Positions 1 to 64,000 of a stretch of 64,000 nt of DNA are shown here, in pieces. The notes beneath the pieces are model-generated. The model was given only the letters and a program-made list of their open reading frames with translations. It did not search any database and was not told where the DNA came from. Made by a program: the position numbers and the translations under genes. Source of the DNA: an uncultured Gammaproteobacteria bacterium (GTDB lineage Bacteria; Patescibacteriota; Microgenomatia; Levybacterales; UBA12049); the NCBI GenBank assembly GCA_964540055.1, contig CAZILC010000003.1, positions 21,599 to 85,598 of the forward strand, read 5' to 3'. How positions within the stretch are numbered: the stretch's first letter is position 1; the number at the start of each line of letters is the position of its first letter.

Positions 1-1569
1 CAAGTGTTTCAATTGTCTTTCAACGACTCCCGGAAATACCCCAAGTTTTTCTGCTATAGCAGGCCTTCCTGGAAGTTTTTCACCCTTGCTAAGCTGTGTC
101 AGAAGTTCTCTCAGATAGATATCAACCCTCTTTGCATCGGATATATAATCGCCGCTCACGCGGGTAACTCGTGGTTCATTTGTATTAAGAAGCCCCCGTT
201 TTCCCAGTTTTTGATATGCTGTTTGGATTTGCCATTTACTTTCGCCATAATATTTGGCGAGTGTTTGTTGTGGTGGAAGTGGCATACCAGGCTCTAGTAA
301 ACCTGTTTCAATTCCTACAGCGATTGCATCTTGTAAATGTGTTGACAATGAGAGATCCGGTTGTGGCTGCGTACGAACGACAAACGGATCAAAATCTGGC
401 ATATCAAGAATCAATCGGGCATTTCGAAGTTGTGTAAGTGCTGCGCGTGCTGTTATTGGAGGGACATTTGCAATTGCTGCAAGTTCTCGTGAATCGGTAA
501 TACTGGTTCCAGGATGCAGCTCAGTAATAACATTCTGCAGTCGTGAGGCAAGTTGTAATGCTAGTGGTTCCTGTTCTTGGACTTGGGGGTTAAGAGGGCT
601 TTTTTCAAGTGTTTCACTAATTTTTTGAGCAACATCACTAATTGTCTCATGCTCACTCATAACAGGAGCAACAAAAACGTCAGCTGTTTGAGCTAAAACG
701 GGGGTCCGTACTCCTTCAGGGGCTGGTATATCAGTTTGTGCTGGTTTTGTCTGGTCAGGTGATGTTAAACCAGAAATGTGGAACATAGGTGTGGAAGGAT
801 GTATAGTTGGGCTGTTACCAGATACATGTAAGATAATTGGCGTGGGTGCGTTGCCTACTCCGGCTGTATCAAAAAAGGTAAAATAGTGAGTTGGCACTCC
901 TTGCCAAGGAGAGGAAACATGCGTTGTTCCATGTCTTTTTTTCGTTCGTTTGCGGTGCGGATTGAACCTTTCTCCGGTTCGTGAAGTCGGTCTTTGATCT
1001 GCAGGTCCTAAGGCCTCTTCAAGCTCGAGTCGTTCATCAGGTTCTATACCTCTTTCTCTGACAAAATATCCCTGATCCGCTTTTGGAACAAGTACATCAC
1101 CGAGTAGTTCCCGAGCTTTACGAATCGTAACGGTACTTACATCAAATTGTTCCCTCAGTTGTGCCAGAGAAGCAGTTTGGCTTCCTGGGGGGAATCTTCT
1201 TCCATCCCCTATTTCAGTAAGCATATGTGCAGCGACCCATTCTTGCAGTGACTGATCATTGGATGCCAAAATCTCTTTTTTGAATTCACTTAATGCTTCC
1301 TGGTCAATTGTGGGTGCAATAGAGCTTTTACTGCCTTGTGAGACAATAAGCCCCCGTTTTTTGAGTTCCCGTTTTGTTTCACTAATAATATGTCGGCTGG
1401 TACTATACCGGGTTTTGAGTGCGTCAATTGCAGGGAGCGGTTGTCCAGGTTGGTATTCCCCCGCGACAAAGCTATCAATGAATGCAAGCATGGTTTCTTT
1501 CCGGGTACGATTAGGCACAGGTCCTGTTTCGACTTGGTGTCCCTGATGAATAATTTCTGTTGTTGGCAT
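1..1569 (-). CDS. 3'-truncated CDS running off the window start (ATG at complement of 1567-1569; at least 523 aa, no stop before position 1). It is an array of at least five GntR-like winged-helix HTH modules.
   Basis: Manual minus-strand translation, not in the ORF track because there is no in-window stop: MPTTEIIHQGHQVETGPVPNRTRKETMLAFIDSFVAGEYQPGQPLPAIDALKTRYSTSRHIISETKRELKKRGLIVSQG... ending ...GEKLPGRPAIAEKLGVFPGVVERQLKHL. Modules fit G-x2-LP-x4-L-x3-[YF]-x-[VS]S-x3-[IV]-x2-A-x3-L-x2-[RK]-GL[IL]. The first 20 codons were rechecked base by base. Confidence 0.55.
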   Translation of the reverse strand, partial: MPTTEIIHQGHQVETGPVPNRTRKETMLAFIDSFVAGEYQPGQPLPAIDALKTRYSTSRHIISETKRELKKRGLIVSQGSKSSIAPTIDQEALSEFKKEILASNDQSLQEWVAAHMLTEIGDGRRFPPGSQTASLAQLREQFDVSTVTIRKARELLGDVLVPKADQGYFVRERGIEPDERLELEEALGPADQRPTSRTGERFNPHRKRTKKRHGTTHVSSPWQGVPTHYFTFFDTAGVGNAPTPIILHVSGNSPTIHPSTPMFHISGLTSPDQTKPAQTDIPAPEGVRTPVLAQTADVFVAPVMSEHETISDVAQKISETLEKSPLNPQVQEQEPLALQLASRLQNVITELHPGTSITDSRELAAIANVPPITARAALTQLRNARLILDMPDFDPFVVRTQPQPDLSLSTHLQDAIAVGIETGLLEPGMPLPPQQTLAKYYGESKWQIQTAYQKLGKRGLLNTNEPRVTRVSGDYISDAKRVDIYLRELLTQLSKGEKLPGRPAIAEKLGVFPGVVERQLKHL

Positions 1570-1632
1570 GGGTATATTATAGGATATTTTAGATTAAATG
1601 TAAACTATAGGTTGTTTTGATGAGTTGGATTA

Positions 1633-4548
1633 TTATGCAGCGAGTGCATCAAGATATTCTTGAGGTGCCCGGTTTGCCGGAATGATATGAGTTTTGATTG
1701 CAAATGGCTTATTTCGAGCTTCAAAATAACGGGTTGTACGAGTAATTAATGGCACATCATCCGGTATGCCATATTGACTGGCCTCAGTTGGCGTGGGCAT
1801 TTTGCTGCTTGTTCGTTCTTTCGTTTCATCAGGATCTGCAAATGCATGAGGCTGAATTGGCAAATTGTCTAAACTGGTACGAAGCTCCGTAAGCCAGAAC
1901 ATTGGTATATCTGTTTGCGTTATATCATATATATGTGCAGTTTTTGCACCTGCTAGCTTAATACCCCGAACATGACGAGTTTCATTGACAAGTTGCGTTG
2001 GAGGAATGTCTAAAACTTCTGCTTTAATTTTAGAGGGGATAAGTAAATATGATCGAGTTCGTTGTGCTGGTGTGTGTCCCCGTTTTCTCACCTCAGCAGC
2101 CCAAACTCTTGTATCATTGATATACGGGATTTCATTCATATCCGCAATAACTTCACGTTGCTGATCAGCTGGCAGGATAACTTCGGGTAGCTGTGTATCT
2201 TCTGTCCTTGGCAATTCCTTTGACAATGTTTCAGGTGGAGATGCTTCTGAAGTTGCAGGTGACTTAATGTCCACTGTGTGAGGCTCAGATTGTGATTCAA
2301 AAGTCATAAATCCAGCAACTCTCCCGAGTCGCATAATAGCTTCTTGTGTCGTTTCCTCAGGAGTGATTCTATGTTCAAAACTATAATTGACGAGTCCATT
2401 GAGAGAATGACCATCAAGGAATGCAAATTTACTTTTAAGAGCAGAAAAAGTTAACTCAGATACAGGAATTGCTAGTTCTTGAGCTGCTTTTTGGAGTATT
2501 TCGTATATTACTTTTCCTTCAATTCTCCCCCAATAAATCCTTTGATTTGTTCGTAGCGATGTTATCACGTCATCAGTTGGAGGATTACCTGCAATTTTTT
2601 CTCGCAGGAGTTTAATGGGATCTTTTGTGCTGCTATGACTAACGCTTAAAAAGTGTTTATACAGTCCTGATAGCGTTCTGCCCCCAAGAAGAGAAAAATG
2701 TTCGTCCAAATGAGTTTTCCCCCAACGGGTGATAGGTGGCAGTCTGTCTCCTTCTGCATCTCTTACCCTTTCCAAAAAGTTTCGAAGCACATCACCTGCA
2801 ATGTGGCCCCAAGGAACTGGTCTATCAAGTGAAAATGACAAAATTATATCATCAACCGATAGATGCAGATCCAAATCCTGTCTCATTTCAGTGATTGCAT
2901 CTACTCCGTTTTGGAGTCCTTTTTTATAAAAATGTTTTATTAACCCTTTAAGCTTTTTTTCATCCAGACTACTAAATTCTCTATCAAAATCTTCCCTTCT
3001 CCACAGTGAAAGCGGCGGTAATGCAACCTCTTCTAAATTTCTTAATCTGATAAGAAACGCTTTTATTACCTGTGGTGTAACCCGAGCCCATTGTATTGGT
3101 CTATCTAAATTGATAGCAGTATGCACATCTTCTGCAGTCATTGCAATTCCAACTCGCTCGTTAAGAAATGTTATTGGATCCATGTCATCTCGTTTTTTTG
3201 CCTCTCGAGCGGCATAGTTGTACAAACCTCCCAACGTATGTCCTTCTAAAAATGCCTTAGGCAACCTAAGATCATCTGAACCCAACATTGAAGGCGCGAG
3301 TCCCTCTTGTATCTGCTCAGAGAACCACCAAAAAAACTCTCCTAATACTTCAGGTGAGACATGTGGCCATTCTACCCTTTTACCTCTTCTAACAGCTTCG
3401 ATGAGTGCTAGTGTATTGTGATACATGGGAGCCTCAGGTGTCCGTTTTGCACTTACGATAGGTTCTTCACTAAGTCCGCTTGGATCAGTTCCTACTTGTC
3501 CTCCGTTTGATGTTATTGCCATAAAAGAATCAAAGTCTGGTAAATCGGGTACACGCACGGAGTCGCTATAATATGGGAGAGAATGCAGCATAGCCATACC
3601 TACCACATCTCCTTCTATCCGTTGCTCTTGTAACAGAGCTGCATCAGTCATGATTGCATTAGTGACATGTTCTATTTGAGATAACCGTAACACAGGAGCA
3701 GCTGCTAGGTATGAAGCGGCAATTGCCATAACCCATCTCACATCTTCTTCAGGAAATCCAGTATCATGAGTATCTTTCAGTAAAGACAGGATTCTTTCTT
3801 TATGCCGTTCCCGCAATTCAGGCAATGGCTCTTTTCTTTCCCACATTTCTCTCACATAGGAAATACCGCCTGATACGTTTTGTGGAATTTCACCTGGAGT
3901 ATGGTGATATGTTATTGCTTCTTGCCCTGATAGAGCTGTTTGATCATGTTTTGTACGTTGAGGTACAACAACAGTCGTCTCATCCGTTGTAGTTGGTGGC
4001 GCATCCGCACGTGCACGTATATTTGCAGCAACCTGATGATCTGCATGGGTGATTTCTTTAAGGATTCCTTGTATTATCGTATTTCCTCTACGTACTCTTC
4101 TTGCATGATCTAATTGGGGCACGATTCCTTCAGGTATTGCCGGCTCCTCGACATCTGGTATGGTAACACCTTGCCTATGAAGCCAGGGAGGTTGCATAAG
4201 TATTTCTTCTTCGAGATCGTTTAATACTTCCCGTTGTTGTGCACTACTGCTCACAATCCTATTCCTTCTGTCTGATGGGTCAGGTACAATGACACCTCTT
4301 CTTCTAAATACAGATATTGCTCGATGAACTACTCCGACACTGGAATGATAGTTTTCAACGAGTGAGAGTGTTGTAGGAAATGGTGAACCAGGTTGTAGTA
4401 CGCCTCCTTTGATTTGTGCTAGCAGATCAATTTCAACTTCTTGTTGGGTTATAGGTATTCTTCGCATTTTTGGTCCAGTTGATCCTTCATTTCTGTCCGG
4501 TTTTGCCATAATACTGGGGAATATAGCACTTTTTGAAGAGAGAATCAA
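1633..4548 (-). CDS. Large (971 aa) hypothetical protein with an N-terminal GntR-like winged-helix module followed by four roughly 75-aa internal repeats. It is a paralog of the downstream partial gene.
   Basis: ORF track. N-terminus QPGSPFPTTLSLVENYHSSVGVVHRAISVFRRRGVIV fits the GntR HTH pattern and aligns with the N-terminus of the 1..1569 protein. The repeats each contain W-x2-I-x-G-x-V-x3-FL ... LPP ... L-x-G-x2-L-x-GLY-x2-F (for example QWARVTPQVIKAFLIRL...LPPLSLW...LKGLIKHFY and PWGHIAGDVLRNFLERV...LPPITRW...LSGLYKHFL). Confidence 0.6.
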   Translation of the reverse strand: MILSSKSAIFPSIMAKPDRNEGSTGPKMRRIPITQQEVEIDLLAQIKGGVLQPGSPFPTTLSLVENYHSSVGVVHRAISVFRRRGVIVPDPSDRRNRIVSSSAQQREVLNDLEEEILMQPPWLHRQGVTIPDVEEPAIPEGIVPQLDHARRVRRGNTIIQGILKEITHADHQVAANIRARADAPPTTTDETTVVVPQRTKHDQTALSGQEAITYHHTPGEIPQNVSGGISYVREMWERKEPLPELRERHKERILSLLKDTHDTGFPEEDVRWVMAIAASYLAAAPVLRLSQIEHVTNAIMTDAALLQEQRIEGDVVGMAMLHSLPYYSDSVRVPDLPDFDSFMAITSNGGQVGTDPSGLSEEPIVSAKRTPEAPMYHNTLALIEAVRRGKRVEWPHVSPEVLGEFFWWFSEQIQEGLAPSMLGSDDLRLPKAFLEGHTLGGLYNYAAREAKKRDDMDPITFLNERVGIAMTAEDVHTAINLDRPIQWARVTPQVIKAFLIRLRNLEEVALPPLSLWRREDFDREFSSLDEKKLKGLIKHFYKKGLQNGVDAITEMRQDLDLHLSVDDIILSFSLDRPVPWGHIAGDVLRNFLERVRDAEGDRLPPITRWGKTHLDEHFSLLGGRTLSGLYKHFLSVSHSSTKDPIKLLREKIAGNPPTDDVITSLRTNQRIYWGRIEGKVIYEILQKAAQELAIPVSELTFSALKSKFAFLDGHSLNGLVNYSFEHRITPEETTQEAIMRLGRVAGFMTFESQSEPHTVDIKSPATSEASPPETLSKELPRTEDTQLPEVILPADQQREVIADMNEIPYINDTRVWAAEVRKRGHTPAQRTRSYLLIPSKIKAEVLDIPPTQLVNETRHVRGIKLAGAKTAHIYDITQTDIPMFWLTELRTSLDNLPIQPHAFADPDETKERTSSKMPTPTEASQYGIPDDVPLITRTTRYFEARNKPFAIKTHIIPANRAPQEYLDALAA

Positions 4549-4557
4549 ACTATAGGT

Positions 4558-5421
4558 TTACTTTGTTTGCTTTTCTGTGGCTGTGAGGAGGTTTTCCATC
4601 AGCATTGCTACGTTGACGGGGCCGACTCCGCCTGGGGTTGGGGTATAATATGAGGCTATTTCTTTAATTGATTCTTCATCATAGTCGCCGTGGAGTTTAT
4701 TTTCTTTATTACGGTTGATGCCGACACTGATGAGAATTACTCCTTTTTTCAATGATTCTGGTTTTATTGTATTTTCCCGACCCACGGCTGAAATGACGAT
4801 ATCGGCTGTTTTCAGAATTTCATCAGGATTTTTTGTTTTACTGTCAATCAGATGTGGTGTTACGTTTAGTTTCTTCAAATACTCGATGATCGGTCCCCCG
4901 CCGGTTGGGCCTTTACCCAAAAGCGCGATATTTTGTTGCTGTAACCATTTCTCAAAACCTGTTTTTTTCTTCGTTTCGCCTGTATAGATTTCCTCCAATA
5001 TTTTTACAACGGAAAGCGGGAGCGGTAATGTATAGGGTGATTTCGGATGGAAGCCATCGACGTCTTTTTGAGGATTTGTTGTCAGCTCAAGCTTTTCTAC
5101 ATCTATTTGATCAGGCAGCGGGCGTTGAATTAAGATTGCGTGCACATATGGATCTTCATTTAACAATTTCACTTTTTCGAGAAGTTCATCTGTTGTAACA
5201 TCAGTTTTATAATTAAGAATAGTAACTTTTGCCCCGATCTCCTCCCCTTTTTTCTGTTTCAAGGTAACGTAAGCAACAGATGCCGGGTGTTCACCCACGA
5301 GGATAACGACAAGATGTGGAATAATTTTTTTCTTTTTAAGATGAGCAACGCGTTTTTCCAGGTCTTTATACAGTTTCTCAGCAATTTCGCGTCCGCTTAG
5401 CTTCATGCTTGTATTATACAT
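4558..5421 (-). CDS. folD: Bifunctional methylenetetrahydrofolate dehydrogenase/cyclohydrolase FolD. The true start may be the internal MKLSGREIAEK at 5403.
   Basis: MKLSGREIAEKLYKDLEKRVAHL...VILVGEHPASVAYV...LIQRPLP...DVDGFHP...GKGPTGGGPI.. are typical FolD N- and C-domain motifs. Confidence 0.88.
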   Translation of the reverse strand: MYNTSMKLSGREIAEKLYKDLEKRVAHLKKKKIIPHLVVILVGEHPASVAYVTLKQKKGEEIGAKVTILNYKTDVTTDELLEKVKLLNEDPYVHAILIQRPLPDQIDVEKLELTTNPQKDVDGFHPKSPYTLPLPLSVVKILEEIYTGETKKKTGFEKWLQQQNIALLGKGPTGGGPIIEYLKKLNVTPHLIDSKTKNPDEILKTADIVISAVGRENTIKPESLKKGVILISVGINRNKENKLHGDYDEESIKEIASYYTPTPGGVGPVNVAMLMENLLTATEKQTK

Positions 5422-5481
5422 TATTGGATTCAGAATTTGAAATCACAGGATGGCCAGCGTATTCGCCTGTCAGCACTCATC

Positions 5482-8031
5482 TTAATCCTTCATAAGGCAA
5501 GTGGCGGAGGCAATCCCATCTGAAGAATGGGAGAAGCGCATGAGGATGACTCCTTGGGTGTCGCGGGATAATTTAGGTATAGATGAGATGGCGAGTTTGA
5601 CAATCTGGCCTTTTTTGGATGTGATAATTATTTCTTCACTGTCCGGTGGAATTATTTGTGCTGTAACGACCTGACCGGTTCTGTCGGTTACTTTTGCAAC
5701 TTTAACACCTTGTCCGCCTCTATTTTGCAATGGGAACTGACTAACCGGGGTTTTCTTGCCCAGACCATTTTCCATAATGACAAAGAGCTCAGCGCTGTCA
5801 CCTTTGGCAATGACATCCATACCGATCACCTGATCTTTACTGTCAATCTTGATTCCCCGCACACCCATAGTCGCGCGTCCCAATGGTCTGACATGATCTT
5901 CATCAAATTTGATTGCTTTTCCATCTTTTGTGATAATAAGAACATTGCTCTTGCCATCGGTAAGATTGCTCCAGGCAAGTTCATCGCCTGGATCGAGTTT
6001 GATCGCGATCATGCCGTTTCGTCTGATGTTTTCAAAGTCTGCAAGACTAGTTTTTTTAACAGTACCGTTTCTTGTAGTCAGAAAGACATAGCCTGCTTTG
6101 ACAGTTTTTCCATACACAACAAAAGACATAACTTTTTCGCCGGCTTCGATGTTGAGAAGATTGACGATAGCATTACCTTTACTTGTTCTTGAACTTTCTG
6201 CAATTTCATACGCTCTAAGAGCATAAGCTTTTCCTTTGTTGGTGAAGAAAAGGATATTGTCATGGGTCTGTGCTGAGCGGATGTGGGAAATACCATCTTC
6301 ATCTTTGACATTCATACCAGTTATTCCTTTGCCGCCTCTGTGCTGTGTATGGAAGGTGTTGAGCGATTGGCGTTTGATATATCCAGTCGTAGTAAGCGTA
6401 ATAACAGTCGGTTCATTGGGGATCAAATCTTCTTCTGAGAACTCCCCTACCTTGCCTTTAAAGACTTTGGTACGTCTGGGATCTGCATATTTTTCCCGGA
6501 GTTTGCCCAATTCACTTTTAATTACACTCAAAATTTTCTCTCCGTGTGCAAGCAGATCTTCAAGATACGCGATCGTTTCTCTCACCATCTGCAATTCATC
6601 TTCGATTTTCTGTCTTTCAAGTGCTGCGAGACGGCGAAGTTGCATATCTAAAATTGCCGTTGACTGGATTTCTGAAAGTTTGAATTTGCTCATCAAATTG
6701 GTTTTTGCTTCTTCCTGGGTTTTTGAGGCACGAATTGTCTGGATGACGGCATCGATATTATCAACTGCGATTTTGAGCCCTTCCAGGATGTGCAGTCTTG
6801 CTTTTGCCTGGCGAAGCTCAAATTCTGACCGACGTTTGATAACGGTGTATCGGTGTTTGATGTATTCTTCCAGAATAAGTTTCAGATTCAACGTTTGGGG
6901 TGTTCCATCAACGAGTGCAACCATATTTACCGGAAATGTTGTTTGTAGGGATGTTTGTTTGAACAAATTATTTAATACTTTCTTTGGAGCTGCATCACGC
7001 TTCAATTCAACATAGATGCGAAGTCCGCGTCTGTCTGATTCATCACGAAGATCTGAAATACCTTCAAGCTTTTTCTCTTTTGCAAGATCTGCGATTTTTG
7101 CAATAAGAAGCGCTTTGTTCACCTGATATGGGAGTTCGGTGATTGTAATCGCTGATTTTCCGTTGCCGATTTCTTCAATTTCTGCTTTCCCACGAATGAC
7201 AATCTTGCCGCGTCCTGAGACATAGGCACTTTTAATCTCAGTAATGTCATAAATTGAGCCTGCTGTGGGGAAATCAGGTCCCTTGATAAATTCAAGCAGC
7301 TCATCAATCGTCACATCACTTGCCAGGGGAACTTTGGGTTCGGCAAGAGAAACAACTGCTTCTGCATTCGTAACAACTGTTGGTGCTTCATCGCTTTTTG
7401 TGGTTTTGGCTGCCTCGGATGGATTAATGACGGTTGTTTTATCAATCATATAATTGATCGCGTCAATCAGTTCACCGAGATTGTGTGGTGGAATTTTAGT
7501 TGCCATACCAACAGCAATACCTTCTGATCCCATGAGAAGCAAATTTGGAAGTTTGGCCGGCAAATACACGGGCTCTTCTTTGGAAGCATCAAAATTGGGC
7601 ATGAAGTCAACTGTTTCTTTTTCTATATCAACGAGAAGTTCCGCGGTAATTGCTGCCATTCTTGCTTCGGTATAACGCATAGCAGCAGGAGGATCACCAT
7701 CGACTGAACCAAAATTTCCCTGACCATCAATCAGTGGATACCGCATCGAAAAGTCCTGTGCAAGACGTACCATTGCATCATAAACAGGCACATCTCCATG
7801 AGGATGGTATTTACCCAAAACTTCACCAACTACCGTTGCGCTTTTTTTATATTTTGCGCTGTGGACAAGGCCTATTTCATGCATAGCAAAAAGGATACGG
7901 CGGTGGACTGGTTTGAGACCGTCCTTTATATCAGGAAGCGCGCGGGAGACAATGACAGACATCGCATAGTTCAAATACGATTTCTTCATTTCTTCAGAAA
8001 TATTTGTGGGTTGTAATTTGCCGATATTCAT
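5482..8031 (-). CDS. gyrA: DNA gyrase subunit A.
   Basis: [31 protein letters not shown], the catalytic-Tyr region [11 protein letters not shown]-terminal beta-pinwheel repeats, 849 aa. Confidence 0.97.
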
Positions 8032-8078
8032 TTTTTTGAGCTTTTAGCTTCTAGCGATTAGCGTCTCGATTTGACATT

Positions 8079-8618
8079 CTATTTGAAGCCTTCGTTTTTG
8101 TAGCGTTCGATACATTCAGTAATGATCTCTTTCGCTTCTTTTATATCTCCCCAGCCAAGAACTTTGGTGGTTCCAGGTTTTTTCAGGTCTTTATAATGCG
8201 CGAAATGAAACTCGATTTTTTGCTTCCAGCGCTTTCCCAGATCGTCAAGCGTTTGGATTGAATCTCCCGTATTTCTGTCATCTTCTGGAACGCAAACGAT
8301 TTTGTAATCCATTTCACCGTCATCTTCGAAGTTAAAAATGCCAAGAATTTTTGACTTTACCAGAACGCCGGTCGGAATGGGTTCATGACACACAAGAAGT
8401 ATATCCAATTCATCGCCATCGGTATCTTTTGTTCCCGGAATAAAGCCGTAATTGACTGGTTTTGGAAACACATTTGGTTCAACTCGGTCAAGGATAAATA
8501 TACCGTGTTCTCTATCATATTCTATTTTGAGTGAGGATCCTTCGGGGATGTCAACAATTCCGTTGACCCAACCTTCATCTATATTTCCCGGTGTAAGTAA
8601 TTTATTAAAATCTGGCAT
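8079..8618 (-). CDS. ppa: Family I inorganic pyrophosphatase.
   Basis: EYDREHGIFILDRV...YGFIPGT.DTDGDELDILLV...DYKIV are PPase signature and metal-binding Asp clusters; 179 aa. Confidence 0.88.
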   Translation of the reverse strand: MPDFNKLLTPGNIDEGWVNGIVDIPEGSSLKIEYDREHGIFILDRVEPNVFPKPVNYGFIPGTKDTDGDELDILLVCHEPIPTGVLVKSKILGIFNFEDDGEMDYKIVCVPEDDRNTGDSIQTLDDLGKRWKQKIEFHFAHYKDLKKPGTTKVLGWGDIKEAKEIITECIERYKNEGFK

Positions 8619-8651
8619 AGCTCCTTAATATTTTCTGATTATAACACAACA

Positions 8652-10700
<2,049 letters not shown>

Positions 10701-10726
10701 TCATGAGTGCTTTTCTGAGGATAGTT

Positions 10727-11035
10727 TTAAGATTTTTTTAATCCATTTGTTGATTTCATTTTTGTGAGATTTTTATCTGACCAGTTCCACCAGCTAAGTA
10801 ATTTGGGATCGTGTTTGGTTTCAGTTACAAAATATACCATGCATCGGAACGTATAAAGCATGCAGCGGTCGAGGGTTGTTCCTCGAAGTTTGTTCAATTG
10901 ATCATACAGTTGGTCGGGATCTTTGTGTTTCAACTCCTTTGTAGAGCGAAATCCCATATCCCAGAGATCTTCAGCTATTGATTTACCTACGCCGGGTAAC
11001 ATCTGGAATTCTTTTAGAAGCACTTTTCTATTCAT
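10727..11035 (-). CDS. Small helix-hairpin-helix DNA-binding protein (Cdd1/pathogenicity-locus-like HhH).
   Basis: LLKEFQMLPGVGKSIAEDLWDMGFRSTKEL is an HhH GIG-type motif; 102 aa. Confidence 0.4.
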   Translation of the reverse strand: MNRKVLLKEFQMLPGVGKSIAEDLWDMGFRSTKELKHKDPDQLYDQLNKLRGTTLDRCMLYTFRCMVYFVTETKHDPKLLSWWNWSDKNLTKMKSTNGLKKS

Positions 11036-11074
11036 TAGTATATTTTACACGATTTGTTTATCTCACTTTGCGGT

Positions 11075-11530
11075 TTAGGGATGAATAACAGCAAATGCAA
11101 CTTTTTTAGCGCCTGGTAAAATTTTGCGAATTCTTGGAGGTACATTTTTCGTATATCCCCATCTGTTTGCTAGTGCATTTACCAAAACAAGCCCTCGACC
11201 ACTTTCTGCATTCCATTTTGGATTTACAGGTGTGATTGGTATCTCAGCATTAGTATCTGCTACATAGATAAGTGCTCCTCCGCCGGGTAGTTGATCAATT
11301 CCACCTACAAAACTTGGTTGATCTTCTCCTGCGGAACCGTAGCGTACAGCATTTGTTGCAAATTCTGATCCTATAACTTGAGCAGTAAAAGAATCTCCAA
11401 ATAATCTAGTTCCTATCATCTCCCGAAACTCACCTATTGATCTACCTTCAGCAGCATATAATTTAACGCTGCGACTAAATTTCCCAGCACTTTCGGGATT
11501 CCTAGATCTACCTGTAACTTCAGTTCTCAT
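11075..11530 (-). CDS. Histidine-kinase-like ATPase of the anti-sigma-factor kinase type (HATPase_c_2, RsbW/SpoIIAB-like).
   Basis: SEFATNAVRYG (N-box-like) and GRGLVLVNALANRWGY (G2-box-like) match HATPase_c_2 regulators common in Actinobacteria. There is no adjacent STAS or sigma partner. Confidence 0.55.
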   Translation of the reverse strand: MRTEVTGRSRNPESAGKFSRSVKLYAAEGRSIGEFREMIGTRLFGDSFTAQVIGSEFATNAVRYGSAGEDQPSFVGGIDQLPGGGALIYVADTNAEIPITPVNPKWNAESGRGLVLVNALANRWGYTKNVPPRIRKILPGAKKVAFAVIHP

Positions 11531-11646
11531 AATAAAATCTTCCTATAGTATATCATTTTTCTGCTAAAATTCAACTTATCTATTAATATAGTTGTAAAAT
11601 TTATAAGACTTTTCTAATAGGAACGGACATTATATAATAGAAAAGT

Positions 11647-11985
11647 ATGACTATTGTTGGAAATCTGACACAAAAGCATTGCAAACCTTGTGAAGGCGGG
11701 GTTCAGCCGCTTACGCCTGATGAATATGGAGCGTATCTTCGCAGTGAGCTCTCAGGGTGGGAGGATGTGGATGAAAAAAAGATCGTTAAAGAATATAAGT
11801 TCAAAAATTTTCAGGAAGGGTTGGATTTCATCGCAAAGGTTGGCCAGATTGCCGAGGCGGAAGGACATCATCCTGATATTTATTTGCATAATTATAATAA
11901 GGTCCGTTTAACGCTCTCGACCCACGCGATAAAAGGACTTTCAGAAAATGATTTTATCCTCGCCTCCAAAATTGATGCAAAATGA
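11647..11985 (+). CDS. Pterin-4a-carbinolamine dehydratase (PCD/DCoH).
   Basis: EGHHPDIYLHNYNKVRLTLSTH matches the PCD signature [E]-x-H-H-P-x(5,6)-[YW]-x(9)-H-x(8)-G; 112 aa. Confidence 0.8.
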   Translation: MTIVGNLTQKHCKPCEGGVQPLTPDEYGAYLRSELSGWEDVDEKKIVKEYKFKNFQEGLDFIAKVGQIAEAEGHHPDIYLHNYNKVRLTLSTHAIKGLSENDFILASKIDAK

Positions 11986-12031
11986 TCCACAAAGCTTGAC
12001 CAGGAGCGATTTGCCATGTTAAGGTAGTTGT

Positions 12032-12979
12032 ATGACAGAGCTAGCAGAAGTTCCCCAAGAGGCAGCAAATCCACTAGGAAAACCTGATGCAAAGCATCGT
12101 AGAGATGAAAGAATCCCTGCAGGTGAAACATCAATGCGAAAATTTATAGCAAATACTGTTGAAGAGAGTAAAGGTATTCATGAAGCTTTTAAAAAATCAA
12201 AAAAAGAAAATAGAGCGACGCGTTGGCAAAGGATTTTGCATGCTGTGAATATTCCTGCAAGAATTTGGGGAGCCCGATCTGACCTTGCAGGACAAGCTGA
12301 ACAAGGGTCTACTACTCAAGTTCAAAATGCAGAACCTGAACAATCATCCACTACCAGTGTTGATGCTGCAGAACAAAATGTTGAAAATGCGCATAGAAGA
12401 TCTAAGTCAGAGCGATTTAGAAACGCTGCACGAAGAGTAGCTAAATATTTGGTTAGAGATAAAATAGAACAATTACCAGATGGGTATGTTGCCGAAAGTT
12501 TGAATGATGTGGCGGCTATGCGTAAAACAGATGGATATGAATCTGTATATGATGCCGTGCAAAAAGTTTCTAAAGTTGCACTTCCGGTCAGCGCCAATGC
12601 TGAAACACCTGACGGAGCTCTGGGAAAAGAATTTGCTAATGGATTCATGGGGTATTTAAATGTGCCTGGTGATGAAGGTGATGACGGACTCCAATTGGCA
12701 TTTGGAAGAACTGGAGGCAGACATAGCAGTGATAGCTCAGTTGAAATTGTGCAGTTAGACCCTAAGACAGGTGAACCAATTGGTAAACAAAAACTTATGG
12801 TTCTGCCTGATAAAAGCTTGACAGTATTTCCATTTACCGTAAACGGTAAGGAAATCTCGTTATCGGCAAAAATAGACAGGGGTCAACTTGAATTTGCGAC
12901 AAAGGGTGATAAAAAATTACATATTGGAGAGACTGCCCCCAATCTTGTTGAAAATACTAGTGCTGTTCCTGTAGGCTGA
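12032..12979 (+). CDS. Hypothetical soluble protein, Asp/Glu/Arg-rich, with composition atypical for this genome.
   Basis: ORF track only; no recognisable motifs. The 3' end overlaps the next gene convergently by about 23 bp. Confidence 0.4.
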   Translation: MTELAEVPQEAANPLGKPDAKHRRDERIPAGETSMRKFIANTVEESKGIHEAFKKSKKENRATRWQRILHAVNIPARIWGARSDLAGQAEQGSTTQVQNAEPEQSSTTSVDAAEQNVENAHRRSKSERFRNAARRVAKYLVRDKIEQLPDGYVAESLNDVAAMRKTDGYESVYDAVQKVSKVALPVSANAETPDGALGKEFANGFMGYLNVPGDEGDDGLQLAFGRTGGRHSSDSSVEIVQLDPKTGEPIGKQKLMVLPDKSLTVFPFTVNGKEISLSAKIDRGQLEFATKGDKKLHIGETAPNLVENTSAVPVG

Positions 12980-13778
12980 GTGTTAGCCATCTGAAATCAT
13001 GACTAGGATGTCTCATCTCTAAAAAGCCTCTCACATTAGTAGCAGCCAATTCCCACGCCCATCTGCCAGGATCGTCTTCCCCCATTTCTCGATTCGGAAA
13101 AGCAGACGTATAGCGATTTCTCAGACGTTCAATTGCATCCTCATCCCCGGTTTTTTGAGAAAGTACGAGCTTATAGTCATCTGAAATAGCTATTGAATCA
13201 TCAGTTTCCAATGCTTCTTGTGCTGTAGTAAATGCAGTGGTTAGCAAATCGATATGAGGCTTAGCGTGGGGACTCAAAAAGAAATCCTGAATTTCTTCAG
13301 CTTTTTTCATTTGAGGCCTTCTGGGATCTTTCGGGTCGGTACGTACAGAATCTCTATATCTACTTATCGAATCGATGACTGTTGTATGTACTACGTCATG
13401 CCAGAGGACACCTAATCGTCCTTCTTTCATTAGATGTTCGTCATCATGGATAGGTTTTTCTGGTGTATCAACAGCACGTTTCACCTTATACAATCTATGT
13501 TCTCTGTTTGCAGCGGCTCCGACTCGTATCAGTTGTCGATCAGACAGAGGTGATCTAAGCAGTGCCGGCCAGCTTATAGGAGGTTTCTGAAGCAGTGCAG
13601 CTGCAGTATAGATAGCGATTCCTCGCGTCTCCTCAGGCCAGCGCTTATTGCCATCAATAAATCCTTTCACCCACGTATCTTTAATGAGTGGATCACGATC
13701 TGGTGTTAATGTAAATTCTGTAAATGGAAGTCGTCCAGGTTTTTCATTCATGCAACGAATTATACAGGATAGATGCAA
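12957..13778 (-). CDS. Hypothetical protein. The likely start is MNEKPG at about 13751.
   Basis: ORF track only; Arg/Asp-rich; no motifs recognised. Confidence 0.4.
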   Translation of the reverse strand: MHLSCIIRCMNEKPGRLPFTEFTLTPDRDPLIKDTWVKGFIDGNKRWPEETRGIAIYTAAALLQKPPISWPALLRSPLSDRQLIRVGAAANREHRLYKVKRAVDTPEKPIHDDEHLMKEGRLGVLWHDVVHTTVIDSISRYRDSVRTDPKDPRRPQMKKAEEIQDFFLSPHAKPHIDLLTTAFTTAQEALETDDSIAISDDYKLVLSQKTGDEDAIERLRNRYTSAFPNREMGEDDPGRWAWELAATNVRGFLEMRHPSHDFRWLTLSLQEQH

Positions 13779-13852
13779 AATGTAGCCTCTATAGTCTTTT
13801 TTGTTTTTCGCGACAAATGTCTTATTTCAGAGTATACTTGTAGTCGGTTCTT

Positions 13853-14710
13853 ATGCATGCAAAAAAAATTACTGCAACAATTAAGAGCAAAGCGAAGCAA
13901 TTTAGTAGAAATGCACTAGTTGCGCAAGCGATCCGTTTGGGCTATTTTAGCCGTGGTGTTTTTTATAGTCTGATCGGAATATTTGCGTTTAGCCTTGCAC
14001 TTGGTATTGGAAAAGGTGCTATAAGTCAACAAGATATTTTTTTATCCATTAGTCATATTCCCTACGGTTTCTGGGTTCTTTTTATATTCCTAATCGGAAT
14101 GGCTGGTTATTCATTATGGGGTTTTATTCGGGCGACAATGGATTATCTTTTCCCCCACCATACGCATATACCATTCGTTAAGCGAATTGGCTATATTTTC
14201 AGCGGTATTTTTTATGCATCACTGCTTTTTCCGATTCTTGCAATACTTTTTAATAAACCCGAAAATTCTGCGCATACTGATTCCTTAAAAAACATTTCCG
14301 CAATGTTATTGCATATACCTTTTGGGCAAGTGTTTCTTTTTGCAATTGGAATTACCAGCTTTTTTTCAGGATGTATGCAAATTAGAAGAGCAATGTTGGC
14401 TAAAAAAACTTCGGATGTAAACTATTCTAAAAAGATCAAAAATGACCATATTTTTTTAGTAATCTCACGAATCGGCATTGCAAGTCGTGGGTTAATTTGG
14501 ACAATGGTTGGAATTTTTGCTATTATAGCTGGCGTCTACGCTGATCCATCCCGAATTCAGGATACGAATGAAGTATTTAATACATTGAAATTCTTACCGT
14601 TTGGATCGTTTATTGTGATGATTCTTGCTTGTGGTTTTATTCTTTTTGGACTGTATTCAATGAGTCTTAGTGTATGGGGAAAATTACCTAATAATGAAGA
14701 AGACATCTAA
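13853..14710 (+). CDS. DUF1206-family polytopic membrane protein.
   Basis: Three repeats of R-[LI]-G-x3-RG-x2-[YW]-x2-[IV]G (RLGYFSRGVFYSLIG, RIGYIFSGIFYASLL, RIGIASRGLIWTMVG), each followed by a TM pair. Confidence 0.55.
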   Translation: MHAKKITATIKSKAKQFSRNALVAQAIRLGYFSRGVFYSLIGIFAFSLALGIGKGAISQQDIFLSISHIPYGFWVLFIFLIGMAGYSLWGFIRATMDYLFPHHTHIPFVKRIGYIFSGIFYASLLFPILAILFNKPENSAHTDSLKNISAMLLHIPFGQVFLFAIGITSFFSGCMQIRRAMLAKKTSDVNYSKKIKNDHIFLVISRIGIASRGLIWTMVGIFAIIAGVYADPSRIQDTNEVFNTLKFLPFGSFIVMILACGFILFGLYSMSLSVWGKLPNNEEDI

Positions 14711-15443
14711 TAACAAACAAATTACTGTTGAAAAAGTCAGCACAAAAATACAGGAAGAAATTGTTACAAAACCGGTTCGTAAGAGAAGGACAATCACCCT
14801 TCGAATTTTTCTTGGTATTGCAGTGAGTGCGTTTACTTTGCTTGCGTTTGTAGCTCACACAGTACATTATTTCCCCATTGATCTGATCATAACGAGATCC
14901 ATACAGTCATTTCATCCTGCATGGTTTGATCTCCTTATGAAATTTACCAGTTATATTGGATTTCCTCCGCAAGCAGATATATTTGTTTTAGTTGTCGTTA
15001 TAGGTATGTTTATTTTCGGACTTCGCTTTGAAGCTATCGTTACTTTTTTAAATGCGATTCTCATTACTCTTATTAATATATTTTTAAAGGATCTTATCGG
15101 CAGACCTCGACCAAGCGCTGATCTGGTACAAGTATTTTCTCAAGTGGGACAAACCAGTTTTCCAAGCGGACATGTTATGTTTTATCTTGCTGTGTTTGGC
15201 TATTTTTGGTTTCTCTGTTTTACTATGTTAAAAAAATCACTTCTTAGATTTATTCTTTTATTTATTTTATCTGCGAGTATTATTCTTATAGCTCCATCAC
15301 GAATTTATCTGGGAGCGCATTGGGCAAGTGATGTATTGGGTGCCTATCTATTCAGTAGTATCTGGTTGTTAGTCGTTATTGAATTTCATAATTGGGGCAA
15401 ATCCCGTTTCTTTGTCAAACAACCTGTGGCACCGGAAAAATAA
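14670..15443 (+). CDS. PAP2-family lipid phosphate phosphatase (membrane). The likely start is MKKTSNNK at 14694.
   Basis: PAP2 motifs KDLIGRPRPS (K-x6-RP), SFPSGH (PSGH) and SRIYLGAHWASDVLGAY (SR-x5-H-x3-D). Confidence 0.8.
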   Translation: MYGENYLIMKKTSNNKQITVEKVSTKIQEEIVTKPVRKRRTITLRIFLGIAVSAFTLLAFVAHTVHYFPIDLIITRSIQSFHPAWFDLLMKFTSYIGFPPQADIFVLVVVIGMFIFGLRFEAIVTFLNAILITLINIFLKDLIGRPRPSADLVQVFSQVGQTSFPSGHVMFYLAVFGYFWFLCFTMLKKSLLRFILLFILSASIILIAPSRIYLGAHWASDVLGAYLFSSIWLLVVIEFHNWGKSRFFVKQPVAPEK

Positions 15444-16140
15444 CATGAAAAAACAATTATATAAACAAATCGGGATCTATCTTGGCTATTATTTGTTACT
15501 CGCACTCTTTTCAGTTATTTTGGGATATCTGGTAATCTCTGTGCCATTTATCAAAGTATTTGATAATTATTTGTATGTAAAGATCAATGGTTTGCCGCAT
15601 ACACATCTTACGAATTCAATAATCTGGCCGTTTGATTTGTGGTTTTTTCCCTATCCACAGATTTTCTTTTTCCCAGCATATTTTTATTTTATTTTTGCTG
15701 GATTTCTTCTGTATATGGGTATTTTCAAGCGTTCGTTATTTAAATGGGCTCTTGTATCATTGATTTTGGGATATATGCTTGCCGCATTATTGTTAACACT
15801 TGATTGGCATTTTATCTTTCGTCATCGTCCATTTGAATTTTTGCCAAGCACCGTTGATCGTGTATCAAGAATAGCCTTGATGAAGTTCCCATCATATCCC
15901 TCAGGACATGTGCGGGATACAACATTTGTAAGCACCATTATCGTATCGTTTATACCTGGTGCTAAATGGCTGATGGTTTTATTTGTTATCTTTATTGCTT
16001 TTACAAGAGTGTATCAGGGCGCACATTATCCAACTGATGTTCTGGCAGGAATTCTCTTTGGGTATTTGGTAGGTATTATAACTTTTAAAATAGTAATGGT
16101 TATTCGCAAAATAGTTGCTGAAAGGAAAGAACATACATAA
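15379..16140 (+). CDS. Second PAP2-family lipid phosphate phosphatase. The likely start is MKKQLYK at 15445.
   Basis: RHRPFEF, SYPSGHVRDT and TRVYQGAHYPTDVLAG are the three PAP2 motifs, with multiple TM segments. Confidence 0.8.
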   Translation: MNFIIGANPVSLSNNLWHRKNNMKKQLYKQIGIYLGYYLLLALFSVILGYLVISVPFIKVFDNYLYVKINGLPHTHLTNSIIWPFDLWFFPYPQIFFFPAYFYFIFAGFLLYMGIFKRSLFKWALVSLILGYMLAALLLTLDWHFIFRHRPFEFLPSTVDRVSRIALMKFPSYPSGHVRDTTFVSTIIVSFIPGAKWLMVLFVIFIAFTRVYQGAHYPTDVLAGILFGYLVGIITFKIVMVIRKIVAERKEHT

Positions 16141-16143
16141 ATC

Positions 16144-17130
16144 ATGGCTTCAGCAAAAAAACCAGCTAATGCTATAAAATTTATTTTTAATCCTCATGCG
16201 GGAGAAAAACGTAAAAGTATCGGTGGGGGTAACGGTGTCTCTCTTGATGAAATAAAATCTCTGTTACAACAATATCAGCTGCCCGTAGATTATGCACCTA
16301 CAAAAGGTCCAAAGCATGCAACACAGTTGGCAAAGGAAGGTATCTCTGAAGGGTATGAAACAGTAATCGTCGCTGGTGGCGATGGGACAGTAAATGAGGC
16401 TGCAAATGGTTTGGTAGGAAGCGATATAAATCTTGGAATAATCCCTATGGGGACATTTATGAATATTGCTCATATGCTCTCAATTCCACTGGATATTGAA
16501 AAAGCAATTGCAATTATTAAAATTAAACGAATTCGCAAAATTGATGTAGGGCAAGTGACCAAATTGGAAGGTGAAAAATTAACTGATCCTTATTATTTTA
16601 TCGAATCTTCAGGAATTGGTCTTGATGCACATGTACAGGATTATTTTAAAAAAATAGAAAGGGGCGACTTGCAAAATATATTTCCTCTCATTCATAAGTT
16701 TTTTAAATTCAGATCTGGCTTAACTGAAATTGTAACTGATGCAAAAAAAATTACTTGTAAAGCAAGTATTATTAATGTCGCAAATGGTCCTTACGCGGGA
16801 GCAAATTTTAGAATGTCACCTTCTGCAAAGCTAAATGATCACCGTTTGACTGTTTCAATATATTCAATGACACAATGGGAATTGGTAAAATATTTTTTGA
16901 AAATGAAATTGACGCAAAAATCTGATGGACGAAGATTACATACAATAAAAGCAAAAAATGTTAAAATTCAAACCACAACTGAAGATATGTACGTACATGT
17001 GGATGCGAGTTTGTTTGGTTCACCTCCTGTAAATTACAAAATTATTCCAAACGCCTTAAATGTCATTTGTGGTTTTCCCGCATCTTCTGACCCGGTTTCT
17101 ATTTCATCACGAACGACGTTAGATCCTTAA
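16144..17130 (+). CDS. Diacylglycerol/lipid kinase catalytic-domain protein (DAGK_cat, YegS/DgkB-like).
   Basis: FIFNPHAGEKRK...VIVAGGDGTVNEAANGL...GIIPMGTFMNIAHML are the DAGK_cat ATP-binding and GGDG motifs. Confidence 0.8.
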   Translation: MASAKKPANAIKFIFNPHAGEKRKSIGGGNGVSLDEIKSLLQQYQLPVDYAPTKGPKHATQLAKEGISEGYETVIVAGGDGTVNEAANGLVGSDINLGIIPMGTFMNIAHMLSIPLDIEKAIAIIKIKRIRKIDVGQVTKLEGEKLTDPYYFIESSGIGLDAHVQDYFKKIERGDLQNIFPLIHKFFKFRSGLTEIVTDAKKITCKASIINVANGPYAGANFRMSPSAKLNDHRLTVSIYSMTQWELVKYFLKMKLTQKSDGRRLHTIKAKNVKIQTTTEDMYVHVDASLFGSPPVNYKIIPNALNVICGFPASSDPVSISSRTTLDP

Positions 17131-18044
17131 GGAGTAAGTATCGTTAGAGCGCGAGGCAGGATTTCAATCGTTAATTGTTTGGTTGGAGGGAAAATATTTC
17201 CATCACACTCAAATGCTTTTTTCCTACCAATTACTGAAATGACAATCTTTTTCCCTTTTAAAAACGTATAATGAGGACTTTTATTAATATTTCCGGATAC
17301 AGTGTGTCGTAACAAACTAATCCAGTAGTACCAGTTTTTTGCCTGAATAATGCCGATTGAAAGTCTGCCGTTGGTTGCTGAAGTTTGAGGCACAAGATAA
17401 TATCCACCTTGAATTTTGCCTAAATTCGCGGCAAGAATTGTTTTCGCTCTAACTATAATTGGTTTGTTTTCATCTACTTGTAATTTATATATTGTTGATG
17501 AACGGAGTAAACTTCTCAGTGCTGAATACAAATATGCAAGTACACCAATTCTATTTTTTAATTGTCTATTAGCACCCTTTATCATTTCTGCATCAAACCC
17601 GATTCCTGCTAAAATGGCAAAATAAATTGCATTTGCGCGCCCTATATCTATTTTGAGAGGTTTTCCGTGAAGTGCAATTTTCATGCTTTTTGTAGTATCC
17701 AGAGGAATACGTACATTTTGAGCAAATAAATTTCCTGTTCCAAGAGGCACGATTCCGACAGTTATATTTTTATTTACACATGCGCCAACGACTTCCATAA
17801 TTGTTCCATCACCTCCACAAACAATCAAATGAGTAACCCCCTTTTTTATTGCTTGACTTGCTATATCTGTTGCTGTGTTCTGTATTGTGGTAGTTTGCAA
17901 TTCACCATCCCATCCATTTTCCTTTGCAATTGACTGGATGGTTTTTTTTCTGTCTTTCTCATTACCGGGACCACTTACAGGATTAAGAATGATAAGTGGT
18001 GATCGGGCGTTGTGATTTATTTTATTTATCCCCTTTTTTTGCAT
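17127..18044 (-). CDS. Second DAGK_cat lipid kinase, convergent with the first with a 4-bp overlap.
   Basis: LIILNPVSGPGNEKDRK...LIVCGGDGTIMEVVGAC...GIVPLGTGNLFAQN. Confidence 0.8.
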   Translation of the reverse strand: MQKKGINKINHNARSPLIILNPVSGPGNEKDRKKTIQSIAKENGWDGELQTTTIQNTATDIASQAIKKGVTHLIVCGGDGTIMEVVGACVNKNITVGIVPLGTGNLFAQNVRIPLDTTKSMKIALHGKPLKIDIGRANAIYFAILAGIGFDAEMIKGANRQLKNRIGVLAYLYSALRSLLRSSTIYKLQVDENKPIIVRAKTILAANLGKIQGGYYLVPQTSATNGRLSIGIIQAKNWYYWISLLRHTVSGNINKSPHYTFLKGKKIVISVIGRKKAFECDGNIFPPTKQLTIEILPRALTILTP

Positions 18045-19239
18045 AATATTTTCTCCCTTTTAATTTTTCCGGTAAATATGACAAGTTTTTTTCCGGTCCA
18101 ATGTGTCCATTTTTCCAGTTGTAACCTTTTGCATATCCTAATTCTTTCATGAGTTTGGTAGGTGCGTTTCTCAGATGAAGCGGGACAGGTTCATTGGGAA
18201 AATTGATTACATCCTCTCGTGCTTTGGCAAACGCATCAATGGCACTCCTATCTTTTTTTGCACTGGCGAGATAGGTAACTCCATGGGCGAGATTGATTGC
18301 ACATTCAGGATAGCCGATTGTTTCGACTGCGCGAAAAACATCATTTGCTACAACAAGCGCCGTCGGCTGAGCCATCCCAATGTCTTCTGATGCGAAAATT
18401 ACCATTCTACGCGCGATAAATTTTGGATCTTCTCCACCTTCAATCATTCTGGCAAGATAATAAAGAGATGCATCGACATTTGATCCGCGCATGGATTTGA
18501 TAAATGCTGAGATGATGTTGTAATGTTCATCTGCCTTTTTATCGTAAAGGCCTACTGTGCGGGTTTGGAAAATATCTTTTATCGTAACTGGTGTAATTTC
18601 TTTTTCGTTGTATGTTGTTACTGCCATCTCAAGCGCATTTAACATAATCCTCGCGTCTCCTCCGGATAGTCTTAGTAATAATTCCTCAGCTTCCTCATTA
18701 ATTTTTTTCTTGTACTCCCCTACTCCAGTTTTTTTATCAGTTAGGGCTCTTTGAATGATGGTTTGCAAATCCTGTGTTTGTAATCCTTGTAAAACGAAGA
18801 TTCTTGATCGTGATAAAAGCGCGCTAATTATTTCAAAAGAAGGATTTTCTGTGGTTGCACCAATTAAGATAATATTGCCATTTTCGACACTCGGTAAGAG
18901 CGTGTCCTGTTGGGCCTTATTCCATCTATGAATTTCATCGATAAATAGGATTGTTTTTTGTTTGCTTTTTTGTGCCCGTTCAACGATCTCTATCAGATCT
19001 TTTTTCCCGCTCGTTACCCCTGAAAGTGCATGGAAATCTGCGTGTATATTTTTAGCGATAAGATGAGCAAGCGTTGTTTTCCCTGATCCCGGAGGACCCC
19101 AGAAAATCATCGATGTAACTGTTTGATTTGCAATCATTTTTCGGATGATGCCATTTTCTCCTATTAATTGTTCCTGACCGACGTATTCGTCAAGCGTTTG
19201 CGGTCGCATTCTATATGCGAGGTTTGAGGTTCGATTCAT
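18022..19239 (-). CDS. rarA: Replication-associated recombination protein A (AAA+ ATPase RarA/MgsA).
   Basis: MRPQTLDEYVGQE..., Walker A GPPGSGKTTLA, ILFIDEIHRWNKAQQD, the C-terminal MgsA helical domain; 405 aa. Confidence 0.9.
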   Translation of the reverse strand: MNRTSNLAYRMRPQTLDEYVGQEQLIGENGIIRKMIANQTVTSMIFWGPPGSGKTTLAHLIAKNIHADFHALSGVTSGKKDLIEIVERAQKSKQKTILFIDEIHRWNKAQQDTLLPSVENGNIILIGATTENPSFEIISALLSRSRIFVLQGLQTQDLQTIIQRALTDKKTGVGEYKKKINEEAEELLLRLSGGDARIMLNALEMAVTTYNEKEITPVTIKDIFQTRTVGLYDKKADEHYNIISAFIKSMRGSNVDASLYYLARMIEGGEDPKFIARRMVIFASEDIGMAQPTALVVANDVFRAVETIGYPECAINLAHGVTYLASAKKDRSAIDAFAKAREDVINFPNEPVPLHLRNAPTKLMKELGYAKGYNWKNGHIGPEKNLSYLPEKLKGRKYYAKKGDK

Positions 19240-19262
19240 GGGGACATTGTAACATACCCTTA

Positions 19263-19607
19263 TTAAGGTGTTGTTGTGGGTTCTACTGTAACAGTATTTG
19301 TTGTTTCTGGAGTTGCCGTTATTACCACATGGTACACAGTCGGTCCTGCTGTTGGCACATGAGTTATCTCTGGGGGTACGGTTGCACTTTGACCGGCTGT
19401 TGTGGGGATTAGTGTTTCGGTAATTGTAGGATGAGGAGCAGTAATAACGATACTTTTATTTTTATTATTCTGGTTAACAAATACAATTGTTAGGAGGATA
19501 ACTAAGATTACAATTATTATAATAATCCAATGTCTGCCCTTCATTGAGGCTATCTTAACAGTTAGATACAAGAGGTGAATGAAATAGTAGTAAGAAGTAA
19601 GTAGCAA
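19263..19607 (-). CDS. Small membrane-anchored Thr/Pro-rich protein. The likely start is MKGRHW at about 19544.
   Basis: TM segment IIIIVILVILLTIVFV followed by a T/P-rich tail; ORF track. Confidence 0.3.
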   Translation of the reverse strand: MLLTSYYYFIHLLYLTVKIASMKGRHWIIIIIVILVILLTIVFVNQNNKNKSIVITAPHPTITETLIPTTAGQSATVPPEITHVPTAGPTVYHVVITATPETTNTVTVEPTTTP

Positions 19608-19660
19608 GAGCGAAATATTTTGAGGACGTAAGGTAATTTACTGCAGAAATTGGTTTGACT

Positions 19661-20284
19661 CTATTTCCCTCCAAACAGACTGGTAAAGAATGAGATTATA
19701 AGCATAATAAATTGGAGGAACAATTGGAGTAAATTGCCGCCGCCGCCAGTTGTGGGAATTGTGGTAGGAACGGGTTGTTGCGTTGGCTGTGTTGATGTGC
19801 CGGGAGTCTGAGAAATTGTTGGCGTTGGACATCCTGCACCCAGACAGACATTTGTAGGTGCTGGAGTGGCAGGAGTTGGAGTAGCCTCACAGGCAACAGG
19901 TTCACAACCTTTTCCAAGTGTATCCTGATAGCAAACAGCACCGGTTCCGCAATCTGCATTGGTATTACATGACTTGGAACAAATGCCTGAGCCATTAAGT
20001 TGAATATCTGCAGAACAAATGGATGCTTGTAATCCCTGACATTGACCGCCGCCTTGTGTGCAGTATTTGCCAATTCCCTGTTCATTGCCCATATCACCAG
20101 GTGAACCACAGGTTTGTGACTGAGCATGTTGCTGGTAGGTTTGTTTAGTTTGAATTTGAAAAAGTGCCAAATATAAAGCAGCAAGCAAAATACCAAAAAC
20201 GATGAAATATTTTTTGGTGAATTTCGATTGTCCTTTTGATTTGGCAGCCGGTTTGGATGCGGCTTTTTTGAGCTTCTTGGGCAT
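19661..20284 (-). CDS. Secreted or anchored protein with a conserved 9-Cys module and a P/T-rich linker (paralog A).
   Basis: N-terminal Lys-rich region plus TM anchor, then TCGSPGDMGNEQGIGKYCTQGGGQCQGLQASICSADIQLNGSGICSKSCNTNADCGTGAVCYQDTLGKGCEP. This module is near-identical to the one in the next gene. Confidence 0.6.
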   Translation of the reverse strand: MPKKLKKAASKPAAKSKGQSKFTKKYFIVFGILLAALYLALFQIQTKQTYQQHAQSQTCGSPGDMGNEQGIGKYCTQGGGQCQGLQASICSADIQLNGSGICSKSCNTNADCGTGAVCYQDTLGKGCEPVACEATPTPATPAPTNVCLGAGCPTPTISQTPGTSTQPTQQPVPTTIPTTGGGGNLLQLFLQFIMLIISFFTSLFGGK

Positions 20285-20331
20285 AGTCTATCTCAACAGT
20301 AGCAGAGTTTTTTGTCCGTTGTCAATGACTT

Positions 20332-21441
20332 TTATAGGTTTGGATTATTAATTTCTCGGAGGAATAAATTATAATCAGTTTGATCTACTTTACCATCATC
20401 GTTAAGATCGGAGGCTTGTATTTGTTCCGCGTTGCATGATTTATTTTGTCTTAATAGACTAATACACTGAATAATTTTGTTGTAATCCAATGTGTTTACT
20501 GCGTCATCATTATTTACATCACCTGCAATGAGTGATGCTGGATCGACAATTGTCTGTTGTCCAATGATCACGGGTACACTGTCTAGTGTCGCGGTGATAA
20601 AGCTTGAGGTTTTAATAGTTACCGTATAGTTTCCGGTTACCAAAATATTCCCTAAATCCGCGGTTCCTGTAAAGGCACCCTTGGCAGGATCATAACTAAA
20701 TTCCTTATTTTGTGTGATAAGTGGAAGATTTTGCGTTCCTACAACTGAAATGGTAAAGGTTCGCTTGGTATGCAGTGGAGATTTATTACTTAAGGTACTT
20801 AGCTGGGTGCGATTATCTCCACTATTTCCAATTCCATGCAGGAAAATTTTGAAAATGAGAACCGATGAATTCGGTTTTGCTGTCGGCACAGGAGTTTGCG
20901 TTGGATATACAGTAGGAATAGGCTTGTACGTTGGTGTGGGGGTGGGTTTGCTGGTTGGTTTGGCTGTGGGTTTTGGAGTTGTTGTGGGTTGAAGTTTGAT
21001 AGTCGGTTGTGGTTGTGCTGTGGGTTTTGGAGTCGCAGTTGGCTGCTCTGTTGTACAAACATCAGGTTTACATCCTTTTCCGAGTGCATCTTGATAACAA
21101 GTTGCGCCTGTTCCACAATCCGCGTCTGTATTACACGATTTGGAACAAATACCATGTCCGTTTAGTTGAATATCAGCAGAACAAATCGGCGAACTTGTAC
21201 CGAGACACTGTCCCCCACCCTGCGTGCAATATTTCCCGACTCCCATGGCATTTCCTTGATCACCCGGAACGCCACAAGTTGCGGATTGTGCGTGTTGCAT
21301 AATGCTTTGTCTTTGCTGCGTCTGCAAAACGGTGAACGACAAGGTAACTAAAAGAAAGAGTGAGATCAAAAGCGTCACATATTTTGAGTGCTTTTTAGTT
21401 CTTTTTTTAGATATTGGACGGGATAGAATTTTTCTCGGCAT
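20332..21441 (-). CDS. Paralog B: the same 9-Cys module, a P/T/K-rich linker, a beta-rich middle domain and a C-terminal type I dockerin.
   Basis: TCGVPGDQGNAMGVGKYCTQGGGQCLGTSSPICSADIQLNGHGICSKSCNTDADCGTGATCYQDALGKGCKP. The C-terminal GDVNNDDAVNTLDYNKII and SDLNDDGKVDQTDYNLFL are the two Ca-binding dockerin repeats. Confidence 0.65.
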   Translation of the reverse strand: MPRKILSRPISKKRTKKHSKYVTLLISLFLLVTLSFTVLQTQQRQSIMQHAQSATCGVPGDQGNAMGVGKYCTQGGGQCLGTSSPICSADIQLNGHGICSKSCNTDADCGTGATCYQDALGKGCKPDVCTTEQPTATPKPTAQPQPTIKLQPTTTPKPTAKPTSKPTPTPTYKPIPTVYPTQTPVPTAKPNSSVLIFKIFLHGIGNSGDNRTQLSTLSNKSPLHTKRTFTISVVGTQNLPLITQNKEFSYDPAKGAFTGTADLGNILVTGNYTVTIKTSSFITATLDSVPVIIGQQTIVDPASLIAGDVNNDDAVNTLDYNKIIQCISLLRQNKSCNAEQIQASDLNDDGKVDQTDYNLFLREINNPNL

Positions 21442-21480
21442 AACGACAAGAATATCTCGAGCGTAACAAATTGATTGAGC

Positions 21481-22734
21481 TTATGTCAATGAAGCAGGAT
21501 GTTTATTTTTCAAATTTTTTTCAATTGCCGCATAGGCGAATAATAAAAAGAATTGTGTACATGCGATGATAACAGGCGCAAATCTCAATGCAAATGTATT
21601 AGTGGTAAGATGCAAAATTAATAAAAAAAGTAAAATACCTACTACTCTGCCTCCATTGAGATAAATTTCCTGATCACATACATAAGCATAATGCTGATTT
21701 TGGTCTTTGTTGTCATTGTCTATTAAATCGTAATTTACTGAACTTCCACCTACCCAAATAAATTGCTGTGATAAGGCTTGAGCTGCGAAGAAAATGAGTA
21801 CTCCAAGGGCTGAATAAAGGAGGCCAAATATGAATGTACCAAGAATAGCAAAAAGAATACCAATAAAAATAAGTTGCAATCTATGGCTTGTATTTAATGA
21901 TTTTCCCACCCAATAAATAAGTAAGCTTGCTATGACGGCAGAAATTGATTGGACGATTCCTAGAGTTGCTTCATTCCCGATTAATATAAGCACAACCAGA
22001 ATCGGAATAAAATAGGTTACCGAGTTGAGGAGGCCAAAAATAAATTGTATCCATCGGAATATAGTCCAGTTCTTATTACTATTTTTTACCAATAAAGGAG
22101 GTTTGCTAGATTGTCCCGCAGTGATTGATTTACTTATGGTACCAATCCACAAAATCACCCCGATCATATATGCGACCAACAACTTGTATCCTTGCAATGG
22201 TGTGTAAAGATGAATAATGGTGCCAAAGGTAATAAATAACCCTATGAGTGCGGGGATGATAACTGAAGTAATTGTACCTGAGGCGCTTTCAATACTTGAG
22301 AAATAAATTCTGTCATGTGTTGAGGTAGTTTTCAGGGTTAACAGATTACGATTAGCCCAATAAACTCCCGCAAACAATCCATCAACAAGACTAAATATGA
22401 TAACCGCAGGAAGCGTTATTGTGGGAAGAAACATCAGAAATAGAATAGCAATTCCGTCAACAAGTAACGAAACTGTGTACGGTATCGCAGGTGCATATTT
22501 ACGCAACAAGTAGCCATTTACATAAAACCCTAGGGGGATAACGGCATACAAAATAAGATTGTAGATTGATATGGTAACGATATCGTGCGTTTGTCTCCAG
22601 AGAAAGGCGTCAATAAAAACGCTAAATAGTGGTCCGATAAAGTTATAAAGAAAAATTGTCTTTATGAGTTTTTGTGCATCTGAGTGGAGTTGGTGAAAAT
22701 ATGATTTTTCTTTCCCAATGAATTCTTTAATCAC
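21481..22734 (-). CDS. Polytopic membrane transporter, MFS-like, about 12 TM.
   Basis: 417 aa with about 12 hydrophobic helices in two halves; no other diagnostic motif. Confidence 0.5.
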   Translation of the reverse strand: MIKEFIGKEKSYFHQLHSDAQKLIKTIFLYNFIGPLFSVFIDAFLWRQTHDIVTISIYNLILYAVIPLGFYVNGYLLRKYAPAIPYTVSLLVDGIAILFLMFLPTITLPAVIIFSLVDGLFAGVYWANRNLLTLKTTSTHDRIYFSSIESASGTITSVIIPALIGLFITFGTIIHLYTPLQGYKLLVAYMIGVILWIGTISKSITAGQSSKPPLLVKNSNKNWTIFRWIQFIFGLLNSVTYFIPILVVLILIGNEATLGIVQSISAVIASLLIYWVGKSLNTSHRLQLIFIGILFAILGTFIFGLLYSALGVLIFFAAQALSQQFIWVGGSSVNYDLIDNDNKDQNQHYAYVCDQEIYLNGGRVVGILLFLLILHLTTNTFALRFAPVIIACTQFFLLFAYAAIEKNLKNKHPASLT

Positions 22735-22751
22735 TTGTTTATTTTATCAGA

Positions 22752-23465
22752 TTAAAGGCTGAGTAGTGTATTTTCTATGGCAAAACGAGGGTTCACATTG
22801 GTAGTTTTGAGAAGCGTGTGGAGGGATTGGAGATGTATAAGAGCATCACGGGTATCACGAGTGTCATAAGCTTCATTTATAGATTCAATCAGATTTTTTC
22901 GTAAAATAACAATCATGTTTTCGATCCATTTGAGGGCTTTTTCTTTGTCTTTGGCCAGTTGTTCTGCTTGTTTGAGTCTGGCGCCAATGGAGAGATCTGG
23001 CAGTGATTGTACGAAAAAATTGAGCTCCGTGATTGTTTCCTGTTTCAGTTCTTTTTTCTCTTCTTCCAAAATAATAATCTGGCAGCGTGAGAGAATTGTC
23101 GGGAGCAAATCATCCTGACTTTCTGTACCGAGCATAATATGTGTATGAGCCGGAGGTTCTTCTAGTATTTTAAGAAGCGCGTTTTGTGCCTCTGGTGTGA
23201 GTAATTGTGCATCCTCAATGATAACCAGTTTGTATTCACTTTTTATAGGTTTGAGGAATACTTTTTTGTGGATTTGTTTGACTGTCTCAATGCCGATGCT
23301 TTGTGCTTTTGTTTCATCTTTTTCAAGAATAGTAATATCAAACGCATCTATTTGGTGCTTCGTAGCGTGCTCTTTTTCAAAAGCCTCTCTCTTCTTTTTC
23401 TCTTTTGCAACAACAATAAAACTTACCATATATGAAAGATGGTTTTCATAATACAAAAGTCCCAA
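22752..23465 (-). CDS. holB: DNA polymerase III delta-prime (HolB)-like clamp-loader subunit. It is short and lacks an N-terminal P-loop region.
   Basis: KLVIIEDAQLLTPEAQNALLKILEEPPAHTHIMLGTESQDDLLPTILSRCQII is the clamp-loader box VII / SRC motif. Confidence 0.6.
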   Translation of the reverse strand: MGLLYYENHLSYMVSFIVVAKEKKKREAFEKEHATKHQIDAFDITILEKDETKAQSIGIETVKQIHKKVFLKPIKSEYKLVIIEDAQLLTPEAQNALLKILEEPPAHTHIMLGTESQDDLLPTILSRCQIIILEEEKKELKQETITELNFFVQSLPDLSIGARLKQAEQLAKDKEKALKWIENMIVILRKNLIESINEAYDTRDTRDALIHLQSLHTLLKTTNVNPRFAIENTLLSL

Positions 23466-23502
23466 TTACTTAGGAGTTTTATAAATACTCTGTATTAAAA
23501 AA

Positions 23503-23919
23503 CTAAGCAGCTCGTCGAGCTCTTTGTGGTCTTGGTGCACTACCTGCTTGTGCGTCAGGACGTGCTTGACCGACTGCTCTTGGCTGATCAGGTCTTTGTG
23601 CTCCACCGATACGTGGGCTCTCAACAGCGCCCGGTGTGCCTCCCATTCTAGGAAGCCTATAAACAGTTGCTTCGGTAGCAATACCAGGTTTGCCAGGGTG
23701 TTTTTCCTGTTGTCCTTGTATTCCAGCTACTTGTACATCTGGTCGTAGAGCTCCTGGTGCTTGAGATGTTTGTTCTGTAGTAGCACCCGTTGCACTAACA
23801 ACCCTCAAATCAGCTCTTGCAGTACTACCTGTACGTTCACCATTGCCAGTAATAACTTTGGCTGGTACGGTCCACGTGTCTCGTCTATCTCCGGAAGTAT
23901 CTGATTCTCCGTTAATCAT
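23503..23919 (-). CDS. Gly/Pro/Ala/Arg-rich low-complexity protein of about 139 aa. The start MINGESD follows a GGAGGTGA Shine-Dalgarno.
   Basis: Local GC of roughly 54% versus roughly 40% in the flanks. Canonical RBS GGAGGTGAGACT-ATG. The longer ORF-track start at 24006 lacks an RBS. Confidence 0.4.
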   Translation of the reverse strand: MINGESDTSGDRRDTWTVPAKVITGNGERTGSTARADLRVVSATGATTEQTSQAPGALRPDVQVAGIQGQQEKHPGKPGIATEATVYRLPRMGGTPGAVESPRIGGAQRPDQPRAVGQARPDAQAGSAPRPQRARRAA

Positions 23920-24025
23920 AGTCTCACCTCCTTTCAAAACAAAATCTAATCGCAGTATATACCCATAATGAAACCATGACAAGTTTTTTTTACTTACTAA
24001 CGTCATATGCTATAATGCAACTATT

Positions 24026-24280
24026 ATGAGACATGAATCACATACTGGAGGGCGATTGAGAGATAAAACGTCTATGCCTGGAGCAATAGAGACAGTAGGT
24101 GCAGTAGCTACTACAGATGCAGCAATATGGTTAGGATATTCTGCAGCTTCAGGGAATACTACTGCAACTACTATTTGCGCTATTGGAACTGCAGCTGGAC
24201 TAGTGGGAACAATATTTATGGACCATCTTCGACGAAAAAATAAGAGAGAGAACCGCTTACAGGCTCCACACAGAAGATAA
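24026..24280 (+). CDS. Small hypothetical (possibly membrane) protein upstream of pilB.
   Basis: ORF track only; Ala/Thr/Gly-rich hydrophobic stretch. Confidence 0.2.
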   Translation: MRHESHTGGRLRDKTSMPGAIETVGAVATTDAAIWLGYSAASGNTTATTICAIGTAAGLVGTIFMDHLRRKNKRENRLQAPHRR

Positions 24281-24338
24281 AAATAAAGGAATTAGCTTTT
24301 CCTTGACTCCTGAGTAGTTATTTTTTACTATTAGAATA

Positions 24339-26078
24339 ATGCCCGGTTTAAATTCCGCTCCATCTGTTATGCAAGATCAGTCCAGTCTTTCTCTTCTGGA
24401 TATGCTTCTTGCAGATCATCTACTCACCGATCAACAATATCAGCAAGTAAAATTAAAAAGCGATGAAGGTGGTCAATCGACAGTCGATGTCCTCAAATCC
24501 ATGCATATCATTCCCGATTCCAAAATCGCGGAAGCACAGGCAAAAATCATTGGTGTTCCCTATATTTCTCTGGGGACAGTTTCATTTTCTCCTCAGGCGT
24601 TGAGTTTTCTCTCCCGATCAGTCGTCGAACGGTTTTCGCTGATTCCCTTCGCCTATGATGATGGCACCAAGACACTTTCAATAGCCATGGCCAATCCAGT
24701 TGATCTTGATGCACTTGCTTTTGTCCGTCAGAAAACCGGCCTCATAATCAAATCATTCGCAGCTGATCCTGCAGAGGTACTCGGAGCAATTGATCAGCAA
24801 TATCAGCAGTCAATTGTTGGTGAAGTTGGTGAAGCTATTAAAGAGACTGAAGAATTTTCTGATAATAAGACAGTTGATAAAGAAAAAATCGCGCAAATTA
24901 TTCATGATGCGCCAATTGCCAAAATCGTATCGACAATTCTTGAATATGCTGTTAATAGTAGATCATCAGATGTGCATATTGAACCGCTCAATGATAAGTT
25001 GCGTGTCCGATACAGAATTGATGGTATTTTGTATGATAAATTGAGTCTTCCCAAAAATGTCCGCGATTCACTAACGTCCCGTATCAAGATTTTGGCTGAA
25101 CTTAAAATTGATGAACATAGGATTCCTCAGGATGGACGGTTTAATTTCAAAATTGATAAGCAGGAAGTTGATATTCGTGTCTCAATTATCCCGACAGTTC
25201 GGGGCGAAAAAATTGCTTTGCGTCTTCTGTACAAATCCGGTGGGATACCATCGCTTACTGATTTGGGAATGGGCGGAACAGCACTCAAGTCACTCGAGAC
25301 GGCAGTTCTTAGACCGCATGGGATCATTCTTGTTTGCGGACCGACCGGATCGGGAAAAACTACAACGCTTTATTCGGTACTTTCCCGTTTGAATACCACG
25401 CGGGTAAATATTTCTTCATTGGAAGATCCGGTCGAATATGAAATGCCCGGAATTAATCAGGTTCAAATTAATGCAGGAGTAGGATTAACGTTTGCATCCG
25501 GATTGCGGGCATTTTTGCGTCAGGATCCAAATATCATCCTTGTTGGTGAAATTCGTGATAAAGAGACAACCGATCTGGCAATTCAGGCCGCTCTTACCGG
25601 CCATTTGGTGTTTTCAACGCTTCATACGTCCCGCGCAGCCGGAGCACTTCCACGTTTGATTGATTTGGGTTCTGAAAGTTTTCTTCTTGCATCAACAGTC
25701 AACGCGATAGTTGGTCAAAGAATAGTGCGTAAAATCTGTCCGCATTGCAAAGAATCATATATACCACCTCCTCAATTAATGGATGAAGTTAAACGAGTTC
25801 TTATTACACTCTTCCCAACATCAGGTGATGGCAAATTTTATCGCGGGAAAGGGTGTCAGGAGTGCGGTGGTCTTGGTTATTTAGGAAGAATGGGGATTTA
25901 TGAAGTGTTGGTATCGTCAGAAAAAATTGCGAGACTTATGGTCGAGGGAAAGGACGAGCAAAAAATTGAAGATCAGGCAATTGCTGAGGGAATGATCACG
26001 ATGAAACAAGATGGCTACTTGAAAGTTTTGAAAGGAGATACTACTATGGAAGAGGTGCTCCGAGTAGCGCAAGAATAG
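24339..26078 (+). CDS. pilB: Type IV pilus assembly ATPase PilB (GspE family).
   Basis: N-terminal GspII_E_N-like domain, Walker A GPTGSGKTTTLYS, the His box STLHTS and the tetracysteine CPHC...CQEC. Confidence 0.92.
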   Translation: MPGLNSAPSVMQDQSSLSLLDMLLADHLLTDQQYQQVKLKSDEGGQSTVDVLKSMHIIPDSKIAEAQAKIIGVPYISLGTVSFSPQALSFLSRSVVERFSLIPFAYDDGTKTLSIAMANPVDLDALAFVRQKTGLIIKSFAADPAEVLGAIDQQYQQSIVGEVGEAIKETEEFSDNKTVDKEKIAQIIHDAPIAKIVSTILEYAVNSRSSDVHIEPLNDKLRVRYRIDGILYDKLSLPKNVRDSLTSRIKILAELKIDEHRIPQDGRFNFKIDKQEVDIRVSIIPTVRGEKIALRLLYKSGGIPSLTDLGMGGTALKSLETAVLRPHGIILVCGPTGSGKTTTLYSVLSRLNTTRVNISSLEDPVEYEMPGINQVQINAGVGLTFASGLRAFLRQDPNIILVGEIRDKETTDLAIQAALTGHLVFSTLHTSRAAGALPRLIDLGSESFLLASTVNAIVGQRIVRKICPHCKESYIPPPQLMDEVKRVLITLFPTSGDGKFYRGKGCQECGGLGYLGRMGIYEVLVSSEKIARLMVEGKDEQKIEDQAIAEGMITMKQDGYLKVLKGDTTMEEVLRVAQE

Positions 26079-26080
26079 TT

Positions 26081-27148
26081 ATGGACATTCAAGAACTGTT
26101 ATCACTGACAATTAAAAATAAAGCATCGGATTTGCATTTGATGGTTGGCTTGCCTCCGACCTTTCGTATTGACGGCGCTCTTCGGTATCTGACAACGTAT
26201 CCTGCTCTTAAGACCGCAGATCTTGAGGCAATGATATTTTCGATTCTTACTCCCGAACAGAAAGAGTTACTGCTTACCAATAAAGAGCTTGATTTTTCAT
26301 TCGGATTCCGTGGAAAAGGTGCGACCGAGAATGGCCGGTTTCGTATTAATGCCTATTTTGAAAAAGGAACTGTTGCAGCGGCTTTGCGTTTTCTTGCACC
26401 GGGGGTTAGAACTGTTGAGGAATTAAGCCTTCCTAATGTCGTTCATGATTTTGCCAAACTCAAACAAGGATTCGTTCTTGTCACCGGTCCAACCGGTCAT
26501 GGCAAATCGAGTACGCTTGCTGCTCTGATTAATGAAATCAATTTAAATAAATCATGTCATATCCTAACTATTGAGGATCCGATTGAGTATGTGTATCCCA
26601 AAGGCAACAGCATTATCTCCCAGCGTGAAATGAGTATTGATACGCATTCATGGTCTATGGCACTTCGTTCTTCCCTTCGTGAAGATCCGGATGTTGTTCT
26701 TATCGGTGAAATGCGTGATCCTGAGACAATGCAGGCAGCAATTACCCTTGCAGAGACCGGCCATCTAGTACTTTCAACATTGCATACTAATTCTGCATCC
26801 CAAAGTATTGATCGTATTGTCGATGCGTTTTCGGCCGATCAACGGTCACAGATCCGCATACAGCTTGCCGCAACGCTTAAGGGTATTATCTCGCAACGTT
26901 TAGTTACCAAAATTGGCGGTGGTCGAATTCCGGCAGTTGAAGTATTACTCGGAACACCTGCTGTTGCAAGTAATATCCGGGATGGAAAATCACATCTGAT
27001 AGACTCGGTTATTCAAACCTCAAAAGACATGGGCATGATAACAATAGATGAATCTTTGGCAAATCTTGTTAAAGAAGGTATTATAACGATCGATGATGCC
27101 AGATCCTATGCTCTACGCATAAATGAACTTGAGAGACTGGTTGGATAA
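26081..27148 (+). CDS. pilT: Twitching-motility retraction ATPase PilT.
   Basis: GPTGHGKSSTLAALIN, TIEDPIEY, LSTLHTNSA, 355 aa; 2 bp downstream of pilB. Confidence 0.92.
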   Translation: MDIQELLSLTIKNKASDLHLMVGLPPTFRIDGALRYLTTYPALKTADLEAMIFSILTPEQKELLLTNKELDFSFGFRGKGATENGRFRINAYFEKGTVAAALRFLAPGVRTVEELSLPNVVHDFAKLKQGFVLVTGPTGHGKSSTLAALINEINLNKSCHILTIEDPIEYVYPKGNSIISQREMSIDTHSWSMALRSSLREDPDVVLIGEMRDPETMQAAITLAETGHLVLSTLHTNSASQSIDRIVDAFSADQRSQIRIQLAATLKGIISQRLVTKIGGGRIPAVEVLLGTPAVASNIRDGKSHLIDSVIQTSKDMGMITIDESLANLVKEGIITIDDARSYALRINELERLVG

Positions 27149-27262
27149 ATATAATTTTCCATTTTTCATATTCCTTTTTCCATTGATTTTTGATTAACAA
27201 TTGCACATTGAACGATTGAAAATACATGGTAAACGGCAAATGGCCAATGGAAAATTACACTT

Positions 27263-28468
27263 ATGAGACTTTATTACCGAGCGGTAACGCAAGATGGAAA
27301 AACGGTTCGTGGCTTAATTGAAGCGAAAGATGTGAGCGAAGCTGCACTCTATCTTCGACAACATCAATTTATTCCTGTTCAAATAATTGCCGAAAACAAA
27401 GCCGGTTTGACAAGATATTTATCGCTCCTCCATCGGACCAAAGCCTCAGATATTGTCTTTTTTACTCGCCAGCTGGCATCAATGATTACCTCAGGACTGA
27501 CGCTTCTGCAAGCGCTAAATGTCTTAAAAAATCAGGTCCAAAATGCAGCTTTGTCTGAAATGATTCAAGGTATTATTACTGATATTGAAGATGGAGCAAT
27601 GCTTTCAAAGGCTCTTGAAAAATATCCATCTGCATTTTCCCCGATCTATGTTGCCCTAGTCAAAACGGCAGAAGCATCAGGTCTTTTGGATAAAGTACTC
27701 ACAAGGCTTGCTGAGAATCTGGAAAAAAAGGAACAGCTAATTCGTACAATTCGAGGGGCGTTATTATATCCGATCATTGTTGTAGTCATGATGGTACTTG
27801 TCATGGTGGTTATGATGATTTATGTCGTGCCGCAATTAACTGTTCTGTATGGTAATTTGAACATGAGTCTCCCCTTACCGACTGTTATTGTCATTGCAAT
27901 GTCAAACTTTTTGACTCATTACTGGTATATCGCAATAACGTTATTTGTAATCATTTCGGTTTATCTTAAAAGCTGGCATAATAAACCATCAGGTAAAAAA
28001 ACAACCGATGCGTATGTTCTCAAGTTGCCGATTTTTGGACAATTGATTCGGGACAGTATGATGGCTGAATTCGCCAGGACGTTATCTCTTTTGATTAGTT
28101 CAGGCTCACTCGTTGTCGAATCTTTGGTAAAAAGCAGTGATGTGGTGGGAAATGTAATTTATAAAGACGCGATTGGTCTGGTCGCCAAACGGGTTGAGAA
28201 AGGCATTTCGATTGGAGATGCAATGGCTGCTTCTCCTCTATTTCCCCCGATGGTTGTTGAAATGGTGAAAATCGGTGAACAAACCGGAAAATTGGATAGT
28301 TCACTTCTTAAAGCTTCTGAATATTATGAACGTGAGGTTGAAGAAAAGGTAAAGACCATGACGACACTGATGGAGCCAATAATTATGGTTCTTCTGGCTT
28401 TAGGTGTGGGATTTTTAATTATTGCCATCATTACACCGATTTATAACCTTATTTCAAATATTAGTTAG
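27263..28468 (+). CDS. pilC: Type IV pilus inner-membrane platform protein PilC (GspF family).
   Basis: Two GspF repeats and 3 TM segments, 401 aa. Confidence 0.9.
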   Translation: MRLYYRAVTQDGKTVRGLIEAKDVSEAALYLRQHQFIPVQIIAENKAGLTRYLSLLHRTKASDIVFFTRQLASMITSGLTLLQALNVLKNQVQNAALSEMIQGIITDIEDGAMLSKALEKYPSAFSPIYVALVKTAEASGLLDKVLTRLAENLEKKEQLIRTIRGALLYPIIVVVMMVLVMVVMMIYVVPQLTVLYGNLNMSLPLPTVIVIAMSNFLTHYWYIAITLFVIISVYLKSWHNKPSGKKTTDAYVLKLPIFGQLIRDSMMAEFARTLSLLISSGSLVVESLVKSSDVVGNVIYKDAIGLVAKRVEKGISIGDAMAASPLFPPMVVEMVKIGEQTGKLDSSLLKASEYYEREVEEKVKTMTTLMEPIIMVLLALGVGFLIIAIITPIYNLISNIS

Positions 28469-28540
28469 TGTGCAACCATCTTCTTAATTCATCATGCAGG
28501 ATTGTCGATATAAGAAAAGGTGTACTGCAACCTTCGTATA

Positions 28541-28933
28541 CTACTGTGCGTTCTGTGCGGTTTCTCCGAGGAATTTTTTGACTTGGGAAACAAGATCTGC
28601 CGGTGTAATATCTGCTTTGATGATAAAAGCTGCTGCACCGCTACTCATGGCTTCTTTTATCAATGGATCATGATCAAGATTGGTAAGAAGAATAATGGGG
28701 CCGTTTTTTACTTGCGGTGGTGTTTTATTAAGAGTAGAAATAATTCCTAATCCATCAAGTTTGGGCATCATGATATCAAGCAGTATGATATCATAACCTC
28801 CTTGTTGCAGTTTGTTCAGTGCCTCTTCACCATTGGAAGCTGTATCAACGGTATACCCTTCATCTTTAAGAACTTCTTCATAGAGTTCTCTGATATACAT
28901 GTCATCATCGACTACTATTACTCTTTTTGCCAT
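28541..28933 (-). CDS. Orphan single-domain response regulator (CheY-like receiver only).
   Basis: VIVVDDD...DIILLDIMMPKLDG...LLTNL...K has the receiver Asp pocket, phospho-acceptor Asp and conserved Lys; 130 aa with no output domain. Confidence 0.85.
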   Translation of the reverse strand: MAKRVIVVDDDMYIRELYEEVLKDEGYTVDTASNGEEALNKLQQGGYDIILLDIMMPKLDGLGIISTLNKTPPQVKNGPIILLTNLDHDPLIKEAMSSGAAAFIIKADITPADLVSQVKKFLGETAQNAQ

Positions 28934-29029
28934 AATAAGCTGATTATTGAAGAATTAGATTGAATTGTCAATACTACTTATTTAAGTTTCGTGATTTCAC
29001 CTCACTAATGAATATCATAAGGAAATCAA

Positions 29030-29263
29030 TTGCAAAAGTTCATGGATAAGTTTACAATGCCTGGTATTATGGGAATAGAATATGAGCAACATATGCAACC
29101 GGAACTGGTGCGCTGTGCAAGTTGCGGCATAAAGTTAGTTCGACCTATGCAAATAACGTGCTCTCCAGATTGTGCCAAAAAAAGAGAAGAGACTACTATA
29201 AAACAAATTCTCAAATTGGGCTTTAGAACACGTCGATTACACATTATTACAAAATTTAAATGA
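29030..29263 (+). CDS. Small Cys4 zinc-ribbon-like protein.
   Basis: CASCGIK...CSPDC pairs; ORF track only. Confidence 0.2.
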   Translation: MQKFMDKFTMPGIMGIEYEQHMQPELVRCASCGIKLVRPMQITCSPDCAKKREETTIKQILKLGFRTRRLHIITKFK

Positions 29264-29569
29264 GAAGGTACGAAAATGCTTGCCAAGTTATAAAAGTATT
29301 TTGTAATTGGTAACCTAGACCATGATACATGGTTGAAAAAATATTATAGGTTATACTACGATGCGTATCCTATGCCTGAGCGAGGTTCACTACCAGAGGG
29401 AAAAATCAATCTTTTTGATCTTGATCCCAAAACCAGATCTTTAGAACGTGTAAGATGGGTTCGAAGTCTGAAAATTTTAAACAAATGATTGAAGTATGCA
29501 ATGTCTTAGGAGATCAAGAAAAACTCCACACCTATACGAGTTGGTTATAACCGCACTTCTTCAGTGAGT

Positions 29570-29998
29570 TTATGCTGATCTGCCGCCGGGATACTGTGGT
29601 CTGGGATTAGGTTTTGGTGGCGGATTTGTAGGTACAGGAGTTCGGCCTTTTGTATAGGTAAATATGTGCGTAATTGCCATTTGATCCGGACGGTTTGGTA
29701 CCGTATCCATAAGTGCATGTGTGAGGATTTCATCGTTTATATGATATTCTTGTGCTGCATTGTTTTTATTAGTGCTATCCACTCCTTTAGCAAACAACCG
29801 TAAAATAGCACGTCCGGTTCGTAATGTGGTTAGTACGCCAGTTTCTCCTGAGTCCTTCAAAGGATAGATTTGAATCTTTTCAGTAATAATGCGCCGCGGT
29901 GGAGTAGTATCGATCAGCATATCAAAAGTAATACCATAATCCCCATCAGCCCGCGTATTAACAATATACGGCGGATGTATCACTCGTTCTTCAATCAT
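29570..29998 (-). CDS. Hypothetical protein with a Pro-rich C-terminal tail.
   Basis: ORF track; no motifs recognised. Confidence 0.4.
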   Translation of the reverse strand: MIEERVIHPPYIVNTRADGDYGITFDMLIDTTPPRRIITEKIQIYPLKDSGETGVLTTLRTGRAILRLFAKGVDSTNKNNAAQEYHINDEILTHALMDTVPNRPDQMAITHIFTYTKGRTPVPTNPPPKPNPRPQYPGGRSA

Positions 29999-30050
29999 AG
30001 GGGTAAAGTAAGCGTATTATATACTGAAAACGCAAAAATTGGACAGAAGT

Positions 30051-31001
30051 TTAAAAATTAATCGGTCCCACGTGTGGAAAGCCCGGCGGACGATCTGGGT
30101 TGAGGGCACCTTTGGCTATACTTTCTCTGATCGCGATTGCTCGTGCATGCTTTTCAACCTGGTTTAAGCCCTCTTGTGTGACCACACGGGACTTATTTCT
30201 TGACAACCGTGCATACATCACGTCTCTTATTCGAGTAACTCTGTCTACCATCGCATCGCTTAAAAAATCCTCTTTTCGCATAAAGACAGAGACGTCATAA
30301 TCGGTAACACCAGGAACTTTATATGTTTCATCAAGCATTTGTTGGATTGCTTGAGGATCGGATACGAGCTCTTTCTCACCTGTGTTCAGTAATGTCTCCC
30401 CCCCGTACGGATGAAAGCCAAGTCTATTTACGGCAAATTTTGCGAGCGTCGGGTTTGTTGTTCCTTCAATAAGCTCCGGCATTTCTTTCACGCGGCTCCT
30501 TTTTCTATATCCTTTTATTGTTCGTATCAGATCGACACTGCCTAAAAACATTGCTTCTTGGGCATGTTCATCCTGTTTTGTACTTACTGCGAATGGCTCG
30601 AAATGTAAATCGATAAATTTATCACCCTTTTTAAGATCTACTGCATAGCTCGGGTCTTTGATATCGCTAACACGATCATTTTTGCCGGTGACATACATGC
30701 TCAGGTTCACTGCGCCGACTGTTCCAAAGGTTGCAAGTTTGTGCATTTTTCTCAGTCGGTCTAAATCAAGGGTAGATAAGACAGAATAGAGACCTTCCGG
30801 ATCATCTTTATTAACACCAAGTGAATCAAGCTCTCGCCTGAGTGTTCTTCGATTAAGTGCTAGTTGAATTTCTTTACGAATCCCGCTTTGTACCTTCAAC
30901 CTCGGCACCTCTGCCTCCGTTTTAACAACAACTTCCCCTTCTGACATCCCGGCACCTTCCACCATACTTTTTAGTGTAATAGGTTTGGAGGCATTTAACA
31001 A
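30051..31001 (-). CDS. Hypothetical protein, 316 aa.
   Basis: ORF track; Arg/Asp/Glu-rich; no motifs recognised. Confidence 0.45.
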   Translation of the reverse strand: MLNASKPITLKSMVEGAGMSEGEVVVKTEAEVPRLKVQSGIRKEIQLALNRRTLRRELDSLGVNKDDPEGLYSVLSTLDLDRLRKMHKLATFGTVGAVNLSMYVTGKNDRVSDIKDPSYAVDLKKGDKFIDLHFEPFAVSTKQDEHAQEAMFLGSVDLIRTIKGYRKRSRVKEMPELIEGTTNPTLAKFAVNRLGFHPYGGETLLNTGEKELVSDPQAIQQMLDETYKVPGVTDYDVSVFMRKEDFLSDAMVDRVTRIRDVMYARLSRNKSRVVTQEGLNQVEKHARAIAIRESIAKGALNPDRPPGFPHVGPINF

Positions 31002-31041
31002 TCTGTGGAGTGGTTTACAGTTCCAACTAAGTACCTGTTAA

Positions 31042-31070
31042 CCACAAAAAAGCTCCCGTTCGGGAGCTCT
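31042..31070 (-). terminator. Rho-independent terminator downstream of the cold-shock gene.
   Basis: Perfect hairpin GAGCTCCCG-TTCG-CGGGAGCTC at 31051-31069, followed on the minus strand by TTTTTTGTGG. Confidence 0.6.
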
Positions 31071-31089
31071 TTGTAGACACGGAAATGTC

Positions 31090-31287
31090 TTATTCCCGTG
31101 TAATGTTTTTGGCACTTGGGCCACGATCTCCGTTGACTACTTCAAAAGTGACGGTGTCACCGGTTTGTAGTTCATCAAAGGTTACACCTTTTAAATCATT
31201 AGCATGAAAAAAGAGGTCTTTTGATTCGCCTTCTCGGCTGATGAATCCAAACCCTTTATCCATTTTAGTTTTAATAGTTCCTTTCAT
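31090..31287 (-). CDS. cspA: Cold-shock protein (CspA family, cold-shock domain).
   Basis: KGTIKTKMDKGFGFISREG...DLFFHANDL are the RNP1/RNP2 motifs; 65 aa. Confidence 0.92.
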   Translation of the reverse strand: MKGTIKTKMDKGFGFISREGESKDLFFHANDLKGVTFDELQTGDTVTFEVVNGDRGPSAKNITRE

Positions 31288-31564
31288 AGAAATGTCTCTC
31301 CTTTCTTAGAACGATTATACCAAAAAAATTACAAAAGATGAATGAACCTTGTTACTTTGGTATATGCTTTTAAATATTATTTACATCTCACCTTTTTGTG
31401 ACACTTTTCTATTACACTATTTTTTTATTGCATATATAATATAATAACTATAAAATGCGCGGAATCTATCCTGCTTGACAATTACTACAGGATGTAATAT
31501 ACTTGAGTTTCATAATTTATTTACTAGTTTCTCTGGCTGCGATTAGTTAATAAATACCAAAAAC
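31288..31564. promoter_or_regulatory. AT-rich divergent intergenic region: the csp promoter with a long 5' leader, and the promoter for the 31565 gene.
   Basis: 277 bp at about 25% GC between divergent genes. Csp genes classically have long structured 5' UTRs. Confidence 0.3.
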
Positions 31565-33385
31565 ATGGCATTAAAAGAACACAGTCAAGTTCCTTCTGGT
31601 ATGTCACTTTCTCCAGAAAGTGGTACCGGTGGTCGTCGCAATCGCGGACGTCATAGACGCTCGGGTAGTTTCGTTCCTAATTTAAGGTTATTTCAAAGAT
31701 CTGAGCATAAAATTACCGGTCAAACAGATACTCCCAAACCTCCAAAGTATAATATACTTAACGTAACAAGCTTGTTTGATGCTAATGTTGCGGGCGGAGC
31801 TGTTCCGACTATTGCATCTGCAGAAATATCACAGAGTCCTGATTCTCAAAAACCGCAACATGATTCTTTAGAAACATTGTTAGCATCTTCACCGCAAGAT
31901 AGATATCGTGCTTTTGCTGAACATCCGCAAAGACTTCATTTTTTCCTTTCTGCTGTTGTCCCAAGATTACTTGATATGACTGAGGAAAATCAAGCTGGAC
32001 ATACTTCTGGAGATAAATGGAAATATTTTGCGGGTTTGACTGAAGCATATTCTATAGTTGAAGCAATTCCAGATCTTGATGGAAGGTTAGATGCTGTTGC
32101 TCAATCTAACAGAGCAAATGGTGAGCAGCTTTGGCTTATTGAAGATGCAATGCCTTCAATTGAGGAAGATAAAAGAAGAATCTTTGCTGAAACTGAAGAT
32201 TTTGGTGCACAGGAAATGCAGCCTCTTATAAGTCAATCAAAAAGAGCTGTTGAAGACCAATTAGGACAACTTAATATTAGACTTGAAGTAGAAAAACAGG
32301 CACCGCCATCCCCTCTCGTAAAAGATCTCGCTCAAATGAATGCTATGATTCAAATATTTAGAGCAGATGGTTTTGAACATGTTACAGATCATCGAGAATT
32401 AGCAGAACTACAGCAGGATACAGATTCTACTACAAATTCTAAAAAAAGAATTCGAAGAAAAGAAAAGAAAGAAATTATTAATCGGCATATTGATGGATTA
32501 TTGAGTGCATATGTTGTTTCAACCGGTAAAGTAGCCGAAGATGATATAGAAGTTTTGCCATACTATCGAGAACGATTTACTCAATTGCAAACAAAAATTG
32601 AAGCTAGTAATGTACATCTTGAAGAAGAATTACCTGATTATACGCGTGCTCAACAGATCCGGGAGATTATTACAGCAGTAAATAATTTTGACAGATTTAC
32701 AAAAACAGCAACCATTGAAAAAGAATCCGGTATAACAGAAGCCGTAAAAAGGGATTCAAATAGTGCTAGAAAGAGAGAAAATGCAATAAGTTGGGGTTAT
32801 GCAGGAGCAGTTGAACTTCCTCAGGTTGCTAGTGGTTGGGTAGGAGGAAGTGTTGTGCATATCACAGGAGTACGTGATTTATTAGCTCTTGGTATCATTG
32901 CAGGAAGTACAAGACTTGCTTCTTTGGGTATTCTTGCTTTAAAAGGAATACAAAATGAAGGTCTGGTTACTAAAACTGGTGTTGCAACGGATCCGGGTTC
33001 AAAGTGGTCAAAGGAACATCTGGGTAAGGCTTGGCCGGGATTTGTGGCATTTAATGGCGTTATTGAATTGCTTTTCCTTGGAGATGCAGCTTTAGGACTT
33101 CCCGGGCTGGGTATGGCTGGGGCTCTTGCTATCGAAGCTTCTACTAATTTGTCACCTTGGGGCTTACCCAGACAAATACTAGAAGTGACGGGTATCAAAA
33201 AAGTGAAAGATCGAAAAAAGAAGGAAAAAGTTGGAGACCATATAGTGTCATTTAATTTGCCTGCAATTCAAAGAAACGATTCAGATCCTACTATGACTGA
33301 GATACCAGATCAAAGCGATCCCCCTTTACCCAATTCAATAGTTATGCAACCGGGTGAAGAAGTAAGATTATTGGAACCGGTTTAA
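31565..33385 (+). CDS. Hypothetical 606-aa protein with an Arg-rich N-terminus and a C-terminal Gly-zipper-like hydrophobic region.
   Basis: N-terminal GGRRNRGRHRRSGSF. The C-terminus carries GxxxG-rich amphipathic segments (ALGIIAGSTRLASLGILALKG, LGLPGLGMAGALAIEAS). Confidence 0.5.
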   Translation: MALKEHSQVPSGMSLSPESGTGGRRNRGRHRRSGSFVPNLRLFQRSEHKITGQTDTPKPPKYNILNVTSLFDANVAGGAVPTIASAEISQSPDSQKPQHDSLETLLASSPQDRYRAFAEHPQRLHFFLSAVVPRLLDMTEENQAGHTSGDKWKYFAGLTEAYSIVEAIPDLDGRLDAVAQSNRANGEQLWLIEDAMPSIEEDKRRIFAETEDFGAQEMQPLISQSKRAVEDQLGQLNIRLEVEKQAPPSPLVKDLAQMNAMIQIFRADGFEHVTDHRELAELQQDTDSTTNSKKRIRRKEKKEIINRHIDGLLSAYVVSTGKVAEDDIEVLPYYRERFTQLQTKIEASNVHLEEELPDYTRAQQIREIITAVNNFDRFTKTATIEKESGITEAVKRDSNSARKRENAISWGYAGAVELPQVASGWVGGSVVHITGVRDLLALGIIAGSTRLASLGILALKGIQNEGLVTKTGVATDPGSKWSKEHLGKAWPGFVAFNGVIELLFLGDAALGLPGLGMAGALAIEASTNLSPWGLPRQILEVTGIKKVKDRKKKEKVGDHIVSFNLPAIQRNDSDPTMTEIPDQSDPPLPNSIVMQPGEEVRLLEPV

Positions 33386-33572
33386 GGTCGGGTTTTTGTC
33401 AAGTTTCTTGATAAGATTAAATATAAGATACCAAAGAACTTTAGGAAATTATTATTAGATACTATATAATTCCTCATATGGTGGCATAAAGTACTTTTAG
33501 TGAGCTTATTCAAATTCATTTATAGAACGACCAGATTGACTTTCTTTTAGACTTATAGTATAATAATTATTT

Positions 33573-34568
33573 ATGGCACCTGAAATTCGTAAACCAAGTA
33601 GTCGATTCAGAGCTTTTAGAATTTCTGGCTCACGAGGGCCAGATGCTTCTAGTGGTCCTAACAATTTTCCGCTTGCTGCAGAAACTTCAAGCGACGGCAA
33701 TGCTGCTGGTCATCGAAGACGTCCCTTTGCAACTTTAGCAGAAGGTTTACAAGTGCCAATATTTCATAGAAGTAGTTTCCGTCCCCTTCGTGGCTCAAGA
33801 AGAGAAAGTGATCCATCGAAAGACAAAGTACAACAGCTTCGATTAAAGGATGGAAGAAGTGTAGAAGCAGAAGCTGTTATTGAAGGCAGAATCTGGAGAG
33901 TAGATCTACGACAACTTCTCGCTGATAAAAACCCGGATTGGCAGGCTGAAGTAACACGAGTTGCACAAGAAGCCCCAGACGTGTCTTTTCGTGGCGGGGA
34001 TGTCGGAACTTCTGCTGAAGCAGCTGATTTTGTAACGCAATATCAACCAACCACTGGTGATGTAATTGCCGAAAGATTACCCTGGTACCTCGAGCTGGTT
34101 CAGAACGAATTCACTGAAGTAGGAAAAATGTTAAGTGGAGACCCGTCATTACATCTAGGAGATGATTTGGAACATTCCTTAAATTTCAACTATACGCGTG
34201 GTCGAAGACCAGGTGAAAAAACGGGACGTAGGTATGAAAAACATAAGGATCGTAATCCATGGACTATGCTGACCGCGATACTTACTGTCAAGGAAGGTTT
34301 AGGTGGTAAAACCAATTTCTTTAAAACTGTTAAATCCCGTATAACAGGTAAAGAAAGATATAAGACAATAGCTTCATTGCGACCTGAAGCAGGATATGGT
34401 GTCTTCTTTAACGGTCATACAGTTCATAGTGTAGAAGAATACCTAGGAATGGAAGATGTTCACGGTCCACGACTTGTTAATCCAGCTGATATGTATACAG
34501 ACGCTATTCCACAAACAGTAGATAAAGGATTTAATAATACTATCTTGAAACCCCAAGATGGTAAGTAA
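33573..34568 (+). CDS. Hypothetical 331-aa protein with an Arg-rich N-terminus.
   Basis: N-terminal RKPSSRFRAFRISGSRGPD...GHRRRPF; no motifs recognised. Confidence 0.5.
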   Translation: MAPEIRKPSSRFRAFRISGSRGPDASSGPNNFPLAAETSSDGNAAGHRRRPFATLAEGLQVPIFHRSSFRPLRGSRRESDPSKDKVQQLRLKDGRSVEAEAVIEGRIWRVDLRQLLADKNPDWQAEVTRVAQEAPDVSFRGGDVGTSAEAADFVTQYQPTTGDVIAERLPWYLELVQNEFTEVGKMLSGDPSLHLGDDLEHSLNFNYTRGRRPGEKTGRRYEKHKDRNPWTMLTAILTVKEGLGGKTNFFKTVKSRITGKERYKTIASLRPEAGYGVFFNGHTVHSVEEYLGMEDVHGPRLVNPADMYTDAIPQTVDKGFNNTILKPQDGK

Positions 34569-34572
34569 ACAC

Positions 34573-34601
34573 TTGACAAACAGTTCTGAATTGGTAATCA
34601 T
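34573..34601 (+). promoter_or_regulatory. Putative sigma70-type promoter of the first solute-binding-protein gene.
   Basis: Perfect -35 TTGACA (34573-34578), then 17 nt, then TAATCA. The second copy has TTGACA at 37491-37496, then 17 nt, then GATTAT. Confidence 0.3.
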
Positions 34602-34629
34602 GAATATACTATAGTATTTTCATAATTCC

Positions 34630-35544
34630 ATGGAAGAACAAGCAACATCATCCCCTTCCGTAACTCCACCACCTGATACTAGTGCTCAGGAACCTGCTCA
34701 ATCTCATTCGCCTACTCCCCCATCTCAATCAGCTCCCAAACATTCTAAAAATCGTTTTATTTGGATCTTTGTCCTTATTGTATTTTTCTTAGGCTTTCTT
34801 GCAGTTGCAGCCTGGTATTTCCAGAATCAACTTCAGAAAACCGCGTTGGAAAATAAGCCGACAACTGAAGCTCCTGCAGCGATGTCTCCAAAAGAATTGA
34901 TAATCGGTACCGATCCAACATTACCTCCTATGGAATTTCTTCAGAATGGTAAATTTGTCGGATATGATATCGATTTGGCGAACTTGCTGGCCAAACAAAT
35001 GGGCGTAAAAGTCGAATTCAAAAATGTAGTTTTCGACAATATCTTCAGCGCTCTTCAGGATCATCAGATCGACCTTATCGTCTCAGCTGTTACCATAACG
35101 CCAGACAGACAGGCAAAATATGATTTTTCGGAGCAATATCTTAATGCAGGACAAGTAATTATTACAAGAAAAGACAATACAACAATTACCAGCGTTAAAG
35201 ATCTTCAGGGAAAGAAAATTGGTGTCCAAAAAGGAACTACCAATGAAACCCAAGCACTTAAGTATACTTCCTCAACATTAGTTATTCGATATCCAGATTT
35301 TGTCCAGGCAACAAAAGCGCTTGTGAATGGTCAGGTCGATGCCATATTTGATGATTTACCAAGCTCCAAAGGAATCACGCAAGACAATCCAACACTTAAG
35401 ATCGCGAGTGATCCATTTACCGATGAATATTATGGTATTGTTTTTAGAAAAGGCGATCCGGAAGTCAAAGAAGTAAATAAAGCACTTGATGCACTCCGTG
35501 TACGAGGCTATCTCACAGAATTAAAGAATAAATGGCTTGATTAA
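34630..35544 (+). CDS. Membrane-anchored family-3 solute-binding protein (polar amino-acid type), copy 1.
   Basis: P/S/T-rich N-terminus plus a TM anchor, then an SBP_bac_3 fold (GTDPTLPPMEF...GYDIDLANLLAK...LIVSAVTITPDRQ...GVQKGTT). No ABC permease or ATPase genes are adjacent. Confidence 0.8.
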   Translation: MEEQATSSPSVTPPPDTSAQEPAQSHSPTPPSQSAPKHSKNRFIWIFVLIVFFLGFLAVAAWYFQNQLQKTALENKPTTEAPAAMSPKELIIGTDPTLPPMEFLQNGKFVGYDIDLANLLAKQMGVKVEFKNVVFDNIFSALQDHQIDLIVSAVTITPDRQAKYDFSEQYLNAGQVIITRKDNTTITSVKDLQGKKIGVQKGTTNETQALKYTSSTLVIRYPDFVQATKALVNGQVDAIFDDLPSSKGITQDNPTLKIASDPFTDEYYGIVFRKGDPEVKEVNKALDALRVRGYLTELKNKWLD

Positions 35545-35562
35545 AGTCGCTTGTAAAAATGA

Positions 35563-37464
35563 ATGAAATTTTCAATCCGAACTAAACTGCTCATTGGGTT
35601 CGCAACCCTTCTCGTCTTATCTATAATCTTTCAAGTATTTACTTTTGCAATTATTAATCAATATGTTTCTTCTCAAATTACCACATTGCAGGAAGTTGAA
35701 GCCAATAACGGGGCAACTGATATATTAAATTTTTTTACAAAACTTAACAATGAAAGTCTCGGGCTTGCAATAGGATATAGTCAGGGTCTTGAACAGTTTG
35801 AAACAGTTGCAAAAATTACCCTTAAAAAAAATAATTATATTACAAAAATTACTATCCTCTCCCCTCTCGGTCATGAATTAGTTGGTTTTGATGCAAACGG
35901 CAAGATTTTACAAGACAAACTTTCATATGAAGTATTTACCTCACCATTCAAAACGGCGGTTTCCGGGACCCCAACAATTTCGCAAGTGTATTATTTGCCA
36001 AATGATCCGGGCCCGCTTATTGATACGTTTTATCCGATTTTTGATGCTCGGCACATGGTTATCGGTGTCGTTAAAATGCGGGTAAATTTGGACCAATTGC
36101 GAAGTGAACTCGCCCATATTCGTTTGGGTCATAACGGGTATATTTATGTTGTTGATAGTAATGGGCTTCTTATTTCGCACCCATCTCAAGCGTATGTACT
36201 GCAAAGACCGATTCTCTCAAACCGCAATGTCATTGCTGATGCGTTATCTAATTCATCTCCCACCTTTAGGGCAGAAGAATACACCAATGAACAGAATACA
36301 TCAGTTATTGCAAAAGCCATCAAAATTTCAGATTATAATTGGGTTGCGGTTTTTGAACAACCTACCTCTGAAGCATTTAGTTTCTTAACTCTCATTAGGA
36401 ATTTCTTTTTGATTACTTTTGGAATTTCTACATTTTTCCTGATATTGATTGCGCTTTATTTGAGTGAAAATTTGAGTCGCCCAATTAGAAAATTACAGCA
36501 CTCAGCAGAGCAGGTAGAAAGCGGCCTCATGCAAAAAATACTTATCATTAGAAGTGGTGATGAAATTGAATCATTATCGCATTCTTTCGCTTCACTCATT
36601 GACCAACTACTTGAAAGAGAGCATCTTTTGGAGAAAATTTCCACGCAATTGCGAGATGCAAACGAAAAATTAAAAGCTCTAGACAAGCTCAAAAATGAAT
36701 TCGTGTCTGTCGCTTCTCATGAACTTCGTACGCCAATGACTGCTATCAAATCCTATCTCTGGCTTGCATTGGAAGGGAAAGGCGGTAAGCTTAATGATAA
36801 ACAACAATATTATATTTCACGCGGATATAGTTCAGTTGATAGATTAATCAGGCTTGTAAATGATATGCTCAATATCTCACGTATCGAATCAGGTCGTATC
36901 TCAATAGTTTTTGCCTCAACCGATCTCATCAAATTAGTACAGGAAGTAATTGATGAAGTGCTTCCTCGCGCAAAGGAATTAGAAATTGCAGTTGAAGTCC
37001 ATAAACCATCCCAGCTGCCACACGTTCTCGCCGATCCGGATAAAATAAAAGAGGTACTTATCAATCTTATTGGAAACTCACTCAAATTTACTCCCAAAGA
37101 AGGCAAAATTACGATTGATTTTGTCAAAAAAGGTGCATTTGTCCAGACGCGGGTTAAAGATACAGGTGCGGGTATTACGGCTGAGGACAAAGATAAGCTT
37201 TTTCAGAAATTCGGACTCCTTCCTGGATCATATATTACCAATCAAACGAGTACCCATCTGGGGACAGGACTGGGATTGTATATCTGCCGTGCGATTATTG
37301 ATCTGCATCATGGAGAAATCAAGGCGGAATCAGAAGGTCGCAGCAAAGGTTCAACGTTTTCTTTCACTCTCAAGGAATTTAATGAATCGGATTTCCAGAC
37401 GCTTAAGAAACAAAATAATGAAGAGGATAAAGACTCGATGGAATTGATACACGCAAATATTTAA
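35563..37464 (+). CDS. Sensor histidine kinase with a periplasmic Cache-like domain, copy 1.
   Basis: TM1 at about aa 8-30, a roughly 250-aa extracytoplasmic domain, TM2, a HAMP-like linker, the HisKA H-box SHELRTPMTAIKSY and HATPase_c boxes (LIGNSLKFT, DTGAGI, GTGLGL). Confidence 0.9.
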   Translation: MKFSIRTKLLIGFATLLVLSIIFQVFTFAIINQYVSSQITTLQEVEANNGATDILNFFTKLNNESLGLAIGYSQGLEQFETVAKITLKKNNYITKITILSPLGHELVGFDANGKILQDKLSYEVFTSPFKTAVSGTPTISQVYYLPNDPGPLIDTFYPIFDARHMVIGVVKMRVNLDQLRSELAHIRLGHNGYIYVVDSNGLLISHPSQAYVLQRPILSNRNVIADALSNSSPTFRAEEYTNEQNTSVIAKAIKISDYNWVAVFEQPTSEAFSFLTLIRNFFLITFGISTFFLILIALYLSENLSRPIRKLQHSAEQVESGLMQKILIIRSGDEIESLSHSFASLIDQLLEREHLLEKISTQLRDANEKLKALDKLKNEFVSVASHELRTPMTAIKSYLWLALEGKGGKLNDKQQYYISRGYSSVDRLIRLVNDMLNISRIESGRISIVFASTDLIKLVQEVIDEVLPRAKELEIAVEVHKPSQLPHVLADPDKIKEVLINLIGNSLKFTPKEGKITIDFVKKGAFVQTRVKDTGAGITAEDKDKLFQKFGLLPGSYITNQTSTHLGTGLGLYICRAIIDLHHGEIKAESEGRSKGSTFSFTLKEFNESDFQTLKKQNNEEDKDSMELIHANI

Positions 37465-37544
37465 TGTTTTTTGTAATAATGACTCTTGTATTGACAAAAA
37501 AATGTGAATAATCGATTATTAAGATAGAGTTATTTTTTTATACT

Positions 37545-38534
37545 ATGGATCAGCAAAATCAATCATCACCACCGCAAAATCCACCTCAAGATTCCAGTAT
37601 GCCGTCAAATCAACCAGCTACGCCTGTTCCTCCTCCTCCATCTCCTACTCCAGGAATGCCAACTGATCCATCTTCATCCTCTCCAACGCCTACCCCTGCT
37701 TCTTCTGTGCCCCCAGCTATACCACCAAAACATTCAGGAAGCAAATTACCTTGGATAATTTTGCTCATTATCTTATTTATCGGTTTTCTCGGTCTTGCGA
37801 CGTGGTACTTTCATTCACAATTACAAAATCTAGTAGGACCAACGCCAACACCCTCGCAATCTGCGGCAAACACACAATCAAAAACACTTGTTATAGGAAC
37901 TGACCCTACTTTTCAGCCAATGGAGTACAAACAAGATGGGAAAGTGGTTGGATATGATATTGATCTGGCTAATTTGATTGCAAAGCAACTTGGAGATAAA
38001 GTTACTTTTAAAAATATCACGTTTGACAATCTCTTTACCGCGCTGCAGCAGCATCAAATTGATATGATTATATCTGCCGTAACAATTACACCAGAAAGGC
38101 AGAAAAAGTATGCTTTCTCCAAAGAATATCTCAATGCAGGACAAGTAATTATTACCCAGCAAGCAAATACTGTCATTAAATCCCCGACTGATCTCAAAGG
38201 TAAAAAAATTGGTGTGCAGCAAGGAACGACTGATGAGTCCGAAGCGCTTAAATATACTGACGCCAATCTTGTGATCAAATATCCGGATTTTGTTCAGGCA
38301 ACAAAGGCCTTGGTTAGCGGAACTGTTGATGCGATCATAACAGATTTACCCAGTGCACAAGGAATTGTTGGTACAAATCCTACACTTAAAATTGCAAGTG
38401 ATCCATTTACCAATGATTATTATGGCATTGTGTTTAGAAAGGGAGATCCTGAGGTTGAACAAGTCAACAAAGCTCTTGATTCACTCAGTGTTAGAGGCTA
38501 CCTGACAGAACTCAAGCATAAATGGTTAGATTAA
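37545..38534 (+). CDS. Family-3 solute-binding protein, copy 2 (paralog of 34630..35544).
   Basis: Roughly 70% aa identity to copy 1 across the SBP fold, with the same anchor architecture. Confidence 0.8.
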   Translation: MDQQNQSSPPQNPPQDSSMPSNQPATPVPPPPSPTPGMPTDPSSSSPTPTPASSVPPAIPPKHSGSKLPWIILLIILFIGFLGLATWYFHSQLQNLVGPTPTPSQSAANTQSKTLVIGTDPTFQPMEYKQDGKVVGYDIDLANLIAKQLGDKVTFKNITFDNLFTALQQHQIDMIISAVTITPERQKKYAFSKEYLNAGQVIITQQANTVIKSPTDLKGKKIGVQQGTTDESEALKYTDANLVIKYPDFVQATKALVSGTVDAIITDLPSAQGIVGTNPTLKIASDPFTNDYYGIVFRKGDPEVEQVNKALDSLSVRGYLTELKHKWLD

Positions 38535-38552
38535 AGCAACATTGAAAAATGA

Positions 38553-40433
38553 ATGAAACTCTCAATCCGTCGTAAACTACTTATTGGTTTTACCCTCCTG
38601 TTAATACTTGCTTTTCTTATCCAGGGTTTTTCGTTTGTGATTGTCCAACAATATATTTCCGCAAAAATTACCGCGCTTCAAGAGGTTGAGGCACAGGACG
38701 GTGCAAATACAATTTTGAATTTTTTTACCCAAATGAATGCAAGAAGTTCCGGGCTCGCTCAAACCTACTATCAGGATCCAAAAAATTTTGTAACTATAGC
38801 CCAATATATACTTAAAAATAACCAATTTATTAACGAAATAACCATTTTGTCACTTGTGGGGCATGAATATGTGCAAGTAGATCATAAAGGTCCAGTCCCA
38901 CCAGGGAAACTTACGTATGAGGTCTATTCTGATCCTTTTAAATTAGCTGTTGCGGGAACTCCGGCAATCTCACAAGTTTATTATCTCGGGAAGAATTCTG
39001 ATCCCTATATTGATACCTTTTATCCGATTCTTGCAAAAAGACACACAGTGATCGGGGTAATTAAAATGCAAGTTAATTTAAATCAACTTCGGAGCGATCT
39101 GTCGCATATCCGCCTTGGCAACAATGGGTATATTTATGTTGTTGATAAATATGGTGTGCTTATTTCTCATCCCTCACAATCCTACGTGCTGGACAGACCA
39201 GTTCTCACAAACCGAAAAATCATAAAAAATGCGCTCAATAGGAGATCTTCTACTTTTCATGATGAACAATATGTTAATGAGAAAAATGTGCAAGTAGTTG
39301 CGAAAGCTATGCGGATTTCAGATTATAATTGGGTTGTTGTGTTTGAACAGCCGACTTCGGAGGCATTTAGTTTTCTTGATTTTATCCGGAATTTATTTTA
39401 CGTAACAGTTGGTGTTTCATTCCTTTTTCTCTTACTGATTTCACTATTTTTGAGTGAAAATCTTACCCGGTCAATTAGAATTTTACAACGTTCTGCCGAG
39501 CAAATCGAACGCGGACAAAAGATTACTTTTACTCCTATCAAAACTGGTGATGAAATAGAATCGTTATCACGCTCCTTTTCATCTCTCGTTGATCGATTAT
39601 TGCAACGCGAACATTTATTGGAGCAGATTTCTTCACAAATTAAATATACCAATGAAAAATTACAAATCATGGATAAGCTCAAAACCGAATTCGTTTCTGT
39701 TGCATCACACGAGCTTCGTACGCCAATGACAGCTATTAAATCGTATCTCTGGATGGCTCTTAAGGGTAAAGGAGGCGAACTCAATGAAAGGCAAAAGTAT
39801 TACATTGAACGAAGTTATAATTCAGTCGATAGATTGGTTCGTTTAGTTAATGATATGTTGGATATTTCCCGAATTGAATCAGGACATTTTAAGCTTGAAC
39901 TTGCGAATGTTGATATTGCAATCTTAGTTCATGAAGTTGTAGAAGAGCTGTTACCACGAGCAAGTGAATTGGGTATTACTATCACTGTTCAGGATCAAAA
40001 TACAGCGCTTAATGTCCTTGCTGATCCGGATAAAATCAAAGAAGTTTTGTTTAACTTATTTGGTAATGCGCTTAAATTTACACCACGAAGCGGAAATATT
40101 TCCGTTAAATTTGCTCAAAAAGGTGAATTTATCGAAACAAAAATCAAAGATACCGGCGCCGGTATTGCTCCTGACGATATGAGCAAACTATTTCAAAAAT
40201 TTGGCCTTATGCCAGGCTCTTATATTACCAATCAAAATTCATCCAATGGAACGGGACTCGGATTATATATCTGTCGCTCAATTATCGATTTGCATCAGGG
40301 AACAATTCGGGCAGATTCACCGGGAGTCGGTAAAGGCGCAACTGTCACCTTTACACTCAAAGTCTTTCATGAAGCAGAATTAGAAATTGTTAAAAAGCAA
40401 CAAATGGAAGATAAAAAATTACTTGGACTGTAA
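38553..40433 (+). CDS. Cache-type sensor histidine kinase, copy 2 (paralog of 35563..37464).
   Basis: Same architecture, with H-box SHELRTPMTAIKSY and roughly 60% aa identity to copy 1. Confidence 0.9.
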   Translation: MKLSIRRKLLIGFTLLLILAFLIQGFSFVIVQQYISAKITALQEVEAQDGANTILNFFTQMNARSSGLAQTYYQDPKNFVTIAQYILKNNQFINEITILSLVGHEYVQVDHKGPVPPGKLTYEVYSDPFKLAVAGTPAISQVYYLGKNSDPYIDTFYPILAKRHTVIGVIKMQVNLNQLRSDLSHIRLGNNGYIYVVDKYGVLISHPSQSYVLDRPVLTNRKIIKNALNRRSSTFHDEQYVNEKNVQVVAKAMRISDYNWVVVFEQPTSEAFSFLDFIRNLFYVTVGVSFLFLLLISLFLSENLTRSIRILQRSAEQIERGQKITFTPIKTGDEIESLSRSFSSLVDRLLQREHLLEQISSQIKYTNEKLQIMDKLKTEFVSVASHELRTPMTAIKSYLWMALKGKGGELNERQKYYIERSYNSVDRLVRLVNDMLDISRIESGHFKLELANVDIAILVHEVVEELLPRASELGITITVQDQNTALNVLADPDKIKEVLFNLFGNALKFTPRSGNISVKFAQKGEFIETKIKDTGAGIAPDDMSKLFQKFGLMPGSYITNQNSSNGTGLGLYICRSIIDLHQGTIRADSPGVGKGATVTFTLKVFHEAELEIVKKQQMEDKKLLGL

Positions 40434-40447
40434 TATAATTAAAGAAC

Positions 40448-41287
40448 ATGGTATTTTATATTTATTTTCTTATTTTTATTCTGGGTGCAGCTATTGGGAG
40501 TTTTTTGGGAGTCGTTGTAGACAGACTTGCCAGCAAAGAATCTTTCTGGATGGGCAGGTCGCATTGTGACCATTGCAGACATAAATTGCAGCCGTTGGAT
40601 CTTATACCAATTTTGTCATTCTTTCTTTTACATCGTAAATGTCGGTATTGTCATAAAGAACTCAGTTTGTTTTATCCTTTTATTGAACTGCTTTCAGGTT
40701 TTTTTATTCTTCTCAGTTGCTGGGTTATATTTCAAGATTCGATTATGGCATTTTCGCAATTGTCATTGCAATTATTGGCGCTCTACTATTGTTCACTTAT
40801 CGCTTCATTGCTGGTAATATTTTTCGCTGATCTCAAATATGGCATTATTCCCTTCAAAATAGTACTTTTTTCTTTCTTACTGACGCTTATCTGGCAAATT
40901 TTGCTTCCTCATTTGGGTTTTAGTTTGTTGGCAGTGCAATTTTTGGGATTACAGACAAATCTTCTGTCAATTGTGCTTTCTGCAATTGGTGCAGGCGGAT
41001 TTTTCTTTTTAATATTTCTTTTTACCAAAGGTCGTGGGATGGGTTTTGGCGATGTTGTATATGCTTTCTTGATGGGTTTTATTTTAGGGTATCCGACGGT
41101 TATTGTCGGACTATACTTCGCTTTTGTGACAGGTGCTGTTGTTTCTCTTTTATTAGTATTTTTCAAAAAGAAAAAATTCAGAGGGGGTACTATTCCGTTT
41201 GGTCCGTTTTTAGTTCTTGGCACTATTTTAAGTTTGTTATATGGAGCACAAATGATAGATTCTGCCCTACGATTGCTGGGGATTTAA
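40448..41287 (+). CDS. pilD: Prepilin peptidase PilD (A24 family) with an N-terminal zinc-binding CxxC-x21-CxxC.
   Basis: CDHCRHKL...CRYCHKEL, then 6-8 TM with conserved Asp residues; 279 aa. Confidence 0.85.
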   Translation: MVFYIYFLIFILGAAIGSFLGVVVDRLASKESFWMGRSHCDHCRHKLQPLDLIPILSFFLLHRKCRYCHKELSLFYPFIELLSGFFILLSCWVIFQDSIMAFSQLSLQLLALYYCSLIASLLVIFFADLKYGIIPFKIVLFSFLLTLIWQILLPHLGFSLLAVQFLGLQTNLLSIVLSAIGAGGFFFLIFLFTKGRGMGFGDVVYAFLMGFILGYPTVIVGLYFAFVTGAVVSLLLVFFKKKKFRGGTIPFGPFLVLGTILSLLYGAQMIDSALRLLGI

Positions 41288-41330
41288 GATTTGATTTGCA
41301 GGAAGTACCATAAGTAGTAATAATAAAAGT

Positions 41331-41840
41331 ATGAAAAGAAATTCAGGTTTTACTCTGATTGAAATGATTGTTGTCATAGCTCTGTTGGGAATTATTTCAA
41401 CAGCCATTCTTGCGACAATTGATCCATTCGGACAGCTGCAGAAATCAAACGATACACGACGTAAGGCAGATCTGGAGTCTATTCAACATGCTCTTGAGTT
41501 ATATTACCAAGACAATGATAAATATCCGGATTCGAGCGCTGATTTTCAAATTTTGAATGGAGCTACGACTGTTGCCTGGGGAAGTTCATGGCAGCCTTAT
41601 ATGGCAACACTTCCCAAAGATCCATCCCTTTCCAGCTCGTATGTTTATTACTCGCCTTCAACTGCTAATGGACAAACGTATTATCTTTATGCCAATCTAC
41701 AAAGGGGCAGTAAAGATCCCCAAGCGTGTAATAAAGGAAATGCATGCGCAAGTATTGGAAGCGCGTCAGGATTTCCAGCAGCGAATGCGTGTGGTGGAAC
41801 ATGTAATTACGGGGTATCAAGTACTAATGTTTCACCGTAA
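41331..41840 (+). CDS. Type IV pilin (likely the major pilin) with a prepilin N-terminal cleavage/methylation motif.
   Basis: MKRNSGFTLIEMIVVIALLGIIS is the class III signal peptide G/FTLIE; the C-terminus is Cys-containing. Confidence 0.75.
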   Translation: MKRNSGFTLIEMIVVIALLGIISTAILATIDPFGQLQKSNDTRRKADLESIQHALELYYQDNDKYPDSSADFQILNGATTVAWGSSWQPYMATLPKDPSLSSSYVYYSPSTANGQTYYLYANLQRGSKDPQACNKGNACASIGSASGFPAANACGGTCNYGVSSTNVSP

Positions 41841-41858
41841 TTAGTAGTTTGCGAAAAT

Positions 41859-42311
41859 ATGTTTTATATGCAAAGTAAAAATAAAGGCTTTACGTTAATT
41901 GAACTGCTGATTGTGCTTGCAATTATTGGTGTATTGGCGTCATTTTTGCTTGCGAATCTTATCGGCGCAAAATCCCGCGCGCGAGACGCTCAAAGGAAAT
42001 CAGATTTGCGACAAATTCAGTCAGCTCTTGAATTATATCGTTCAGATCAAGATGCATATCCTACGAACAATCTTGTCACCTGTGCCCAACCTTTTACCAA
42101 TGGCGGAGCAACATATATGAAGAAAGTTCCCTGCGATCCTTTAAACACCGGAAATTTTGTGTATACCTATAATCAGACCGGAGGTGGCTCAGGATATACT
42201 TTGGTGGCATGTTTGGAGAATGTTAATGATTCTCAAAAGGATAAACCAGCCAATGACAGTACTTATTGTAATGGCACCTCGAACTGGTCTATCACATTGA
42301 ACAATCCGTAA
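41859..42311 (+). CDS. GspG/PilA-like pseudopilin.
   Basis: KGFTLIELLIVLAIIGVLAS...DAQRKSDLRQIQSALELY is the GspG-like N-terminal helix. Confidence 0.75.
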   Translation: MFYMQSKNKGFTLIELLIVLAIIGVLASFLLANLIGAKSRARDAQRKSDLRQIQSALELYRSDQDAYPTNNLVTCAQPFTNGGATYMKKVPCDPLNTGNFVYTYNQTGGGSGYTLVACLENVNDSQKDKPANDSTYCNGTSNWSITLNNP

Positions 42312-42814
42312 TGAACAGGCTTTTTAAAAAATTTTCATCTCGCTATTTTGACTATCCAGTTTCCGCAGGCTTCACTATTTTTGAATTGTTGGCGGTTTTC
42401 GCGATTATCGGGATTATGACCTCGTTGGGAATTGCTGCATATAATTCATATAACGGTACGCAGCTTGTGCAATCAAGCGCGACTGATGTTGTAACCATGT
42501 TGAATATAGCAAAATCTCATTCTCTCGCTCAGGTAATTCCACCCAGCTGCGGAACCAATTCAGTAACCGGCTATCAGGTAGATGTAACGCCCAATGGCCA
42601 GCAATATACTCTTTCAGCCATTTGTTCGGGCAAACAGATACTCACAACCAACAATCTGCCGCCAAATATAACGTTTGCAAATAGCTCCACGCCATCAGTT
42701 TTTTTTACCATCTCTGACGGGACAGTTGCAACAGATGCGACAATAACTATTACTGGTTTCGGCAGAACAAAAAATATTACTGTCAGTCAAACAGGAAGCG
42801 TGTCTAGTAATTGA
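42311..42814 (+). CDS. Minor pilin (GspH/FimT-like).
   Basis: AGFTIFELLAVFAIIGIMTSL prepilin motif. Confidence 0.6.
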   Translation: MNRLFKKFSSRYFDYPVSAGFTIFELLAVFAIIGIMTSLGIAAYNSYNGTQLVQSSATDVVTMLNIAKSHSLAQVIPPSCGTNSVTGYQVDVTPNGQQYTLSAICSGKQILTTNNLPPNITFANSSTPSVFFTISDGTVATDATITITGFGRTKNITVSQTGSVSSN

Positions 42815-42850
42815 GTTGAAATATTTGAATTTAACGGTGATAATAGAAGT

Positions 42851-43315
42851 GTGATACGTAAGAAACTCCAGAGAGGCCAGACATTAATTGAGACGTTGGC
42901 CGCATTAGCAATAATAGGTATGATTGTTTCAGCAATTGGTGTTGTCGTAACAACAGCATTAAGCAATGCTAAATATGATTCAAATATAACGCTTGCGACT
43001 AAATATGCCCAACAAGGATCTGAGCTTGTCCAGCAAATTCGAGATGATAATTACACAACCTTTCAGGGATTAAGTGGCATTTATTGTTTGAACAAGGGAC
43101 AAACAACGCTCGGATCACCGAGTAATTGTACAACACCAAATGTAGACAATTTTATTCGCACGGTAACAGTACAGCAAAACGGATGCGGTGCAAATATAGC
43201 GCAAGTTACTGTAGCGGTAACTTTCACAGATGGGAAATGTACAACTGGTGTGTATTGTCACAAGCAAACAGTTTTGACCTGTCTTTCAACAGTTAATCCA
43301 GTGCAAGTACCATGA
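42851..43315 (+). CDS. Minor pilin (GspI/PilV-like).
   Basis: RGQTLIETLAALAIIGMIVSAIG prepilin motif. Confidence 0.6.
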   Translation: MIRKKLQRGQTLIETLAALAIIGMIVSAIGVVVTTALSNAKYDSNITLATKYAQQGSELVQQIRDDNYTTFQGLSGIYCLNKGQTTLGSPSNCTTPNVDNFIRTVTVQQNGCGANIAQVTVAVTFTDGKCTTGVYCHKQTVLTCLSTVNPVQVP

Positions 43316-43851
43316 AAAAATTTCCAATTTTCAATTTTCAATTTTCAAAAACATCGGGGTTCACCCTCATTGAGATTCTTACTGCAGTTAGTATTTTGGC
43401 TGTAATTGGGACAATTACCGTTAGTGTTTTGACAATTACTCTTCGAACTACCAAGAAATCTGATCTTATGGAATTGGCAAGACAAGATAGTGATACTGCA
43501 CTCACTCAAATGGTAAAAAATATTCGTTTTGCGCAAAGTCTTGATAGTCCAAACACTTGTGTGCCATCTCAAACAGTTAATTCAATTACTTTTACCTCAG
43601 TTACAACGCATCTTCAGACAACCTATGACTGTGCAAATGGAACAATTAATGCAAATGGAAAATCTTTGTTTAATACCACTGCATTGCAAGTTACCAGCTG
43701 CTCATTTGTATGTGCTCAACCGACTTTGAAAGATCCGCCAACAATTACTATACAGTACACATTAAAGCCCGCCTCAGCAGGTTTATTTTCCGAAACGAAT
43801 TTTTCTCTCCCTTTCCAAAGCAGTGTAACCCTGAGAAACCTCAGCCAATAG
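43312..43851 (+). CDS. Minor pilin (GspJ/PilW-like).
   Basis: SGFTLIEILTAVSILAVIGTI prepilin motif. Confidence 0.65.
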   Translation: MKKFPIFNFQFSKTSGFTLIEILTAVSILAVIGTITVSVLTITLRTTKKSDLMELARQDSDTALTQMVKNIRFAQSLDSPNTCVPSQTVNSITFTSVTTHLQTTYDCANGTINANGKSLFNTTALQVTSCSFVCAQPTLKDPPTITIQYTLKPASAGLFSETNFSLPFQSSVTLRNLSQ

Positions 43852-43935
43852 AAAATATCCTCACACACCGTTGACACTATCTTAGCAAGTTGTTACGATG
43901 ATTATGGAGTAGTCTGCACTGCAGAGTATTTTAAG

Positions 43936-44757
43936 ATGGAAAGTATGCAAGATATTGAAAGAGGCCAGATATTGCTTATCGTTGTTTTGGTTATGGTGAC
44001 TGCTTTAACAATTGCTCTTTCAGTAGCCGCACGATCTATAACAAACACCCGATCATCAGATGAATCAGCGAAATCAGAGCAGGCGTTCTCAGCAGCAGAA
44101 GCAGGTATCGAAAAATCTCTCACCAGCAATACGGCCGTTACAGGATCATTTTCCAATCACGCGCAATACAAAACGACACTTGTTACTGTGGGCGGAGTAG
44201 AATTTCCTTTAAATAACAGTTCACCAATTTTGAAAGATGAACCTGCAGATTTGTGGCTGTCAACCTATCCTGGATATTCTGCACAACGGAGCGGAAATGT
44301 AACGATTTTCTGGGGTAGTTCAACTGATGTGTGTAAACCTGTTGAATCGCAAAACACAATGGCAGCGCTTGAATTAATTGTATTTAGCGGAACATTGGCA
44401 AATCCTCATACGACCAAATACGCGGTAGATCCTTGCCCTGCAAGAAGCAGTATTAATAAATTTCAAAGCATTGGACCAGGTGGTGATACCATTTTGGGAA
44501 CTGCCTATAACTATAAATATTCTTTTGTCGTAAATTCAGGATTGTTTGTCCGGATTGTGCCGATCTATGCTCCCACAATTATCGCTGCTCGCGGGTGTGA
44601 TGCCGCTAACGCCAATTGTACGCCGTTTCCAACGCAAGGAACGCTCATTCAAGCAGAAGGTACCATTTCAGACACCAAAAGAAAAATTCAGACGTATCGC
44701 TACTATCCACAACTTCCTGCCGAAATTCTTCAATATAGCTTTTTCGTTCCCAAATAA
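43936..44757 (+). CDS. Large minor pilin (PilX/GspK-like).
   Basis: ERGQILLIVVLVMVTALTIALSVA is a non-canonical prepilin-like N-terminus, followed by a 250-aa body. Confidence 0.5.
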   Translation: MESMQDIERGQILLIVVLVMVTALTIALSVAARSITNTRSSDESAKSEQAFSAAEAGIEKSLTSNTAVTGSFSNHAQYKTTLVTVGGVEFPLNNSSPILKDEPADLWLSTYPGYSAQRSGNVTIFWGSSTDVCKPVESQNTMAALELIVFSGTLANPHTTKYAVDPCPARSSINKFQSIGPGGDTILGTAYNYKYSFVVNSGLFVRIVPIYAPTIIAARGCDAANANCTPFPTQGTLIQAEGTISDTKRKIQTYRYYPQLPAEILQYSFFVPK

Positions 44758-44760
44758 TAT

Positions 44761-45798
44761 ATGAGAAGTAATGTTTTTGGACTAGACATAGGTACAACCG
44801 CTATTAAAGTAGTGTCGGTTGACCATAACAATACGTCAATTTCCTATAATACTGCTCTTTTTGCACCCACACCGGTGCAGGGTATGCAGTCGGAATCTCC
44901 GTTTGATCATCAGGAAATGGCGCAAGTTATCAACAAACTTGTGATTGATGCCAAAATTACGACAAATAATGTGGCAATTGCGATCCCTGAAAATCATGCC
45001 TATACCAAAGTGATTGAAATGCCTATGTTAAGTGATAAAGAGCTTGCAAACGCAATTTATTGGGAGGCTGAACAATATATTCCTGTTCCTTTAGATTCCG
45101 TTACACTAGCATGGAGTAAATTGCGAACGATTAAAAATATCATGCCGGAAGAAAAAATGCAGGTGCTTTTGGTGGCAGCGCAAAAAGATTTGATCAAGCG
45201 TTATCAAACTATTCTGGATCTTGCGGGACTGACAATTGTTTCAATAGAAACTGAAATTTTGGCAATTATCAGAAGTCTGGTAGCTACAGATAATACTCCT
45301 ACATCTCTTATTATCCATATTGGTGCGATGAATAGTACGTTGGGAATTATCCAAAATGGCTTGCTTGTTTTTAATTATTCAGTGCCACTGGGGGGCGTTG
45401 CATTAACCCGCGCAATTGCTTCGGATTTTGGATTGCAGCCGGAACAGGCTGAAGAATACAAACGTGTTTATGGACTTTCAGATAAAAATTTCGGAGGCAA
45501 AGTAGGAAAAGCAATTGAGCCAATTCTGATTTCACTTCTCACAGAAGTTAAAAAAGCCATGGCTTTTTACTCTGAAAAATATAAGAATGACTCCCCTATT
45601 TCACAGCTTCTTTTAACAGGAGGAAGCGCTAGTTTGCCCGGACTTCCGGTATACTTCGCGCAAAACCTTGGTGTTGAATCGGTTCTCGCAAATCCCTGGA
45701 AAATGCTAAATGTTTCCCGTGTGCCACAACAAATTGAAGCAATGGGTCCTGAATTTGCTGTCGCGATAGGACTGGCTCTAAAGGATTATGAACAGTAA
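44761..45798 (+). CDS. pilM: Type IV pilus assembly protein PilM (actin-like ATPase).
   Basis: VFGLDIGTTAIKVV in an ASKHA fold; 345 aa. Confidence 0.85.
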   Translation: MRSNVFGLDIGTTAIKVVSVDHNNTSISYNTALFAPTPVQGMQSESPFDHQEMAQVINKLVIDAKITTNNVAIAIPENHAYTKVIEMPMLSDKELANAIYWEAEQYIPVPLDSVTLAWSKLRTIKNIMPEEKMQVLLVAAQKDLIKRYQTILDLAGLTIVSIETEILAIIRSLVATDNTPTSLIIHIGAMNSTLGIIQNGLLVFNYSVPLGGVALTRAIASDFGLQPEQAEEYKRVYGLSDKNFGGKVGKAIEPILISLLTEVKKAMAFYSEKYKNDSPISQLLLTGGSASLPGLPVYFAQNLGVESVLANPWKMLNVSRVPQQIEAMGPEFAVAIGLALKDYEQ

Positions 45799-45812
45799 TC
45801 CGTTTACATACT

Positions 45813-46352
45813 ATGAACGAAGGAATAAACCTCTTAGCACCCAATAAAAATACCGGATCTTCACAATTACTTCGCAGAATTCAAAAAATGCGATTTATGA
45901 CAATTGCTTTGCTTTTTATCATTTCTGTATCATCGGTGATTCTATTTATCCTTGTAGCGCTTTCTCCTCTTCCTACACTCCAGCGTCAAGAACAATTTCT
46001 ACGTCAGAGTTTGAATGCACAAAAAGACAGCATTGTTAAATTATCTGTTGTAGATACACAGACAACGTCGGTTGCGCAGCTCATATCAAAACGTAAAGCA
46101 TTTGATAAACAACTTGCGCTTATTCAGGATAAAGTTACCAAAGATATGACAGTTATTCAGATGCAAGTTGACAGCAATAGTCTGGTAATAACAGTTGAAA
46201 GTCCCTCGCTTAAATCTTTGGATACGTTTATCAATAATATGACTACATATGTACAAAAGAAAAATATGTTTTCGAAGGTGATTTTGGTGGATCTCACGAC
46301 TGATGAGGCAAGTAATGAATATGCGGTCTCATTGCAATTAGACTATTTATAA
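45813..46352 (+). CDS. pilN: PilN-like bitopic pilus alignment protein.
   Basis: Short cytoplasmic N-terminus, a single TM, then a coiled-coil/ferredoxin-like periplasmic part; it sits immediately after pilM. Confidence 0.6.
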   Translation: MNEGINLLAPNKNTGSSQLLRRIQKMRFMTIALLFIISVSSVILFILVALSPLPTLQRQEQFLRQSLNAQKDSIVKLSVVDTQTTSVAQLISKRKAFDKQLALIQDKVTKDMTVIQMQVDSNSLVITVESPSLKSLDTFINNMTTYVQKKNMFSKVILVDLTTDEASNEYAVSLQLDYL

Positions 46353-46353
46353 T

Positions 46354-47103
46354 ATGGAAAAAGATACATGGATTGGCAAAAAAGGATATAGATATTGGTA
46401 TTATAAATTCCGTGATTCGGAATATTATGGACTTGCAATTATTGGTTTCACCCTTCTTGTCTGTATAATTTTGTTATTTAATATCATCATTCCCGAACTC
46501 ACCCGGTGGTTTTCTATTCGTGATGAAATAGTAGCAACCAGGCAGCGTATTGCGACTCTTCAGCAAAATATTAATTTTATCAATGGTCTTGATCAAAACA
46601 CTTTACAAACGCAATTTAATACCGTTTCACATGCTCTCCCACCTACGAAGAATTTTGGTTATATGCTCAATGCCCTCTCAAATGCCGCTGCAAACTCAGG
46701 AGTTTCTCTCAGCGATTATGCTTTCCAACTAGGAACTATTACTCCACCCAAAAAGGGACAAAAAGATCCTGGCGCACAGCCAAATGGCATTTCGGCAATC
46801 GAGATTACCGTTGTTGTTAACGGAAATCTGGAAGGAATTAAAGATTTTATTAAATCGATCCAAAACAATCTCCCAATTTCTGAGGTTACCAATATTAATG
46901 GGACGGGAGACAATGTCTCAGTTAAATTGAAATTTTATCAGAAACCTTTTAACAATATTACTTTTTCAGGAGACACGCCACTTAATCCTATTTCTCCGAA
47001 AAAAGCAGAATTACTCAAGACTATGGCAAAGTGGGATAATACGTCTGTTGATAAAGGGCAATCTACCCAAAGTGGTTCGGGCTCAGCGGTTCCTCTGTTT
47101 TAA
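46354..47103 (+). CDS. pilO: PilO-like bitopic pilus alignment protein.
   Basis: Single TM (YYGLAIIGFTLLVCIILLF) followed by a coiled coil; called from its pilMNO position. Confidence 0.55.
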   Translation: MEKDTWIGKKGYRYWYYKFRDSEYYGLAIIGFTLLVCIILLFNIIIPELTRWFSIRDEIVATRQRIATLQQNINFINGLDQNTLQTQFNTVSHALPPTKNFGYMLNALSNAAANSGVSLSDYAFQLGTITPPKKGQKDPGAQPNGISAIEITVVVNGNLEGIKDFIKSIQNNLPISEVTNINGTGDNVSVKLKFYQKPFNNITFSGDTPLNPISPKKAELLKTMAKWDNTSVDKGQSTQSGSGSAVPLF

Positions 47104-47106
47104 GGT

Positions 47107-47784
47107 TTATTTCAATAAATCCGGGCGGATCTTTTTTGTTTTTTCTAAGGATTTTTCTTGTCTCCATTCGGCTATCTTCTGATGGTTTCCGTTTAAAAGT
47201 ATCTCAGGGACTTCTTGGCCATCGTAAACTCTTGGATTTGTGTAATGTGGATATTCCAAAAGGCCGTCTTCTTTTGAAAAAGATTCATCTTCAACTGCGC
47301 CTTTGGTAATTGCTCCATCCAGCAGTCGAACAACGCTGTCTGCAATAACCATTGCCGGAAGCTCTCCACCTGTCAGTACAAAATCACCGATTGAAATTTC
47401 TTCATCGATATATTTCATGATTCGCTCATCAACACCTTCATAATGACCGCAAATTATAATGAGGTGATCAAGGCCTGAATAGTGTTTGGCAAGTTGCTGT
47501 TTGTACGGTTTTCCAGAAGCACTCATCAGAATAACTTTTTGATTTTTCCCCCCGGATTGTTTCGCATATTGGACTGCTTTGTGCAGCACATCTACTTTAA
47601 GTACCATTCCTATTCCCCCGCCATAGGGTGTATCATCAACCATCTTATGTGCTCCGATTCCAAAATCGCGGATATTGATATATTCGATCTCAACAATCTT
47701 TTTTTCCTGTGCACGTTTGATAATGGATTGTTCAAACGGACCTTGGAACATTTCCGGAAAAAGTGTCAGAATACTAATTTTCAT
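47107..47784 (-). CDS. trmD: tRNA (guanine37-N1)-methyltransferase TrmD.
   Basis: MKISILTLFPEMF...DDTPYGGGIGMV...GHYEGVDERI is the SPOUT knot SAM-binding region. Confidence 0.92.
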   Translation of the reverse strand: MKISILTLFPEMFQGPFEQSIIKRAQEKKIVEIEYINIRDFGIGAHKMVDDTPYGGGIGMVLKVDVLHKAVQYAKQSGGKNQKVILMSASGKPYKQQLAKHYSGLDHLIIICGHYEGVDERIMKYIDEEISIGDFVLTGGELPAMVIADSVVRLLDGAITKGAVEDESFSKEDGLLEYPHYTNPRVYDGQEVPEILLNGNHQKIAEWRQEKSLEKTKKIRPDLLK

Positions 47785-47816
47785 GCCTATATTGTAGCAG
47801 ATTTACTAAAAATACG

Positions 47817-49040
47817 TTATCTACACGTTTCTATTTTATAAAGTCTCAGTGTGCGTTTGTCATAGTCAACCAAATGGGGAAATTTGCATTGACCTGATTC
47901 TATCAATTCTGTCCGTTCTTGCATCATGGTTACATACTGCATGTTATAAGTAATTCCATCATCTCCGTCAAGTGGGTGGTTAAGATAGACTCGTTCTCCC
48001 AATACTTGCGTTTTTGGCCAGATGGCGTTGGATATTGGATCAATAGAGTACGATAAACTAAGAAAAGAGACAGCAATAAGAAGTGTTACAAAAACAGGTT
48101 TATACGGTAATTGCATAATAGTATACCCTGCAAGCAAATATACAAATGGCAGAAGCGGCAAAACGTATCTATTTATGGTGAATGTTTGAAATGCCAGAAC
48201 AGTTATGAGAAATATGATAAAGAAAATTCCAACGGGTGCAAGGTTTTTTCTAAGCTCCGTTGTTTTGATAAAAGCGAGTGATGCGAACGCAAATATCCAA
48301 TAAACCCAGTTGAAATTGAATATAAAAAGATGGAGCCAGTTTTCAAACGCGTATTTATTAAACATTTGTAATGTCACAATGTTGTTGAGCATGGTAAAAA
48401 AACTGCCTTTTTTTGCAGTTGGGCTGAAATTCCAGTCATTCCATAAATGATATCCGGAAAAGTGCACGAACTCGATATACCACGCGAGCAGTATGACTGG
48501 GATAAAAATCGGAAACCTCGCGTTTCTTTTAATTACTACATCGGTTATTATCATACTTAACGCGAAAAATATCGCTGTTTCTTTAGTCAGAACAGCAAGG
48601 GTTGCAAATACCGCATACCACACATATCGCCCGTCCAGATAGCAATAAAAAGCGACGAGAATAAGTGTCGTCATGAGAAAATCATGAATGCCGAATATGC
48701 CATTTGAAATAAAGAGTCCCGAAGTTGCAAGAAGCATGGCACCGATAAATCCGACTTTTTCATCAAACAACTTTTTTCCGATAAAATAAAGCGCGACAAC
48801 TCCTGCGATGCCGAAAAAAAGTCCGATCCAACCGGTTGATTGATAGCCAAAGAGTTTGAAAAACAGGCTGAAAAGTATGAGTTTGAGTGGTGGATGAAGG
48901 GATAACACATGAAGTAAATTTTTTCCCATATACCACTGCCAGGCAAATGAATACTCCAGTCCCCCGTCATTGCCGGGGATTAAGTTTAATGAAGGTAAAT
49001 ACAGCGTGATAAAAACAACTATGGGCAAAAGAAGATACAT
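47817..49040 (-). CDS. GT-C family glycosyltransferase (ArnT/PMT_2-like), polytopic membrane.
   Basis: About 11-12 TM. The N-terminal loop with YxxDxP-like residues and the hydrophobic pattern resemble PF13231. Confidence 0.55.
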   Translation of the reverse strand: MYLLLPIVVFITLYLPSLNLIPGNDGGLEYSFAWQWYMGKNLLHVLSLHPPLKLILFSLFFKLFGYQSTGWIGLFFGIAGVVALYFIGKKLFDEKVGFIGAMLLATSGLFISNGIFGIHDFLMTTLILVAFYCYLDGRYVWYAVFATLAVLTKETAIFFALSMIITDVVIKRNARFPIFIPVILLAWYIEFVHFSGYHLWNDWNFSPTAKKGSFFTMLNNIVTLQMFNKYAFENWLHLFIFNFNWVYWIFAFASLAFIKTTELRKNLAPVGIFFIIFLITVLAFQTFTINRYVLPLLPFVYLLAGYTIMQLPYKPVFVTLLIAVSFLSLSYSIDPISNAIWPKTQVLGERVYLNHPLDGDDGITYNMQYVTMMQERTELIESGQCKFPHLVDYDKRTLRLYKIETCR

Positions 49041-49084
49041 ATAATTTTATTGTATGAGTTTATGTTGAGTTTGGCAAACAGATA

Positions 49085-49810
49085 TTATTGCGGCCAGATG
49101 ATTAGTGCGTTGTGAGTATAGTTACCCATGTAATCTATTACAACTGTGATGCAGTCGCCCCTTTTTAACGATTTTATTCCATCCATATATTTTGTAGTTG
49201 AATTAATAGTAATATCTTCACCTGAATCGTTTGGAGATGGAGATATCATAAGAACAAAATGACCTGCATCACTTTCGGTAACAGCTCCTTCTGCTATCCA
49301 TAAATCTCCTGTATTTTCTGGATAATCTTTAGGTGTTATATATAATTTTGTACCTGCTGGTAATGTCGAAGACTGAGTTAAATTAGGATACTGACCTTTA
49401 TTGAGGTTTATTAATTCATTTATCCTGGATACGTCTCCTAATTGGTTCTTTGTAATTGATAAAAGTGTATCTCCAGCTTTTACTTCATAGGTTAAAAAAT
49501 ATTTATCTTTTATAGCAGACCTACTTGCAGTGGGATAGGTTATACGTTTACAAATTGAAGGTGATAATGTTGGTGTAGGGGGAATAGGGGTCAAAGTAGG
49601 TGTTGGTTTTACAAATATTTGCACCAGACTATCAACAGGGTTTGATGTGGAATAGCTATAAGCATTATTAGGAATGGAATGGCCAACTATAAAGCCTACG
49701 GCAAATATAATAATTCCAAACGTAATTGGTGACCAATTTGGTTTATTTTTGGGAGGTATTGGTACAGGTGTTGGTTGTATCGGTGATTGAATTGGTTGAT
49801 TATTTTCCAC
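49085..49810 (-). CDS. Membrane-anchored LysM-domain protein.
   Basis: TM anchor, a P/T linker, and YEVKAGDTLLSITKNQLGDVSRINELINLN matching LysM. Confidence 0.65.
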   Translation of the reverse strand: MENNQPIQSPIQPTPVPIPPKNKPNWSPITFGIIIFAVGFIVGHSIPNNAYSYSTSNPVDSLVQIFVKPTPTLTPIPPTPTLSPSICKRITYPTASRSAIKDKYFLTYEVKAGDTLLSITKNQLGDVSRINELINLNKGQYPNLTQSSTLPAGTKLYITPKDYPENTGDLWIAEGAVTESDAGHFVLMISPSPNDSGEDITINSTTKYMDGIKSLKRGDCITVVIDYMGNYTHNALIIWPQ

Positions 49811-49863
49811 TGAATTTAGTTTTGCATAGCTATATAGATGCTGTCAATTGTGGATTGATGTAA

Positions 49864-50109
49864 TTAGGAACTCTGTTCCTGTTCTGCGAGGGAGATTTTG
49901 ATGCGGATGTCTGACTTCATGGCTTTTACTTTCATGATGTTGCGGATACTTCTTATGACTTTGCCTTCTTTACCGATAACTTTTCCCATATCTGCTGGAT
50001 CAACGGAGATGATGAGATTGGTGATGCCGTCTTCGTCGCGTTCTTCGATGGCAACAGCGTCTGGATTATCTACGATTGCTGAGACGATAAAGTGGAGTGT
50101 GTCTTTCAT
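49864..50109 (-). CDS. KH-domain RNA-binding protein (YlqC/UPF0109 family).
   Basis: GKVIGKEGKVIRSIRNI is the KH GXXG loop; 81 aa. This is the canonical position after rpsP. Confidence 0.8.
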   Translation of the reverse strand: MKDTLHFIVSAIVDNPDAVAIEERDEDGITNLIISVDPADMGKVIGKEGKVIRSIRNIMKVKAMKSDIRIKISLAEQEQSS

Positions 50110-50336
50110 TATTTAACGATTTCCTGCATGGTCAACGATGGCTGTGCGCCTTTACTGACCCAATACTCATATTTCTTCATATCAATCTGTTTTCTTTTGT
50201 TATCTTTTGTTTTTTGATACCAGCCAAGCATGTCAATAAATCCGCCGTCTCTTTTACTTCTTTTTTCTTTCACGACGACACGGAATTTGCGTTCACCTTT
50301 TTTGCCTGTTCTTGTTAATCGAATGACTAAACTCAT
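50109..50336 (-). CDS. rpsP: 30S ribosomal protein S16.
   Basis: MSLVIRLTRTGKKGERKFRVVV...LGWY; 75 aa. Confidence 0.92.
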   Translation of the reverse strand: MSLVIRLTRTGKKGERKFRVVVKEKRSKRDGGFIDMLGWYQKTKDNKRKQIDMKKYEYWVSKGAQPSLTMQEIVK

Positions 50337-50352
50337 ACCTGCTATTTTACCA

Positions 50353-51015
50353 TTATTTGCCTATCTTCTCAAGTGCTTGTTCTGCGGCTTGTTCTTCGGC
50401 CTCTTGTTTGGATTTTCCTCTCCCCTCACCCATTATTGCATCACCGACAAAAACGCCGATGGTGAATTGTTTGGCGTGCGCGGGGCCTTCCTCATGAAGT
50501 ACTTTATAGACCGGAGAATTTTGTTTTCGTGCCTGGACATATTCTTGAAGCAGGCTTTTGGGATCTTTAAATACTTTTTTCTCTACATACGCCTCGATTT
50601 CAGGGATGAGAACTGCATGCAGAAAGGTTTTCACTGCGTCAATTCCCTGATCGAGAAATATTGCGCCAATGACTGCTTCGAAGGTATTTGCCAGAATTGA
50701 ATCATTCTCGCGACCTCCTGAGTCTTCTTCTCCTCGTGAAAGTTGGAGATGTTTGCCGAATTCATTTTTTTTGGCAAGTTTGGCAAGACTTTTTGTGTTG
50801 ACGACGAGTGAGCGAAGATTGGTCAAGATCCCCTCGTCAAAATCCGGATAGGCATTATATAAATGTTCCGAAACGACAAATGAAAGAATACTGTCACCAA
50901 GAAATTCAAGTCTTTCATTTGACTCACTCACATCTTTTGCTTCATTCAGATAGGAACGGTGAATAAAAGCCAGTTGTAATAATTTTTCGTTTGTAAAGTC
51001 AGGTAAATTGTTCAT
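50353..51015 (-). CDS. rnc: Ribonuclease III.
   Basis: FIHRSYLNE...ERLEFLGDSIL is the RNase III signature, followed by a C-terminal dsRBD. Confidence 0.92.
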   Translation of the reverse strand: MNNLPDFTNEKLLQLAFIHRSYLNEAKDVSESNERLEFLGDSILSFVVSEHLYNAYPDFDEGILTNLRSLVVNTKSLAKLAKKNEFGKHLQLSRGEEDSGGRENDSILANTFEAVIGAIFLDQGIDAVKTFLHAVLIPEIEAYVEKKVFKDPKSLLQEYVQARKQNSPVYKVLHEEGPAHAKQFTIGVFVGDAIMGEGRGKSKQEAEEQAAEQALEKIGK

Positions 51016-51023
51016 AATTTTAC

Positions 51024-51380
51024 TTATTCTTTTACTTTAGCACTAATGTGTCCGAGAACTCCATTCACAAATGCTGGGCTTGTGTCATTGGCGAATTCTT
51101 TTGCGAGTTCTACTGCTTCATCAATGACGACATTTGGTGGCGTTTTCTTCTCGATAAGAAGTTCATAGGTGGCAAGGCGCAGTATCGCAAGATCTACGCG
51201 GTTAATTTTGTCGACCGGGAAATCCGGTGCGGCTTTTTGGATTTGTTCATCGAGTAATTTTGTGTGTTTTAATACTTCTTTTGCGTCCGCACTTACTTCC
51301 TGTTGATGAAATTCCGTACTGAAGATATCTTGTATGATATGCTGCCTTCGCAAATGACGCGGGTCATAGGATGTTTTCAT
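51024..51380 (-). CDS. nusB: Transcription antitermination factor NusB.
   Basis: RRQHIIQDIF...W...DRVDLAILRLATYELL is the NusB helical fold; 118 aa. Confidence 0.8.
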   Translation of the reverse strand: MKTSYDPRHLRRQHIIQDIFSTEFHQQEVSADAKEVLKHTKLLDEQIQKAAPDFPVDKINRVDLAILRLATYELLIEKKTPPNVVIDEAVELAKEFANDTSPAFVNGVLGHISAKVKE

Positions 51381-51480
51381 GGTTTACGAATCTATCTTGA
51401 GCTAAATACAATTCGTAGACATTTGTATGCGGTACACCTGAAGTTCTATCTCACATGCGAATACTTACGAATCTTTGATT

Positions 51481-51681
51481 TTAGGCCTGGCTTGTACTTG
51501 GTTGTTTTACTTTAATAACCTGTTGGCCTTTATAAAATCCGCATGCTTCACAAACCCGGTGAGCAATTTTTGGAGCACCACAATTCGGGCATGCACCTGA
51601 TTGGGTGACTTTAAGAGAAATACTTGCCCGTCTTTTTCCCTGACGTGCGCGTGAATGTCTTTTCTTTGGCTCCTGTGACAT
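51481..51681 (-). CDS. rpmF: 50S ribosomal protein L32.
   Basis: KKRHSRARQGKRRA..CPNCGAPKIAHRVCEACGFY has a basic N-terminus and a zinc ribbon; 66 aa. Confidence 0.85.
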   Translation of the reverse strand: MSQEPKKRHSRARQGKRRASISLKVTQSGACPNCGAPKIAHRVCEACGFYKGQQVIKVKQPSTSQA

Positions 51682-51783
51682 ACGTGTATTTTATCATTTT
51701 TAGGCTTCAGGTTGCAAGTCACAATCGTTTTTTCCAAACGAGGCTTGACAGTTGAGAATTGTCTGCGTTAGACTAAGGGAGTT

Positions 51784-52050
51784 ATGAGTCATTCTGAACA
51801 TAATGATCAACCTAAAATTGCTGTTCCGTATATTCCGCCGCCTCCGCCTGAAGATAATTCGCAAAGAAGATTCAGATCACCATTTGTTAATGCCATGCTA
51901 ATTGCGGGGGTAATTTTGCTTGGAGGATTTATGCTTTATAATTTTATCGGACATTCATTGACCCAGACAGCAGGTTTAACAAGTAGTCAAACATCTGTTG
52001 CACCGAGTATTTCCCCGACAGTGACACCCACGCCTACTCCTCATTATTAA
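51784..52050 (+). CDS. Small bitopic membrane protein with a Pro-rich N-terminus and a P/T tail.
   Basis: ORF track; TM segment LIAGVILLGGFMLYNFI. Confidence 0.35.
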   Translation: MSHSEHNDQPKIAVPYIPPPPPEDNSQRRFRSPFVNAMLIAGVILLGGFMLYNFIGHSLTQTAGLTSSQTSVAPSISPTVTPTPTPHY

Positions 52051-52504
52051 GTCAAATTCTCAATTATTTTCAATTTGCAATGAATTTTCAATGATTTAAT
52101 ATTTCAAACAGCAAAAATGCGCCAAGGTTTTCGGAAAGTATATGTTTTTTTAGCAGTATACTGTCTGAACTCTTAGCGCACTTTTTGCTCTCACGCCATA
52201 GCACCTAGTAATTTCCCTTTCGGTTTATTTAGGGCTATCCTTTTTAGTCTCTGTACAGGAAATAGCTTTGAGCTGGTAAATGGTACCCGTCTTAGATGAT
52301 GGTAATAACAAGCTAGGTACGTATTTACATTCCTGTAATGTATTCTTTGGATAATCATTTTTGCTCACCTCCCACGCCATGAAAGTATATAGATACCTTT
52401 ATACTCCCGAGTGCTTGAATTAGCTTGACATGGCAAGCATATCTAGTCTGACGCGAAAGAGACAAAAAATAATCTGTCTGACAATCCAGACACTCTACTT
52501 TTGA

Positions 52505-54544
52505 TTAATCCGGTGAAATATTTGATGATATTGTTTTATCAAGTTGATCTTTTAGGTGTGGATATTGGTTTAACGATGAGAAAATTTCATCTGCACTAAG
52601 TTTGGCTTTTTGAATAAGCATCGCATCTGAAAAATTAGCAGCTTTTAATTTCGGAACCCCGTGTTGGGCTGTACCATACAGATTTCCCGGACCTCTGAGG
52701 CGTAAATCAAGCTCTGCCAGTTCTGCTCCTGAGTGCGAGGTCTCCATAGCTTTAAGTCTTGTACTCGTCTCGGCGTTAAGATTGCTCGTAAATAACATAC
52801 AGTAGGATTGTTTGTCTCCTCTACCTACTCGTCCGCGTAACTGATGCAATTGTGCGAGCCCAAATCTATCAGCTGCCTCAATCATAATAATTGTCGCATT
52901 AGGAATATCGATACCCACCTCGACTACCGGTGTTGCGAGCAAGATATCGAAATCACCGTTTTTAAATTGTGCAAGTACTTCATCTTTCTCTTTTGCTTTT
53001 TGTTTGCCGTGTAACAGACCCAACTTAAGATCGGGATAAATATCCCGTCTGAGATGTTCATATTCTTCTTTGACAGCTTTAACAGTTTGCATAGATTCTG
53101 ATGGCTCGATGAAGGGACAGATGATAAATGCCTGGGACTTTGTTTCCTCAATTTGTTTGCGAATCCAATCGTATGCTCCATTTCGTTTCTCACGCGGTAC
53201 GAGCCAAGTGATGATTTTTTTGCGACCATGGGGCATTTCGTTTAAATATGACAGGTCCAAATCGCCATACATTGTGAGCGCAACAGTTCGTGGAATCGGA
53301 GTTGCGGTCATTGTCAAAAGGTGTGGGTTTTTTCCTTTTTGCCGGATAGTACTTCTTTGTTCAACGCCAAATCTCTGTTGCTCATCTATTATGACGAGTC
53401 CGAGGTTGTCAAAGACAATTTTTTCCGACAAGACTGCGTGTGTACCGATAAGAATTGAGAAATTTGTGCCTGTCGTGAGCCGCTTCTTACTCCCCGTCAC
53501 CAGATCAACGGTCACTCCGAGCGGCTCGAGAAAGGTAGAAATAGTTTTATAGTGTTGAGATGCCAGAATTTCAGTCGGCGCCATTAGAACTGACTGATAG
53601 CCATTTAAAAACGCAATGTACATTGCAATTGCTGCAACTACTGTCTTTCCGCTTCCCACATCACCTTGCAACAGTCGATTCATTGGCGTTTCTTTTTGCA
53701 TATCCATTTCAATTTTTTCAATCGCGGATTGTTGCGCGTCGGTAAGTTTGAATGGTAGTGAATCAATACACGCATTAATTTGTTTTTCAAATTTTTTTAT
53801 TGCAAACATTTCACCTTTTTGCTTTTCCTGCCATTGCGTGCGGCGTTCAATTGCGGCAAGTTGCATGAGGAATAATTCATCAAAAGCCAGGCGTTCTCGG
53901 GCTTTATCTGCTGTCTCAAGATTTTTGGGGAAATGAATTTCCTGCATTGCTTCCTGATAACTCATAAGTTTGTTTTTTCTTATGATATCTTCTGGCATGT
54001 ATTCTTTGAGTTCTTGTCCATATTCTTTGAGCAGATTAAAAACTTGTCGTCTGAGCCATTTTGAGGAGACTCCCTGCGTTTCAGGATACACAGGAATTAA
54101 TCTTCCTGTATGAATCGCGTTTCCGTTGTCATAGATAATTTCATATTCGGGAGACTGCATGGAAAAATTCTTATTTCGTCCGAATCGATCCACTTTGCCG
54201 GATGCTGAGATAGTCGTATTGGGCAGGATTACTCGATTCAAATATGGCTGATTAAACCACGTCAACTCAAGTGTCCCCGTACCGTCATTGACCAAAGCTT
54301 TCTGCATAGTCTTGATCCGCATCCCGCGCATATAATTGGTTTTCATCTCAAGCACTTGTCCTTGGATAGTCACCGTTTCGCCAGGTTGGATTTCCGCGAT
54401 CTTTGACACAAGTGAATAATCCTCATACCGGCTTGGTAGATGCAGGAGAAAATCATACAACGTCGTAATGCCAAGCTTTTCAAGTCTGCCTGCATACATT
54501 TTCATGGCACGATTGCCTCTGGTAATGGGTGTGTGAAGATCCAT
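52505..54544 (-). CDS. recG: ATP-dependent DNA helicase RecG.
   Basis: N-terminal wedge/OB domain, GDVGSGKT, DEQQRFGV, TATPIPRT, QLRGRVGRG; 679 aa. Confidence 0.93.
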   Translation of the reverse strand: MDLHTPITRGNRAMKMYAGRLEKLGITTLYDFLLHLPSRYEDYSLVSKIAEIQPGETVTIQGQVLEMKTNYMRGMRIKTMQKALVNDGTGTLELTWFNQPYLNRVILPNTTISASGKVDRFGRNKNFSMQSPEYEIIYDNGNAIHTGRLIPVYPETQGVSSKWLRRQVFNLLKEYGQELKEYMPEDIIRKNKLMSYQEAMQEIHFPKNLETADKARERLAFDELFLMQLAAIERRTQWQEKQKGEMFAIKKFEKQINACIDSLPFKLTDAQQSAIEKIEMDMQKETPMNRLLQGDVGSGKTVVAAIAMYIAFLNGYQSVLMAPTEILASQHYKTISTFLEPLGVTVDLVTGSKKRLTTGTNFSILIGTHAVLSEKIVFDNLGLVIIDEQQRFGVEQRSTIRQKGKNPHLLTMTATPIPRTVALTMYGDLDLSYLNEMPHGRKKIITWLVPREKRNGAYDWIRKQIEETKSQAFIICPFIEPSESMQTVKAVKEEYEHLRRDIYPDLKLGLLHGKQKAKEKDEVLAQFKNGDFDILLATPVVEVGIDIPNATIIMIEAADRFGLAQLHQLRGRVGRGDKQSYCMLFTSNLNAETSTRLKAMETSHSGAELAELDLRLRGPGNLYGTAQHGVPKLKAANFSDAMLIQKAKLSADEIFSSLNQYPHLKDQLDKTISSNISPD

Positions 54545-54559
54545 GTGTGCGGTTTTATT

Positions 54560-54677
54560 CTATTGCTGATTGGTTAATAAAGCAAGGTATGGAAGAAATG
54601 ATGCGAGAATGAGAGCTGCACCTGCGATAATGATGATGACTCTCCAAGCGGTTTTATGTTTTTCAAAGGATTCCATG
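54560..54677 (-). CDS. Possible 38-aa single-TM micro-protein (MESFEKHKTAWRVIIIIAGAALILASFLPYLALLTNQQ).
   Basis: Manual translation; no RBS seen; sits between recG and the next gene. Confidence 0.2.
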
Positions 54678-54739
54678 TGGGTTTATTATATTGAAATACG
54701 AAACGCGAATCAAGGTTCTTCTTCAAAAATTTTTTAACT

Positions 54740-55726
54740 TTATCTTTCTTTATGAGCAGAATTAGCTCGTATTTCTTGTATTTCTGCTATTCTTTCTCTT
54801 TTCACTTCACCTTCAAGAATTGCACGATCTTCTGGATTAATATAAATAATTTTTGCTTCAGGTGAAAGTCTGTTATACCATTTGACGACATAATTCTCAA
54901 ATTGAGTAGGCATCATTCCAGTGAATTCCGCAAGCATTGTTTCATCACCAACTGTTGCTTCAATACTTTCTAAAAAACGTTTTGCTTCACCGCTTATTGG
55001 CATTCCTGCTGGACAACCAAGCATTGAGCCCAATCCTAATTCCCGCAGCCTTTTAGTATTTAGACCAAGGGATGAGTCGTCAAGTAACTGATAATTTGCT
55101 TCATGGCGTACACTACCATCTTGTGCAACATCAGTTAATCCTATTTCAGAAGTGCCGAGACCCAAATTTGCAAGCGAAATTTTGGATAACATGAGTGAGG
55201 CGCGTGGAGTAAATTGCTTTCCTAACAGAGCTTGTAATTGTACTGTCGATTCTGCACCGGTAAATCCTCCGTCAGCACCAATTGAGCTTACTGAAATATC
55301 ATCATCAGTAGGATGCATTAACATTGCCAATCTTTCAGTTCTTTCAGCTAAACCTCTCACATCATCAGTAAAATACCTCATCTGCCTTTGAGGAACCGGT
55401 ATCGTATCAAGCACGTCCGGAGAAGTTTGCAATCCCAAACCTCCTACAAACTGTTTCCATGAACCAATTAACGTATTACTTGTAGCATGTGCAAAATCTG
55501 AGAGAATTTCATATTTTACGTGACTCGATTTTCTTTGTGATTCATACCGTAGATCAGGGTCAAAACCAATTGGAGGTCTTCCACTAGCAAATGATACAGA
55601 AGCAAAAGGAATATTTCCTGAGTTTAATCTCTCTTTATGAAAGTGCCAAAATATGCCGATTGTATCTGCAAAATTTTGGTAATATGTAGCTTGTAACAGA
55701 TTTCCTCTGTTTCCCTGGGTTTTCAT
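54740..55726 (-). CDS. Hypothetical 328-aa protein, Gly/Leu/Asp-rich.
   Basis: ORF track; no motifs recognised. Confidence 0.45.
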   Translation of the reverse strand: MKTQGNRGNLLQATYYQNFADTIGIFWHFHKERLNSGNIPFASVSFASGRPPIGFDPDLRYESQRKSSHVKYEILSDFAHATSNTLIGSWKQFVGGLGLQTSPDVLDTIPVPQRQMRYFTDDVRGLAERTERLAMLMHPTDDDISVSSIGADGGFTGAESTVQLQALLGKQFTPRASLMLSKISLANLGLGTSEIGLTDVAQDGSVRHEANYQLLDDSSLGLNTKRLRELGLGSMLGCPAGMPISGEAKRFLESIEATVGDETMLAEFTGMMPTQFENYVVKWYNRLSPEAKIIYINPEDRAILEGEVKRERIAEIQEIRANSAHKER

Positions 55727-55807
55727 AAGGAGAGTTTATCAAAATATGAGCCACATTTCAACCTATAGTAAGCATAAGGAAGAGATTTGTTACACGAGAA
55801 GTTACTA

Positions 55808-57016
55808 TTATTTTTCCAACACTAACCGCACGAATTTTCTTCTCCCGACTTTGAGGATCATGCCTTCTTCGAATTCTACGTTGTGGCGGATATCTGAGAT
55901 TTTCTTAGTGCCGCTTGATAGGTGAAGTTCTACGCCGCCTTGTTCGGTCAGGCGTTTTGCTTCTGACTTGGTTTTGGCCATTTTTGTTTTCAACAAGACG
56001 TCAACTATGCCTCGTCCGTCCTCAAACGCTACGTTTACGGGAACTGCTGGGATTTGTTCTGGCCGCTCCCCTCTTTGTACCTTTTTTTCAAAACTCACTC
56101 TCGCACTTTCAGCTTCCTTCAGGCTCGTTAATTCTTTGGTTATTTCAAGTGCAAGTTCTTTTTTGATCCGCATGGGATGTTCGCCTTTTTTCAGGGCAAA
56201 TTCGGCTTCTTTGACTTCTTTCATTGGCACATCGGTTGCGAGGGTGTAATATGGGAGGATAAGATTGTCATTAATAGCCATAACTTTGGCATAAATATCT
56301 TCTGCAGTATCATCAAGCCAGATTGCATTGCCCCAGCTTTTGCTCATTTTGCGACCGTCGGTTCCTTCCATGATGACGGTAGTGAGAACAAAGGATTGTT
56401 TATTCCGTAAATCTTTTTGCAGTGTTCTTCCAGCTTGCATGTTAAAAGTCTGATCAGTGCCGCCGATTTGCAGATCTGTGTCCATAAAATAACTGTCATA
56501 GCCTTGCATGACTGGATAGAGAAATTCGTGAAGGCCGACGCGTTTGTTGTCGTTTAACCTTTTGCGGATCAATTCCCGCCCGACAAAATCTCCGACTGAG
56601 AAATGTTGGGTGAGTTTAATAATATCTTCAAAAGTTAGTTTTTTCAGCCATTCGCTGTTATATCTGACTTTTACTTTTGAGAAATCGATTATTTTTTCAG
56701 CCTGATTTCGATAGGTTTGGAAGTTTTGCTGAATTTCCTCGGTTGTCAAGACAGGCCGCTCTGTGTCTTTATCTGAGGTGTCTCCGATGAGCGCTGTAAA
56801 ATCTCCGATGAGAAATGTGACATGATGGCCGAGTTTGCTAAAAGCTTGCAGCTTCCTCAGTGCTACAGCATGTCCCAGATGGATTTTAGTGCTCGTCGGA
56901 TCAATGCCAAGGTAAATGTTGAGTTTCTTTCCCGACTTAAGTTGTTGTTCCAATTCTTTTTTTCCTGGGATAATATTGGCAACGCCACGGGTTATCAGTT
57001 CTTCGATCTTATCCAT
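55808..57016 (-). CDS. tyrS: Tyrosyl-tRNA synthetase.
   Basis: HIGH-class motif KIHLGHAV, KMSKS, and a C-terminal S4 domain. Confidence 0.93.
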   Translation of the reverse strand: MDKIEELITRGVANIIPGKKELEQQLKSGKKLNIYLGIDPTSTKIHLGHAVALRKLQAFSKLGHHVTFLIGDFTALIGDTSDKDTERPVLTTEEIQQNFQTYRNQAEKIIDFSKVKVRYNSEWLKKLTFEDIIKLTQHFSVGDFVGRELIRKRLNDNKRVGLHEFLYPVMQGYDSYFMDTDLQIGGTDQTFNMQAGRTLQKDLRNKQSFVLTTVIMEGTDGRKMSKSWGNAIWLDDTAEDIYAKVMAINDNLILPYYTLATDVPMKEVKEAEFALKKGEHPMRIKKELALEITKELTSLKEAESARVSFEKKVQRGERPEQIPAVPVNVAFEDGRGIVDVLLKTKMAKTKSEAKRLTEQGGVELHLSSGTKKISDIRHNVEFEEGMILKVGRRKFVRLVLEK

Positions 57017-57081
57017 AGGCAGAGTATAGCAAAAATGAGGTCAATTTGCGATGAACGAACATATTTTATCGTTATTTTAAA

Positions 57082-57489
57082 ATGATGTATACTATATCTG
57101 TGAAAGAAATCGATTCCTTATCACCCGTCCGGAGAGGCGAAGGATTATTTAGAAGAAAGCTATATAATATAACCCGTAGAAAAAATACCGAACCTCAGAC
57201 TACCATACATACTCATTTACCAGATAAGATTTTTAGCGGAAGACTGCCTCTATTATGGTGGAAAAATCCAGGATGGAAAGAGCAATACGTAGTAACAACA
57301 TCAGGTAAAGCTGCAGCTACACAAGCAGCAGCGACAGTTGTAACAGGAAGTGTATTGACCGGTTCTGTTTTGGTTGGTTTTAATTTCCCAACGAATCCAG
57401 TAGAAGCAGCAGCTGAAGTAACCGGACTTGTTGCAGGTGCGATAACAAGCGTTTATTTACAGAGAAAATCTGCAAGACAAGTTATGTAA
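57082..57489 (+). CDS. Small hypothetical protein with an Ala/Thr-rich hydrophobic C-terminus.
   Basis: ORF track only. Confidence 0.3.
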   Translation: MMYTISVKEIDSLSPVRRGEGLFRRKLYNITRRKNTEPQTTIHTHLPDKIFSGRLPLLWWKNPGWKEQYVVTTSGKAAATQAAATVVTGSVLTGSVLVGFNFPTNPVEAAAEVTGLVAGAITSVYLQRKSARQVM

Positions 57490-57547
57490 TAGTTGACTTG
57501 CGTAAAGTTTTGCAAGAGTGTAATATCTGGTATAATAGAGTACTTCT

Positions 57548-59875
57548 ATGGATTACAGATCAACGCGCCGCCCGCGCACCAGAAGAAGGAAAAGTTTCTC
57601 CTCTTATGATGCGCGAAAGTTACTCACGTACAGTAATCTTTTGAAATATCTTTTTTTTGCCGTAATTGCTGGCATTCTTGTCCTTGTTGTCTTATTCTTC
57701 TGGTATAGCCGAGATTTGCCAACTCCGGGAAAACTTGTAACCTCAAAATATAAAGACGCGACAAGAATTTATGACAGAAATCATGTACTTCTCTACTCTG
57801 TTTATCAGGATGAAAACAGAACCTATGTCGGTATACCCATGATTCCCAAAAAATTGCAGCAGGCAACTATAGCTGTTGAAGATAAGAATTTTTATTCAAA
57901 TAGTGGTTTTCAACTGACAGGTATGCTTCGTGCTATTAAAAATATGGCGTTGGGACAAGGTTTACAAAGTGGATCAACGATTACCCAACAGCTTGTAAAA
58001 AATGTACTTCTCTCCAATCAACAAACCATCGGGCGTAAAATCAAAGAGCTCATCTTATCCGTTCAAGTCGATAAGAAATACACGAAAGATCAAATTTTGG
58101 AAATGTATTTAAATAATATTCCATACGGCGGCACAGCAATTGGCGTTGAGGCTGCTTCGGAATTGTACTTCAACAAGAATGTACAGCAATTGGATCTTGC
58201 GCAGTCTGCATTTCTTGCAGGACTTCCCCAAAGCCCGTCACTCTATTCCCCATTCAGCGGCAATAAATATTATCTTGATAGAACTAAAGAAGTACTTCAC
58301 GCGATGGTAGCAAATGGCTACACAACGCAAAAAGACGCAGATAGTGCATATAAAGAAATCCAGAATTATCATTTTTCACAAAACAATACGCATATTAAAG
58401 CGGCCTATTTTGTAATGTATGTTAGAGAGCTTCTCTCGGAAAAATTCGGTGAGCAGGCAGTGACGAGTGGCGGACTGCAGGTAACCACATCGCTTGATTA
58501 TGATATACAGAAAAAAGCCGAAGATATCGTCAAATCTGAAATTGATGGCTTAAAGGAATACCATGTCGGAAATGGCGCCGCAATTGTTACCAATCCGAAA
58601 ACCGGTGAAATTTTGGCTTTTGTCGGCGGTAAAGATTATTTTGGCAATTCGACTCCTGATAAATGCACGCCGGGGAAAGATTGTACGTTTGAGCCAAATG
58701 TTGATGCGGCACTCTCAGCAAGACAACCAGGATCATCTCTCAAGCCTGTCATCTATGCAACAGCCTTTGAACATGGTTATACGCCGGCCTCGATGGTCAT
58801 GGATGTTCAGACGAATTTCAAAGCGCAAAGTTCGGATCCTGATTATATCCCGGTAAATTATGATGGGAAATGGCATGGATTAGTTCAGTTGCGATTTGCT
58901 CTGGGGAATTCTCTTAACGTTCCCGCTGTTAAAACACTGGCAAAAGTTGGAATCAAACCGGTCATGCAGCAAGGTTATGATATGGGCATAACGAATTGGC
59001 AGCCAACACCGGTAAATCTTGCAAGTGTCGGGTATTCACTTGTTCTTGGAGGACGCGAAACTACGCTTCTTGATGAGTCAACTGCTTATGGTGTTTTTGC
59101 CAACGAAGGGATAAAGCAGGAGCCGGTTTCCATTCTCAAAGTCACTGATAGTCAAGGAAATGTACTCTATGAAAATCATACGATACAAGGTCCACGTGTT
59201 TTGCCCGTCAATGTTAGTTTTCTTATTTCCCATATTCTTTCAGACAACAATGCTCGCTCTATGGAATTTGGTCCAAGTTCATGGCTTGTGGTTCCCGGTC
59301 ATACAGTGTCTGTCAAAACCGGAACAACAGACCAAAAACGTGATAACTGGACAATCGGTTATACTCCAAATTATGTCGTTGGAGTTTGGGTCGGAAATGA
59401 TGATAATGAAGTTATGAATCAGGCAATTTCTTCAGGTATTACCGGCGCGTCACCTATCTGGAATAAAATTATGACTGCAGTTCTCAAAGGCCAACCCGAT
59501 TCACAGGAGCCAAAACCTGATGATGTGGATGCAATTCAAATTGATGCATTTGCAGGAGGCCTACCTCACGGCGGTCAGCCAACACGATCTGAATATTTCA
59601 TCAAAGGCACCGAGCCGACTGCCGAGTCACCTATTTATCAATCAAAGGACGGGAAAAATTATTTAGTACTTCGTGAGGACGATCCAATATCAACTGATGG
59701 CGTCAATCGTTGGCAGCAAGGAATTGATGATTGGATTTCTCAAAATCACGCAGGCGATGATATGTATCACCCGCCAGTTGAATTAATCCGTCAAGCAACA
59801 GGTGATCATTCATTGGATATCACAGCAACGCCGGGAAATGTGACCCCAACTCCTACACCAACGCCGACTCCTTAG
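57548..59875 (+). CDS. Class A penicillin-binding protein (bifunctional GT51 transglycosylase and transpeptidase).
   Basis: N-terminal TM; GT51 motifs EDKNFYSNSGF...GSTITQQLVKN...RKIKE; transpeptidase SSLKP (SxxK), SLN (SxN) and KTGTT. It has a Pro/Thr C-terminal tail. Confidence 0.92.
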   Translation: MDYRSTRRPRTRRRKSFSSYDARKLLTYSNLLKYLFFAVIAGILVLVVLFFWYSRDLPTPGKLVTSKYKDATRIYDRNHVLLYSVYQDENRTYVGIPMIPKKLQQATIAVEDKNFYSNSGFQLTGMLRAIKNMALGQGLQSGSTITQQLVKNVLLSNQQTIGRKIKELILSVQVDKKYTKDQILEMYLNNIPYGGTAIGVEAASELYFNKNVQQLDLAQSAFLAGLPQSPSLYSPFSGNKYYLDRTKEVLHAMVANGYTTQKDADSAYKEIQNYHFSQNNTHIKAAYFVMYVRELLSEKFGEQAVTSGGLQVTTSLDYDIQKKAEDIVKSEIDGLKEYHVGNGAAIVTNPKTGEILAFVGGKDYFGNSTPDKCTPGKDCTFEPNVDAALSARQPGSSLKPVIYATAFEHGYTPASMVMDVQTNFKAQSSDPDYIPVNYDGKWHGLVQLRFALGNSLNVPAVKTLAKVGIKPVMQQGYDMGITNWQPTPVNLASVGYSLVLGGRETTLLDESTAYGVFANEGIKQEPVSILKVTDSQGNVLYENHTIQGPRVLPVNVSFLISHILSDNNARSMEFGPSSWLVVPGHTVSVKTGTTDQKRDNWTIGYTPNYVVGVWVGNDDNEVMNQAISSGITGASPIWNKIMTAVLKGQPDSQEPKPDDVDAIQIDAFAGGLPHGGQPTRSEYFIKGTEPTAESPIYQSKDGKNYLVLREDDPISTDGVNRWQQGIDDWISQNHAGDDMYHPPVELIRQATGDHSLDITATPGNVTPTPTPTPTP

Positions 59876-59932
59876 TCGACACACGTTTCTGTATATTGAA
59901 AACTATCCGTATATATGGAATAGTTTAGTCAG

Positions 59933-60370
59933 ATGAAAAAATTTATTTCCAAACATATAACTTTTATTATTGCTAGTATCATAGCTATTATTGTTTTAGT
60001 AAATATTCCCTTCATTCTAATAGATACTTCTAAATCGGGTACAGGAATCAGTACTTGTCCGGCTTCTAATCCGTTTTGGAAATTATGTAATTTGACTGTG
60101 CCAGTTTCTTTAGTAAGTTATATACAAGATCGTGAACCAATTATTTCAATAAATTGGAAAATTCCCGTTATTTGGTTCCTTATCATTTTTGGAGCAATTT
60201 ATGGAGATTCGAAATTAATTAATTATATTATTAAATACCCAAGGAAAAAACATTCAATTGTATTATTAGTATTAAAAACTTTAGCAATTGCCGCAGTATT
60301 TTATCTTACAATTATTGGAATAAATACTATTCTTAATTTTTATTATCTATCTTTATTTCCGCTATTTTAA
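59933..60370 (+). CDS. Hypothetical small polytopic membrane protein.
   Basis: ORF track; 3-4 hydrophobic helices; very AT-rich. Confidence 0.35.
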   Translation: MKKFISKHITFIIASIIAIIVLVNIPFILIDTSKSGTGISTCPASNPFWKLCNLTVPVSLVSYIQDREPIISINWKIPVIWFLIIFGAIYGDSKLINYIIKYPRKKHSIVLLVLKTLAIAAVFYLTIIGINTILNFYYLSLFPLF

Positions 60371-60459
60371 TTAGGCGTACAAATAGTTCTAACTCAAATG
60401 ATTTTTTATGTAATTCATTACTGTGTCTTTATAGCAACGTATTGTGATATTTAATGATA

Positions 60460-62442
60460 TTACCCTTTTAAATTGGCATTGAATTTTCCCTTGAGGACTT
60501 TGAGGATTTTTTCTCGGATTTCTCCTACTTCTTTATCACTCAAATTCTTATCATCACTTTGATAAACAATATGAAATGTTCTGGTTTCATGATATTTATC
60601 AAGTAAAGAAACCTCACGAATTAAAATGCTTTGCTTTTGTATTTCTTCCACAAGTTCTCCCGTTTGAACATTTGCAGGTGCAATAATTGCCAAGTCTTCA
60701 ACTATTGGTGGATATTTGCTTATTGTTTTGAAAACTTTTTTCAGCGTTGCATGCTGCAATATTGTTTGAAGATTTATTTCAAATGCCAACGTGTTATCTT
60801 TAATAACTTTAACAACTCCAACTGATATTTTTTTATTTTCTTCGGTAAGAGAAATCTGTATATCTCCAGTATCTAAGTTTGAAAATTCCAGATTTGAGAT
60901 ACCAATATCAGTTAATAATTCTACAAGTACTCTTTTTATTTCATAGAATATTTTCTCAGTTTTTTTAGTATCTTTTATTACACCAGCAAGCATTAAAATC
61001 TGATCCGGCAAATTGTTTCCCTTTTTGAGATAAACATTACCAACTTCAAAAATTTTGACTTTTTCATAATCCTTATTCGTATCAATAACTTCAACCAGAC
61101 TTGGAGTTAATGTAGCTCGCATATAAACCATATCGTCATTTAGAGGATTTTGAATTTTTACTCTTAAATTTTCGGCAACTACATTAGGATATAATGATTC
61201 TGAAACCATAGGATAGGTATACACTTCAGTGAATCCCCAATATTTAAGTGCGTCTTTTATTCTGTCTTCCCAATAAAATTCATTCTCTCCCAAATGCAAA
61301 AAGTTCGCTGTTGCCGTAGGTGGTAAGGTATCCGGGATATTCTCATATCCATAAACGCGTGCAATTTCTTCAATTAAGTCTTCAGGAATTTGCATATCAT
61401 CTCCGCTCTTGTACGGAGGTACTGTAACGATAAGGGTTTCGTTTTGTTGTTTTACACCAAAGCCCAAACTTGTTAGGATTTCAGTTGATTTCTTAAGAGG
61501 TACAGGAATTCCGATGACAGAATTAATTTTTGATTCCGTGAGTGTAATACTAGTTTCTTTTGGCCTTTTTGGATAAATATCATAAATTTCCGAAATAATT
61601 TTCCCGTCAGCTAAGGTTTGGAATAACGCAATTCCCCGCGCTAGTGCATCGCTTGCTATTTCTGGATTGATTCCTTTTTCATTCAGTATTACAGCTTCTG
61701 TGCGGATACCAGTTTCCATAGAAGTTTTTCTCAAGCGTGTTGGTTCAACATTGTCGATAAAAAAGAGGATTCGTTTTGTATCTTTCGTGACGACACTATT
61801 GGCAGTTCCCATGATGCTGATCAGATCAATAATTTCTCCTTTGCCATTATCAGCTACGATATCTCCACCTGTTAACGTATATTCTTTTTCATCAAGTGTT
61901 TTTATTTTTTCGCCTTTTTTTGATTCACGAATGTAGAGAGTATGATTGGATAATCTATCATAATCGAAAACATGTGTGGGATGTCCAATTTCACGCATTA
62001 CATAATTGGTAACATCAATGACATTGTTAAGACTTCTAATTCCTGATGCTTCTAATCTATCTTTAACTTTTTGGGGTGATTCTTTAATTTTTATTTCCAT
62101 GATGACTGCGCAAATTCTGTTAACGAGTTTTTCATCAAATTTCAAATGCAACTGCGGATTTTCTTTGGAGTTATTTTTTGGCAATTGCAGTTTGGGTTTA
62201 ATAAATGTTGCATCAATTCCTGATTGCGGAAGCACTGTTGCAGCCTCTTGTGCTATACCGACAACTGACATAAGATCCACTCGATTGGTAGTCACTTCAA
62301 TATCATAGACAAAATCATCTTTGAATTTTTCAAGTCGTTCAATTGAAACACTGGTGAGTGACAATTTTTCTGCAATTTTTTTCGGTGTTGCTGAAGTTTT
62401 TAGATATTCTCTAAGCCAACTGTCTAAAATTTTGATATTCAT
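60460..62442 (-). CDS. pheT: Phenylalanyl-tRNA synthetase beta subunit.
   Basis: MNIKILDSWLREYL, the B3/4 and B5 domains, 660 aa; sits directly after pheS. Confidence 0.93.
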   Translation of the reverse strand: MNIKILDSWLREYLKTSATPKKIAEKLSLTSVSIERLEKFKDDFVYDIEVTTNRVDLMSVVGIAQEAATVLPQSGIDATFIKPKLQLPKNNSKENPQLHLKFDEKLVNRICAVIMEIKIKESPQKVKDRLEASGIRSLNNVIDVTNYVMREIGHPTHVFDYDRLSNHTLYIRESKKGEKIKTLDEKEYTLTGGDIVADNGKGEIIDLISIMGTANSVVTKDTKRILFFIDNVEPTRLRKTSMETGIRTEAVILNEKGINPEIASDALARGIALFQTLADGKIISEIYDIYPKRPKETSITLTESKINSVIGIPVPLKKSTEILTSLGFGVKQQNETLIVTVPPYKSGDDMQIPEDLIEEIARVYGYENIPDTLPPTATANFLHLGENEFYWEDRIKDALKYWGFTEVYTYPMVSESLYPNVVAENLRVKIQNPLNDDMVYMRATLTPSLVEVIDTNKDYEKVKIFEVGNVYLKKGNNLPDQILMLAGVIKDTKKTEKIFYEIKRVLVELLTDIGISNLEFSNLDTGDIQISLTEENKKISVGVVKVIKDNTLAFEINLQTILQHATLKKVFKTISKYPPIVEDLAIIAPANVQTGELVEEIQKQSILIREVSLLDKYHETRTFHIVYQSDDKNLSDKEVGEIREKILKVLKGKFNANLKG

Positions 62443-62443
62443 A

Positions 62444-63481
62444 TTAAAATTGTTTTAAGAAATCCAAATCATTTGAATACAAAGTTCTCAGATCATCAAT
62501 TTTTATACCATCTTTCATCATAAGAACGCGCTCTACTCCCCAACCAAAAGCAAAGCCGGTGTATTTTTCAGGATCAACTTTGCCGGCTTTTAGTACATTT
62601 GGATGCACCATTCCTGCCCCGCCAAGTTCCAGCCACCCTTCTTTACAGAGGCGACATCCTTTTCCCAAACAAACTCCACAAGTAATGTCTACTTCAAAAG
62701 ACGGTTCGGTAAACTGAAAATGATACGGACGGATTCTGCTTTTGCGGTTTTCTCCGAAATATGATTTAACAAAATAATTCAGAGTTCCTTTCAGATCTGA
62801 AATCGCAATATTTTTTCCGACAACAAGTCCTTCGAATTGATGAAACATTGGGGTATGACTGACATCGGATTGCCGTCGATAGGTCTTGGCTATATTTAAC
62901 ATTTTAATTGGCAATTTGCCTTTTTCCATTTCGCGGACTTGTCCTGATGATGTGTGAGGTGTCAAAAGAACAGGACCTTTTTTTGGATCTGGATTTTGCT
63001 CAATAAAAAAAGTTTCCCAATCATCGCGCGCTGGATGATTTTGAGGAAAATTGAGTGATGTAAAAGCATACCAATCCCATTCAATTTCAGGATAACGGAC
63101 TCGAGTGAAGCCAATTTCGCTAAAAATTGCTGTAATTTCTCTTATTGTTTGAGTAACCAAATGCAGATGACCAAGTTGTTTATCCGTTTCATTAACCGGT
63201 TCAGTTACATCAAAATTTGGACGTACCTGTGATGACGTTTTATTTAACGACGCAAGACGAGTTCTAATTGTATCCTCAATAATATTTTTTACTTCATTTG
63301 TGAGACTTCCGATTTTTGGACGGTCTTCTTTCGCAACATTGCGAAGTTCTTTTAGTAATTGTGTGACTTCACCATTTCTACCAAGAAATTGAATTCTTAT
63401 TTCTTCGAGTTCTTTTGGAGATTTTGTCTCCAAAATTAAGGAGATTGCATTATTTTTTATTGCTATTAATTTCTCTTCCAT
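62444..63481 (-). CDS. pheS: Phenylalanyl-tRNA synthetase alpha subunit.
   Basis: Class II core motifs (FRPSYFPFTEPS-like YHFQFTEPSFEVD, GWLELGGAGMVHP); 345 aa. Confidence 0.93.
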   Translation of the reverse strand: MEEKLIAIKNNAISLILETKSPKELEEIRIQFLGRNGEVTQLLKELRNVAKEDRPKIGSLTNEVKNIIEDTIRTRLASLNKTSSQVRPNFDVTEPVNETDKQLGHLHLVTQTIREITAIFSEIGFTRVRYPEIEWDWYAFTSLNFPQNHPARDDWETFFIEQNPDPKKGPVLLTPHTSSGQVREMEKGKLPIKMLNIAKTYRRQSDVSHTPMFHQFEGLVVGKNIAISDLKGTLNYFVKSYFGENRKSRIRPYHFQFTEPSFEVDITCGVCLGKGCRLCKEGWLELGGAGMVHPNVLKAGKVDPEKYTGFAFGWGVERVLMMKDGIKIDDLRTLYSNDLDFLKQF

Positions 63482-63508
63482 ATTATGATTATACCATTGA
63501 AAAATATG

Positions 63509-64000
63509 TTATCTTCCTACTAAAAGAAAACTAGTATAATTTTCTTTCAAATCCTGTAAATTATCTTCTACAATATGTAAATTATATAATTCTGCAAGGA
63601 TTTTACTTCCCATCGTCGCAATATTTTTTGGCAGTTTCCCCTCTCCCAATTTCTGAGCAACTAAAGCATGATCAATCAATTCTCCCTCTCCTGATGTTTT
63701 TTCTAAATTTGGATATTTTTGTTCCAAAGTTTTTTTGCATTGAGCAAGACTTTGCGGATGCGTCATGATTGTTGTGATATCTTTAAGTGTTGCGTCTTTT
63801 CGAATCATTAATGCATGAGAAATAATAATTGCAAATTCCTCAATTATTGAGAATTTGTATTGTGCCATTGCTTCTACTGATTCCATAACGATTCCACCAA
63901 TTGAGTTATGTGTCGCAAAAAGTCCTTGATCGACATCACCTTCATGTAATGCTCGAAGAACATTTTTTGATGTGTGGAGATATTCGATTTTATAATTTTC
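63509..64000 (-). CDS. pheA: Prephenate dehydratase, with its 5' end outside the window. It appears to end without a C-terminal ACT domain.
   Basis: In-frame upstream extension ...LFATHNSIGGIVMESVEAM..., PDT motifs THPQSLAQC and NYTSFLLVGR, then a stop immediately after the PDT domain. Confidence 0.75.
   Translation of the reverse strand, partial: ENYKIEYLHTSKNVLRALHEGDVDQGLFATHNSIGGIVMESVEAMAQYKFSIIEEFAIIISHALMIRKDATLKDITTIMTHPQSLAQCKKTLEQKYPNLEKTSGEGELIDHALVAQKLGEGKLPKNIATMGSKILAELYNLHIVEDNLQDLKENYTSFLLVGR

Follow-up and report, generated by a model that had tools for sequence, protein, structure and literature searches.

Adjacent GntR-type genes at a variable folD–arginine junction, probably from Candidatus Levybacteria, encode a five-module winged-helix protein and a HutC-like protein with a long repeat-bearing insert

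Two adjacent, co-oriented genes at the edge of a 64,000-nt stretch of DNA (the window), whose host is probably a member of Candidatus Levybacteria (Patescibacteria/CPR), encode proteins with unusual GntR architectures. One of them, P0002, is composed of five GntR-type winged-helix-turn-helix (wHTH) modules, grouped 2 + 3 around a linker and followed by a helical-bundle C-terminal domain. The other, P0001, has HutC-type ends, with a weakly matching wHTH at the N-terminus and a UTRA-like domain at the C-terminus, set ~700 aa apart by a domain that we call X and four copies of a 93-aa all-helical repeat that is previously undescribed. The pair is an architectural departure within a known regulator family, not a new kind of system. 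From sequence comparison, we give roughly even chances to the reading that both are separately promoted, lineage-specific and fast-evolving members of the GntR superfamily, acting as multivalent, transcription-factor-like DNA-binding proteins. A regulatory role is suggested by three features: the GntR lineage, the transcription-factor-like occupants of the same genomic hotspot, and a conserved promoter/operator element.

The two genes lie on the minus strand:

1..1569, minus strand: P0002 gene (775 codons, of which the window covers the first 523; the stop lies past its edge)
1633..4509, minus strand: P0001 gene, 958 aa plus stop, called start ATG at 4509

Read on the minus strand, window positions 1569 down to 1 translate to 523 codons without a stop, as the first-pass annotation had it (at least 523 aa), and the translation contains all five module peptides quoted there. 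The stop does lie outside the window, as had been proposed, since the complete P0002, taken from the 105.7-kb NCBI contig, is 775 aa long. The upstream gene is likewise present, but not at the 971 aa originally given: the TTG at 4548 falls in the −35 hexamer of what looks like a promoter, and the start at ATG 4509 yields 958 aa. At 958 and 775 aa, the proteins do not deserve the earlier epithet "giant". Window positions 1290–5314 recur with 100% identity in an independent Logan assembly (L001), and SRR9179560 is an example of a sample in which these Levybacteria occur. The predicted alignment of the two N-termini was recovered (28.7% identity over 94 aa; E 3e-6 to 4e-4 by search); with the same orientation and homologous wHTHs at their N-termini, the two genes are therefore partial paralogs, the sense in which their description as adjacent paralogs is upheld.

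Against the Pfam GntR family (PF00392; gathering cutoff, 27 bits), P0002 scored 87.9 bits over five stretches, so the HMM check bears out the GntR-type HTH modules recognised by eye. GntR was also the best match of each module scanned singly; modules 1 and 4 alone exceeded the cutoff, and modules 2, 3 and 5 fell below it. The parts of P0002 within the window are as follows:

1294..1506, minus strand: wHTH module 1 (aa 22–92), GntR 31.4 bits, pI 9.5
1054..1272, minus strand: wHTH module 2 (aa 100–172), GntR 19.2 bits
577..1053, minus strand: inter-array linker (aa 173–331), without family match, 37% P+S+T+Q
364..576, minus strand: wHTH module 3 (aa 332–402), GntR 17.5 bits
142..363, minus strand: wHTH module 4 (aa 403–476), GntR 29.6 bits and HTH_36 24.8 bits
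1..132, minus strand: wHTH module 5 (aa 480–552), GntR 25.1 bits for the full module, pI 10.2, truncated at aa 523, where the window ends

The best PDB matches of module 4 were the DNA-binding domains of PdhR and YvoA. The count of five modules thus stands, but they are not consecutive: modules 1–2 (aa 22–172) and modules 3–5 (aa 332–552) are split by the P/S/T/Q-rich linker of ~150 aa, which is probably disordered. Nor is P0002 built solely of winged helices, as had been supposed, because it ends in a ~200-aa helical bundle with a confident AlphaFold model, for which no Pfam family was matched. The same bundle is also found as a free-standing protein of ~200 aa. That these free-standing homologs represent the second half of a split P0002 was ruled out by their different upstream partner, a conserved 523-aa multi-pass membrane protein that adjoins DsbA/thioredoxin genes and has no homolog in the window.

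P0001 is organised differently:

4246..4470, minus strand: N-terminal wHTH (aa 14–88), weak GntR match, pI 11.2
3550..3927, minus strand: domain X (aa ~195–320), common to the sigma-like protein of locus L008 and an 815-aa protein of locus L002
3097..3375, minus strand: 93-aa helical repeat, copy 1 (aa 379–471)
2818..3096, minus strand: 93-aa helical repeat, copy 2 (aa 472–564), structure modelled
2539..2817, minus strand: 93-aa helical repeat, copy 3 (aa 565–657), structure modelled
2281..2538, minus strand: 93-aa helical repeat, copy 4 (aa 658–743), shorter and more divergent
1636..2139, minus strand: C-terminal UTRA-like domain (aa 791–958), matching the P0019 C-terminus (E=1e-10)

P0001 does open with the module shared with P0002, as the N-terminal alignment had indicated, but its match to PF00392 (19.7 bits, E=6.5e-4) is under the 27-bit cutoff; in the PDB, it gave weak matches to FadR and YvoA. 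Domain X (~110 aa, predicted helical) has no relative in the PDB, and the homologous region of L008 (40% identity, E=1.5e-14) is the N-terminal part of a Sigma70_r4-positive protein. The four tandem repeats carry the W...FL...LPP...L-G-x-L-x-GLY signature described at first pass, at a period of 93 aa instead of ~75 aa. They had been taken for degenerate wHTH modules, an assignment that did not survive: the repeat is all-helical in a confident AlphaFold model, its copies do not qualify as winged helices (a three-helix HTH plus beta-hairpin wing, and likeness to wHTH profiles or structures), and no structural relative of it was detected. Nine copies of the repeat are known so far. A likeness of the repeat to Fis (E ~0.007) was dropped, being without structural support. 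Besides its single wHTH, P0001 comprises domain X, the four repeats and the UTRA-like C-terminal domain, and it too is more than an array of winged helices.

The UTRA-like assignment is a transitive one. Pfam UTRA (PF07702, a domain of chorismate-lyase fold) gave no direct match on P0001 at E≤10; the C-terminal domain matches gene0 of L002 (E=1e-4), which itself scores 33.7 bits against Pfam UTRA (cutoff, 23.8), and through this relative the P0001 C-terminus can be placed as putatively UTRA-like. A three-sequence profile of the domain returned the YvoA/NagR UTRA domain as its best match over the full domain length, at a marginal E of 0.047, and the domain also matches the C-terminal part of phrog_10724 (E=1.4e-6).

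"In almost all cases", GntR-family proteins combine one N-terminal wHTH with one C-terminal effector/oligomerisation domain (PMC4333415). Neither protein follows this two-domain plan, P0002 having five wHTH modules and a bundle and P0001 having ends parted by ~700 aa; the departure from the one-wHTH-plus-one-effector layout had been correctly noted. Likeness to GntR/HutC regulators (NagR/YvoA, DasR) extends to the Pfam GntR matches of the wHTH modules (below the cutoff in P0001), to the HutC order kept in P0001 (wHTH N-terminal, UTRA-like C-terminal) and to YvoA/NagR as the best PDB match both for the wHTH and for the C-terminal profile. The differences are the five wHTH modules of P0002 versus one, the insert of domain X and 4 × 93-aa repeats between the wHTH and the UTRA-like domain of P0001, and the replacement of most of the residues equivalent to Arg38, Arg48 and Gly69 in both.

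The architecture, not recognised at first pass, is nevertheless not unique: Streptomyces, Nonomuraea and metagenomes contain proteins that consist of 3–6 GntR modules in tandem with little besides, including the uncharacterised WP_358318901.1 (Nonomuraea, 3 modules), WP_307527659.1 (Streptomyces umbrinus, 5) and WP_384389057.1 (Streptomyces). Full-text literature searches found no description of tandem GntR arrays. These proteins resemble P0002 in having several GntR wHTHs per chain without a canonical effector domain. However, the actinomycete ones are compact (~75 aa per module), near-canonical (186–243 bits in total) and without extra domains, whereas the modules of P0002 are divergent and come with a long linker and an extra helical bundle, and P0001 has only one module. 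The kinship rests on a shared domain and not on orthology, because only weak matches link them (E 1e-7 to 1e-3).

Hallmark DNA contacts of the GntR family are Arg38, Arg48 and wing Gly69 of NagR, with Arg35/Arg45 as the FadR equivalent (PMC4333415). At these three positions, P0002 modules 1–5 read D/R/S, A/T/D, R/P/D, Q/K/P and P/P/Q, and the P0001 wHTH reads L/V/S, all changed; the NagR anchor sequence was checked only against the residue numbering of PMC4333415, and the helices are aligned with more certainty than the wing. The full triad is present in 0 modules of either protein, with an Arg48 equivalent only in module 1 and an Arg38 equivalent only in module 3; in module 2, all three positions are changed. 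P0002 modules 2–4 are acidic or neutral and modules 1 and 5 basic (pI 9.5 and 10.2), and the 93-aa repeats of P0001 are mostly acidic or neutral.

Contact loss of this kind, with changes that differ from module to module, together with the acidic or neutral character of P0002 modules 2–4 and most repeats, would fit wHTH arrays that have given up DNA binding and act as protein–protein scaffolds or adaptors, an alternative we hold to be possible though on the unlikely side. Many published tandem winged-helix proteins act through protein contacts; ESCRT-II, the SMC kite subunits ScpB/MukE, Rpc34 and A49 work partly in this way. With STK19, they belong to the eukaryotic, archaeal and SMC-associated proteins that place 2–3 winged helices in a row and make combined DNA and protein contacts, a functional analogy to the present pair in which no kinship of sequence is expected; GntR-type winged helices are absent from them, as are five-module arrays and the domains added in P0001 and P0002. 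Since a sigma-like protein also has domain X, such a scaffold could have the transcription machinery as its partner. On visual inspection, motifs resembling sigma region 4 close both P0015 and the 815-aa protein of L002. P0001 and P0002 themselves gave no match to sigma-70 regions 2 and 4 (PF04542, PF04545) at E≤10, and domain X corresponds to no defined Pfam sigma region. The strongly basic modules 1 and 5 of P0002 and wHTH of P0001 (pI 9.5–11.2) also speak against loss of DNA binding throughout. Moreover, in the relatives that are closer to canonical (P0015, L004-A, L038 and L040), most modules retain residues equivalent to Arg48 and Gly69, so the ancestral function of the family is taken to be DNA binding.

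Under the favoured reading as multivalent DNA-binding proteins, one chain would carry several non-identical reading heads. In a normal GntR dimer, each wHTH reads one half-site; here, a single chain could contact several, possibly different, sites. The basic modules (P0002 modules 1 and 5, and the P0001 wHTH) would be the likeliest DNA binders, and the remaining modules, acidic or neutral, would more probably act, like the 93-aa repeats, as spacers or as surfaces for protein interaction. The P0002 bundle and the P0001 UTRA-like domain may mediate self-association and possibly ligand sensing.

Both genes are preceded by the same promoter/operator-like element, CYTATAGTTTG-N17-18-TGnTATAnT, which is conserved at most relatives:

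1576..1613, minus strand: P0002 element, AACCTATAGTTT (1613–1602) overlapping TTTACA (1604–1599), 17 nt, TATAAT (1581–1576), 6 nt to ATG 1569
4520..4558, minus strand: P0001 element, AACCTATAGTTT (4558–4547) overlapping TTGATT (4548–4543), 17 nt, TATATT (4525–4520), 10 nt to ATG 4509

The P0001 copy of the 12-mer begins at the folD stop codon, and the exact 12-mer occurs twice in the 64 kb, once upstream of each gene. Of 24 copies clade-wide, nine precede the start of a family gene by 24–37 nt, and one more precedes an L003 gene of 182 aa by 55 nt. GntR regulators often bind operators that overlap their own promoters, and the CYTATAGTTTG element, overlapping the −35 box, would be the leading candidate for a common site of auto- or co-regulation. 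HutC-type regulators bind as dimers to a palindromic operator of consensus GT-N-TA-N-AC, from which a small-molecule effector releases them. The element does not fit this consensus, and it may be no more than a special −35/UP element recognised by a sigma factor. The iterated DNA motifs suggested at first pass as possible cognate sites did not appear: near P0001 and P0002, the repeat search gave the promoter element and otherwise chance-level two-copy matches only.

P0001 and P0002 sit between folD and arginine genes, and the order gyrB-ppa-gyrA-folD-[A]-[B] is retained in L004, where FolD is 75.5% identical to that of the window and the A and B proteins 23–33%. Further family members occupy the folD–arginine junction in the Levybacteria-clade loci L002, L003, L029, L038 and L040, and module number and type differ widely among orthologous positions: P0015 has four GntR modules and two repeats, P0019 five GntR modules and a UTRA-like domain, and the L040 protein two GntR modules and three repeats. 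These comparisons indicate that the pair belongs to a real, evolving gene family and does not consist of chance ORFs, and that the hotspot is variable, with modules recombining between proteins.

Position beside gyrB and gyrA, multiple wHTH modules on a flexible chain and degenerate specificity residues, which would suit low-specificity binding, could also be read, in line with the first-pass proposal, as the marks of a factor that organises the chromosome or associates with the nucleoid, its many winged helices making weak contacts by which DNA is bridged or coated. We consider this improbable. Family genes are absent at L027, which has the closest FolD relative (82% identical), and at L010, L012, L031, L032, L035 and L076, which is unexpected for a core organiser; and because the gyrase neighbourhood is retained in such loci, the linkage is uninformative. 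The wide variation in module number and type, the lack of any iterated motif near the genes except the promoter element, and the loss of hallmark DNA contacts in most modules weaken it further.

Patchy presence at a single hotspot and extreme divergence with module shuffling (23–33% identity versus 75% for FolD) raise another alternative, in which the genes belong only transiently, as cargo or as regulators, to a variable island of mobile or defence type, their architecture carrying little functional meaning, or at the extreme are decaying. The PHROG matches are in line with this, as is a word-indexed search of 5.8 billion clustered proteins, in which P0001 and P0002 were found only as the exact sequence. 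The same type of search with a profile of the 93-aa repeat returned the query sequences only or nothing, and a scan of GTDB genomes and viral contigs with P0001 returned no match, the source genome included; P0002 was the query of an exhaustive HMMER search. We judge the island explanation to be quite unlikely, given that the ORFs are intact, that the repeat and the P0002 C-terminal domain are confidently modelled and that the promoter element is conserved across loci. Furthermore, tblastn against phages and a viral fold library found no relatives, and PADLOC gave no system match beyond weak wHTH-type ones (CasR, CARF-associated), read as generic HTH similarity. No integrase or transposase was recognisable among the genes listed in the flanks examined.

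Taken further, the multivalent-regulator reading leads to a bolder proposal that we regard as rather doubtful: a Levybacteria-specific, rapidly recombining toolkit of modules (GntR wHTH arrays, the 93-aa repeat, the domain X common to sigma-like proteins, and the portable helical bundle) might amount to a separate class of factors for transcription initiation or regulation, each a single chain with several heads, driven from a dedicated leaderless promoter class defined by the element above. A small transcription-factor repertoire is typical of CPR bacteria, and such a toolkit, if real, might partly compensate for it. Single-chain arrays of 3–6 heads with added domains, found in this CPR clade and in simpler form in actinomycetes, suggest another route to bacterial DNA-binding specificity. 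The findings change no major paradigm, and the function ascribed to the pair is a putative one read from their sequences. CPR gene regulation is poorly understood, and the hotspot, variable in content and occupied time and again by transcription-factor-like genes that have a promoter element in common, offers a testable entry to it; the 93-aa repeat, confidently modelled without a detectable structural relative, is a reasonable target for structure determination. Other occupants or neighbours of this hotspot include the L008 sigma-like protein at the equivalent position (Sigma70_r4, 30.3 bits), a 488-aa sigma-like protein with weak r2 and r4 just upstream of the GntR/repeat protein in L040, and WhiB in L034.

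The 1569-to-1 minus-strand frame reported by the first-pass annotation translates into 523 codons without a stop, and all five module peptides quoted there are found in it. The full-length product, P0002, was retrieved from a protein collection and comprises 775 aa, encoded on a 105.7-kb NCBI contig. Pfam scanning matched PF00392 (GntR) to five stretches of P0002 (87.9 bits), and GntR was also the top match for every module scanned singly (m1–m5: 31.4, 19.2, 17.5, 29.6 and 25.1 bits; Pfam cutoff, 27 bits), in agreement with the module type first assigned. P0002 is a GntR-type protein with five winged helix-turn-helix (wHTH) modules, organized into two groups (aa 22–172 and aa 332–552) connected by a ~150-aa linker of 37% P/S/T/Q. 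A separate domain, coded outside the window, occupies aa 577–775; a confident AlphaFold2 model (pLDDT 81.5, pTM 0.82; six-sequence input alignment) shows it as mostly helical. Homologs of this domain exist as free-standing ~200-aa proteins (P0004, P0005, P0007, P0009 and P0027), with identity up to 38% and E down to 7e-18. At the P0004, P0005 and P0009 loci, the ~202-aa homolog is always preceded by a large gene, of 523 aa at P0004 and P0009 and at least 467 aa at P0005; in L083 (pair at 4385–6609), the 523-aa partner spans the membrane several times and matches no Pfam family. Genes for DsbA and/or thioredoxin are found near the free-standing homologs, joined in L083 by a thioredoxin-reductase-like gene. 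This would seem to be another, possibly redox-linked, setting for the domain.

For the neighboring minus-strand gene, listed earlier as a 971-aa ORF from TTG 4548, gene callers place the start of the product, P0001, at ATG 4509, giving 958 aa. TTG 4548 opens a −35-like hexamer, TTGATT (window 4543–4548), which favors the 958-aa model and makes ATG 4509 most likely the true start. The Logan assembly of run SRR9179560 is 100% identical over window 1290–5314. GntR resemblance in P0001 is confined to the N-terminus (aa ~14–88; 19.7 bits, under the Pfam cutoff), which aligns with that of P0002 at 28.7% identity over 94 aa. Over its last ~165 aa, P0001 matches the C-terminal end of the L003 relative P0019 (E=1e-10) and the final domain encoded by a partial L002 gene, which scores as UTRA in Pfam (the HutC-type effector domain; 33.7 bits vs cutoff 23.8). 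A three-sequence profile of this region had YvoA/NagR UTRA as its top PDB match over the whole domain length, at a marginal E=0.047. In the phrog_10724 profile (253 positions), the N-terminal part matches a P0002 wHTH and the C-terminal part the P0001 C-terminus. By sequence, the GntR-like N-terminus and UTRA-linked C-terminus give P0001 the two ends of a putative HutC-type regulator with ~700 aa inserted between. Residues ~195–320, here named domain X, resemble the N-terminal part of an L008 protein (its aa 106–218 vs P0001 aa 201–314; 40% identity, E=1.5e-14), whose gene lies directly after folD and whose Sigma70_r4 match exceeds the Pfam cutoff (30.3 bits). This gene, L008 10366–12252 (+), leaves the contig end and encodes at least 629 aa with region-2 motifs visible by eye.

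Residues 379–743 of P0001 form four tandem repeats with a measured period of 93 aa rather than the ~75 aa first estimated, and their interpretation as degenerate GntR modules is contradicted on three sides. The repeats had no Pfam match at E≤10; hhalign gave 0.2% probability between the repeat profile and a 12-module GntR profile; and the AlphaFold2 two-repeat model, which is confident (pLDDT 84.1, pTM 0.75), is all-helical with ~five helices per repeat and lacks the beta-hairpin wing of a winged helix. Marginal sequence matches to Fis were seen (E about 0.007–0.03), in a segment that we take to lie outside the Fis HTH. Mostly acidic or neutral, the repeat occurs in two further proteins, each time with GntR modules: P0015 (four modules and two repeats; E=3e-14 vs P0001) and a 927-aa L040 protein (two modules and three repeats). 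A word-indexed search of 5.8 billion clustered proteins returned no further relatives. An architecture of solely winged helices is likewise at odds with the linker and C-terminal domain of P0002 and with domain X, the repeats and the UTRA-like end of P0001.

Exhaustive phmmer with P0002 retrieved 36 proteins at E≤1e-3, most of them consisting of 3–6 GntR modules and little else. The compact arrays (for example, three modules in about 230 aa or five in about 400 aa) reach total Pfam GntR scores of 186–243 bits; in Streptomyces and Nonomuraea their annotation reads only 'GntR family transcriptional regulator' or 'winged helix-turn-helix domain-containing protein'. The architecture is not unique, as 3–6-module GntR proteins are also present in Streptomyces, Nonomuraea and metagenomes; the initial observation is real, and its repeat reading, purely winged-helix architecture and uniqueness are not sustained. 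P0001 and P0002 are a variant of a known regulator family, of moderate interest. P0010, P0011, P0014, P0016, P0031 and others carry 3–6 near-canonical GntR wHTH modules and no effector domain. When a three-module query was compared with solved structures, all matched GntR-family chains (14/14) aligned by a single stretch. Full-text literature search found no published description of tandem GntR arrays; the tandem winged-helix examples in the papers it retrieved were eukaryotic, archaeal or SMC kite subunits.

NagR Arg38, Arg48 and wing Gly69 are hallmarks of specific binding, with FadR Arg35 and Arg45 as equivalents (PMC4333415). The corresponding positions were read from an alignment anchored on a NagR sequence that was checked solely against the residue numbering in that paper.

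Residues equivalent to NagR Arg38/Arg48/Gly69
P0002 m1: D/R/S
P0002 m2: A/T/D
P0002 m3: R/P/D
P0002 m4: Q/K/P
P0002 m5: P/P/Q
P0001 m1: L/V/S

The Arg48 and Gly69 equivalents are retained in most modules of P0015, L004-A (the first L004 GntR-type gene after folD), L038 and L040. High pI values (9.5–11.2) mark P0002 m1, P0002 m5 and the P0001 module as strongly basic; P0002 m2–m4 are acidic or neutral. Judged by contact residues and module charge, some heads could plausibly bind DNA, and for others this is doubtful. The main rival explanation, rather unlikely in our estimate, would turn the degenerate modules into protein-interaction scaffolds tied to the transcription machinery. Our preferred reading, held with middling confidence, is that the pair are fast-evolving, lineage-specific, GntR/HutC-derived, multi-headed transcription-factor-like proteins, which would probably be auto- or co-regulated through a shared promoter element.

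Sigma-70-like promoter matches lie directly upstream of both genes: TTTACA-17-TATAAT (11/12 matches), ending 6 nt before the P0002 ATG, and TTGATT-17-TATATT, ending 10 nt before the P0001 ATG. The same 12-mer, AACCTATAGTTT, precedes and overlaps both, and no third exact copy occurs in the 64-kb window.

Copies of the element
Window 4547–4558, minus strand: AACCTATAGTTT before the P0001 gene
Window 1602–1613, minus strand: AACCTATAGTTT before the P0002 gene
Other loci: L002 820, 3425; L003 817, 3345; L029 2521; L038 6396; L040 7893; L037 2027

Clade sequence totaling about 805 kb contains 24 copies of [CT]TATAGTTT[GA]; from base composition, we estimate that about 18 would be expected overall. 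Of the 24, nine are located 24–37 nt upstream of a family gene start (P0001, P0002 and their relatives at the folD-arginine-gene junction), and the 182-aa gene of L003 has a tenth 55 nt ahead of it; the loci of those copies are the window (2), L002 (2), L003 (2), L029, L038 and L040. A further copy sits at the L037 contig end, just past folD. The element occurs before most family genes. Their aligned upstream regions read CYTATAGTTTG, a 17–18-nt spacer and TGnTATAnT, with the ATG 6–11 nt further on; inspection by eye shows no Shine-Dalgarno sequence in the short leaders. The L004 gene pair has a different promoter. The element also stands before an apparent sugar transferase in L042 and a 279-aa protein in L012 (14457–15339, +), which lies under a CTTATAGTTTG element and by eye shows a cNMP-binding-like N-terminus and two LuxR-type HTHs. 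With coding sequences that have drifted below 30% identity, the persistence of the element implies function, and it may serve as a dedicated promoter class, as an operator, or as both at once. Across the 64-kb window, no tRNA, tmRNA or Rfam family was detected at gathering score.

Window FolD is 73–82% identical to FolD of the locus set, mostly titled Candidatus Levybacteria, Levyibacteriota or Patescibacteria; a few TPA 'SMAG' titles differ. L004 (GCA_035533875.1) has the gene order of the window, gyrB-ppa-gyrA-folD-(441 aa, 3 GntR modules)-(P0003, 704 aa, 5 modules); FolD is 75.5% identical between the two, and the GntR-type proteins are 23–33% identical, with unlike lengths and module content. 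The adjacent L004 array genes share a 50%-identical N-terminal region (8518–9000 and 10001–10450; ~160 aa, G/P/R-rich, no family match), which suggests a recent tandem duplication there.

Occupants after folD or at the junction
L003: P0019, 825 aa, five modules and a UTRA-like domain
L002: three consecutive family genes
L029: gene of at least 447 aa, with a single weak GntR module
L038: two genes bearing a UTRA-like domain
L040: 488-aa sigma-like gene (weak r2/r4, below cutoff) and the 927-aa gene with two GntR modules and three repeats
L008: sigma-like gene with domain X

Family genes are missing from L027, L010, L012, L031, L032, L034, L035 and L076, where folD is followed by arginine-pathway genes or, in L034, by a WhiB-like gene; in L027, which has the closest FolD (82% identity), the junction holds nothing. 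The folD-arginine junction is therefore a variable hotspot in which transcription-factor-like genes recur: its contents change by genome among 1–3 GntR-array genes, a sigma-like gene (L008, L040) and a WhiB-like gene (L034), and in some genomes it is empty. FolD of L009, L010, L012, L015 and L017, all TPA 'SMAG' records, is 67–76% identical to window FolD, and three of them (L009, L010 and L012) share the ppa-gyrA-folD order of Levybacteria MAGs; the titles of these five records (such as Acidiferrales, Sulfotelmatobacter, Saccharimonadales, Limnocylindrales) look unreliable as taxonomic labels.

Follow-up and report, generated by a model that had tools for sequence, protein, structure and literature searches.

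Gene content and organization of the locus

The window (the whole 64,000-nucleotide stretch of DNA that was analyzed) contains, at positions 13853-18044, five genes whose coordinates and Pfam families agree with the preliminary description. The plus strand codes for a DUF1206 membrane protein of 285 aa (13853..14710; Pfam PF06724, 112.9 bits versus a cut-off of 26.2), a canonical PAP2 lipid-phosphate phosphatase of 249 aa, termed PAP2a (14694..15443; PF01569, 67.5 bits), an atypical PAP2 protein of 231 aa, PAP2b (15445..16140; PF01569, 58.7 bits), and the kinase K1, of 328 aa (16144..17130; DAGK_cat 98.9 bits, YegS_C 61.8 bits). The second kinase, K2, of 305 aa, is encoded on the minus strand (17127..18044; DAGK_cat 96.8 bits, YegS_C 55.6 bits). 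Gene starts are those of independent gene calls on the identical public contig. The 3' end of DUF1206 overlaps the start of PAP2a by 17 nt, and gaps of only 1 nt and 3 nt separate PAP2a from PAP2b and PAP2b from K1. The convergent K1 and K2 have 4 nt in common at their stop codons, the start of K2 overlaps the end of mgsA, and in this genome K2 is transcribed together with mgsA, on the strand opposite to the other four genes. The 74-nt divergent intergenic region 5' of DUF1206 (13779..13852, plus strand) is presumed to be the promoter region because it is the sole non-coding gap ahead of the four tightly packed plus-strand genes. It includes a single weak sigma-70-like match (13810-13838, 9 of 12 positions), and promoter-like matches there are no commoner than in shuffled sequence (17 versus 21.5).

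The pairs of enzymes are only distantly related, with 31% identity over 111 aa between PAP2a and PAP2b and 27% over 260 aa between K1 and K2. The term paralogous, used earlier for the PAP2 proteins, holds at the superfamily level only; both pairs are paralogues of ancient origin, and describing them as duplicate copies gives a wrong impression: the four enzymes represent distinct, anciently diverged orthologous groups, each of which is separately conserved.

The membrane proteins

The DUF1206 protein comprises three hairpin repeats (three PF06724 stretches), with six predicted TM helices and both ends placed in the cytoplasm by hydropathy and positive-inside topology. Its AF2 model is all-helical (pLDDT 76, pTM 0.75) and has no fold match in the PDB. 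Orthologues lie inside the module in four other loci (L003, L006, L092 and L098). Since the DUF1206 family is large (7207 representatives), and since a distant member in L004 is located away from the module, its role in the module may be accessory. In other lineages its slot is occupied by a non-homologous, MprF-type flippase-like protein of family PF03706. These partners pass the TIGR00374 "flippase-like domain" cut-off in L008, L010 and L095, where they also have weak similarity to the GlcN-PG flippase and MprF, and in one case (P0088) PF03706 is fused to K1. The characterized or proposed substrates of PF03706 proteins are PG derivatives, i.e., glycerolipids. In MprF, GpgSDF and HexSDF, a flippase of this kind is paired with a cytoplasmic lipid-modifying enzyme (PMC12713373). 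The DUF1206 protein is a candidate lipid translocator or, alternatively, a membrane dock for K1, much as the polytopic protein GdpS is required for the membrane orientation of Staphylococcus aureus DgkB (PMC11962490).

Both PAP2 proteins have six predicted TM helices, an inner N terminus and their motifs in outer loops. PAP2a carries the three catalytic motifs (K-x6-RP, PSGH and SR-x5-H-x3-D) as LKDLIGRPRP, PSGH and SRIYLGAHWASD, all predicted to lie at the outer face, and they are kept in 6 orthologues. Its orthologues in L003, L006, L010, L092 and L098 are 35-77% identical to it, and its closest solved relative is Bacillus subtilis PgpB/YodM (5jki, E 6e-11). The earlier attribution of all three motifs to both proteins holds for PAP2a but not for PAP2b, which retains PSGH and TRVYQGAHYPTD, yet carries W where the C1 lysine is expected (WHFIFRHRP). 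This lysine is missing in all 8 PAP2b orthologues examined, and PAP2b may therefore not be a simple hydrolase. PAP2b shows sub-threshold Pfam matches to PAP2_3 and PAP2_C, and among solved structures it is closest to Aquifex LpxE (6ebu, E 8e-9). PgpB/YodM and LpxE are membrane lipid phosphatases with the active site at the outer face, and both PAP2 active sites are likewise predicted to face outward. PgpB and LpxE exhibit PGP phosphatase activity and also dephosphorylate C55-PP (PMC7413402, PMC6581854). The top NCBIfam matches of both PAP2 proteins are undecaprenyl-diphosphatases (YbjG-type PRK11837 and SepP), which remain far below threshold, as do all PAP2 and kinase equivalog models for the enzymes of the cluster.

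The lipid kinases

Profile comparisons assign K1 and K2 to the YegS/DgkB-type lipid kinases. Both pass the NCBIfam model TIGR00147 (YegS/Rv2252/BmrU lipid kinases; K1 124.2 and K2 132.4 bits versus a cut-off of 118.65), in agreement with their description as DAGK_cat lipid kinases and against the alternative, raised in the preliminary description, of NAD kinases or phosphofructokinases; neither kinase reaches the cut-off of 25.5 for Pfam NAD_kinase (score 22.4). Neither kinase has a TM or hydrophobic segment by hydropathy, and both are predicted to be soluble and cytoplasmic. The K1 profile aligns over its full length to BmrU and DgkB. K1 and its orthologues are marked by GGDG, by a conserved tail at the C terminus (GFP...LDP) and by an H-x-D-A motif where D-G-E is expected; D287 of K1 matches the Asp of the latter. 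Judged by its 711 homologues, the best 120 of which are 46-83% identical over the full length, K1 is a member of a tight, distinct orthologous group. K2 belongs to a different group, with 39-72% identity within its own family and the invariant motifs GGDG, PLGTGN and CDG, and in 10 of about 78 members of this family a HAD_2 (HAD-IA) phosphatase is fused at the C terminus. PGP and PA phosphatases are among the HAD enzymes, and the substrates of characterized members of the kinase fold shared by K1 and K2 are DAG, PG, ceramide or sphingosine.

Conservation and genomic context of the module

Together the five genes make up a conserved module, which recurs in reshuffled form in other uncultivated bacteria. 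The preliminary description was right in denying it the status of a standard operon; our literature searches found no paper describing it. In ten distinct K1-family loci, a non-random sample selected on contig size, PAP2b lies directly upstream of K1 in nine, DUF1206 is present in five, PF03706 in four, PAP2a in six and K2 in three, and DUF1206 and PF03706 never co-occur. As a control, the 597 kb surrounding 79 generic DAGK genes contain no PAP2, DUF1206 or PF03706. The invariant core is PAP2b plus K1, often joined by PAP2a, K2 and a polytopic partner. L003, a Levyibacteriota MAG, has a one-to-one orthologue of each of the five genes, and so does a more distant contig (L098), where all lie on one strand in the order K2-PAP2b-K1-DUF1206-PAP2a; the flanks of the window, L003 and L098 differ completely. 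K2 belongs to the module in these three loci, two of which are closely related. L006 and L092 have a four-gene version (PAP2b-K1-DUF1206-PAP2a), while L096 lacks PAP2b and has a soluble His_Phos_1 phosphatase as the partner of K1. The K1-PAP2b core accompanied by PF03706 is found on two contigs, of 0.84 Mb and 1.57 Mb; on the larger one (L010) the neighbors of the core, among them TetR, MFS and glyoxalase genes, resemble those of a free-living bacterium. In L010, L092 and L096, genes for GT4, PMT_2, Ddl or polysaccharide deacetylase occur in the vicinity of the module, and loci with the DUF1206 form include DUF5667 (L092) and DUF5670 (L007), which we take to be families typical of the CPR. One module-bearing contig carries an archaeon label, while its tRNA looks bacterial.

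The nearest relative is a MAG of Candidatus Levyibacteriota, a CPR lineage. For CPR bacteria, published work reports that lipid biosynthesis is incomplete and that lipids, lysolipids among them, are acquired from other cells (PMC7242380). The earlier observation that lipid-biosynthesis genes are absent from the window is confirmed: no fab, pls or cds genes appear in a Pfam scan covering most of its non-overlapping ORFs of at least 110 aa, nor did scanning its full length for motifs in six frames reveal any. Pathway partners such as cdsA, pgsA and plsC are found neither in the window nor in any K1 locus. The envelope genes of the window, described earlier as adjacent, are 30-40 kb away from the cluster (a PMT_2 glycosyltransferase at 47.8 kb and a class A PBP at 57.5 kb).

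Discussion

The module points to an undescribed two-sided system for adding phosphate to membrane lipids and removing it. The best explanation, which we consider about evenly balanced between right and wrong, is that the module drives a phosphate cycle in which membrane lipids lose phosphate on one side of the cytoplasmic membrane and regain it on the other. PAP2a and PAP2b would strip, and possibly transfer, phosphate from lipid phosphates of the outer leaflet, K1 and K2 would use ATP to put phosphate back on the neutral lipid in the inner leaflet, and the DUF1206 protein would either move lipids between the leaflets or dock K1 on the membrane. The placement of the two activities on opposite sides is suggested by the TM-less kinases, the PAP2 motifs in outer loops and the relationship to PgpB/YodM and LpxE, while a link to flippases is suggested by the TIGR00374 partners, the PF03706::K1 fusion and the pairing seen in MprF, GpgSDF and HexSDF. 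The kinases may convert diacylglycerol (or monoacylglycerol) to phosphatidate, which would re-enter phospholipid synthesis, and the PAP2 proteins may be PGP, PA or lyso-PA phosphatases, whereby the kinase and PAP2 reactions would represent the first and last steps in the recycling of DAG to phosphatidylglycerol. In a Levyibacteriota (CPR) cell, such a cycle might serve to remodel lipids possibly acquired externally. A loop of dephosphorylation and re-phosphorylation alone would be a futile cycle, and its purpose, be it uptake, leaflet sorting or regulation, is a matter of conjecture.

A glycerolipid (DAG, PA or PGP) is the most likely substrate and a polyprenol a less likely one; as a rough estimate, glycerolipids take about half of the probability, polyprenols about a quarter, and other lipids about another quarter. 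The preference for glycerolipids derives from the known substrates of the kinase fold, the K2-HAD fusions, the PF03706 substrates and the PGP phosphatase activity of PgpB and LpxE. The PAP2 evidence does not separate the two classes, because these relatives also act on C55-PP. Weighing against the cycle are the equivalog models scoring far below threshold, the lack of a pathway partner gene and the position of K2 in the mgsA unit.

The preliminary description, whose interpretation is partly supported overall, proposed that the duplicated phosphatase-kinase set, if the genome is reduced and host-dependent, would be well suited to salvaging lipids of the host and rebuilding their headgroups. In this reading, dephosphorylation outside would allow the neutral lipid to flip, and phosphorylation inside would trap it. 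The close kinship to a Levyibacteriota MAG, the reported dependence of CPR bacteria on the lipids of other cells (PMC7242380), the absence of lipid-synthesis genes from the window and the occurrence of the DUF1206 form in loci with DUF5667 or DUF5670 all accord with this proposal. In eukaryotic cells, LPA and S1P uptake is assisted by ecto-phosphatases, and the layout of phosphatase outside and kinase inside matches such uptake. The distribution of the module nevertheless weakens the idea, since the core occurs on contigs of up to 1.57 Mb and has free-living-type neighbors in L010, and the four enzymes are ancient orthologous groups rather than products of a lineage-specific duplication. Salvage appears plausible but distinctly less probable than the general cycle, of which it is a special case and not a separate mechanism.

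Somewhat less probable still is the recycling of polyprenyl carriers, in which PAP2a would convert external C55-PP, released by peptidoglycan or glycan polymerization, to C55-P, PAP2b would convert C55-P to undecaprenol, and K1, with or without K2, would regenerate C55-P inside after undecaprenol has crossed the membrane aided by DUF1206 or PF03706. This scheme gives each PAP2 protein a separate job and explains the pair of outside phosphatase and inside kinase; the best, though far sub-threshold, matches of both PAP2 proteins (PRK11837 and SepP) and the C55-PP phosphatase activity of PgpB/YodM and LpxE (PMC7413402, PMC6581854) are consistent with it. Polyprenyl-phosphate users are encoded in the window (class A PBP, PMT_2), and the GT4, PMT_2, Ddl or polysaccharide deacetylase loci mentioned above accord with the scheme, but no envelope gene adjoins the cluster in the window, so that the earlier suggestion of recycling for adjacent envelope genes lacks local support; on biochemical grounds it stays a serious rival. 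The archaeon label of one contig, if correct, would favor a lipid common to both domains, but the tRNA of that contig has a bacterial appearance. K1 (and K2) would moreover have to represent a soluble polyprenol kinase of a new type: we know of no DAGK_cat/YegS-fold enzyme that phosphorylates polyprenols, and the known undecaprenol kinase is of the unrelated, integral-membrane DgkA type. The characterized and proposed PF03706 substrates are glycerolipids, and it is hard to see what the cytoplasmic HAD phosphatase fused to K2 relatives would do in C55 recycling.

The systematic loss of the C1 lysine in PAP2b, in spite of the retained nucleophile histidine motifs, raises the further and rather unlikely idea of phosphotransfer outside the cytoplasm. 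K1 would phosphorylate a lipid inside, the flippase-like partner or DUF1206 would export it, and PAP2b would use it as an outside donor of phosphate or a phospho-headgroup to an envelope molecule, with PAP2a removing the by-product, akin to LpxT, which phosphorylates lipid A from C55-PP, or to PAP2 transferases of the sphingomyelin-synthase type. Such a function would supply a purpose for an ATP-consuming cycle. The PAP2_3 and PAP2_C families matched by PAP2b are of the transferase type, but these matches are below threshold and span only the shared C2-C3 region. Since LpxT, to our knowledge, has a canonical C1 motif, absence of the lysine is not known to mark transferases. With LpxT there is a precedent for a lipid donor in periplasmic phosphorylation (PMC2229476), and in the known pairs the PF03706 flippase exports the product of the cytoplasmic modifier (PMC12713373), yet no acceptor or acceptor-related gene is conserved beside the module, and K1 in L096 accompanies a soluble phosphatase instead of PAP2b.

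Finally, a chance or merely inherited adjacency of five genes with no joint function, as might be argued from the location of K2 in another transcription unit on the other strand and from the close relationship between the window and L003, whose common order could be inherited, is very improbable and is contradicted by the synteny data, which show clustering far beyond chance: the five families stay together despite differing flanks and are reordered in L098, PAP2b adjoins K1 in 9/10 K1 loci versus 0/79 controls, a PF03706::K1 fusion exists, and the plus-strand genes are packed at gaps of -17, 1 and 3 nt.

Gene content and organization of the module

The five open reading frames (ORFs) which the preliminary description placed at positions 13853-18044 were confirmed at these positions. 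The first (13853-14710, plus strand) codes for a DUF1206 protein, which matches PF06724 with 112.9 bits (versus 26.2) in three repeat stretches. It is followed by two PAP2 phosphatases, PAP2a (14694-15443, plus strand; PF01569, 67.5 bits versus a gathering threshold of 27.2) and PAP2b (15445-16140, plus strand; 58.7 bits versus the same threshold), and by two lipid kinases, K1 (16144-17130, plus strand) and K2 (17127-18044, minus strand), each of which contains the DAGK_cat and YegS_C domains of Pfam. The same gene calls appear on an identical public contig, with starts at 14694 for PAP2a (249 aa) and at 15445 for PAP2b (231 aa). The best relatives of all five proteins (69-83% identity) come from a contig named "Candidatus Levyibacteriota bacterium".

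Packing is tight among the four plus-strand genes: DUF1206 and PAP2a overlap by 17 nt, and only 1 and 3 nt separate the genes that follow. K2 runs towards K1, and the stop codons of the two genes overlap on opposite strands in the palindrome CCTTAAGG (17124-17131), both proteins having proline as their C-terminal residue. The start of K2 overlaps the end of mgsA, and K2 is therefore part of the mgsA transcription unit in the window genome. Rfam and tRNA scans of the window gave no match, and promoter and terminator matches at 13.4-19.4 kb were no commoner than in shuffled sequence. The GC content is approximately 35% within the module (14001-18000), compared to 40-42% in the flanks on either side; this low value, together with the unrelated flanks of the module at two other loci (L003 and L098), suggests that the module is transferred as a whole from one genome to another.

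Conservation across loci

Ten distinct K1 loci were compared, with orthology set by BLASTP, and the module is very probably a real functional unit. PAP2b directly adjoins K1 in nine of the ten loci, PAP2a is found near K1 in six and K2 in three. DUF1206 occurs near K1 in five loci and a PF03706 protein in four, yet the two never occur together. The window and L003 share the order DUF1206-PAP2a-PAP2b-K1 with a convergent K2, whereas their flanks are wholly different. L006 and L092 are arranged as PAP2b-K1-DUF1206-PAP2a, and L098 as K2-PAP2b-K1-DUF1206-PAP2a, all on one strand; it is mainly this locus that shows K2 to be a true part of the module. The PF03706 protein heads the arrangement PF03706-PAP2b-K1 in L008, L013 and L095, extended by a terminal PAP2a in L010. 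At the remaining locus, L096 (6001-7485), K1 is followed by a His_Phos_1 phosphatase, and there is no PAP2b.

The association with PAP2 was also examined around related kinases. Among the matches listed in a metagenome scan with the K1 alignment, 79 of 80 loci carried generic YegS-like kinases of 25-32% identity, and these 79 loci (597 kb) served as a negative control for PAP2 adjacency. By motif and HMM, the only PAP2-like ORF in the metagenome set (597 kb) was that of L013, the sole K1-family locus there. It is thus the K1 family, and not DAGK_cat kinases in general, that is linked to PAP2. Long stop-to-stop ORFs at the control kinases (L017, L051 and others) were considered as PAP2-kinase fusions and contained kinase domains only. 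The K1 scan of genome contigs gave no match beyond the Levyibacteriota contig already found.

Several individual loci deserve comment. The K1 orthologue of L096 (57% identity) is followed after 7 nt by the 163-aa His_Phos_1 protein; the 228-aa protein upstream of this K1 was tested as a divergent PAP2 and gave no match, and 4 kb downstream there is an mgsA homologue, reminiscent of the K2-mgsA adjacency in the window. The contig with the module of L008/L009 is labeled in NCBI as Candidatus Nitrosocosmicus, an archaeon, and its GC content of 33.5% fits that label, yet its tRNA-Gly has a T-arm of bacterial appearance (GGGTTCGACTCCC). P0096, a member of the K1 family, and P0170, a K2-HAD fusion, are both JGI entries with 9,788 bp given as the length of their longest contig, and the two probably share one contig, which would provide a fourth case of K1-K2 linkage.

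Two divergent phosphatases

The preliminary description credited both PAP2 proteins with all three catalytic motifs, which holds for PAP2a but only in part for PAP2b. In PAP2a the motifs LKDLIGRPRP, FPSGH and SRIYLGAHWASD correspond to the canonical K-x6-RP, PSGH and SR-x5-H-x3-D, and they are conserved in six orthologues. PAP2b retains RP, PSGH and TR-x5-H-x3-D ([STG]R-x5-H-x3-D across its orthologues), but the lysine of the first motif is missing: the window protein reads WHFIFRHRP, with W at this position, and the orthologues carry W, T, I or Q, with lysine in none of the eight. The two proteins are indeed paralogous, as had been proposed, yet the relationship is old and remote (31% identity over 111 residues). 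The closest solved relatives are also remote, namely B. subtilis PgpB/YodM for PAP2a (E 6e-11) and Aquifex LpxE for PAP2b (E 8e-9). Neither protein belongs to the undecaprenyl-diphosphatase equivalogs (YbjG-type NF008813 and SepP NF047884) or to the PGP phosphatase B equivalog (PgpB, NF007975) of NCBIfam, with scores of 21.5-36.7 bits versus cut-offs of 229-261.

Hydropathy and positive-inside counting yield six hydrophobic helices in both phosphatases, with a predicted cytoplasmic N terminus and the motifs in outer loops, in agreement with the solved relatives PgpB/YodM (PAP2a) and LpxE (PAP2b). We know of no obligate pairing with a specific kinase family among PAP2 enzymes of the PgpB, BcrC or LpxE type. 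The PAP2 fold and the PSGH and SR-x5-H-x3-D motifs are shared with PgpB, BcrC/YbjG and LpxE (PMC7413402, PMC6581854), whose six-TM architecture and outer-face active site the two proteins are predicted to resemble, whereas the lack of the first-motif lysine sets the PAP2b family apart from PgpB, BcrC and LpxE.

Two families of soluble lipid kinases

Both kinases are members of TIGR00147, the YegS/Rv2252/BmrU lipid kinases (K1 124.2 and K2 132.4 bits versus a cut-off of 118.65), and their solved relatives are DgkB, BmrU, YegS and 4wer. The subtyping proposed in the preliminary description thus places them in this family, yet below its DgkB and YegS equivalogs: K1 and K2 score 92.9 and 110.4 bits versus 385 for the DgkB-type NF009874, 72.1 and 91.8 versus 387 for YegS TIGR03702, and 93.2 and 111.3 versus 284 for YegS NF009602, and both are far under the MamU cut-off. 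The refuting possibility named in the preliminary description, that they are NAD kinases or phosphofructokinase-like, has been removed, since the lipid-kinase family cut-off is passed, PF01513 gives 22.4 bits versus 25.5 for both proteins (over approximately 50 residues around GGDG only), and profile searches reject a PFK identity. The kinases are old and remote paralogues (27% identity over 260 residues). The low pairwise identities and the orthology comparison reject recent duplication as the source of either the PAP2 or the kinase pair. No hydrophobic segment was found in K1 or K2.

A search with K1 found 711 homologues, and the best 120 align over their full length with 46-83% identity. 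In the K1 family GGDG is invariant, an H-x-D-A motif is present (versus the D-G-E of DgkB), and the C-terminal tail GFP...LDP is conserved. D287 of K1 is aligned to the Asp in the DGE motif of BmrU, while the Gly-Glu of this motif is replaced (D-A-S/R). The K2 family forms a separate orthologous group (39-72% identity), with GGDG, PLGTGN and CDG as its invariant motifs. A C-terminal HAD-IA phosphatase domain is present in 10 of the approximately 78 K2 relatives listed. The pairing of a lipid kinase with a phosphatase is thus recurrent, involving PAP2b or His_Phos_1 in the case of K1 and HAD in the case of K2.

The K2-HAD fusions (P0154, P0145 and eight others) are about 520 aa long, with the kinase N-terminal and HAD-IA C-terminal, and are found on contigs of up to 1.5 Mb (loci L099-L102); in L099 and L102, the closest PAP2 gene starts approximately 6.6 kb downstream. 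Elsewhere a single polypeptide can unite PAP2 with this kinase fold, as in the PAP2-DAGK fusions of NF009025/PRK12361 (546 aa). K2 aligns to the kinase half of these proteins (profile 238-540, E 1e-42) but is not a member (145.8 bits versus 505), and in the window the two domains are separate genes.

Alternative polytopic partners

According to hydropathy and the positive-inside rule, DUF1206 forms six helices arranged as three hairpins with basic cytoplasmic ends, and R-[IL]-G-x-x-x-[RS]-G is the opening motif of each repeat, located at the inner interface. Its AF2 model is of fair quality (pLDDT 76, pTM 0.75) and gave no significant match to solved structures; NCBIfam likewise contains no match. 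The family has 7207 representatives, and no informative fusion was found among the best 150 of these 7207 matches, all of which are standalone proteins of 258-309 aa. In the literature searched DUF1206 appears only as the putative transporter family TCDB 9.B.140, in a transporter census (PMC3924187).

The PF03706 partners pass the cut-off of the TIGR00374 "flippase-like domain" and weakly resemble the GlcN-PG flippase and MprF. Homology of DUF1206 (27 sequences) to these proteins was rejected (hhalign probability 0.13%, E 0.44), and with no profile similarity between them, two unrelated polytopic proteins fill the same slot of the module. In one case (P0088) the PF03706 domain is fused N-terminal to K1, an arrangement compatible with the partner acting either as a translocator or as a dock.

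A possible transbilayer phosphate cycle

The enzymes are predicted on opposite membrane faces, so the lipid would have to cross between the reactions, which fits a flippase-like partner. The PAP2 enzymes would act at the outer face and K1 and K2 in the cytoplasm, while the polytopic partner may move the lipid across, by analogy with the PF03706 flippase of MprF, GpgSDF and HexSDF; in a second possible role, it may serve as a dock for the soluble kinase, as GdpS does for DgkB. Such a transbilayer phosphate cycle with a glycerolipid as substrate is a reading to which we give an about even chance.

Characterized enzymes of this kinase fold use DAG, PG, ceramide or sphingosine, and HAD-type enzymes include PGP and PA phosphatases. 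For these reasons a glycerolipid (DAG, PA or PGP) is the favored substrate, and the preference also draws on the characterized or proposed PF03706 substrates, which are PG derivatives, and on PgpB and LpxE, which are PGP phosphatases (PMC7413402, PMC6581854). On this view, DAG-to-PG recycling would begin with the DAG kinase and end with the PGP phosphatase.

The DgkB/PgpB recycling of DAG to PG in Firmicutes resembles the module in its soluble kinase of the DAGK_cat plus YegS_C fold at the inner leaflet and in its PAP2 phosphatase, PgpB/YodM being the closest solved relative of PAP2a. To our knowledge, the Firmicutes dgkB and pgpB genes do not form one operon. DgkB also needs a polytopic membrane partner, GdpS, which orients the S. 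aureus enzyme at the membrane (PMC11962490) and is a candidate parallel to the partner of K1, although the latter is DUF1206 or PF03706 and not a 5TMR_Lyt-GGDEF protein. A cytoplasmic lipid modifier is likewise combined with a PF03706/UPF0104 flippase in MprF, GpgSDF and HexSDF, the flippase activity of GpgF being unproven (PMC12713373). The module may share their logic, whereby a lipid is modified inside and then moved across, and a TIGR00374 protein is present in the operon at four K1 loci, once fused to K1. In the module, however, the modifier is a kinase rather than an aminoacyl- or glycosyl-transferase, predicted outward-facing phosphatases are added, and the window carries DUF1206, which is non-homologous to PF03706.

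The main rival to the glycerolipid cycle is the recycling of polyprenyl carriers, in which C55-PP would be converted to C55-P and then to undecaprenol outside, and a new type of soluble polyprenol kinase would act inside. In the C55-P recycling of Gram-positive bacteria the carrier lipid must also cross the membrane, with an outer phosphatase and an inner undecaprenol kinase, and the module resembles this arrangement in its predicted outer phosphatase and inner kinase. The known undecaprenol kinase, however, is of the integral-membrane DgkA family, unrelated to DAGK_cat, and the translocators known for C55-P come from the families DedA and DUF368 rather than from DUF1206 or PF03706. The PAP2 relatives PgpB and LpxE are also C55-PP phosphatases, and the weak NCBIfam matches of the PAP2 proteins point to this reading as well. 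The preliminary description had considered carrier recycling for adjacent envelope genes, yet none adjoins the cluster, the class A PBP lying at 57.5 kb and the PMT_2 glycosyltransferase at 47.8 kb. A motif scan of the window and the K1 loci found no CdsA, CDP-alcohol transferase, PlsC, UppS, UppP or DgkA.

The salvage of host lipids, which was the function originally proposed, is better regarded as a plausible special case. Complete lipid synthesis is reported to be missing from CPR bacteria, whose lipid source "remains elusive" (PMC7242380); an outer phosphatase together with an inner kinase would be a sensible uptake route for phosphorylated lipids, and none of the window ORFs that were scanned codes for the synthesis of fatty acids or phospholipids. 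Nevertheless, contigs of 0.84 and 1.57 Mb also carry the K1-PAP2b core, and the neighbors on the second (L010) look typical of a free-living bacterium.

As a third option, PAP2b, which lacks the lysine, might carry out a phosphotransfer like that of LpxT. LpxT is a PAP2 phosphotransferase which phosphorylates lipid A from C55-PP in the periplasm (PMC2229476), and it may thus be a model for an outer-face PAP2 that spends a lipid phosphate energized in the cytoplasm. PAP2b shows no specific sequence similarity to LpxT, no acceptor or acceptor-related gene is conserved beside the module, and the window organism is probably a monoderm without lipid A. It is rather unlikely that the DUF1206 proteins constitute a novel translocator family for lipids and form with PAP2b and K1 a vectorial shuttle, by which CPR bacteria import and re-headgroup lipids from other cells; dephosphorylation in one leaflet would then be followed by crossing and re-phosphorylation in the other, akin to group translocation, and DUF1206 would be functionally equivalent, though unrelated, to the MprF-type flippase domain.

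Novelty and implications

All component families of the module are already known, and their combination would be a new form of membrane lipid phosphate recycling. Literature searches found no paper on PAP2 together with DAGK_cat or with LPG_synthase_TM, nor on lipid salvage by a phosphatase or kinase in CPR bacteria. The K1-PAP2b pairing, the five-family module, the alternation of DUF1206 with PF03706 and the K2-HAD fusions appear to be undescribed in the literature searched.

K1 and the lysine-less PAP2b, which are nearly always together, offer clonable candidate subfamilies, and DUF1206, with its more than 7000 representatives, gains a defined biochemical setting as an alternative to the MprF-type flippase. 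For lipid acquisition by CPR/Patescibacteria lacking complete lipid synthesis, the module supplies concrete candidate genes. If the transbilayer cycle is true, DUF1206 would gain its first function, and the soluble bacterial lipid kinases would include a functionally new subgroup; the cycle would also be a testable way for uncultivated bacteria to salvage lipids or sort them between leaflets. Should the module instead perform ordinary DAG or C55 housekeeping, its value is limited to improved annotation.

Other features of the window

Elsewhere, the window codes for gyrase, pyrophosphatase, FolD, aminoacyl-tRNA synthetases, two-component systems, type IV pilus components and dockerin-type secreted proteins. 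No Pfam match was obtained for a 971-aa ORF (1633-4548, minus strand) or for the two ORFs which directly precede the module (12032-12979, plus strand; 12957-13778, minus strand), which are not conserved beside the module of L003. The neighboring genes at 19661-20284 and 20332-21441 (both minus strand) code for paralogous secreted proteins with a high content of Cys, Thr and Pro and the common N-terminal motif QS.TCG.PGD.GN..G.GKYCTQGGGQC, and the longer one carries a terminal dockerin. In the tandem-duplicated gene pair at 34630-40433, the gene of an SBP_bac_3 solute-binding protein precedes that of a dCache/HAMP histidine kinase. The type IV pilus genes lie in two blocks, one with PilB-like and PilT-like ATPases and PilC (24339-28468), and the other with a prepilin peptidase, several pilins and PilM (40448-46352), a complement typical of CPR episymbionts.

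Follow-up and report, generated by a model that had tools for sequence, protein, structure and literature searches.

A ten-cysteine domain family in an adjacent gene pair from a probable Patescibacteria bacterium, with a putative X-module–dockerin display architecture

A previously unannotated family of ten-cysteine domains was identified through two adjacent paralogous genes in a 64-kb stretch of DNA (hereafter, the window) from a probable Patescibacteria (CPR) bacterium. The domain is real and selected, and each of the two encoded proteins would present one copy of it at the cell surface. We put at about an even chance an account in which the proteins form an exported surface pair with a non-catalytic binding head, anchored either by an X-module–dockerin (XDoc)–cohesin interaction or by a C-terminal helix. 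Little is known of how Patescibacteria attach to and recognize other cells, and the majority of surface proteins in this group lack annotation. The family defined here is compact, strongly conserved, and confidently foldable, and it remains nameless in databases despite comprising ~270 clusters at 50% identity. No current view is overturned, and the function of the module is one that we infer.

A cysteine-rich module outside described families

The spacing of Cys residues is identical in the two module copies (positions 2, 18, 25, 33, 45, 49, 55, 61, 70, and 75) and falls within the motif GN-x-x-GVGKYC ... CSKxC-x-TDADCG-x-GA-x-C ... GC-x-P-x-x-C. The initial annotation had counted nine Cys per module, its pattern ending at GCxP and omitting the Cys of CxPxxC; the correct number is ten, which would probably form five disulfides. 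Nucleotide identity between the copies, formerly put at ~75%, was measured at 70% over the 228-nt module, with 76% identity at the amino-acid level.

A word-indexed protein search using a single module as the query retrieved only two truncated relatives; the family emerged from an exhaustive profile search with HMMER. This search yielded 267 clusters (50% identity) under a threshold of E ≤ 1e-3, with 35 reaching E ≤ 1e-10, and all 267 are unnamed or labeled "hypothetical". Across the family, the ten Cys together with N, G, GVG, and DCG motifs are invariant or nearly so; no His or Met is conserved in the module. Neither Pfam nor NCBIfam nor the PDB, queried by sequence and by fold, gave a positive result, which upholds the earlier placement of the module outside described families. 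When the two paralogs and a third small ORF were scanned against Pfam and NCBIfam at E ≤ 10, the dockerin alone passed, the remainder being subthreshold noise (SelK, GRP, WAP, DX, Dickkopf_N, CarbpepA_inh, and Myxo_Cys_RPT). A literature search found no description of the module, nor of bacterial PHM-like enzymes bearing it.

Family loci, located by a genome scan with a narrower alignment (A4), reside on low-GC Patescibacteria-type contigs and in high-GC Myxococcota, predatory bacteria in which the domain is widespread. Look-ups by exact sequence with the window protein, P0001, and P0002 turned up no contigs. Larger proteins contain tandem arrays of 2 to 8 copies (P0003, P0005, and P0011), and other module partners include CBM_4_9 (P0021), Metallophos, and XDoc. 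A division of long-type and short-type modules into two ancient clades was considered and rejected, as a small neighbor-joining tree (no support values) grouped the modules by lineage instead.

Anatomy of the gene pair and candidate anchoring modes

Paralogy of the long and short proteins is evident by BLASTP (51% identity over 192 residues, E 7e-57), and the general plan first proposed for the pair is borne out: each has a Lys/Arg-rich start, a hydrophobic segment of ~19–21 residues, and directly thereafter a single module, with P/T-rich linkers visible on sequence inspection in both (Table 1). Synonymous divergence of the two paralogs has reached saturation (pS 0.75), and their modules differ with a pN of 0.15; pN spans 0.10–0.15 for the module and 0.26–0.35 for whole proteins, with pS saturated. 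The combination of saturated pS and low module pN indicates that the duplication is old, as had been suggested, and that the pair has been kept by purifying selection.

Table 1. Features of the gene pair and its flank, in window coordinates
Feature	Position	Strand	Basis
Long paralog, 369 aa	20332-21441	(-)	ORF, paralogy, and orthologs of matching architecture
Candidate N-terminal export segment, aa 1-54 of long paralog	21280-21441	(-)	Lys/Arg n-region, hydrophobic YVTLLISLFLLVTLSFTVL, Gln-rich to AQS before module
Cys module copy 1, aa 55-130 of long paralog	21052-21279	(-)	Local module HMM E 1.7e-26
P/T/K-rich linker, ~60 aa	20872-21051	(-)	Sequence
X-module-like beta-sandwich, aa 191-305, motif LHGIGNSGD...	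20527-20871	(-)	AF2 and Foldseek
Dockerin, aa 306-364	20350-20526	(-)	Pfam PF00404 E 4.9e-10, 39.9 bits vs cut-off 22.9
Dockerin F-hand Ca-binding repeat GDVNNDDAVNTLDYNKII	20470-20523	(-)	
Dockerin F-hand Ca-binding repeat SDLNDDGKVDQTDYNLFL	20359-20412	(-)	
Short paralog, 207 aa	19661-20284	(-)	ORF and relatives of matching architecture
Cys module copy 2, aa 58-133 of short paralog	19886-20113	(-)	Local module HMM E 4.6e-28
Short paralog C-terminal tail GGGGNLLQLFLQFIMLIISFFTSLFGGK, aa 180-207	19664-19747	(-)	Gly run and Leu/Phe-rich helix
Third small ORF, 93 aa from ATG 19544 (114 aa from TTG 19607)	19263-19544	(-)	Gene status uncertain

The long-then-short gene order is kept in four independent sources (the window, L001, L017, and L020), with L020 being syntenic (long gene 3172-4242, short gene 4288-4902). 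Besides these L020 genes, the long-type architecture is repeated in orthologs P0008, P0014, P0017, and P0022, and the short-type architecture in P0012, P0015, P0023, and P0024. The 64-kb window itself contains two Cys modules and one dockerin cassette and no more. Scans of the window for tRNAs and Rfam families gave no matches, and promoter/terminator counts across 19000-22900 were not above those of shuffles.

Both proteins look exported, as originally claimed: they start with a signal or anchor segment, have an even number of Cys, and contain P/T linkers, and the long one ends in a dockerin; the signal peptides of Myxococcota homologs also appear lipoprotein-like by eye. The N-terminal segment of the long paralog, whose hydrophobic region (19 residues) is TM-like, could be a Sec signal that is cleaved off or could stay in place as a signal anchor. 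An A-x-[S/T/A] sequence recurs 1–3 residues ahead of the first Cys in low-GC (Patescibacteria-type) relatives. In the proposed mechanism, Sec export would be followed by probable cleavage after the conserved A-Q-S/T motif, placing the head of the long protein at the distal end of its 60-residue P/T stalk. The earlier positioning of the module at a stalk end needs exactly this event, as the module adjoins the hydrophobic segment. If left uncleaved, the segment would hold the module against the bacterium's own membrane, and the stalk would project the dockerin instead.

An AF2 model of residues 190-369 of the long paralog (pLDDT 91.4, pTM 0.87) packs a beta-sandwich against the dockerin; the beta-sandwich (aa 191-305) accounts for the beta-rich domain noted earlier. 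Foldseek comparison of this region with the PDB returned X-module plus type II dockerin chains as all of the top 8 matches, with both domains covered (3kcp_A, 5g5d_B, 2b59_B, 4wi0_B, 4fl4, and 4u3s_B; E 7e-7 to 1.3e-5, probability 1.00, 170–181 columns). The dockerin assignment of the initial annotation is confirmed by its PF00404 score (39.9 bits), but the label "canonical type I" was imprecise given the resemblance of the dyad to X-module plus type II dockerin. Duplicated Ca-binding loop–helix segments (DVNNDDAVNTLD and DLNDDGKVDQTD) are present in this dockerin, which scores above the PF00404 cut-off, and the linker between the repeats contains a Cys pair (C326/C336) that is near-invariant in the cassette family. 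To our knowledge, clostridial dockerins do not feature a Cys pair in this linker. On the basis of the model, the beta domain and dockerin are best described as an X-module–dockerin dyad. Similar low-GC contigs reuse this dyad as a cassette, which was found in 23 homologs, either alone or behind other heads, including a Peptidase_S8 fragment and CHRD.

Like the clostridial XDoc (C. thermocellum CipA with SdbA/ScaC cohesins; 2b59, 5g5d, 3kcp, and 4fl4), the cassette comprises an Ig-like beta domain and a two-F-hand dockerin in C-terminal position, ends a modular extracellular protein, and occurs in a contig that encodes an anchored cohesin. The long paralog differs in its low identity to these proteins (16–18%, with TM-scores of 0.55–0.64), in its probable Patescibacteria host without cellulosome context, and in its cargo, where a small Cys-rich head takes the place of a scaffoldin.

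The anchored cohesin was encountered in L019, a low-GC cassette-bearing contig (PF00963, E 2e-9, 38.2 bits vs cut-off 24.1). This protein displays a hydrophobic N-terminal anchor, is encoded ~5 kb from the cassette, and adjoins the gene of another cassette protein, in which the cassette follows a weakly cohesin-like domain. Pfam scans detected no cohesin among the ~33 window proteins, and phmmer, queried with the cohesins of L019, matched no window ORF and nothing in L001–L014. The L019 cohesin makes the cohesin partner advanced in the initial annotation plausible: the C-terminal X-module and dockerin of the long paralog would dock into a cohesin that is anchored in the membrane and whose gene lies in another part of the genome, thereby holding the protein at the surface. 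Together, the cassette and the anchored cohesin, present in at least one cassette contig, point to a small non-cellulosomal display system.

Alternatively, the dockerin may be an orphan, acting as a Ca-dependent stabilizing or carbohydrate/cell-wall-binding unit in a long protein that operates outside any cohesin scaffold. Non-cellulosomal dockerins are reportedly common in genomes that lack cohesins. The cohesin-free window and L001–L014 are in keeping with such a role, as is the discussion of a Patescibacteria dockerin protein as possibly glycan-targeting (PMC10633639). We consider this reading unlikely, though worth keeping in view, since the cassette resembles XDoc in particular, and such dyads are known to bind cohesins, and since a bona fide anchored cohesin lies near a cassette in L019.

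Under the display account, the short protein would carry the same head on a shorter stalk and be anchored directly. Its domain order is signal/anchor, module, P/T linker with a CLGAGCP mini-loop (contributing an extra Cys pair, C147/C152), Gly run, and C-terminal hydrophobic/amphipathic helix. The tail reads ...IPTTGGGG, 21 hydrophobic residues, and GGK, reaching a hydropathy maximum of 2.28 over 17 residues. LPXTG is absent from this tail, and the NCBIfam model EF0750_LPXTG gives E 0.12 (12.8 bits vs cut-off 47). The Gly run and Leu/Phe-rich helix are terminal in P0012, P0015, P0023, P0024, and the L020 short gene; the helix is internal in P0013, P0018, and P0021, which argues against a pure sorting signal. 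The tail is likely a membrane anchor or an oligomerization helix, and the initial description of one copy as free on a stalk gives way to a likely second anchor.

Neither this tail nor the third small ORF figured in the earlier description. The ORF encodes a hydrophobic segment and a tail rich in T and P, and lacks the module. The syntenic contig L020 does not have it, and there an MgsA-like gene directly follows the short paralog.

Myxococcota relatives and the role of the module

In high-GC Myxococcota-type loci, the module is associated with a PHM-like copper monooxygenase, a class of enzymes of which apparently little is known in bacteria. The PHM-like domain is fused to the module in L003 and L004 and is encoded directly beside the module gene in L006 and L010–L014, often with overlapping stop and start codons; only L005 lacks the enzyme among the high-GC loci with a full-length module. 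The module forms a C-terminal appendage of a PHM-like monooxygenase in 17 (Pfam) to 22 (local HMM) of 150 representatives. These uncharacterized module-linked enzymes conserve every PHM copper ligand (HH, H, HxH, and M) without exception, and their profile matches rat PHM (E 1.3e-17). Most family members are small probable lipoproteins that adjoin an enzyme gene. Stand-alone Myxococcota module proteins were also considered as glycine-extended PHM substrates, a possibility rejected because their C-termini are not conserved and have no terminal Gly.

Tandem arrays, appendage to an enzyme, and combination with CBM_4_9 are architectures typical of binding modules, and a binding role, whether in adhesion or toward a ligand, may be supposed for the ten-Cys domain. 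As a non-catalytic ligand-binding head, it could engage a cell-envelope component of a host or prey. The family resembles CBMs and other targeting modules in its C-terminal attachment to enzymes, tandem arrays, P/T linkers, and combinations with dockerin and CBM_4_9. Unlike CBMs, the module displays no sequence or fold kinship to any CBM family and no apparent conserved platform of exposed aromatic residues, and its lack of likeness to characterized binding domains in general counts against a binding head.

The tight coupling in Myxococcota could signify a role more specific than generic binding. The module might serve extracellular PHM-like copper monooxygenases as a dedicated partner, with a substrate-capturing, copper-handling, or regulatory function, in which case the Patescibacteria copies would have been co-opted or would serve the enzyme of another cell. 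The near-universal fusion or adjacency in high-GC loci, with copper ligands intact, favors this proposal. Nonetheless, we judge it improbable: Cu2_monoox (PHM/DBH-like) was not detected in the window or in low-GC loci L001, L002, L017, L020, and L023, His and Met are not conserved in the module, and an even, fully conserved set of ten Cys is typical of disulfides. Furthermore, the stand-alone forms do not resemble classical PHM substrates, and the module also keeps unrelated partners (XDoc, CBM_4_9, Metallophos, and tandem arrays of itself).

A broader scheme, to which we likewise give little credence, would have the module recognize an envelope polymer or peptide, Myxococcota oxidize the same target, and Patescibacteria use the co-opted module as a host-recognition head on the cohesin–XDoc display. 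If true, this scheme would imply an unseen type of adhesion apparatus as well as a new substrate class for bacterial extracellular copper monooxygenases.

Fold of the module and its resemblance to knottins

The module was modeled by AF2 with high confidence (pLDDT 93.8, pTM 0.83). Foldseek against the PDB and BFVD retrieved nothing at E ≤ 1e-3 and no whole-domain PDB match, and no significant PDB match came from sequence searches that used profiles A1 and A3. Below significance, module residues 45-75 superpose on knottins and squash trypsin inhibitors with rmsd values of 1.1–2.9 Å, and local knottin-like superpositions reach 1.1–1.6 Å over 26–29 columns (E 0.3–1). In the model, the C-terminal third of the module (28 residues) looks knottin-like at these subsignificant scores, and the N-terminal two-thirds is without a known counterpart. 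The knottin- or toxin-like folds suggested at the outset for comparison are accordingly represented only by subsignificant C-terminal matches that assign no known family; of the disulfide-knotted module envisaged earlier, the C-terminal third retains some likeness, at subthreshold scores, and no knottin matches the whole domain.

The likeness resides in the final six Cys (C-x3-C-x5-C-x5-C-x8-C-x4-C, FCTKPC-x-TD-x-DCG-x-GA-x-C...GC-x-P), which superpose on knottin and related mini-proteins, namely the potato carboxypeptidase inhibitor (4cpa_I and 1h20), spider and scorpion ICK toxins (8f2f and 4fz0), and a Dickkopf/colipase-type Cys-rich domain (3s8v). In a PDB profile search, they align, again below significance, with the carboxypeptidase inhibitor motif ICNKPCKTHDDCSGAWFC. 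The differences are that the matches have E 0.27–1 and cover ~35% of the module, that nothing corresponds to its N-terminal 44 residues, which include four Cys and the invariant GN-x-x-GVG-K-Y-C loop, and that the module sits inside large tethered proteins whereas knottins are free peptides.

This likeness raises the prospect of a knottin-type protease or carboxypeptidase inhibitor that guards the surface or blocks host or prey enzymes. The potato and tomato metallocarboxypeptidase inhibitors are the best PDB sequence matches (E 0.27–0.47, module positions 40-72), and the Pfam profile CarbpepA_inh matches the short paralog with E 0.31 and a single member of the family with 8.6e-4. Such a function is nevertheless very improbable: PF02977 reaches 11.3 bits against a cut-off of 25, all of the matches fall below significance and span one-third of the module, a tenth Cys bound into the fold stands where the carboxypeptidase inhibitor has its inhibitory C-terminal tail, and tandem arrays and enzyme fusions are unusual among inhibitors. 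Also very improbable is a head that acts as a toxin or antimicrobial (ICK or defensin-like) on host or prey membranes or channels, with a membrane-active amphipathic helix added in the short paralog. Scorpion and spider ICK toxins are among the top Foldseek and HMMER matches, a helix rich in Leu and Phe closes the short paralog, and the located members derive from Patescibacteria-type and Myxococcota contigs, groups with host- or prey-associated lifestyles, but the matches are not significant, the proteins are not released but tethered via dockerin or anchor helix, neither an immunity gene nor a link to a secretion system was observed, and most family members are the enzyme-adjacent probable lipoproteins described above.

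A shorter resemblance concerns TIGR04201 (Myxo_Cys_RPT; 15.2 bits vs cut-off 25, aa 102-118 only) and Dickkopf_N (PF04706; 7.6 bits vs cut-off 25 for the short paralog, with E ≤ 1e-3 in just 4 of 150 family members). Although the module scores under both cut-offs and the likeness spans only 17–26 residues, it shares with TIGR04201 and bacterial Dickkopf_N the signature C-x3-[DN]-x-DC-x-x-G-x-x-C, an extracellular location, and abundance in Myxococcota.

A gene pair sharing a ten-cysteine module

An MFS transporter gene on one side and an MgsA-type AAA+ gene on the other flank three co-directional minus-strand ORFs (table). Two of them encode paralogs, here termed long and short, with 51% protein identity (E 7e-57). 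The initial annotation assigned both a common module of nine identically spaced Cys; the shared module and its spacing stand, but the count is ten (positions 2, 18, 25, 33, 45, 49, 55, 61, 70, and 75), as the earlier pattern ended before the last Cys. The reported Lys-rich N-terminus with a hydrophobic segment was seen in both sequences: a Lys/Arg-rich stretch leads into a hydrophobic segment of ~19–21 residues, and a Gln-rich stretch with A-Q-S at its end connects this segment to the Cys module. Scanned with HMMs, the full set of window ORFs contains two modules, one dockerin cassette, and nothing further of either kind.

The two modules share 76% protein and 70% nucleotide identity, the latter below the roughly 75% first estimated. 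Synonymous sites between the paralogs are saturated (pS ~0.75), and pN is 0.15 inside the module versus 0.35 over all aligned codons, with a like contrast against the orthologs on contig L020 (module pN 0.10–0.13). The duplication is therefore old, as originally proposed, and purifying selection acts strongly on the module. The order of long gene, short spacer, and short gene was found in three sources besides the window: a Patescibacteria MAG (L001; 372 aa, then 225 aa), contig L017 (a 360-aa ortholog, then the start of the short paralog after an identical 47-bp gap), and L020, where synteny with the window extends through the MgsA gene. A small NJ tree clusters the modules by lineage and not by long/short architecture, which is weak evidence compatible with possible repeated duplication or concerted evolution.

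Short paralogs have in common two features absent from the initial annotation: a CLG-x-x-CP mini-loop and, at the C-terminus, a Gly-run that leads into a Leu/Phe-rich helix. Because this helix is internal in the family members P0013, P0018, and P0021, it may mediate association as an amphipathic helix and not act purely as a membrane anchor. The third ORF, which separates the short paralog from the MgsA-like gene, encodes a hydrophobic segment and a T/P-rich tail (19263–19544). It is missing from L020, where 27 bp separate its neighbors, so it is lineage-specific or a non-gene; it might encode a stalk-only protein confined to this lineage, be a gene remnant, or not be a gene at all.

Coordinates of features in the window (lengths of the three co-directional ORFs from the ORF listing)
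Feature	Position	Strand	Remark
971-aa protein	1633–4548	-	no Pfam domain, internal repeats
Two convergent overlapping genes	16144–17130, 17127–18044	+, -	GGDGT motif
MgsA-type AAA+ gene	18022–19239		flanks the three ORFs
Small third ORF	19263–19607	-	likeliest start ATG 19544 (93 aa)
Short paralog	19661–20284	-	207 aa
Long paralog	20332–21441	-	369 aa
MFS transporter gene	21481–22734		flanks the three ORFs on the other side
PilB-like ATPase	24339–26078	+	
PilT-like ATPase	26081–27148	+	
PilC	27263–28468	+	
SBP_bac_3 / dCache-HAMP kinase, unit 1	34630–35544 / 35563–37464	+	
SBP_bac_3 / dCache-HAMP kinase, unit 2	37545–38534 / 38553–40433	+	
Prepilin peptidase	40448–41287	+	
Several short ORFs	41331–43851	+	pilin-like N-termini by eye
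PilM	44761–45798	+	

A Cys-rich domain family and a copper monooxygenase

The module matches nothing above threshold in Pfam or NCBIfam, in agreement with the original failure to place it in a known family, and a Pfam scan of 150 listed members found no family covering the module itself. A word-indexed protein search returned two relatives, both truncated. When 1.84 billion cluster representatives were searched exhaustively with an HMMER profile, 267 proteins matched at E ≤ 1e-3 (of these, 35 at E ≤ 1e-10 and 8 at E ≤ 1e-30), and a profile search of a 5.8-billion-protein collection gave at least 250 matches at E ≤ 1e-5. Among the matches listed from the latter, all lack a Pfam domain and are named "hypothetical protein" at source; the few with a named organism come from Labilithrix, Polyangiaceae, and Myxococcota. 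Re-alignment of 160 domain instances revealed eight invariant Cys and two conserved at 93–94%, an invariant or near-invariant G-N-x-x-G-V-G-x-x-C loop, and the further conserved motifs D-C-G-x-x-A-x-C and a terminal C-x-P-x-x-C. A genome scan located the module at two loci in Patescibacteria MAG JBBTVD01 and at seven further loci in Deltaproteobacteria or Myxococcales MAGs. Window-like loci have a GC content of 37–42% (window, 39%) and Myxococcota-type loci 67–70%; "low-GC, Patescibacteria-type" denotes resemblance to the window, the actual Patescibacteria label being carried by L001 and L002 only. The module represents a Cys-rich extracellular domain family that is new and lacks annotation; the modular surface proteins that use it are of known kinds, and the family and its proteins are not a categorically new system.

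Partner domains detected by Pfam in the 150 listed members are Cu2_monoox_C (17), Dockerin_1 (4), and, once each, CBM_4_9, Metallophos, Band_7, and MopE. Two large probable lipoproteins, P0005 (1004 aa) and P0003 (L015 5001–7733), carry eight module copies with acidic linkers between them. In P0005, copies flank a calcineurin-like metallophosphoesterase, which one copy interrupts; the gene for P0003 sits between those for FGE-sulfatase/Lcl_C proteins on a contig of 54% GC.

Stand-alone Myxococcota module proteins are ~115–150 aa long, with N-terminal signal peptides that are lipoprotein-like by eye. At L006 and L010–L014, the module gene adjoins, often with overlapping stop/start codons, a gene for a 310–330-aa enzyme matched by Cu2_monoox_C or a local profile; at L003 and L004, the module is fused to this enzyme, which resembles peptidylglycine alpha-hydroxylating monooxygenase (PHM). 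Among the long Myxococcota-type contigs examined, the enzyme is missing only from L005. Nine divergent fusions invariantly retain all six copper ligands (HH, H, HxH, and (E)M(C)), and the fusion profile aligns with the rat PHM core (E 1.3e-17) and dopamine beta-hydroxylase (E 2.9e-11) across both copper sites. Fusion and adjacency tie the module strongly to a putative extracellular dicopper monooxygenase; a literature search found no description of bacterial PHM-like enzymes of this kind. The same association lends some support to the module being a monooxygenase-specific partner; no dicopper monooxygenase occurs near the low-GC module copies. On L011 and L012, a trypsin-like protease gene adjoins the monooxygenase/module pair, and near the protein's C-terminus is a partial Cys-module match (L011 6758–6916 and L012 2375–2533, both minus strand; E 7e-5).

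An AlphaFold2 model of the module from a 92-sequence alignment is confident (pLDDT 93.8, pTM 0.83) and comprises four short strands plus two helices of one turn each. Foldseek found no PDB match at E ≤ 1e-3, and BFVD returned none. Resemblance to knottins and ICK proteins is confined to residues 45–75 and sub-threshold throughout: the best Foldseek alignments are to ICK toxins and Dickkopf Cys-rich domains (E 0.3–1, 1.1–1.6 Å), and a PDB profile search matched potato carboxypeptidase inhibitor (E 0.27–0.47). This stretch gives some support to a knottin-type inhibitor and, through the ICK toxins, to a toxin head.

An XDoc-like cassette and its possible cohesin partners

The dockerin proposed for the long paralog is confirmed by Pfam above threshold (E 4.9e-10), and structural comparison refines the preceding beta-rich domain. 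A search with residues 190–369 retrieved 23 homologs reusing this cassette, in which an LHGIG-x-x-GD motif precedes the beta domain and two F-hands, with DYNLFLRE at the end. Some proteins carry the cassette alone after a hydrophobic N-terminal segment; in others it comes after a Peptidase_S8 fragment or CHRD. With its AlphaFold2 model (pLDDT 91.4, pTM 0.87), the top eight Foldseek hits in the PDB were X-module plus type II dockerin chains (E 7e-7 to 1.3e-5; including 3kcp_A, 5g5d_B, 2b59_B, 4wi0_B, 4fl4, and 4u3s_B), at probability 1.00 and with 170–181 columns aligned across both sub-domains. The beta-rich domain and dockerin are thus predicted to form an XDoc-like cassette. In cellulosomes, scaffoldins are held by anchoring cohesins on the cell surface through the XDoc dyad. 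C326 and C336, in the inter-repeat linker (residues 325–343; 20413–20469, minus strand), are nearly invariant in the 24-member cassette family, which points to a clasp-like disulfide inside the dockerin; to our knowledge, clostridial dockerins lack such a Cys pair.

That the dockerin is an orphan has some support, as no cohesin was found among ~33 window proteins searched with Pfam or in the window by phmmer. The search of relatives yielded further module copies and, on L019, a contig with a cassette homolog, a 198-aa protein with a hydrophobic N-terminal segment and a cohesin domain (PF00963, E 2e-9, 38.2 bits, cutoff 24.1), so candidate cohesin partners exist where the cassette is found. In the adjacent 384-aa protein, a domain with weak similarity to cohesin (pairwise E 3e-4) follows a hydrophobic N-terminal segment and precedes a P/T linker and the cassette. 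L019 3040–4918 (plus strand) looks like a minimal non-cellulosomal cohesin–dockerin set from an uncultured low-GC bacterium; VWA/SdrD_B surface proteins are encoded upstream. A cultivated member of the Patescibacteria has dockerin-domain proteins; for one of them, which is essential, host glycans have been suggested as the target (PMC10633639).

Proposed display of the module, and neighboring genes

Across lineages, the module serves as a terminal appendage of enzymes, in tandem arrays of 2–8 copies, as probable lipoproteins that consist of little else and are encoded next to an enzyme, and as the head of P/T-stalked surface proteins with an XDoc, CBM_4_9, or hydrophobic tail. Non-catalytic modules for binding or targeting are used in this way, and we therefore favor, at about even odds, a ligand-binding head that would be presented in two ways: on a long form tethered through cohesin and on a short form with an anchor of its own. 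Four rival readings, namely a monooxygenase-specific partner, a knottin-type inhibitor, a toxin head, and an orphan dockerin, are less probable, although each has some support. The initial interpretation, a surface-displayed ligand-binding or adhesion module with one stalked and one cohesin-recruited copy, holds in part; it is refined by the XDoc-like dyad that includes the dockerin, by the second, C-terminal helix of the short paralog, and by the breadth of a family that in Myxococcota is tied to PHM-like enzymes. The outward-facing end would be set by whether the N-terminal segment is cleaved. Past the hydrophobic segment, an A-x-[S/T/A] motif recurs even in P0018, whose module is far downstream, so cleavage appears favored; an uncleaved anchor is possible, given the 19-residue hydrophobic core.

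A type IV pilus cluster (24339–46352, plus strand) begins ~3 kb from the gene pair, with no evident functional tie to it. A two-gene unit of SBP_bac_3 solute-binding protein and dCache-HAMP histidine kinase is duplicated in tandem (34630–40433). Internal repeats in the 971-aa protein follow the pattern '...RP.PW..I....L..FL.R...LPPLS.W....F...F..L....L.GL..HF'. A 484-aa protein just upstream of the long/short pair on L020 (1602–3056, minus strand) looks similar by eye, and several Pfam-less, apparently cytoplasmic ORFs at 12032–13778, 30051–34568, and 54740–55726 look like it in composition. The two convergent overlapping genes look by eye like diacylglycerol/lipid kinases of the YegS/LCB5 type.
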